A stretch of 64,000 nt of DNA from Phaeosaccion multiseriatum (Eukaryota; Protista; Ochrophyta, other classes). Numbering within the stretch: position 1 is the first letter of the stretch; every line of letters starts with the position of its first letter. The notes under the pieces are model-generated. The model saw nothing but the letters and a program-made list of their open reading frames with translations. It was not told the DNA's origin and ran no database searches. Position numbers and translations under genes: made by a program. The stretch is taken from the NCBI GenBank assembly GCA_965112735.1, contig OZ218957.1, positions 620,001 to 684,000 of the forward strand. Reading direction: 5' to 3'. This document shows positions 1 to 64,000 of the stretch, piece after piece.

Positions 1-131
1 CTCTCTCTGATGCCTGACCTTTCCCCTCTCACCCCTCACCTCTCAACTCTCACCTCATCCCCCCGAGCAGGACTCTGTAATCTCTAACCTCCACCATCAC
101 CCACCCACCCACCCACCCACCCCTTCTACAG

Positions 132-874
132 GACGACATAGGCTTCGCGGACTTCCTCGCGGACCTGCAGGGCTACAAGCTCATGCTCGACGATCCTTCA
201 CTTAGCAAACTTGCGGAGGAGCAGGTCAGCGCAGTTAGTTCACTTGCACAGTTGCCGTTCCGTTCCAATGTATTAGTTCGACCTTGACAACTTCTAATCG
301 TGGCGCGTGCCTCTTCCCGAGAGCCTCCCTACTCTACTCACTCCCTCTCGCAGCGTTTATCTGTCTTGTTCTGTTTTGTCTGTTTGTCTTGTCCACATGT
401 CTTTCTGTAACGTCTTTCCCATTCCCTCCCTTGCGAACACGTCCTCTTGTGCAACGTCCCGCAGTTGGGGATGGGGACCAATTTCGAATACGACGACGAA
501 ACCAAGGCCCAAAAGGAGACCGCACTACAGGCGCTGCGTACGGAAAGCGTTGAAGAAGAAGGAGAAGAGGACGATCAGGTCAGTTGAGTGGCCCCCCCTT
601 CTCTTGTGAGGGCTTTCCTACTCACTCCCTCTCAGGGCGTTTCGTCAGTCTGGTCTACTGTAGTAGTCACCCACTCCCCGGTTTGTGAAAAGACGTAACG
701 TCTCTTCCCTCCCTTACGTATATGCCTTTCTTACGTAATTTCCCGCAGCTGGCGACGGCAGCGACTTTCGAATTCGCCGACGAATTAGAGGCACAAAAGG
801 AGAAGATAAAGCAGGCGCTGAAGGCGGCGACAGCTAAAGAACAAGAGGGTGAGGAGGAGGAGAAGGAGAACTAA
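132..874 (+). CDS. 3' end (last three exons: 132-224, 465-578, 749-874) of an unknown protein with acidic/coiled-coil C-terminus; gene starts upstream of window
   Basis: Three phase-0 AG/GT-bounded exons join in frame: DDIGFADFLADLQGYKLMLDDPSLSKLAEEQ / LGMGTNFEYDDETKAQKETALQALRTESVEEEGEEDDQ / LATAATFEFADELEAQKEKIKQALKAATAKEQEGEEEEKEN*; TAA at 872-874. Confidence 0.65.
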
Positions 875-1069
875 CCTGGCTATCCAACAACAAGGACTCC
901 ATCGATTCTTTTTTCATATTAAAATAGTAAACGGACTGAGGTGAATACTTTGTGTATCAGCCGAGCAGCGAGCCGGACATAGTCCTCTTTGTATCTGCTG
1001 CTGAGAGGACGAGAGGAGCGAGCGGCTTGACCATGCGATGGCTAGATCGACCCGCGCGTCTCGGAGAGG

Positions 1070-1110
<41 letters not shown>

Positions 1111-2397
1111 GCAAGAGAGAGAGTGAGTGAGAGAGACAAGAGACAAGAGAGAGCGCGTGAGACGGGGAGGGAGGTCCGAGAGGCAGTTGGTGATACAACA
1201 GCTGCAGCGCAGTCGTCTTTGTAGGGAAGGAACGGCAGCGGAGCATCGATCGAATGGGATGGATGTGTCAGCGCCACCCACCCACCCCCAACAGCACTAT
1301 AGAGCTCTAGAGGGAGCGAGGTCATGCCATCCCTCCCCTTTGAGGAGTGCGCATGAGGCTGTGCTTGCATCTATCGTGCCGTCCTTTCCATCCGGGAGGG
1401 GGGGGGGATGCAGGGGGGATCCAGGCATTGCAGCACCCCCACAATGACATCACAGCAGCTCTGATCTGTAGACCAGAGCTTCGATATCGACTCCATTTAT
1501 CGTGCTCGATACTGATAAGGTCACATACATAAAACGAGAAAACTGTCTGTAGGCTAGAGCTGCCCACTGCGGGAGGGGTGGGTGGGCATAGCAGCACTTA
1601 GGCCTTGGTCTATGAGTAAGAGGACTGATCTACCTCCGCGGTGGGTGGGCGTGAAAGGGGCGGAGCAGGCAAGGCAGCCAAGGAGGGCAGATCAGGTGGG
1701 TCAGGTAGGAAGGGAGAAGGGAGGAGAGCAGGGGAGTTATGGAGTGGGGCAGACCCACGTCCCCGTGTTGTGTCTCTGTCTGTCTTGTTTTTTCCAGTGA
1801 GTAGACACTGGTTTAAAATGACGATAACGATGACGATGATGATGTAAGAAAATTGATTTCTTTTTTAGATGTAAGAAATCCCCTCTGTAAAAACACCTGT
1901 TTGCCGCCGTCGCTCGCCGTCTAAAAGAGAGGGAACATCCCCACTCCCCTCCTCTCTCTCTCCATCTCTCACTCGAGCTTTGCTTGCCGCCCATAGTCCT
2001 GTCCGTCTTGTCTCCCCGCCCACTCGTCTTGTCTGGTTTCTGCTACTTCATTCTTCTTCTCTTCTGTCTTTCCTTCTTGTTCTTGTTCTTCTTCTTTCTT
2101 CTTGTTGTTCTTTCTTCTTCTTTGTCCTCCCTACCAATCCCTTCTTTCCCTCCCTTCACTTCCCTTTCCGTCGCCCCCGCAAGCCCCGTGCAGAAAGCCC
2201 ACAGAGAGGCCGAGCAAAAATACCTTGGCTCGACCCCCTCTATCCATCCACCCACGTGCTGACGCATGAACACTGATACTTCCACGCAGCGCTGACACCT
2301 CTGATCAATTTATCAATCAAATCAAATAGTCCTGACACCTCTGATCAATCAAGCAGTCAATCAAATAAATCATCGTCCTGACACCTGGTATCGGTAT

Positions 2398-5000
2398 CTA
2401 TCTGCGGTCCAGCCGAACGATGAGCTGCCTCTCATGCAACTCGCTATTGTGGAGCGTCTCGATGGCCAGGTTGGCCTCTTCGGGCGTGCTGTATGTGACG
2501 AGTCTGCAGAGAAAGAGAGAAAGAAAGAAAGAAAGAAAGAGAAGGGAAAGGGAGGGGGGGGGAGGGGAGGGGAGGGAGAGAAGAAAAATGTCAGGTATTG
2601 AAATGCCTCCGTTCTGCAGGACGTAAGACAGGTACAAGCACTTCACAAATGTGCACCTGTGCTTCTTGGAGAAACAACATGCCCACAACGCCCCTGTGTT
2701 TAGCTCTTCTATCTTCTATCACCTCGAGATTAAAAGAAGAAAAACAGATAGACCATACCATACGTACTCTACTCAACAGCACTTCTCCTCATACCATTCC
2801 CTTCTTCATATGCCGCTACCCGAGGCCGCCCTCAAGGACAGCGAGCCCATAGGGCGGTTGGTGATACAGAGCACAAACACGCTACAACCCCAATTCATCA
2901 ACCTCGTGCTCTAACCCCTACTCCTTCCTCCATGTCAATAACAATAACCTCGTATGTCAGTAACAATAACCTCGTATGTCAATAACAATAACCTCGCCAC
3001 ACTACTCACCCCCATCCCTTGGATCGTCCCGAAGACGCAATCTGGACTTGCGCCGAGCTCACGGCCCCCGCCGCGGAGAAGTGTGTCTGCAGATCCTCGT
3101 CCGCCGTGGCCCACGCCAAGTTGCCGACAAAGAGAGTGTCGCCCGAGGCGTTGCTGACTGGTGCATCCCCTCCCTGTCCGCCTCCTCCCCCTCCACCTTG
3201 TCCTCCTCCTCCCCTTCCTCCGGCTCCTCCTCCCCGGCCTCCGCCTCGTCCTCCTCGGCCGGCGCGTGAGGGTCTTGCCTCGCCACCCTCTCCGTCTGAT
3301 TGATTGCAACACACAACACATCAGCAGGGGAACCAAAAGAAATGAAAATAAAAAAGAAGCCATTATGAAGTGTTAGACCACATGTGTGGAAAGAGACGGA
3401 ATGTCGATACACAAAAAGTTACATCATCCGACACATTCGTCCTTCCTTCGATAAGAAACGCCACACCCCGTCTGTCTATCCTCCCGACCAAGGAGGGCCA
3501 ATAGGCAGCGAAAATCAACACCCCGCCCCCGCCCTTTCCTCTCTCTCTCTCCACCCCCATCCCTTCCTCCTCACACACACCACCAATGGATGGCAATGGA
3601 TGGCGACTTACCCGCCCCCCTGACGTCCTTGTCCTCCCTGACTTGGATGTTCCTCCCGTCGAGATCGTAACCGTCCATGGTCTCAATGGCGGAGCGTCCC
3701 TTCTCGGGGTCTGCGAAGCGCAAGATCGCAAAGCCTCGGCTGCGTCCGGCCATGTTGGTCTGTGTGTGCGTGCGTGTTTGTGTTCAGGTGGGTGTGTTTG
3801 GGTACGAGGGTGTTGCGTGGGTGGGTGACGCGTGTGCGTTGTGGGCACATGTGTATCGAGGGCATTGCATGAGTGAGGGGACACGAGAGGGGGTGATTAG
3901 AGACGCGAACACCGAGAAGAGGAGGGCAGTGCTGATCATGGTAATGATAATGACGGTACTAGGGTGACATCAACAGCCGACGAGGTGAGGGAAGAAAAGA
4001 TAAGAGGCTTGTGTGTTTCCTCCATTGCTGGCGTACACTAGTGCCGACAACTAACTTGACTGGCCTACAGTACTGAAAATTGGCGACTGACGACCGTACC
4101 TTGACGTGAGCGTCATACGGCTCGAAGTCCCTGAAGAGCTCCGACAGCTCAGGGTCGGTAGCCGACCACGGAAGGTTTCCCACAAACACTGAGAAGGTGG
4201 AGAGGGTAAGTAGCGGTACGTAAGGCACAGGATAAAAGGTGGGGTGGGCCTAAGTGCCGGCTGAGTGAATGGGTGCATGGAGAAGGAAACAAGTCTTTAA
4301 CAACCCCCCAGGACATTCGCTCTTGGCGTCGATTTGTCTGTGATCCAACAAAACAACCCCACCGAACACAGGTAGACGAGAAGGGTCGACTGTCCCCTCC
4401 CGCCATGTCCCCAACAAGAACTGACTGAACGGACGGACAGAACCGACGGACCTGCGAATCCTCCGCTGGACTCAATGTTGCTCCTGTCCATCCTGACGTG
4501 CATGGCGCGTCCCTCCAGGTCCGTCCCGTTGAGCGTCTCCACGGCGGCTGCCGCAGTGGCAGGGTCGCTGAAGTTGACGAGGCTGAGGAGCGAAGTGAGC
4601 AGTCAGGCAGGAAAAGCGGGGGGGGGGGGGGGGGTATATTAGGACCAGTTGGGTATGCGTACACACCACAGAAGAGCGGGTGGTGCAGGGCGACCGGCTG
4701 AGGAAGAGGCGAGAAGCGAAAGACAGAGAGGGAAACTAGACACAGAGGGGAGGGGAGGGGAAGTGAAGGGCCAATGTTGACGGAGAATGGCCGGTCCGGA
4801 AGGACTGCTGACCTCCTTCCTCCAACCCCACCCGCCAGACTGCCTGCCTCACTCACCCCCATCCCTTGGAGCGTCCAGAGTCTGCGTGGCATTGCACCTC
4901 CGCACTAACAACAGCTCCTGCTGTCGAGGCGAAGGCGAAGAGCCCCTCGTCGGTGGTCGACCATGCCAGGTTCCCGATAAATACGGTAGTGTTGTCTGCA
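2398..5000 (-). CDS. Multi-exon protein with three RRM domains, GBP2/HRB1/hnRNP-M-like RNA or G-strand binding protein; 5' end unresolved (probably ~5000-5400)
   Basis: RNP2/RNP1 motifs in three repeats: VFIGNLAW...GRSKGWG, VFVGNLPW...GRSRGFA, LFVGNLAW...GRSKGWG; RRM ends GRAMHVRMDR, GRNIQVREDK, ERQLIVRLDRR*; RGG linker at 3170-3270; stop at 2398-2400. Confidence 0.85.
2932..2996. repeat. 3 x 22-bp tandem repeat (ATGTCAATAACAATAACCTCGT) in an intron of the RRM gene
   Basis: Direct inspection. Confidence 0.85.
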
Positions 5001-6099
5001 TGTGCGACGGGCCGACGGATGCACAGAGGGGCGGGGATGTGTGTATGAGGGTCCGGCAGGTGTGAGGTTACAGGAAGAGAGCAAGGTGGGAGGTGTGTGA
5101 CCCGTGTCCACACATAAACAAACGCATCTCCCTCCTGCTTCCGAGCGTCGCCAGCACAGCAGACACGGCCGGAAAGACAGAGGCAGTGGTTCATTCCATC
5201 GTATCATCGTGCCGGTCTGCAATTGCCCCCCTCCGCAACGGCAACAGCAGCCGCCGCCGCCTTCGGTTATCACCCGCCTTCCTCCTCCCTCCTCCTCCCC
5301 TCACTCTCTTTCCACTGCTTTTCCACCGGCGAAATCTCCACCCCCATCGATTCATGAGTAGAAGCTTGCAAGAAGCCACACTGAACAACCTCTGCGCAGC
5401 TCCCCCCTTCTGCCCTTCTTCAATATGGCCAGCCCGAGAAGCGCACCACCACTCAGGGACACCCCAAAGAAAAGTCGAATATCCCGTCTTTGCACCTGCC
5501 CGAAGCGGATCTGAGCGGCCCTTCCTCTTCTTCCCTCTCTTACCTTGCATGGTGCCCGTTTTCCCTCTCCTCACTCCGCCTCGATCCTCTCTGTATCTTA
5601 ACTTGATTCACACCGCGTTTAGCTCCACAGGAAGAGAATTTTTGCGTCCCCCCGGGGCACAATGGGGCCAGGAAACTGAAACTGGTGGAGAGGGGCGAAC
5701 ACACAGCGACGAAGAGAAGAATACACAAGAAACACTCCCTCTGAGGGAAGAACAACAGCACGAAGGGAACGGAAAATCCCTCTGTAGGGGGAAGTTGGAC
5801 AAGGTGCTGCCCTCGAAAGAAGGCAACTGCTTCGCCCGCCTGAGGTATGGCCGATCGGAGAGAGTAACGAGGGTGACGAGGGAGAGGGAGGGAGGAGGGA
5901 GAAGGAGGAGGGAAAGAGGTGGCATGGCATGGCATTGTTGGCACACGGAACCTCTAAACCGCGGGGTCGCCATTGCGGGATGTGCACCGCTCGTCTGCCT
6001 GTCCCTAACTCCTAACAGACGGAATCATTCCCCCCGTTTCGCGCTGTTGTCATCCGTGCAGGGCGTGAGAAAGGGGACGTAGAGCGGCAGCAGCGGTGA

Positions 6100-11372
<5,273 letters not shown>

Positions 11373-12618
11373 GTCTCTCCATCTCTCTTCTCTTCTCTTC
11401 TCTCTCTCTCTCTCTCTCCTCCATCTCTCTCTTCCGTCACTCCCTGCCTCTCTCAGTGTCGGAAGAGGGGGCTGCAGACTGGACTTGATTTGTTGACTTG
11501 CACGAAGGAGGGAGGAGAGAAGACAAGAGGATACAAGAGAAGACAAGAGGCTGTGGCGTGCGCGGGCGTGAGTTCAGCAGGGGGCGGGTCGGAGGCTCTT
11601 GTCTATCTTTCTCTCTCGGTCGGTCGGTCAGTCTCCTCTTCACTGTTCCTGCAGTCCTACTGCTCGCATTGGGGCAAAAGGGAAGGAGTAGCGAAGCATT
11701 GACTGGGACGCACAACTGTCGGCCGGAGAAGGGAAGGAGTGGAAGGGGTGCAACAGATGTGGCGAAGATGACGGCAACTTCTTCAGTCTACCGCCCGCTC
11801 CTTTCCAAGCGGGGAACGGCTTTGCACTAACATCAATATCACATCACAGAGGGGCATATGTTATTCTGTAACTGCAGCCCATGGAACCCTCCCGTTGGCT
11901 GTACATGTAGTGGTTGCCCACGCTATGCGCTACTCCGAGCTGAATTCAAGTCCCTCCACTTTGCACCACCGTGGGCGTCTCCCTCTGCTGCTGCTGTTGT
12001 ATCACCAACTGCTGTTGCTCATCCTCTACCCTCCCTCCATGGCCAGCACACAAAGGGAAATGTGATGAGCAAGCGAGCAAGCGAGCGAGCGAGGAGCGGA
12101 CCGAGAAAGCCTGGTTCGTTGTCTCTTCTCCCACACTCGTGCGTGGCTGTCCCAGCCCTCCACCCCCCCTCGGAGAGGAGAAACGAGGGGCTCAGGGTGG
12201 GGCAGAGAGATGGCAGCAGATGCGATATTGACGCGTTGGCAGGGCGGCTGTGCCTGTGCTGCTCTCATCACCAACTGGTGCTCTTTAATGCGCCATCTGT
12301 GATGCGCCATGGTCTTGTTCTTGCTAGCCGTGTGGCTGAGTGTTCGGCTGTTGGCTTGGCTGGAGGGAGCCCTCCCACAGGAGCAGCGCAGGGGTGGACA
12401 AGTCTGTCCTTTCATTGCCCCCATTGCTTACTTGCTGCCCCTTCCTTTCCATCGGCGCGGAGCCTGCTATGCGTCTCGCCTCCGGGAGAGAGCGGGAAAC
12501 GGGTGGGAGGGGTATGGGGTACTGTGCTCGAACAGTAGGTCAGCAAGCGCTACCCTCGTCGGTCTCTCGATCCGTCTGTACATCATTTGGCTTCTTGCTT
12601 CAGACACATGCTGCCTCA

Positions 12619-13873
12619 TCAATCAGTGACCACAAGCCGCCGCCGAGTCGCCGCCAGCGAAGTGGCAAGGTACACATGGGCCTTGAGGGAGCCCAAGCTG
12701 ACGGTTTCGTCCGGAGCGGGTGCGTCGGGCAGCTGGAAGCCCACGCAGACCAGCCGCGCATCTGCTGCCATCTCGGTAAGGAGCTTCTCTCGCACCTTGG
12801 GGAGGAGGGTTACCGAGTTGAGTTCCGTAGGGGTGGGGAGGGCGGGGGGGGGAGTGGAGGTCGCACGGCAAGGACAGAGTTCAGGGGGAGGATGGAGGAT
12901 GGGGCGGTTAGTGCTGTGCATGTGTATTCACCCCCATGTACTCGGCGGAAGCGAGACGAGGTTGACTCTCTTGTGTTCGTCTCCTGAGAGCCACCAGGAC
13001 AGGAAGAAATATGATTGAGATGCTTGTGCGTGTATGTAGAGGGGCGAGAAGATGCAGTAGCATTTGGAGCGCCGCTCCCACTCTCCCTCTCTCCCTCTCC
13101 TTCCCTCTTGTCCTCCGGTGCTTGGGCGCGCGTGTGTGTGTTGTCAGAGAGGGAGACGAGAGGAAGAAGAGAGAGAGAGAGAGAGTGAAAGCTTCTGACC
13201 TTTGCCAGCCCGTCGCGGAAGAGGTACGCGATGATGAGGGTGGCCTCCCCAAGGGGGGCATCAAAGAGGTCCGTTTCCTCCAGCTGCACCAACGGAGACA
13301 CCTGCAACCGGTCACGGCCAGGGTCAGGGCCAGGGTCAGGGGCAAGGTCAGGGTCAGTGTTAGGGTCAGGGTCAGGTCAGATTTAGGATATAAGGAGAGG
13401 AGGAGGGGAGGAGAGGAGAGGAGAGCCAGGGGCAGGATCAAGGTCATGTAAGTGTGACCGACTCTCTCGCTCACCCACCTTCTCATCAAGGACCAGCTGC
13501 TTCCCTTGCTGGATCAAGGTACTATTAATGTCATACCCTCGACAGAGGCAGCCAAAGCGTGCAGCAGCTGTTCTCAGCCATAAGCCCTCACCGCAGCCCA
13601 GATCGACGACAGTATCCTGGGGCGAGAGGCCCTCCAGCGCATCCAGCACTCTTCGAGAGAGATTGAGTTGGGGGTTTAACGGGAGGGGGGCGGGGACAAG
13701 CGATGTGGGTCAAACATCAGGGACATTATACCGTGGAACAACCATGGATAGCGTACTCACTTGTTGATGAGCGCGAGGGGGCTGGGGCTGATGGGCGCCA
13801 GCAGCGGAGTGCCCCTCGTTTGCTCTTCGAAACGGGTGTGGGCCAGTCGAATGAGCGCCTCTCTTAAGCCCAT
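12619..13873 (-). CDS. Class I SAM-dependent methyltransferase, FAM173/ATPSCKMT-like protein-lysine MTase; ~4 exons
   Basis: LAPISPSP N-terminal motif, motif I VVDLGCGEG, GYDIN, DLFDAPLGEATLIIAYLF, ARLVCVGFQLP; ATG at 13873, TGA at 12619-12621. Confidence 0.8.
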
Positions 13874-14850
13874 GTGTGTGTTTGGCTGCAGATACACAAA
13901 CCAAGAGGAGGGGCGATTGAACTCGTCAGTTGTTGGTTTCCTGTCCCTTGCCTTCTCTCAGTCTATCGCTCCTGTTTCTACTGGAGGCAGAGATATGAGG
14001 AAGGTGATATATTACACCCTTAAGTGCCGTTAGGAAGATGGGGTATACCACAGGAAGGAAGGGTAATATATATTACATATTACACCCATGGGAAGGAAGG
14101 CGAGCGGTTGTGCATGTGTTGGTGCTCCAGGAAAGCAACCTTGGGTATCTCGAACCGTCCTACGTGGAGGAGTATAATGCCAAGGGCACGAAATGATCAA
14201 AGCACAACTTTGGCCTTCTCTTGTTGTCTCTTACAGCCTCTTTTGGACTCCTACAGTCTGCTCTCTGTCTGCAAAAGAATCGACGGATTGAAATGAAAAA
14301 GGCACAGTGGCAGAAAAGGAACGCGAGATTTTGCATTTCGTGCTTACATACGTACGCCTACTCGTGTACTACACCTCTTCCCTTCACCGTAAGGGGGGAG
14401 AGTGAGGGAGATAAAGGTGTGCCAGGAGCACGTTCAGGAGCACGTGAATCCCCCCCCCCCTCGCCATTACCAATTCAAGAGTCGCTGACTCTGCTGCCTC
14501 TGCCACCACCTCGCCGTGTCGACCCCACTCATCCCAGCATGGCACTCATTGTCACCATGGGCAGCCCTCTCTGCTCTTCTACCACCTGGAGCTGCCTTCG
14601 AAACGGCACTGACTGAACCTAGGTGATGATATTTCCTCTGCCGCTCGTTCAAGAAGCAGCCCTCGACAAGTTGGGGTAGTGTATGTGTAGACCCGATCCA
14701 ACAGAGGAGATGAGTGGGGAATTGGGGAGAGAGGAGAGAGAAAGGAGAGGAAAGAGGGGAAGTGTGCATAGATAGAAAGGGGAAGAGAAAATAGAGAGAG
14801 GGGTATAGAGAACGAGAGGGAGAGAGAGTGTAGCGAACGAGAAAGAGAGT

Positions 14851-15447
14851 TTACTTCTTTCCCTCGCCGAGCTCGGCCATGCCATAGGCCATGAGGTCAG
14901 GCTGAAGACCCTTGGCCCTCATCTCCGCCAGCAACTCCTGCACCACCGACTCCTTGCCCGCCTCTTTGGCCGAGATGATGCATGCATTGTAGGTGGCCAT
15001 GTTGGGCTCAAATCCCTTGGTTTGCATCTCCGCCAGCAGCTTGATGGCCGCCTGCCAGTTACCGTCCCTGCCCACCACACCCACACTAGTGTTGTAGATC
15101 TCCTCGCTCAGCGGCATGGCGTAGTCGTGGGCCACGTCTAGCAACCCCACCACCTCACCGCTGCGCTCCTGGAGCTCCAAGTCGCGAATCTCGTCCACCA
15201 GTTTCTCCTGTCTGTCACGCAGCTCCTCTAGCCCCAAAACTTCTGGAATACTCTTGGAAGTGGGAGAAGAAAAGCATCGCATCTGCTGCTGCTGCTGCTG
15301 CTGCTGAACACAAAAGGGTGATGACCTAGGAGTCGTTGACCCAATCACCCCCGGGCTGCCTCTGCTGCACACTCTTTGCGCATTTCTCCCCACCCGACGG
15401 CTTCCCCTGAGCAATAACCCTGCCGCGCCAATCGTAGCTCTCTGCAT
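14851..15447 (-). CDS. Small pentatricopeptide-repeat (PPR) protein with probable mitochondrial presequence
   Basis: Arg/Ser-rich N-terminus ending in QMRCFSS; PPR motifs IYNTSVGVVGRDGNWQAAIKLLAEMQTKGFEPN and TYNACIISAKEAGKESVVQELLAEMRAKGLQPD. Confidence 0.85.
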   Translation of the reverse strand: MQRATIGAAGLLLRGSRRVGRNAQRVCSRGSPGVIGSTTPRSSPFCVQQQQQQQQMRCFSSPTSKSIPEVLGLEELRDRQEKLVDEIRDLELQERSGEVVGLLDVAHDYAMPLSEEIYNTSVGVVGRDGNWQAAIKLLAEMQTKGFEPNMATYNACIISAKEAGKESVVQELLAEMRAKGLQPDLMAYGMAELGEGKK

Positions 15448-15530
15448 GATGAACCGGGACACGTGCTTTTTTTCCTTTTTTTTCTTCTGGCTCTTCCTGG
15501 CTCAGGGCGGGCGCACTGAAATTGCCTCAA

Positions 15531-15932
15531 ATGGCGGCCCTGCGGATCACCACCCCCCTCATTCATCATCGAGCTCTGGGGGCCAATAGAGTAAGAAGCG
15601 GTAGCAGCAGAGGAAGGGGAGGGGTGTGGAGGGCTATGGAAAAGTCCTCCCGTCTCCTCTCCTGCCTTCGCTCTGTCTCGGTCCTTCTTCTTCTCGTCTG
15701 GCTTGGCTGTAGAGTGCGACTCGCCTCCGCAAGTGGTGCTAGTAACAAGGCCCGCCGCCTGGCAGTGTGCGTCACGGGCCAGTTGAGTCGGCTGGAGCTG
15801 GAGCTCAAGGTTGCCCACATTCTCCAACCTCTCGCCCAGCATTTTGATGTGGTCGACGTGCTTTTCATTCTCGACGCCAAGTCGAAGCGCTTCACCAATA
15901 CTCTTCCGGGAGGTATCGAGGCGAACGTGACG

Positions 15933-15963
<31 letters not shown>

Positions 15964-16946
15964 GAGGAGGAGGAGGAGGAGACAGATTGCAGCTGCAGGG
16001 CCTCGTGGCCTCTCTCGACAAGGTGGAGGAGACGTTTCGGAGCCTCAAGCTGTCCTCCGTCGACCGCGTGCAAGTGACAGAGTTCACGCAGCCGAACGCC
16101 CCGGACTTGCACAGCGCGTACTACACCAAGCTTCTGCGGCCGAACATACCTCCCGGTCGACGGAACAGTCATCCTCAACGACAGCCTGCCGAAGTGGCGG
16201 AGCGAGCCTCTAACCACGTCCGGCAATGGTCCTCCTCCCAGCGCTGCTTTGCCGGCATCCTGGACAATGAGTTTGAGAACAGCGCTCGGTATGACGCCGT
16301 CTTGCGGCTCCGAGACGACGTGGTGGCCTTCCGGGCCATTGACGCTGCCGAGTTGGTGCGGAGACTTGGGGCCGTGGGACCCAAGCTGATCCTCGCCCCT
16401 GCGTGTAATCGATACTCAGGGCTGAACGACAAGCTCCACTTTATGGGCAGAGAGGCGGCGACCCTCTTCCTCGGCGAGGTTCTCAACGATTTTTACCTCC
16501 GATTCGAGGAAATTCTCGACCGAGGCACCGCTGCTGCCGCTGCTGCTGCCGCCGCCGCTGCTGCTGCGGCTCCCCTCTCTCTGCTATCCAGCGCAGGAGG
16601 GACTGAGAGTCTGCCTGACGTGTGGAATCCAGAGTCCTTCTTGCTGCGTCTGGCTGTTGCTCAGGGGCTTGTGGTGAGCCACGTGGAGCCCCAACACGTG
16701 TACGTGGTGCCCATTCGCATCCTCTCCCCGGCAGCAGGGCAGGCGGGGGAAGCAGAGGGGCAGGAGGAGGCATTGTTCCTTCGGGCATGCTTCAAGTTTA
16801 TGGGAGGCGGGGAGCCCATGGAGGCTCTGTGCCAGGCGCAGCGACAGGCAGTGCAGAGGGCTGGCAAGCTCGCGTGGAAGAACCACTTCTGCTCGGACTA
16901 CGCAAGCATGCTGACCATATTCGCCCCCCCCGACACACACAGGTAG
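15531..16946 (+). CDS. Type II membrane/secreted protein, putative glycosyltransferase-like (AxCxxGQxR / YDxxxRxRxD / GxND motif family); start 15531 or 15637; may splice at its 3' end
   Basis: Intronless 470-codon ORF; hydrophobic segment SVSVLLLLVWLGC; motifs LAVCVTGQLSR, YDAVLRLRDD, SGLNDKLHF, WNPESFL. Confidence 0.6.
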
Positions 16947-17101
16947 GTAGATGGATAGATGCACAGGCGCAATGTGATACGACGATCAATTTCTACGAGG
17001 ACATGATTGAATTGCGTCCTTCTTGTGTCACATTGGTACTTCTTACGTAAGATGACGTAGTACACATTTATATCATGTCATGTAAAGAAACTCACACATG
17101 C

Positions 17102-17818
17102 TTACGCGGAGGGCCGGGCGCGCCTCCAGCCCCGCTCCTCCCCTTCGCTGGAGCTGCTGCTACTGCCGCTGGACACGTAGCGCTGACGAGCTCTACGGGA
17201 TGCCTTGCTGCTGCTGCTGCTGCTGCTGCTCGTGGTGCTGCTGATGCTGCTTCTACCACCGGCACCATCCACTGTCCTCTTCACTTTCGACTTCTTTGTT
17301 GTCGTTGTTGTTGTTGTTGTCGACGTCCGCCTCTCGCTCGGTCTCTCTGCTTTGCTGCTTCGACCGCCTGTCGCCGCCTGGGTAGTACTACACGTGCTGC
17401 TGTTGCTACCTCTCCTGTCTTTGTCTCTACTGCTCCTCTTTGGAAGTGGGGCTTCCTCCTCCTCAACGTCGAGACTACCTTCTTCATGACTTAGAGAGCC
17501 ATCATCACCGTACTCCTCCTCCTCCTCCTCCTCCTCCTCCTCCTCTTCCCCATGGTTGTCCGACTCTGGCTCGGAGATCTCTGCATCAGAGGCCTCTCCA
17601 GAAGGCGGGTAGGAGCCAATGTCTGAGCTCGAAAGCGAGCCCTCCTCACTGCTTCCCCGCGCCTGCGGTGAGGAGTCTCGCTTGCCCCCTCCCTCCTGCC
17701 GGTCCTCCTCCTCGTCCCCGTCTTCTTCTCCTCCTTCTCCTCCTCCTCCTCCTCTCCCCCCTACACCCTCCTCCTCCTCCTCCTCCTCCTCCTCCTCCTC
17801 CTCCTCCTCCTCCTCCTC

Positions 17819-17853
<35 letters not shown>

Positions 17854-20800
17854 CCCCCCCTCCTCCTCCTCTTCCTCTTCGTCCTCTTCATCTCCGGCGG
17901 CAGAGTCGTAGGCCTCATAGGGCGCGTCGGGCTTCTCCCATACGCTCTCCTCTGTCACCGTGTTAAAGTAAAAGTACGTCTGATGGGTCTCATCAAAGCC
18001 CTCAATCCACACCGGACCATCCTCATCTTCCCCTTCCCCTTCCCTTCCCTCTCCCCCCTCCCCCCCACCCTCCTTCTCTCCTTCACTTAGAGACTGCCCA
18101 TGGTCTGCTGACCCTTGAGTATGCTCTTCCCACGCCTCTGAGTCGTCTCGGTCGCCTCTCAGTCGCTCCGCTGGGGAAGCTTCCATCGTTCCCTCCCACT
18201 CGTCCTCCTCCTCCCCTCCCCCCTCCCCCTTCTCCTTGTCCTTCCCATCAGAGTCTTCGTGCCCATCGGGGGGTAGATCGGGTTCGAAGTAGTCCTCCTC
18301 ATCCTCCTCTTCCTCGGAATTGAAGATGTCACTCGGCACACCATCGCCCTCTTCCTCCTCCCCCTCCTTCTCTCCACCGTCTTTACCTTTGCCTTTGCCT
18401 GACAGACTAACTCGCACACGCCCATGCCCCTCGGTCTTCTTCCCCCCGTCACCCTCGTCATCAATGTCACCATCCAAGTCGTCGCCGTGCTGTGATGATT
18501 GCGAGTGAACGGTGCTAGCCTTATCGTGGTCGCTATCGTGACCACTGGTAGCGGCGTCGTCGTCGTCGTGCTCCTCCTCTCCCTCGCTTTGCTGTTCACT
18601 CTCACTATCGTCCGAGTCGGAGGCGAGGGGCTCAGCCACCTTCTTGCTCGCCAGCCTCTGCCGCAAACGCTGTCCTGCTGTCAGTTTGAGGTCCACTCTT
18701 CCCCCCCCTCCCTGCTCCTCCCCGTCTTCCTCCGCGTCCTCCTCCACCTCCACCTCCACCTCCTCCTCCCCCTTCTTCTCCTTCTTCTCCTCCTCTTCCT
18801 CCTCCTCCTCCTCCTCGTCGTCGACATCTGTATGTTCCAGAACGTCGCTCCCGTCCTCTGCAGCCCGCTCCTTCGTGCAGAAGGTGTCGTCTTCGTCGTC
18901 GCCAACCCTTACCTCTTCTTCTTTGACCACCGGCACCCCTCCGTCGTCTTGCTGCTTCTTCTTCTTCTGCTCCCCACGGGTCTCCTCCTCCTCCCCATCC
19001 GCAGTCGTGCCACCACTGCTTGTGACAGGGGAAGTAGTGCCCCCCACCCCCTCCTCCACCTTCACCTCTACTTCCATCTCGCCCTCCTCCCTCACCTGCC
19101 TCAACTCCGCGGCCTGAATGGCGGCCATGATCTCTGACTGCTGCCCGATCCATCCCACGTACTGCTTCAGCGCCGGACTGTTGGGCTCCTCCTTCTCCAT
19201 AACGAGCAAGAGACTGCGCATGGCCGCCTTGACGAGTGCGGCCCTTCTGGATGCCTCCATGGTCAGCGCTCGTCGCTTATCCGAGTGCGCACAGAATGCC
19301 TCTTCTCTCTCCCTCTCCTTTAGCGAAGCAGCAGCAGCAGCAGCTCCTCCTTCGCCGCCGCCACCACCACCACCACCACCACCACCCTCACCTTCCTCAT
19401 CTTCATCATCGTCTTCGTCTTCATCCTCCAACAGACCCATGCCAGCAACGGTAGCACGGAACTCAGCCAGCCTCACCTTACCCTGCCCATATGCCTGCTG
19501 CTGTATCACCAACTGCTGTTGCTGTTGCTTCCCGTCCTCGTCCCCACCCTTGCCTGCCTGGCCTGGGCAGAGGCTCAACAGCACACCAAGCGCTGTGGCT
19601 GCTGTCTGCGTCTCTTGGCGCTTGTCCTCCAGCCAATCGTTGAAGGCGCACTCCTCCAGAAACTCCGCTGTGGTGCTGTTGGCAGTATTCGCATCGTCGC
19701 CAATCGCTGCTGCAACAGTTTCAGTTTCAGCTTGTTGCCCCTTTCCTCCCTCTCGTCGCCCCCCACCTCCCAGTAAGCTATCCTCACCACCACCACTCCT
19801 ACTAGGGGGGAGGCTGAGGGAGGGGGAGGAGGCCGTTGCTACGGCTGCTCCTCCTCCTCCTCCTCCTCCTCCTGCTGCTGCTGCCGCTGCTGCTGCTTGG
19901 TTGCTACCTCTGTGACCAGCCTCTCGCGCCCTCGCCAGCCGCTCCTTGACCGTCAGGGTCAGAGGGTCGAACATCTCCTCACCCTTGGAAGGAGAAGAAG
20001 AGGAGGAAGAAGGCATGGGCATTGTCTGAGACGCCCATTCCTTCCCTCCTCTCCCACTGTTGGAACCGCCACCACCAACCATGTGGCCGCTGGACCGAAG
20101 GACACCCCCCCGCCCGGCCGCCTTGGTGGGTGAGGAGGAAGCCGCCAAGCTGCTTCCTCTCCTGCCCCAGGGCGGGTCGAGCTCAAAGGTCCGCCCGAAC
20201 ACCACCTCCTTACAGATGGAGCGAGACCTTCCTCGCTGCTGCCCCTCGTGACTGACCACCCCAGTGGCACTCCTGTGAGCAATCGGCCTTGCCAGCTCCG
20301 CGTCTCTCTCCCGTTGCCCCTGGGGACTCCTCCTCCTCCCCGCTCCTCCTCCTCCTCCTCCTGCCCCCCCCCCTCCTCCTCCTCCTCCTCCGCTACCCCC
20401 CCTCGTCCCCGACATGGTTGCGGCCATCGCCGCCGCCGCCGCCGCCGCCGCTTCCTCTCTCTCATAAGCTGCCATCCTCACGGCCTCATCCTCCCTTCGC
20501 TTCAGCGACTTGGCCCACTCATTGGAGCGCTCTTCGTCTCTCCTCAGTTGTTCGCGTGCAGACAGCCGTTGTCTCTCTCTCCCTCGTTGCGCTCCTCCTC
20601 CTTCTCCTCCTCCACCACCAAGGGTGCGTCCAATCGAAGTAGTAGCAGCAGCAGTGGTCATGGTGGCGGCGGCAGTCGTGGCAGAGAACCATACCCCCAC
20701 ACCTACAGTACTTCCCAGACCTCCTCCTCCTCCTCCTGCTCCCCCTCCCCCTCCTCCTCCTCTTCTTCCTCCTCCTCCCCTCGCACTCGGCGGCAAAGGA

Positions 20801-23800
20801 CGATCGTCGACCGATCGTACGTGTGGCAAAAGACCAATGAGGGTGGGGCGGTAAGCAGGGAGAGAGGCGAGGGCGTTCCCAGCCAAGACCAAGTCGCGCA
20901 ACTTGCGATTGAAGCTGAGTGGTCTCACCGCCATTGGGTTGGCAATGGCGTTGTCCCCCAAGTTGAGGTGCTCCAGACTACCGAGGTGCTCCAGACCGGC
21001 CACTTGTTTGATGCTGTTGCCCTCGAGGTTGAGAGCGATGAGCTGACTGCACCCAGCAAGGGCGGTGCCGATCTTTGTGAGCCGATTGTTGGATGCGTTG
21101 AGGGTCTGCAGCGTCTGCGGCAAGTAGTACCTGGCCGGCTGCTTCTGCTTACCACCACCCTCTCCTCCTCCTCCTCCTCCTCCTCCTCCTTGTTGTTGTT
21201 GTTCGTCTCCTTCTTCCCCTCCGGGTATTGGCGCCAAACGACACAGGAGGTTGTTGCTGACATCAAGATGTCTCAGCTGCGGCAGGCTGCGTAACACGGC
21301 CCCGTCCAACACTTGCAACTGGTTGCAGCTTAGCACCAACGTGTGCAGCTGGGCGGGCGAAGACGAGCCCAAGCCCAAGCACTCCTCCATAGCCAGTCCG
21401 ACGTGGGGTGCCATCCGGTCGAGACCGACTCCGGACATGATGAGAGCCCCGTCCTCCACACGCACCACAGATGGCGGCGACGCAAAGCCCTCTTCTCCCT
21501 CCCCTCTCCCCCTCCCCCTCCCCCTCCCCACCCCGCCCTCCCCCTCCCCGCTGAAGCATGACATGCCGGTCATGGCCATGGTGAGGGCGAGATCCTCCTC
21601 TCCATCGTCGCCATCTGCATGCCCCCCGTGCTTGCCCCGCCCCTTCTTCCGCTGGTGCTGCTGCCGCTTGTGCTTCTTAGCGTCGTCGTCGTCGTCTTCG
21701 TCCTCGAACGAGGAAGAAGAAAAGATGGAGTCCGGGCTATCTTGTCCATCCTGCTGTTGCTGCTGTATCACCAACTGCTGCTGCTGCTGCTGGCGGTGGC
21801 CGCGTAGGTCTTCCAGAACGGCATGGGATGCACTGAATTCTGTGGTTCGCCACACCTTGTCCCCCTCTGCCCCACCAGCACGGGTCGGCGAGGAGGAGGG
21901 GAAGTAGGCAGTAGGAGGCGGGGTTTGGGGGCGGTGGTTTCCGCGTCTGCTTACTGACGTAGAGGCGAGACCCTTGGGACTGAGGCAGCCCGGCTTGCGC
22001 TGCAAAGCTGCCTTATCCACAACCACCTCCTCCTGAAGCTGCTGTATCACCAACGGCTGCGGTTGGCTGTCTCGATGATGACCGACGACGTCTGAGGATG
22101 CCTGATGCTCCACGGGACTGCACCCCCCCCCACCATCTTCGCTCCCGTCCAGCAGGGCATCCGCAGCAGTTGGTCGTACGCTAAAGGCGCTACCTTTCCT
22201 CCCATTGCCCCCTATCTGCTGCTGTATCACCAACTGCTGCTGCTGCTGCCTCGTTCGGTCGTCCTCCAACAGAAGATCAAAGGCCCCGCGCCCGTTCACA
22301 GCGCAGTCACTTTGACCCTCATCCGCAGCAGTTGGTGATTCAGCGCGTCTCGACGCCTGTCGCTGGCACTGACGCTTCTGCTGCATCACCAACTGCTGGG
22401 GATCGCTCGAGTCGGCCTGTGAGCTCAGCGACGACTTGCGAACAGCGTCTCGGAGCTTGGCCCACCGAGATTGCCCCCCAGGGGAGGCCTTTGCCTTGGA
22501 AAGACTCTTTGACGAACCGTTGTGAATCTTGCTACCGCTGCTGCTGCCATTGCTCTCATAGTGGCTTTGCTGCCGCTGCTGGTGGTTGTGGTGGTTGCGA
22601 TGGTGCTGGCGGTGTTGATGGTGGTGGTGGTGGTTCTGCTGCTGGTGATGGTGGTGAGCGTGGTGATGATGCTGATGCGGGTGCTGCTGGTGTTGGTGAT
22701 CCCGACTCTCCACAGTGAGTGTTGGCGACGGCGGCCCGTTGGAGTCCCACAATACCTTGTTGTTGGAGCCGTAACCGTCGCCATGCGCACCCGCGCCCTT
22801 GTTGCCTGTGTGGCTCGAAGAGGCGATTCGCCCCCCGCCACGAGGAGACCCAGCCGAGTGTCTCCCTCCTCCTGCCCCTGCTACCGCGGCCGCTGCCACC
22901 GGCGACCGAGGCGAATGCGAGTGTGGGTGCGCGTGTGCCTTCCCACCCCTCTGCTGCGGCACCGGAAGAACCTCGGAGCCGTCGGAGTCCTCCGACGCAA
23001 AAAGAATATCGTCCTCACTGCGCTGCATCGTAGTCTGGAGGTCCACGCCACTGGTCGTTTTGACGCGTAGGCTGCCATCGCCGTCTCTCGACGGCTGCGA
23101 GGCCTGCTCTCCGTGCGGCGGCTGTATCACCAACTGCTCTGCGTTTTTCTCCCCCTCCTCCTCCTCTGTGTCGCTGTACATGGTCTCCAAATGGCTTCTG
23201 GAAGTCTCTGCGGAGGACGAAGGACCAACACCTGCAGCAGCACCCTCTGCAGACGAGGATGCAGTCGTCGAACTGCTACCGTTCCGCGGCTGCTTCTTCC
23301 CCCCCGTGGCAGCCCTCTGGTTGCCGCCAATCTGTGCGCCAACAGGCAGAGACGCCGCTCGCACGTGCCCCCGTCCACCAGCAACCCCGTTCGTGGCCGC
23401 AGCAGTGATGCTGGCTTTTGCTGTATCACCAACTGCTTCTGCTGCCCTTGCTACTTGGCGGCTACTGCCCCCCCCTCTACGGCTTTTGATGCTGTTCACA
23501 CGAGCTGTTGCGTCCACCGGCGCCCCCTCAACCCCGTCCGTCTTGGTCTGTACACCGTTTGCTGCCACCATCGCGTCCATTCTGCCTTGCCCCCTGCCGC
23601 CCCCCTCCTGGGGCTTTTCACCACGCCCCTCTCCATCCCCCTCACCCTTCCCCTCCTCGCTGTCGCCCGCCCCCCCCCCCTCCTCCTTCTCGTCGTGGTC
23701 GTCGTCGTCCTCTTCATTGAACGACATCTCACAGTCGAAAGACGTAGACTCCCTAACGCCCCCTCCTTCTTCCTCCCGCACCCCCCTCCCCTCCTCCTCT

Positions 23801-25597
23801 CCTGCTCCACCTCCTTGACTGACCTCCTCTAAGCTATGCTTCTGCTCTCCCCCTACCTCTTCGCCGTCATCCCCCCCCTCCCCCCTCGTGGTTCTTTGCC
23901 GGCTGAAGCCTCCTCGATCTCCCCCCGCTCCTGCCGACCCCCCCTCCAGCTTTCCTCGGCAAGAAGCCATGCCTCTCTGGCGACCACTCCCATCACCAAC
24001 ACCCTCACTACCCAACAGATCGCCGTCGTCCCTCACGTTTAGACTCAGCCCCCCCCAGCGATCGGAGCTCTCCCTCTTGGTCCCTGGCAGAGACATGGGA
24101 GAGCTGCTCAACTCTTCGGGCAAACCATGACCCAGGCCGGATGTCCCTGCTCCTCCTGTATCACCAACTCCTCTAGCTGCTATATCACCGACTGCAGCTC
24201 CTGCTGTTTCCGCCGCGGCACTCTCGTGCAGCAGTGGTGGGTGTGCTTGGGAGTGGCCGAATACCCACTGCTCCTGCTCTCGTCCCAAGAACGGCAAGCG
24301 CCTGCTCTGGCGAAGGCGATTCACCATGGCGGTCTCAAACCCGCTGAGTCCTATGCACTGCTTGGCCCCCATCGAGGAGCGGCGCCGGGGGGAGAGGCTG
24401 GCATCTTGATTTCCCCCCACCCCTCCTCCTCCTCCTCCTCCTCCTCCTCCTCCTCCGGAAGGCACACCATAGGTTGATATGACTTGAAGGGGCTCGTTCT
24501 TCTTTATGGTCGTTCCTAGCACGGCTTTCATGGCGGGCCCGAGCTCGGTGGGGCCTAACATTGACCCACCGCTACTGCCGTTGAGCTGCTGCTGCTGCTC
24601 CTGCTGCTGCAGGGAGGGTCGCGTGTTGGTGGTACGGCTAGAACTGCTGCCAGCACTGCCCTTGCCGCCCCGTCCGGCGGTGTTGGTGAAGAACACATGC
24701 CGGATGTCGAGGAGGGAGTCGCACGTCTGCAGGACCTGACACAGCTCCGTCAAAGTCCCCAACAGCCCCCCCCCCCCCTCCTCCTCTGCTCCTGCGCCGC
24801 TTCCTCCTCCTCCTCCGCCACCCCGCTTGCCACCACCACCACCAGCACCAGCACTACCACCGCCTCCTTGCGTCACAGACCCAGTGCTATCAAAGTTCAG
24901 ACCAGAGCTCCCCCCGCCACTGTCCAGCTTGAGGCCGTAGCAGAAGCTGAGGTCATTGCAATCCTCTGGGGTGGCCTCGGGCCCCACCTGGGTGCGCCAC
25001 ACTTCCAGCTGATCCTCCAGCAGCTCCGCTAGCGCACGCACACCCACGATGGTGAGGCTGGGGTTGCCTCGTAAGTCCATCTTACGCACCACTGGCAAGA
25101 CCCTCAGCACATCAGCCAGCACCTGAGGGGGGAAGAACAAGGAGGCGCAACGAGAGAGAGCTGAGTGGGAAATTGGTTCCCAAATCATCGTTGGCTGTGT
25201 CCCTCCCAACCCTTAGGCCTCAAAACCAACCCGAGCTCCCCCCCACCATATACTTGTCTCCCTCCGAATCCGCGAAATAGCAAAGCCACGACGGCTACGA
25301 AAAGCTCCCCTTCCCCCCTCCTGTCGCACTCACCTCGACATGGCCGTCCTCCAAGCCGCACTTGCGCAAGTCCAGCTTGTAGAGCCGCATGCTCCCATCC
25401 TTGGCGCTCGAGGCTCGGAGAAGCTCCTTCTGCAGCTTGGGAGGTAGGATGAGCTGCCTCTCCTGCGCCTTGGCCAAGAATTGCTCCTGAAAGCGCTTGG
25501 CTTGGTCCAGGGGCATTTCCCGGGCTGCCTTCCGTTGACGGTCCCGGTTCTTGTTAACCCCCGCCCCCGACAGCGAGAAGCTGAAGGTCCCCGTCAT
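17102..25597 (-). CDS. Giant (~2700 aa) largely disordered protein with N-terminal RNI-like LRRs, central SDS22-like LRR block, coiled coils and a WW domain; exon 1 25334-25597, exon 2 ~25122 to 17102 with an apparent 1-nt frameshift in the C19 run at 17842-17860
   Basis: LYKLDLRKCGL, RKMDLRGNPSL; LRHLDVSNNLL, LQTLNASNNRL, LIALNLEGNSI, LEHLNLGDNAI, cap YRPTLIGLLPHVRSVD; WW WIEGFDETHQTYFYFNTVTEESVWEKP; acidic frame continues stop-free to TAA at 17102. Confidence 0.8.
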
Positions 25598-26857
25598 GGT
25601 GGGGCCTCTCCACTGCCTGCCTTCTCTCTCCCCCTCCCCAAAGAGGGTAAAATAATTTTTCTCTCGCCGTTACACGAAACAAAATCGATTTTCGAGCGAA
25701 AAAAATCGACTCGATTTTCGAATCGGACGATCTCCTTCGTTTTTACCCTCTTATCGTTTTTGGATGTAAGATGGAGCCTTACAAATCGAGAGCATTGTTG
25801 CGAGGGAGACGAGGACGTCGAGAGAGGGCGGTCCGCGCTACTCTGATGAGGAGGTCACTCGCTACTGCACACGTGACCCGTTCATCAACCGCAGCAGTTG
25901 GTGGTACATGACGAGGAGGGGAAGCAAAGACGCTCCACTTCGAATGGCACGGACCTGTTGCCCAACGAAGAGCCAAGCTCCTCGCGGAGGTGTGCGCTGG
26001 AGGACTGACAGACCCTTCCCTGTGATGCCCTTCCTTGAGAGGCCCTTTCTCAGCTCCCAGCCACAGCCAAGCTCGCGCCGGGCCCCGTGGACGTGTGCAG
26101 AAACCCATCAGTCAGCAGGCAGGTGCCGCGTGAGGGGGGCGAAGACGTGCACTTCGCTCCGATTGTGCAGCTTCGGAGGCGAGGCGGCTCTATTTCCAAA
26201 GCGCAAAAGCAAAGGGGAAGCGCAAGCAAGTAGGCGGGTACTTCAACATCGCTTCCCCATCGCCACCCCCGCAACTACCACTCGTTCCTCCCCAACCATC
26301 ACCACTACCATCATCATCGTCTTGTTACCATTATCATCGTCTTGTTCGTGTACAGGCCAGAGCACCACATGGCCTGCCTGCCCACCCCACCGTGAAGCGT
26401 GAAGGGGCCGTGGGGGCGGCCGGGAACAGCTCGAGGCGTGTCAACTCCCCCCGCCTCTTTGCTGCCCCTACCCGGTATGCGTGCGTCTTGGCTCTCTCGC
26501 TCTCTCCGGCCTGAGGAGACAGCAAGCCCACCCAGGAGATGCGGTGGCTTCCTTTTACGTGTGTCGTCGCCGTCGGACCCCTCCTTTGAACCGTCAACTG
26601 GGCCTGCTGCGGCACGTCACTGGCTGGCTCTCGACCGGGCAGCCCAGCACTCTCCGGGCGGGACTTTAAAACGGACCACAACCCAGCCGCAGCCAGGCAG
26701 GCGTGGCATTCAGAGAGAATAGCAGCCAACAGGTGTATTTATTGATCTAGCCTAGTGTAGTGTAGTGCCGAGGGGAACGCCCTCCGAGGATCCCAAAGTG
26801 AGCACTGCCGACTGCCGAGAGAGTCTAGTGCTCACGCTGACTGCCAAGAGCAAGAAA

Positions 26858-29800
26858 ATGTCGGGCGTGCGGACGGGCGAGCGGGAAGCACTCGTGGCTT
26901 TCTTTCTCTCCACGAACGGTACCACGGCTGGACAAGAAGGCTGCGGCATACATGCTGTAGGCTGGTATATGGAAGGATGGAATAGCGCCACACCCGTGAG
27001 CGACTGGCACGGTGTGAGTGTGAAGAGCGAGACCATTACCAGGCTCGAGCTGAAAGCAGTAGAGCTAATGAGAGGTGAGGCAGGAAGGCCCAAGCAAGAA
27101 GAAGGAGCGACCTTCCCCACACTTTTGGCTGAGCGCGGCCCCAGTACTTATGTTAGGCACATTATTTCGGTTCCCCTGCCTCCGCCTCCCTTCTAATGCA
27201 CTCTGCGGGAGCAGGCCCCATCCCGCCGCCGCTGGGAGACCTCAAGAGCTTGCAACATCTGTGCCTGGAAAACAACCAGCTCAGCGGTGAGTGGGGAGGA
27301 GTCTCACTCATGTCCCTTCCGTTGAAGATGCTGGCCTATGTGAACTGAAGAACCTTGCTTCTGTACCCTCTGCAGGCCCCATCCCGCCGGAGCTGGGAGA
27401 CCTCAAGAGCTTGCAAGTGCTGCGCTTGTCGAACAACAAGCTCAGCGGTGAGTGGGGAGGAGTCTGAGTCATCTCCCTTCGCTTGAAGATGCTGGCCTAT
27501 GTGACTCGAAGAGCCTTGCTTCTATACCGTCCACAGGCCCCATCCCGCCGGAGCTGGGAGACCTCATGAGCTTGCAAGAAGGGCTGTGGCTGGATGAAAA
27601 CCAGCTCAGCGGTGAGTGGGGAGGAGTCTCCCTCATATATGTTCTTTCGCTTGAAGATGCTGGCAGGTGTGGACTGAAGAATCTTGTTTCTGTACCCTCT
27701 GCAGGCCCCATCCCGCCGCAGCTGGGAGCTCTCAAGAGCTTGAAAGAGCTGCGCTTGTCGAACAACAAGCTCAGCGGTGAGTGGGGAGGAGTCTCACTCA
27801 TGTCCCTTCGCTTGAAGATGCTGGCCTGTGTGAAATGAAGAGCCTTCCTTCTGTATCCTCTGCAGGCCCCATCCCGCCGGAGCTGGGAGACCTTAAGAGC
27901 TTGCAGCAGCTGCACCTGGACAACAACAAGCTCACCGGTGAGTGGGGAGGAGTCTCAGTCATGTCCCTTCGCTTGAAGATGCTGGCATGTGTGAACTGAA
28001 GAGCCTTCCTTCTGTACCCTGTGCAGGCCCCATCCCGCCGGAGGTGGGACACCTTAAGAGCTTGCTAGTGCTGTTGCTGGAAAACAATCAGCTCAGCGGT
28101 GAGTGGGGAGGAGTCTCAGTCATGCCCATTCGCTTGAAGATGCTGGCCTACGTGAAATGAAGAGCCTTGCTTCTGTACCCTCTGCCTGCAGGCGCCATCC
28201 CGCCGGAGCTGGGAGAACTCAAGAGCTTGCGAGGGCTGTGGTTTGAGAATAACGAGCTCAGCGGTGAGTGGGGAGGAGTCTCACTCATATATGTCCTTTG
28301 AACTGAAGAGCCTTGCTTCTGTACCCTCTGCAGGCACCCTCCCACCGGAGCTGGGAGATCTCAAGAGCTTGGAGCAGCTGCGCCTGAACAGCAACAAGCT
28401 CAGCGGTGAGTGGGGAGGAGTCTCAGTCAGTCATGTCCCTTCGCTTGAAGATGCTGGCAGGTGTGGACTGAAGAACCTTGCTTCTGTACCCTCTACAGGC
28501 CTCATCCCGCCGGAGCTGGGAGACCTCAAGAGCTTGCAACAGCTGCACCTGGACAACAACAAGCTCAGCGGTGAGTGGGGAGGAGTCTCAGTCAGTCATG
28601 TCCCTTCGCTGGAAGATGCTGGCATGTGTGAACTGAAGAATCTTGCTTCTGTGCCCTCTGCAGGCCCCATCCCGCCGGAGCTGGGAGACCTCAAGAGCTT
28701 GCAACAGCTGTTCCTGTGGGGCAACCAGCTCAGCGGTGAGTGGGGAGGAGTCTCACTGCTTGAAGACGCGGGCATGTGTGAACGGAAGAACCTTTCTTCT
28801 GTACCCTCTGCAGGCCCCATCCCGCCGGAGCTGGGAGACCTCATGAGCTTGGAGCAGCTGCACCTGCAAAACAATCAGCTCAGCGGTGAGTGGGGAGGAG
28901 TCTCACTGCTTGAAGATGCGGGTCTGTGTGAACTGAAGAGCCTTTCTTCTGTACCCTCTGCAGGCCCCATCCCGCCGGAGCTGGGAGACCTCATGAGCTT
29001 GGAGCAGCTGCACCTGCAAAACAATCAGCTCAGCGGTGAGTGGGGAGGAGTCTCACTGCTTGAAGATGCTGGCCTATGTGAACTGAAGAGCCTTGCTTCT
29101 GTACCCTCTGCAGGCCCCATCCCGCCGGAGCTGAGAGAGCTCAAGAGCTTGCAAGGGCTGCACCTGCAAAACAATCAGCTCAGCGGTGAGTGGGGAGGAG
29201 TCTCAGTCATGTCCCTTCGCTCGAAGATGCTGGCCTATGTGAACTGAAGAGCCTTGCTTCTGTACCCTCTGCAGGCCCCATCCCGCCGGAGCTGGGAGAC
29301 CTCAAGAGCTTGCAAGGGCTGTTGCTGGAAAACAACCAGCTCAGCGGTGAGTGGGGAGGAGTCTCACTGCTTGAAGATGCTGGCCTATGTGAACTGAAGA
29401 GCCTTGCTTCTGTACCCCCTGCAGGCCCCATCCCGCCGCAGCTGGGAGAGCTCAAGAGCTTGCAAGGGCTGCACCTGCAAAACAATCAGCTCAGCGGTGA
29501 GTGGGGAGGAGTTTCACTGCTTGAAGATGCTGGCATGTGTGAAGTGAAGAGCTTGCTTCTGTACTCTCTGCAGGCCCCATCCCGCCGGAGCTGGGAGACC
29601 TCAAGAGCTTGCAAGTGCTGCGCTTGACGACAAACAACCTCAGTGGTGAGTGGTGAGGAGTCTCACTGCTTGAAGATGCTGGCATGTGTGAACTGAAGAA
29701 CCTTGCTTCTGTACCCTCTGCAGGCCCCATCCCGCCGGAGCTGGGAGACCTCCAGAGCTTGCAACAGCTGTACCTGGACAACAACAAGCTCAGCGGTGAG

Positions 29801-32800
29801 TGGGGAGGAGTCTCAGTCAGTCATGTCCCTTCGCTTGAAGATGCTGGCAGGTGTGGACTGAAGAACCTTGCTTCTGTACCCTCTACAGGCCTCATCCCGC
29901 CGGAGCTGGGAGACCTCAAGAGCTTGCAACAGCTTAACCTGGACAACAACAAGCTCAGCGGTGAGTGGGGAGGAGTCTCAGTCAGTCATGTCCCTTCGCT
30001 TGAAGATGCTGGCAGGTGTGGACTGAAGAACCTTGCTTCTGTACCCTTTACAGGCCTCATCCCGCCGGAGCTGGGAGACCTCAAGAGCTTGCAACAGCTT
30101 AACCTGGACAACAACAAGCTCAGCGGTGAGTGGGGGGGCGGGGGGGGGTGGTGTAGCTTCCGTCATGTCCGACACTTCTCGCTCCTCTTCTGTAGTGCTT
30201 CAGCAAGTTGAGGGAGGAGGGCCTCGTGAGAGTGGTGGACGACGAAGCACTCTCCCTTCGACTCCATCCAACATGACTCTGTCTCTGCCTTTCCCTATGG
30301 CTGTCCGGGGAATTGGTTGTGTCCCCCCTTTGCTTGGCAGAGTATCCCGCCTTGACGGCAGAAAAGATCGATTGTTTGGAAAGAGAGGGTTGCCGTTTAA
30401 GCCTAGAGGGCAACCCATGGTCTCGCCCCCCCGGAGACGTCGTAGCACAAGGCAGGGGTGCGATCGTGGCGTGGTGGAGAGACATCGAGGCCTCGGGCTC
30501 CGTCAAGTCTAGCAAGCTCAAGGTGGTGCTCGTCGGTGCGGGCGCGGCGGGGAAGACGAGTCTGACGAGGGCACTCACGGGCGAGGGAGAGAAGCTGCCC
30601 ACGAGGGAGGAACAGACCATCGGGGTGGATCGGAGGAAGACCGTGCGGGTCGCTGACTGCTTCAAGAGGCACTGCCTTGTTGGCGGGGTAGAGCCGTACC
30701 TGGAAGGGCTGCCGGCTGAGGAAGAGGATCGAGCGTCGATTAGGGCCACGGCACGGGACCTCGCCTTGGTAATGTGGGACTTTGCCGGACAGGAAGCGTA
30801 CTTCAGCCACCACCAGACCTTCCTCACGGCCTACGCACTCTTTGTGCTCGTGGTTGACCTGCCTGCCTTCCTGGAGAGAAACAATGAGGCGCGGGATGCA
30901 GCAGTACACGAAGAGGCGCACGACGCCGACTTTGCCCACGAGCAGGAGATATCGCTCTGGCTCAGCATGCTGGACAAGAGAGTGAAGGACTGTCACGTGG
31001 TCGTTGTGGCGACCAAGACCCACGGGATGACCGACGAGGAAACGGCGGACGGCAAGGAGAAGCTTACGGCGGCGGTCATGGCGGCAGCCACGCGACTGAA
31101 AAGACGGAGGGAGGAGTTCGCCAGAGATTTCAAGGAGAGCCGCCTCCGCTCTCAGCAGGAGCAGCAGCAGCTAGAGGGAGACCTTGAGGACGAAAAGGGT
31201 TCATCCATCGGTGCGGAGTATGTGTATAGCACAGGCGTCACTATTCTGAAGTGTGCGGGTGGTCAGCAAGTCCCTGTGTTGGTGGACAGCAAGGAGGAGT
31301 GTGGCGTCGGTGAGGTGTTGCTGCATTTGACGAGAGCTGTGCACGACAAAAAGACCGCCTTCCCCAGCGTGGATGCGTCTATCCCGAAGAGCTGGGACGA
31401 GGCTATGGACTTCCTGGTGAGGCAGTCTGTGACCCGCAGCTTCGTGGAGTGGAGCAAGGTGGTGCAGGAATGGAAAGAGTTGAAGGAGAAAGAGGAGGCA
31501 AGCGGGTCTGTGGGGAAGGAATCCCCCATGCTTGCGGAGGGAGAAGCGACGAAGGAAGGCGGAGGAACTCCTGAGGAGATACTGTGGCAAGCTGCGCACC
31601 TGCTGGAGCGGCAGGGGACGATGCTGTTTACCAACGAGGGGAGAGTACTGCATCTGAAGCCGGAGAGGGTCATTGACCTTCTCAAGCCCATCGCAGACCA
31701 CCGCATCACGACGAAGGGGCTGGGGTTCTGGAAGCCCAGGATTAAGAGATACTTAATGGAGACACAAGAATATAGGTCTTCACGGACGACAGAGGAAGTG
31801 TGGCAGGAGCTGATTAAGCTGCGAGACTTTGGCATTCTTCACGAGAGAGTGCTGGAATTTCTTTGGCTATCGTGGACACCAATTGATGGGAGGGAGGGGA
31901 AGAGCAGCAGCACCTCCGGTCGACGCGAATCGGGGAAGCAGCAGGAGGAGGAGCAGCAGCAGCAAGATGAGGAGGAGGCTACGAGCACCTTTCTCTCCGA
32001 CTTGCGGGGGCAGGATCCAGACGCGCAGAGCAAGCGAGAGATCATGCGCGGTATGCTTGTGGAAAGTGGGGCTCTATATACTGCCCAACACAACGACACA
32101 GAAGAGAGTCTGTACTGGGTCCCTTCGCTGCTCGAGATGTGGGTGGACAAGGGGCAGGTCGAGGACGCTTTCCGCCTGTCCGCAGGGCAGAAAATGAGCA
32201 GATGCGCCATCGTGTTGCCCGGTCAGCCCTTCGTTCCACCGGGCCTCATGCCTCGCATCGTGGCGGCGTGTATGAGGGAGGCGAAGAGGGAGAGTGATGC
32301 CTCCCGCACGAGCTCCTGCGAAGTGAACCTATGCTGGCGCTACGGAGTGGTGCTCTTCTGGGGCACGGAAAGGGTTCTCGTGTACCACTCAAAGGGCCAC
32401 CGCACCGCCAACAACAGTGGCACCAGCGAAATCAATCTCAACAACACTCGCCGCAAGAGCATCCACGAGGGCAGAAAGCGTAAGGCGAGTGTGAGCAGCA
32501 GCGAAGAAGAAGAAGATCAAGAAGAAGGAGAAGGAGGAGAAGCGGGTGGAGCAGTGGTCGAGTGGTGCGTGCTGGGCGAGAATGCCTCGGAGTGCACTCA
32601 GAAGGCAAACAAAGTGGTGCGACCCTGCATTCTTGACGTACTGGAGAGGGACTTCCCCGGGCTCGACTTTACAGAAGCACTGCCCGGCATGGTCAAGTGC
32701 GACATAAAAGCCGCACTGCACTCACTGGAGCAGCACATGGACACCCGGATGGACGTCATCGAGAATAAGGTGTGCAAGATTGTGGAGGCGACCCGAGGCA

Positions 32801-34131
32801 TCGAGAGCTTCATCCGGTTGAGCTGCGAAAAGGACATGCCCTTCCCTGCCCTCGCGGTGCTTCTCCCTGAGGGGCATCCAATGCTGAGCAACGGAGGCTT
32901 CGCGGGTGCTGAGGAGCGAAAGAACACAGCTCCTGCCGGTGGGGGCAACCACCAAAAGGGTCTCGACCTCTTCCAGAAGCGAGCGTGGGAGTGGGCCAGA
33001 GGGACTGTGGTTAAGAAGTACCGCCTCTTCTTTCTGTGCTCGCACGACCTCAGCGTGGTGCCCACTGGGCCAGACGGGCAGGGCTACGAGGTGCCCATGC
33101 CCAAAGAGTGGCTCAAGAAGGCCGCACCCCTGCTTAAGCTGTCGCTGCTGGCCCTCAAGGTCGCTGCCAAGTGTGCCGTGGGCATTGATCTGCCCATCGG
33201 CGGAGTCTTTGATACTCTAAGCGAGAGTGCCGTGGAGGGAGTGAGCGAGGAGGTCGAAGAGAGAATCGATGACATTTTCGAGGAGGCAGACCACCACTCG
33301 GCGGAGGAATTCATGCGATACGAACATGGAGCCACCCACGCCAGTGCTGCTCTAGAGGTGGAGGACGACGGAGGAGACCAAGAGGAGAAAGGCGAGAAGC
33401 TGCGGCGGCCTTTCTCCCGCAAGGATGTCGACTTTGGGCCCGCCTACAAGGCCTACCTGGCCTTCCTCGAAGCGAAAGCGGCCCTGCTGAGCGAGACTCA
33501 TCACAAGACGCACATGGTGCTTTTGGAGGGAGGCACCGAGGACTCGTGGGCGTGGGTGAGGAAGGCAAACGCGGAGGAATGGAAGGAGACGCACGATGGC
33601 ACAGGCACAAGAGCACAAAGTGCGGACAGTGGTGGTGGTGCTGTCGCACCTTCGGCCCTCAATGGGGCTGCTGATAGCGTCGTCGTGGGAGGAGGAGGTG
33701 GTGACGCGGTTACAGCGTCAGGAGCACCACCCCCCTCACCAGCCCCTCCACCACCACAGGAAGCGCCCGCTTCCGTCGGACATGAGCAGGCGGAGACAGG
33801 GACAAGAGGAGCCTTGACAGCAGAAGCAGAGGGGGACTCGGAGGGACAAGACATCCGGAGATGGCTGCAGGAGGTGAGCTTCAACCCCAAGAGACTCGAC
33901 GCTGTGGTGGATCTGCTCGTGGACAATGACTGCGACTCGCTCAAGACTTTGGACAGCCTGGGGGATGCCTATGTGGAGGGCCTACTGCTGAAGGGGTTCA
34001 GCAAAACCGTCGTCATTAGCTTCATGTCCTACCTCCAGCAGCGCAAGCGCAGCTCCAGAGGCTTCTTCCAAAGGATGTTCGGAGGCGGAGGAGGAGGAGC
34101 AGGAGGAAAGAAAGTAGTGGCCACCGCATAG
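26858..34131 (+). CDS. ROCO family LRR-Roc-COR GTPase: N-cap exon 26858-27074, 19 single-LRR exons, terminal exon 30341-34131 (Roc, COR, C-terminal region, possible SAM-like domain)
   Basis: LRR N-cap EREALVAFFLSTNG...W...VSDWHGVSV; 24-aa LRRs GPIPPELGDLKSLxxLxLxxNxLS; LEGNPWSRPP; P-loop VVLVGAGAAGKTSL, TIGVD, WDFAGQE, VVATK; all junctions are phase 1 and join in frame. Confidence 0.93.
27215..30125 (+). repeat. Tandem array of 19 exon+intron units (period 142-168 bp); exon starts 27215, 27376, 27537, 27705, 27866, 28027, 28192, 28334, 28499, 28664, 28814, 28964, 29114, 29275, 29425, 29574, 29724, 29889, 30054
   Basis: Each exon 72 nt (one of 75 nt) bounded by cag|GC... and ...G|gtgagtgg; introns 70-93 nt share gtgagtggggaggagtctca...ttgaagatgctggc...gaactgaagagccttgcttctgtaccctctgcag. 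Confidence 0.97.
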
Positions 34132-34136
34132 TGGAA

Positions 34137-34175
34137 GTCTATCACGCGCCCAATCCAGTCTATCACGCGCCCAAT
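34137..34175. repeat. 18-bp direct repeat GTCTATCACGCGCCCAAT x2 just after the ROCO stop codon
   Basis: Direct inspection. Confidence 0.8.
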
Positions 34176-35230
34176 AGACCACAGCCTCCAGCTTGTAGCT
34201 AGTATCTCAGCAACAAGCACTTGGGAGGGAATGCTCGTGTAGAGAGAATGGGCCTTCGCTCTCTGCTGGCCCAACGGTGAGCTTCCGCGCTCCAAACGCT
34301 GAGCACGAGCTTCTGCACCGGGAGTCCTGTCGCTGTCGGCTCCTGGGAGGTCGGCTTCCATTGCTTGATGCGGGTCCATAACAATGAGGCTGGCAGTGGC
34401 GCGGCTGGTGAGAGCGGAGGAGCCTTCTTCCTTGGTGCTCTCGGCGGTCTGGCCGAAGAGGGAAACTGTGTGTGTATGTTTGTGTACGTGTGCGTATGTG
34501 CGTGTGCGTACGTGTATGTGTGTGTGTGTGGAGAAGGGAGCACGCGATGGGGATAAACCCCTCGATTTACGAGTTTTTTTTTACAGTAGTTTGTTACTTA
34601 CTAAGCAATATGTCTACTTAGCACGCTACGCAGCGGAGAGGACCCAAGTGCTCCCTCGGCCCAGCCGCAAGCAACACCAGGGGGAGACGTATGTCGGATG
34701 AACACCGGAGCTTCTCTTCCTCGGCTCAGGCCATCGCCATTCGCAGCCTTCCCCACGGCATTGGCCATACCAAAGGCGAGAGGTGCCCCTTTCGTCATGC
34801 CGTTTCCTCCGCTTCATCCTGTAGCACCTCAGGCTACGACGCCTTCAGCCTTCCTTCCTTCCTTCCTTCCTTCCTTCCTTCCTTCCTTCCTTCCTTCCTT
34901 CCTTGCCAAAGAGAGGGTCCCACATGTGCATCAGGTCCAACGGGCTTTGCTTGTGACGCAAGGGTGCTTTCTGTCCGCGGCCAGAAGGAACAGACCAGCT
35001 GCTTCATCGTTGAGCCCTCGTAACAGAGTCGGAGCCATTGCCAGCGAGGCCCCTCCTGAGAGCAGCTCCAGCGCCACCCCGCTGTGGCCCCCTCTTACCC
35101 TAGCTACACCAACAGAGACACTGTTGACATGGCCTCCTCCCCAACCACCAGCCGCAGCTGCAGGAACGACTTCTTCTTTTTCTTCTTCTCTCTCTCTCTC
35201 TCCCTCCTCGCTTGCCTCACCTTCCCAAAG

Positions 35231-36403
35231 CTAACTTTCCGGGAGGCGTACTTTCGCGCACAGGGTCTCAAAAGCCTTCTGCGCCACGGAGTCCATTTTG
35301 TGCGGCCTTTTGGAGCCAACTGCAGCGTGTGGAGGGACCTCCATAAACCGCGGCTGCACAAAGTACGTGCCGGGCCCGCCGAAGAGGATGGGCACGAGGA
35401 CATTGAACGGGCGTTGGCGTTGAGAGGCCAGCAGCACTGGAGAGTGTGTCAGGTCGTAGTGGTTGCGGAGATGAAATTCCTTGTCTTCGGCCGGCACGTT
35501 CTCCATTGCCTCCAATTCTTTGATGACTTCGGAGACGGGGCGGACCTCAAAGCGGGCAAAGTGGAGAATCTTTCCTCGATCAGTGCCCATGGACATCCAA
35601 ACCTGGATAATGTGTGTCTTGTGACGGGGCTTGGATGATCCAATGCGCAGTGCGTTGACCAAGAAGGATTGGAAGACGGTCATGTCTTGGTCACAAAAGG
35701 CATTGATCTGGCGCTTGAGGAAGCCTTCCAGCATCTTGTTGTTGTTGTTGTCTGCGCGAAACAGAGAGGACTCTAACTCAATGGTGTTCAAGAGTGCCAC
35801 GACATCGTCCCATGTGTGCCGCTGAAAGCTCTCCTCAATCACCCTGACGGGTACCACGACAAGCTTGTCATCGTTCAGACAAATAAGGAAGTGTATGTAT
35901 CCGGTGACGGCGGTAGTGCTGCTGTTGAAGTACTGTTGCACCATCTGTTCCAGGTTCGTACCATCCTGCAGCATTGGTGCCGCTGCCAAAGACATCCACT
36001 CTGGTTTCTCTGAAGGGACATAGGTGTGTCGATTTCGGTCCAACTGCAGTCGCAACAACAAAAACTCCTTGGGCGGCTGCTCCGTGAGCTGTGCTCTCGA
36101 TCGTAGCATGCTCCCCACTAACAAGTTCAACACGCCCCGTGCCTGATCACGCCATCGGTGAAAGAGACGAAGGGATTGCGCCCCCCCTGGCTTCTCTTTT
36201 GCCCGCTCCTTCGCGACCCGCGCGGACAAGCACCGCGGTTTGTGCTGTTTCCAATGTGCTTTTTGACACTCTCGACCGCAGTAGGGTGCCACTTTGCAGG
36301 CGCTGCAGCGCAACATATCGCTGTTCACATTTGTCCTCATGCAGTTGGAACAGGTAATATATGCGTCCAGCTTTCCATACTTGCCGTCCTTGCTGCTGCT
36401 CAT
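35231..36403 (-). CDS. Intronless MYND-type zinc finger protein with uncharacterised C-terminal region
   Basis: CSNC...LRCSACKVAPYCGRECQKAHWKQHKPRC MYND signature; first ATG at 36403 (MSSSKDGK), stop at 35231-35233. Confidence 0.85.
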   Translation of the reverse strand: MSSSKDGKYGKLDAYITCSNCMRTNVNSDMLRCSACKVAPYCGRECQKAHWKQHKPRCLSARVAKERAKEKPGGAQSLRLFHRWRDQARGVLNLLVGSMLRSRAQLTEQPPKEFLLLRLQLDRNRHTYVPSEKPEWMSLAAAPMLQDGTNLEQMVQQYFNSSTTAVTGYIHFLICLNDDKLVVVPVRVIEESFQRHTWDDVVALLNTIELESSLFRADNNNNKMLEGFLKRQINAFCDQDMTVFQSFLVNALRIGSSKPRHKTHIIQVWMSMGTDRGKILHFARFEVRPVSEVIKELEAMENVPAEDKEFHLRNHYDLTHSPVLLASQRQRPFNVLVPILFGGPGTYFVQPRFMEVPPHAAVGSKRPHKMDSVAQKAFETLCAKVRLPES

Positions 36404-36786
36404 GCTTTTTACGTTCCGGCTGATGTTCAACTCTGCGGTCGCTGTCCTCCTCTTCGGCCGATGTTCTCCTCTCCAGTCGCTGTCCTCCTCTCCGGTCACT
36501 GTTCCCTTCGTCCACACACACGAATCCTTCCTTCTTCCCTACCCTAGCAAGCCACACTCTCCATGATGTCTCGTCCGTGTTGTTTGTGAGGAGCGAATCG
36601 ATTTGATTTTGCGAGGGTCCCTCCCAAATGGCAACACTATCTGGAGCACCAACGCGTACCCTTCTCAATAAAAGTACTCTCAAGACCGAAAAGGGACTAT
36701 AGCAGCAAAGGGAGGACAGCAGCAGGAGCAGCAGGAGGAGGAGGAGGAGGAGGAGAGGTAGCTGTAACAGCAATAGCCTGGAGGGT

Positions 36787-43860
<7,074 letters not shown>

Positions 43861-44535
43861 GAGCTGAGCCCCCCAGAGGCAGAACCCAAGGGGGCGGGAA
43901 GGACAAACAGACCTCCCCCATCCACTGCCATCCCCTGGCCTTGGTTGCCCCTGTCTTCTCATTGCGGGACTCCGCTCTGGTATGGCACGGCATGGAGGGC
44001 ACCTTACCTGGCGCCTTACGTAAGGGGCCGAAAGGTGCACCACGGAAGTAATGCTTTTCGTGTTGATGTTCTGAGTAAGGGAAGGAGGACTCAGGGCCCT
44101 CCATTCTGTGAGTCGACACAGCAGCAGTGATGCAGCAGCAGCAGCTGCAGCAGTTGGTAATACACAGCACCAGCGCAAAGGCCGCTGGCCAGGCCAGGCC
44201 CGGACAGGCGGTGAGGCAAACTCTTCCTCTTCGTAGGTATATGTACAGTATGTCAGTATGTCAGTGAATTGCTGCCCCCCCGGGGTCACATCTCAACTCG
44301 GACCGCCGTTCTGTAGAAGAGGGATGTGTACACTACTGAAGACCTTGAGAGCTTGTTTTCACGTGCAACGTCGAGAAAGTACGACTACGAAGAACTTACA
44401 GTAAGAAGGAGGACTCCATTGCACGCAGCAGTTCAAGGCCTGGCACCTGCTTCCCACCTCTTTTAACGCCCCCCCTCACCCGCCCCTCCACCCTAATATT
44501 AAGCGCCATATGTGATTGAAGTATATACACAAACT

Positions 44536-64000
<19,465 letters not shown>

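Follow-up and report, generated by a model that had tools for sequence, protein, structure and literature searches.

A ROCO GTPase gene with an array of one-LRR exons in Phaeosaccion multiseriatum as a candidate diversifying innate receptor

In the 64-kb stretch of Phaeosaccion multiseriatum DNA analysed here (the window), one gene encodes its LRRs one per exon in a tandem array of look-alike units. The question raised by this locus is how such an array is diversified, and whether the encoded protein may serve as a receptor for non-self.

Gene structure and domain content

The gene is an intact LRR-Roc-COR ROCO gene of the algal receptor-like GTPase type (Table 1), laid out in the joined gene model as an N-cap exon, 19 LRR exons and a single long exon for Roc-COR. 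GT..AG borders and phase 1 are common to all 20 introns, and the joined reading frame gives 1792 aa without an internal stop, in agreement with the first-pass annotation, which had described 19 one-LRR exons that can be swapped in frame. The LRR exons have 72 nt in 18 of the 19 cases and 75 nt in the other (exon 3), where the extra codon is in frame. The unit of exon plus intron measures 142-168 bp, a wider range than the 150-165 bp given initially, and the array introns of 70-93 nt, which contain indels, fall into five length classes given as 70, 77/78, 89 and 93 nt. The window contains 19 copies of the donor motif, where 0.01 would be expected. All 14 x-position motifs listed earlier are present in the array, and QGLHLQN, which had been overlooked, makes a 15th. 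Exon 1 shares 32% identity (E 9e-9) with the N-cap exon of a Chrysoparadoxa ROCO gene, making the N-cap homologous to that of the family. The joined model was used for the frame check, for hydropathy and for local comparison with five fetched proteins, and homology searches were run exon by exon. A hydropathy scan of this model found no transmembrane anchor of note, which suggests a cytoplasmic location. A bacterial promoter scan, irrelevant to this gene, was empty. For Sec23, encoded nearby, Phaeothamnion is the closest among the named matches (71%) in a length-limited search.

Table 1. Features of the ROCO gene (positions in the window)
Feature	Position	Strand	Basis
Exon 1: start codon and LRR N-cap, 72 codons + 1 nt	26858..27074	+	gene model; homology to Chrysoparadoxa ROCO N-cap exon
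Intron 1, 140 nt, phase 1, outside repeat	27075..27214	+	gene model
Cassette array: 19 one-LRR exons, 18 look-alike introns (70-93 nt, GT..AG, phase 1)	27215..30125	+	
LRR exon 1, QHLCLEN	27215..27286	+	
LRR exon 2, QVLRLSN	27376..27447	+	
LRR exon 3, QEGLWLDE, 75 nt, one codon more	27537..27611	+	
LRR exon 4, KELRLSN	27705..27776	+	
LRR exon 5, QQLHLDN	27866..27937	+	
LRR exon 6, LVLLLEN	28027..28098	+	
LRR exon 7, RGLWFEN	28192..28263	+	
LRR exon 8, EQLRLNS	28334..28405	+	
153-bp tract, identical to 29782-29934	28392..28544	+	
LRR exon 9, QQLHLDN	28499..28570	+	
LRR exon 10, QQLFLWG	28664..28735	+	
LRR exon 11, EQLHLQN, identical to exon 12	28814..28885	+	
LRR exon 12, EQLHLQN, identical to exon 11	28964..29035	+	
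LRR exon 13, QGLHLQN	29114..29185	+	
LRR exon 14, QGLLLEN	29275..29346	+	
LRR exon 15, QGLHLQN	29425..29496	+	
LRR exon 16, QVLRLTT	29574..29645	+	
LRR exon 17, QQLYLDN	29724..29795	+	
LRR exon 18, QQLNLDN, identical to exon 19	29889..29960	+	
LRR exon 19, QQLNLDN, identical to exon 18	30054..30125	+	
Last intron, 215 nt, phase 1, only donor resembles array introns	30126..30340	+	
Last exon: LRR C-cap, Roc GTPase, COR, conserved post-COR region, low-complexity linker, C-terminal helical domain, stop	30341..34131	+	
Roc core: P-loop GAGAAGKT 30535, switch I Thr 30616, DFAGQ 30778, G4 TKTH 31012	30520..31030	+	Pfam Roc, motifs
COR domain, approximate limits	31363..32660	+	family profile and structure-model matches
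Small C-terminal domain, possibly SAM-like (weak lead)	33820..34074	+	Atlas SAM clusters

The Roc domain is recognized by Pfam (PF08477, 46.7 bits against a cutoff of 27, E 4e-12), and the best PDB matches are Roco proteins. The nucleotide-binding motifs G1, G2 and G3 are intact, while G4 is TKTH in place of the T[HK]xD of relatives (family consensus THxD). As the Asp of G4 is replaced by His, GTPase activity is not certain. The Pfam search gave no match to COR, a miss that is also usual among brown-algal ROCOs (PMC11378527). The family profile, however, aligns with LRRK1/2 through COR, and the predicted structure matches RocCOR 3dpu (E 1.8e-10) and the COR-only structure 3dpt of C. tepidum (E 1.6e-4); the model used was the alignment-based one (pLDDT 63.5), single-sequence folding having failed (pLDDT 38). 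The LRR-ROCO identity proposed earlier was thus confirmed by Pfam Roc, by the Roco matches in PDB and by COR in profile and model, and judged by its Roc and COR sequence the protein is a ROCO GTPase with putative GTP binding and hydrolysis. The small C-terminal domain scored 0.76-0.81 against the Atlas SAM clusters, under the trust line, and had no Pfam or PDB sequence match, hence its SAM identity is unconfirmed.

Selection and recombination within the array

The clustering of diversity at the solvent-exposed x positions, noted in the first-pass annotation, is reflected in an excess of dN over dS. With codons 14, 16, 18 and 19 fixed in advance as test sites from PMC11378527, the codon model on the LRR exons of the array gave an omega of 3.89 at these codons against 0.56 (p 3e-5), and comparison of M2a with M1a gave p 0.006. 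It may be noted that these tests presuppose a tree and that recombination may inflate them; the safer figure is the tree-free count of extra alleles per site, which is 1.9 at the four codons against 0.56 in the introns (p 3e-4). Four codons on the predicted concave face are diversified by selection, their placement on that face being taken from published models.

The array introns are about 90% alike (mean p-distance 0.095) and only their first 18 nt are almost fixed, so together with the five length classes this does not sustain the description of the introns as nearly invariant. In extra alleles per site they equal the third positions of the scaffold (0.56 vs 0.53, p 1.0). As the introns are no more conserved than the silent sites of the scaffold, ordinary concerted evolution explains them, and special constraint on the introns was rejected for this gene. 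The overall pS is higher (0.16) because of the variable patch. Scaffold codons and introns drift together at equally low divergence, and the units are recombinant mosaics, duplicated and exchanged piecewise among themselves. The PHI test for recombination gave p of about 0.001 (median 0.01-0.015 with one site per codon), and unit divergence does not follow array position (Mantel p 0.35, 0.76). Also, the 153-bp tract spans the end of exon 8, the intron and the first half of exon 9 and is identical to the same parts of exons 17 and 18, which is a recent conversion or duplication between the non-adjacent units 8 and 17. Concerted evolution with recombination between units, as first proposed, is therefore supported by PHI, by this tract and by the likeness of introns and scaffold. 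The array introns are, as had been stated, free of microsatellites, in which the window as a whole is rich. Paralogues and orphan cassettes had both been envisaged; close paralogues are indeed present in DNA of the same sample, and no orphan or inverted cassettes lie outside the array within the window.

We read the gene, with a probability of about 0.7, as a candidate innate receptor whose diversity builds up over generations through unequal crossover, gene conversion and selection. Unequal crossover and conversion between units, and probably also with close paralogues, would change the number and order of repeats and the surface they form, and selection would retain new LRR surfaces. In this reading the protein would act as a sensor in the cytoplasm, its LRR solenoid would bind either a non-self ligand that varies or a guarded partner, and binding may be signalled through the Roc-COR switch. 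The short introns would act as passengers through which the unit becomes a good substrate for recombination, rather than as a dedicated recombination signal. The immune function is putative; a ligand or immune role has been shown for no algal ROCO (PMC3341825). A comparable process has been published for fungal HNWD repeats (PMC12222747) and for the 90-bp LRR exon arrays of Tetrahymena (PMC6564038).

Alternative sources of diversity

Combinatorial exon skipping as the main source of diversity, by which one allele would yield many receptors with different LRR subsets (a Dscam-like outcome), appears unlikely. It would draw on the symmetry of all the LRR exons and on look-alike splice sites that impose no obvious order, and Ectocarpus ROCO splice variants do differ in LRR content (PMC11378527). 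But unlike in mutually exclusive clusters, the splice sites of all 19 exons are strong and intact and none of these exons contains a stop codon, and the introns, folded each with its own flanks, are not more stable than shuffles (mean z +0.66) and show no docking- or selector-type pairing; intron hairpins as splice regulators were rejected for want of a folding signal. Introns of 70-93 nt also favour splicing across each intron. Spliced cassette junctions of the family occur in short contigs of another sample and are not assignable to this locus.

Less probable again is a recently expanded coding repeat that behaves as a neutral minisatellite in a non-immune signalling GTPase, with relaxed constraint at the variable codons. 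The recent duplications (exons 11 and 12, exons 18 and 19) and the degenerate G4 motif would suit it, as would the trafficking and signalling roles of ROCO proteins such as LRRK2. However, the amino-acid-changing sites are 3.4 times as diverse as the adjacent introns, which relaxed constraint cannot bring about, and brown algae show selection at these four positions too (PMC3341825, PMC11378527).

Programmed or somatic rearrangement, in which targeted conversion from other cassettes would let the cells of a clone remake the array much as lampreys assemble VLR genes, was already raised for Ectocarpus (PMC3341825) and fits the mosaic units and the many near-identical cassettes elsewhere in the genome, but it is highly improbable, as the gene is complete and not an empty germline locus, the 64 kb hold no orphan or inverted cassettes, the introns carry no recombination signal beyond neutral similarity and, according to PMC11378527, there is no report of a somatically recombined ROCO locus. 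One contig, with a depth of 2.4 compared with about 60, links 27807 to 27967 and thereby lacks one unit, but of three runs of the same sample a single one shows this joint, which has 29 letters on its short side and fits an error, a chimera or a paralogue; depth over the array is unusable as copy number, since contig depths are summed. Equally hard to credit is a version in which conversion copies the variable patch (codons 13-21) from other cassettes of the genome and so rewrites the array rapidly, perhaps on induction, inside a clonal lineage, which would give a single-celled or simple alga a VLR-like somatic LRR repertoire.

Relatives, comparable systems and meaning

The closest proteins in a HMMER search of representatives are Chrysoparadoxa and brown-algal ROCOs; a word-index search with Roc-COR had returned four distant matches only. 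In the Roc tree, a quick tree without bootstrap in which the gene has a long end branch, the gene falls within a 29-row clade of brown-algal and Chrysoparadoxa rows (SH-aLRT 94). In local comparison the homology to relatives runs through the post-COR region, and the 72-nt LRR exon has the same borders in loci L001-L005. The exon-cassette LRR-ROCO design is already published for brown algae, and the gene is a further example of it, not a new kind of system. With the type I LRR-exon genes of Ectocarpus, Saccharina, Cladosiphon and Nemacystus (PMC3341825, PMC11378527) it shares the N-cap, one LRR per 72-nt exon with codons at nt 3-71, the GxIP..LxxLxLxxNxL consensus, Roc-COR, the conserved post-COR region, selection at codons 14/16/18/19, exon recombination and a multigene family. 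Their introns have hundreds of nt, whereas those here have 70-93 nt and form a single homogenised class throughout the array, and Roc-COR is here one exon. Judged by gene style and neighbouring genes, the host is an ochrophyte related to the brown algae but not one of them. Inverted or silent intronic LRR exons are frequent, though not universal, in brown algae (19 loci in Ectocarpus, where locus L003 has 5 of 12 inverted), and none is found in the window; the array introns are too short to hold one.

The compact homogenised unit, at first regarded as the peculiarity of this gene, also occurs in Chrysoparadoxa australica and, with longer introns, in Hapterophycus canaliculatus. The C. australica ROCO genes (CAM9859843.1, CAM9907097.1; loci L001, L004), for which our literature search found no describing paper, provide the best protein match (E 2e-55) and have the N-cap exon, 72-nt exons, GTGAGTGG donors, a single long Roc-COR exon and look-alike introns of 64-95 nt (84-93% alike within a gene), the intron+exon unit being 87% alike between two of the genes. 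They differ in having few cassettes, on short contigs, and an intron sequence unrelated to this array, and one gene has a TIR end. The H. canaliculatus ROCO (CAM9290372.1, L002) has nine one-LRR exons in tandem units with introns 90-96% alike, but there are two alternating unit types, introns of 271-585 nt and little exon diversity within a type.

Lamprey VLR is assembled from LRR modules whose concave face varies, and insect Dscam1 holds many symmetric exons in one gene. Unlike VLR, the gene here is complete, with no flanking cassettes in the window, and unlike in Dscam1 neither a mutually exclusive cluster nor, in the introns with their own flanks, a docking sequence was seen. The VLR comparison for algal ROCOs has also been drawn in PMC3341825. 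The fungal HNWD NLRs (het-d, het-e of Podospora; PMC12222747), whose role in non-self recognition is proven, likewise show concerted evolution of sensor repeats, four hypervariable selected codons and repeats that are gained, lost and shuffled, but these are intronless WD40 repeats in proteins with a NACHT domain, with no homology to the present gene. In Tetrahymena (PMC6564038), a unicellular eukaryote, unequal crossover and conversion have likewise scrambled tandem LRR units of exon and intron that share one phase, but there the exons are 90 nt long and in phase 2, the genes number in the thousands and are linked to a retrotransposon, and Roc-COR is absent.

Germline recombination, alternative splicing or somatic rearrangement has been the question since 2012, and it is cheaply testable at this locus, because the sensor array of 2.9 kb has unique flanks and is spanned by one long-read amplicon. 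As a large gene family, the exon-cassette ROCO design occurs outside brown algae (in this genome and in Chrysoparadoxa). Unicellular relatives have four or fewer ROCOs, and the expansion has been linked to multicellularity (PMC11378527); if this alga is unicellular, that link would weaken.

Gene structure and ROCO identity

The gene is modular, with all 20 introns being GT..AG and in phase 1, and its joined reading frame encodes 1792 amino acids with 0 internal stops. Homology searches were run exon by exon and the joined spliced model was used for script checks only. Tandem Repeats Finder reported a single array (period ~150, 18.5 copies, 85% matches) and the donor motif was counted 19 times where 0.01 would be expected.

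Coordinates of the ROCO gene and neighbouring features in the window
Feature	Position	Strand	Remarks
ROCO gene	26858-34131	+	21 exons
Exon 1, LRR N-cap	26858-27074	+	
19 LRR exons	between 27215 and 30125	+	18 of 72 nt; unit 3 of 75 nt, having one codon more
Last exon	30341-34131	+	single open frame of 1262 codons
G4 motif	31009-31023		TKTH
Tandem duplication	34136-34175		perfect, 21 bp, directly 3' of the stop codon
Sec23 exon (Pfam)	6583-7611		best named match Phaeothamnion confervicola, 71%
Divergent neighbour	17761-25599	-	1.26 kb upstream of the ROCO gene; one exon of 2482 codons forming a very long, low-complexity ORF; LRRs unsplit (not one per exon), C-terminal WW domain
Convergent neighbour	35231-36517	-	MYND zinc finger

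The gene belongs to the ROCO family. Pfam recognises a Roc domain in the last exon (E 4e-12); among solved structures its best relatives are Roco proteins of archaea and bacteria, and LRRK2. Pfam gave no COR match in this exon, which is the normal situation in brown-algal ROCOs (PMC11378527); the family profile matches LRRK1/2 through COR, and a structure model from the family alignment (pLDDT 63.5) has matches among RocCOR structures and also to 3dpt, a chain consisting of COR only. The nearest protein relatives come from Chrysoparadoxa australica (E 2e-55), Hapterophycus, Cladosiphon, Ectocarpus and Pylaiella, with homology to the Chrysoparadoxa and brown-algal ROCOs reaching through the post-COR region, and a quick Roc tree places the query within their clade (SH-aLRT 94) on a long end branch. 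Together with the Sec23 neighbour, whose best named match is Phaeothamnion, this points to an ochrophyte host close to the brown algae. The C-terminal 85 residues are weakly SAM-like. Motifs G1, G2 and G3 are intact, whereas G4 lacks the guanine-specifying Asp (T[HK]xD in relatives) in an otherwise intact gene, so that the nucleotide specificity of the Roc domain is uncertain. An RNA-like contig of sample S2 (window 30561-30614) has six differences in 11 bases, 30604-30614, immediately ahead of the switch I Thr, possibly a conversion patch or a variable spot in Roc.

Recombination and splicing of the units

The units are mosaics. Among informative site pairs of the array units 56% are incompatible, and compatibility is greater between nearby than distant sites (PHI p about 0.001; with one site per codon, median p 0.01-0.015, worst draws 0.05-0.19). 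Unit divergence showed no relation to position in the array. The variable codons co-travel partly with the preceding intron (Mantel p 0.005) and not with the following one (Mantel p 0.20). Units 8/9 and 17/18, 1.4 kb apart, have 153 identical bases in common including an intron, and exons 11 and 12 are identical, as are 18 and 19. This is a pattern of tandem duplication and short-tract conversion, which bears out the concerted evolution with recombination between units proposed in the first-pass annotation.

The stretch was found in five runs, all as contigs. In three DNA runs of one sample the unique flanks of the array are covered. Exon 1 and Roc are each also represented by variant contigs of single-copy depth, for which close paralogues are the simplest explanation, and there are further LRR-exon families with the array's donor end. 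One close paralogue in this DNA has three differences in exon 1, and its intron 1 is 86 nt shorter (window 27040-27175); another such paralogue diverges at 27039. A joint at 27807-27967 was rejected as evidence of rearrangement, being a single contig of depth 2.4 in one run only.

Run X5, from a different sample and study, was judged RNA-like from its contig pattern. All 6 of its 6 array pieces start or stop no more than 1 base from a splice site and carry letters of neighbouring exons at their loose ends, and the introns are uncovered; therefore the cassettes of this ROCO family are spliced exon to exon, although the X5 pieces are not assignable to this locus. Its Roc contigs are 96% and 99% alike with differences that are not in the first sample's DNA, and two junction ends (PIPQE, LNNNELS) have no counterpart in this array, hence X5 represents either a different allele of the present gene, carrying other cassettes, or a paralogue. 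Splice variants have been reported in brown algae by Teng et al. (PMC11378527), who confirmed the Ectocarpus ROCO pattern in four species; exon skipping as the main diversifier of this array is unlikely.

Selection on LRR codons

Codons 14, 16, 18 and 19 were chosen beforehand from the literature (PMC11378527, PMC3341825). Pairwise pN is 0.47 at these codons and 0.06 at scaffold codons, as compared to a scaffold pS of 0.12 and an intron distance of ~0.10. A fixed-site codon model gave omega 3.89 against 0.56 (p 3e-5), and M2a was better than M1a (p 0.006), selecting codons 14, 16 and 18 (posterior 0.97-1.0; codon 19, 0.54). Since tree-based tests can be inflated by recombination, a tree-free count of extra alleles per nucleotide site was added, giving 1.9 for the first two positions of the four codons against 0.56 in introns (p 3e-4) and 0.53 at scaffold third positions. 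Therefore the variable face is under diversifying selection, above the neutral rate, confirming the predicted excess of amino-acid change at concave-face codons, and the array introns are conserved no more and no less than scaffold silent sites. A neutral repeat is improbable. The 18 array introns (70-93 nt) are indeed similar (~90% alike) and free of microsatellites as had been noted, but their description as nearly invariant was overstated given the mean p-distance of 0.095 and indels.

Related loci and interpretation

The compact homogenised unit, earlier considered unusual, also occurs elsewhere. The N-cap exon recurs in the Chrysoparadoxa locus L004, together with 72-nt exons, GTGAGTGG donors and introns of 64 and 95 nt (84-93% alike); the intron+exon unit of L004 is 87% alike with that of a second gene, L001. 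L004 (55-3416) is an LRR-ROCO-TIR gene whose short introns resemble one another. It is split into two genes in the annotation and is apparently undescribed; one exon of 147 nt has an island ahead of its LRR. The Hapterophycus array L002 likewise comprises nine exons, arranged in tandem units whose introns (271 and 337 nt) are 90-96% alike. In L002 (80-3702) two exon+intron unit types alternate, and the introns of 585 and 579 nt each join two intron types in one, as though an exon had been deleted. Ectocarpus L003 differs in its inverted intronic exons (5/12, as published), of which none lies within the 64-kb window. This Ectocarpus sp. 6 locus (2529-10646) has five intact opposite-strand LRR exons, two of them past the LRR block (10314-10646).

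Type I LRR exons of 72 nt, intra- and intergenic recombination and concave-face selection are known in Ectocarpus ROCO genes from Zambounis et al. (PMC3341825), who drew the VLR analogy and left the timescale open. Fungal HNWD receptors (PMC12222747) are an established case of concerted evolution with four hypervariable codons, and Tetrahymena exon/intron LRR units are scrambled via unequal crossover (PMC6564038). A somatic programme rebuilding the array is very improbable, no somatically recombined ROCO locus being known (Teng et al., PMC11378527). Taken as a whole, the gene is best explained, with a probability of about 0.72, as a ROCO receptor candidate diversified over generations by crossover, conversion and selection. 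Unequal crossover and conversion would diversify the array, and the protein may be a cytoplasmic sensor, with a putative immune function. The gene extends the cassette ROCO family, a design already known, beyond brown algae, and the locus is compact enough to settle the published question of timescale.
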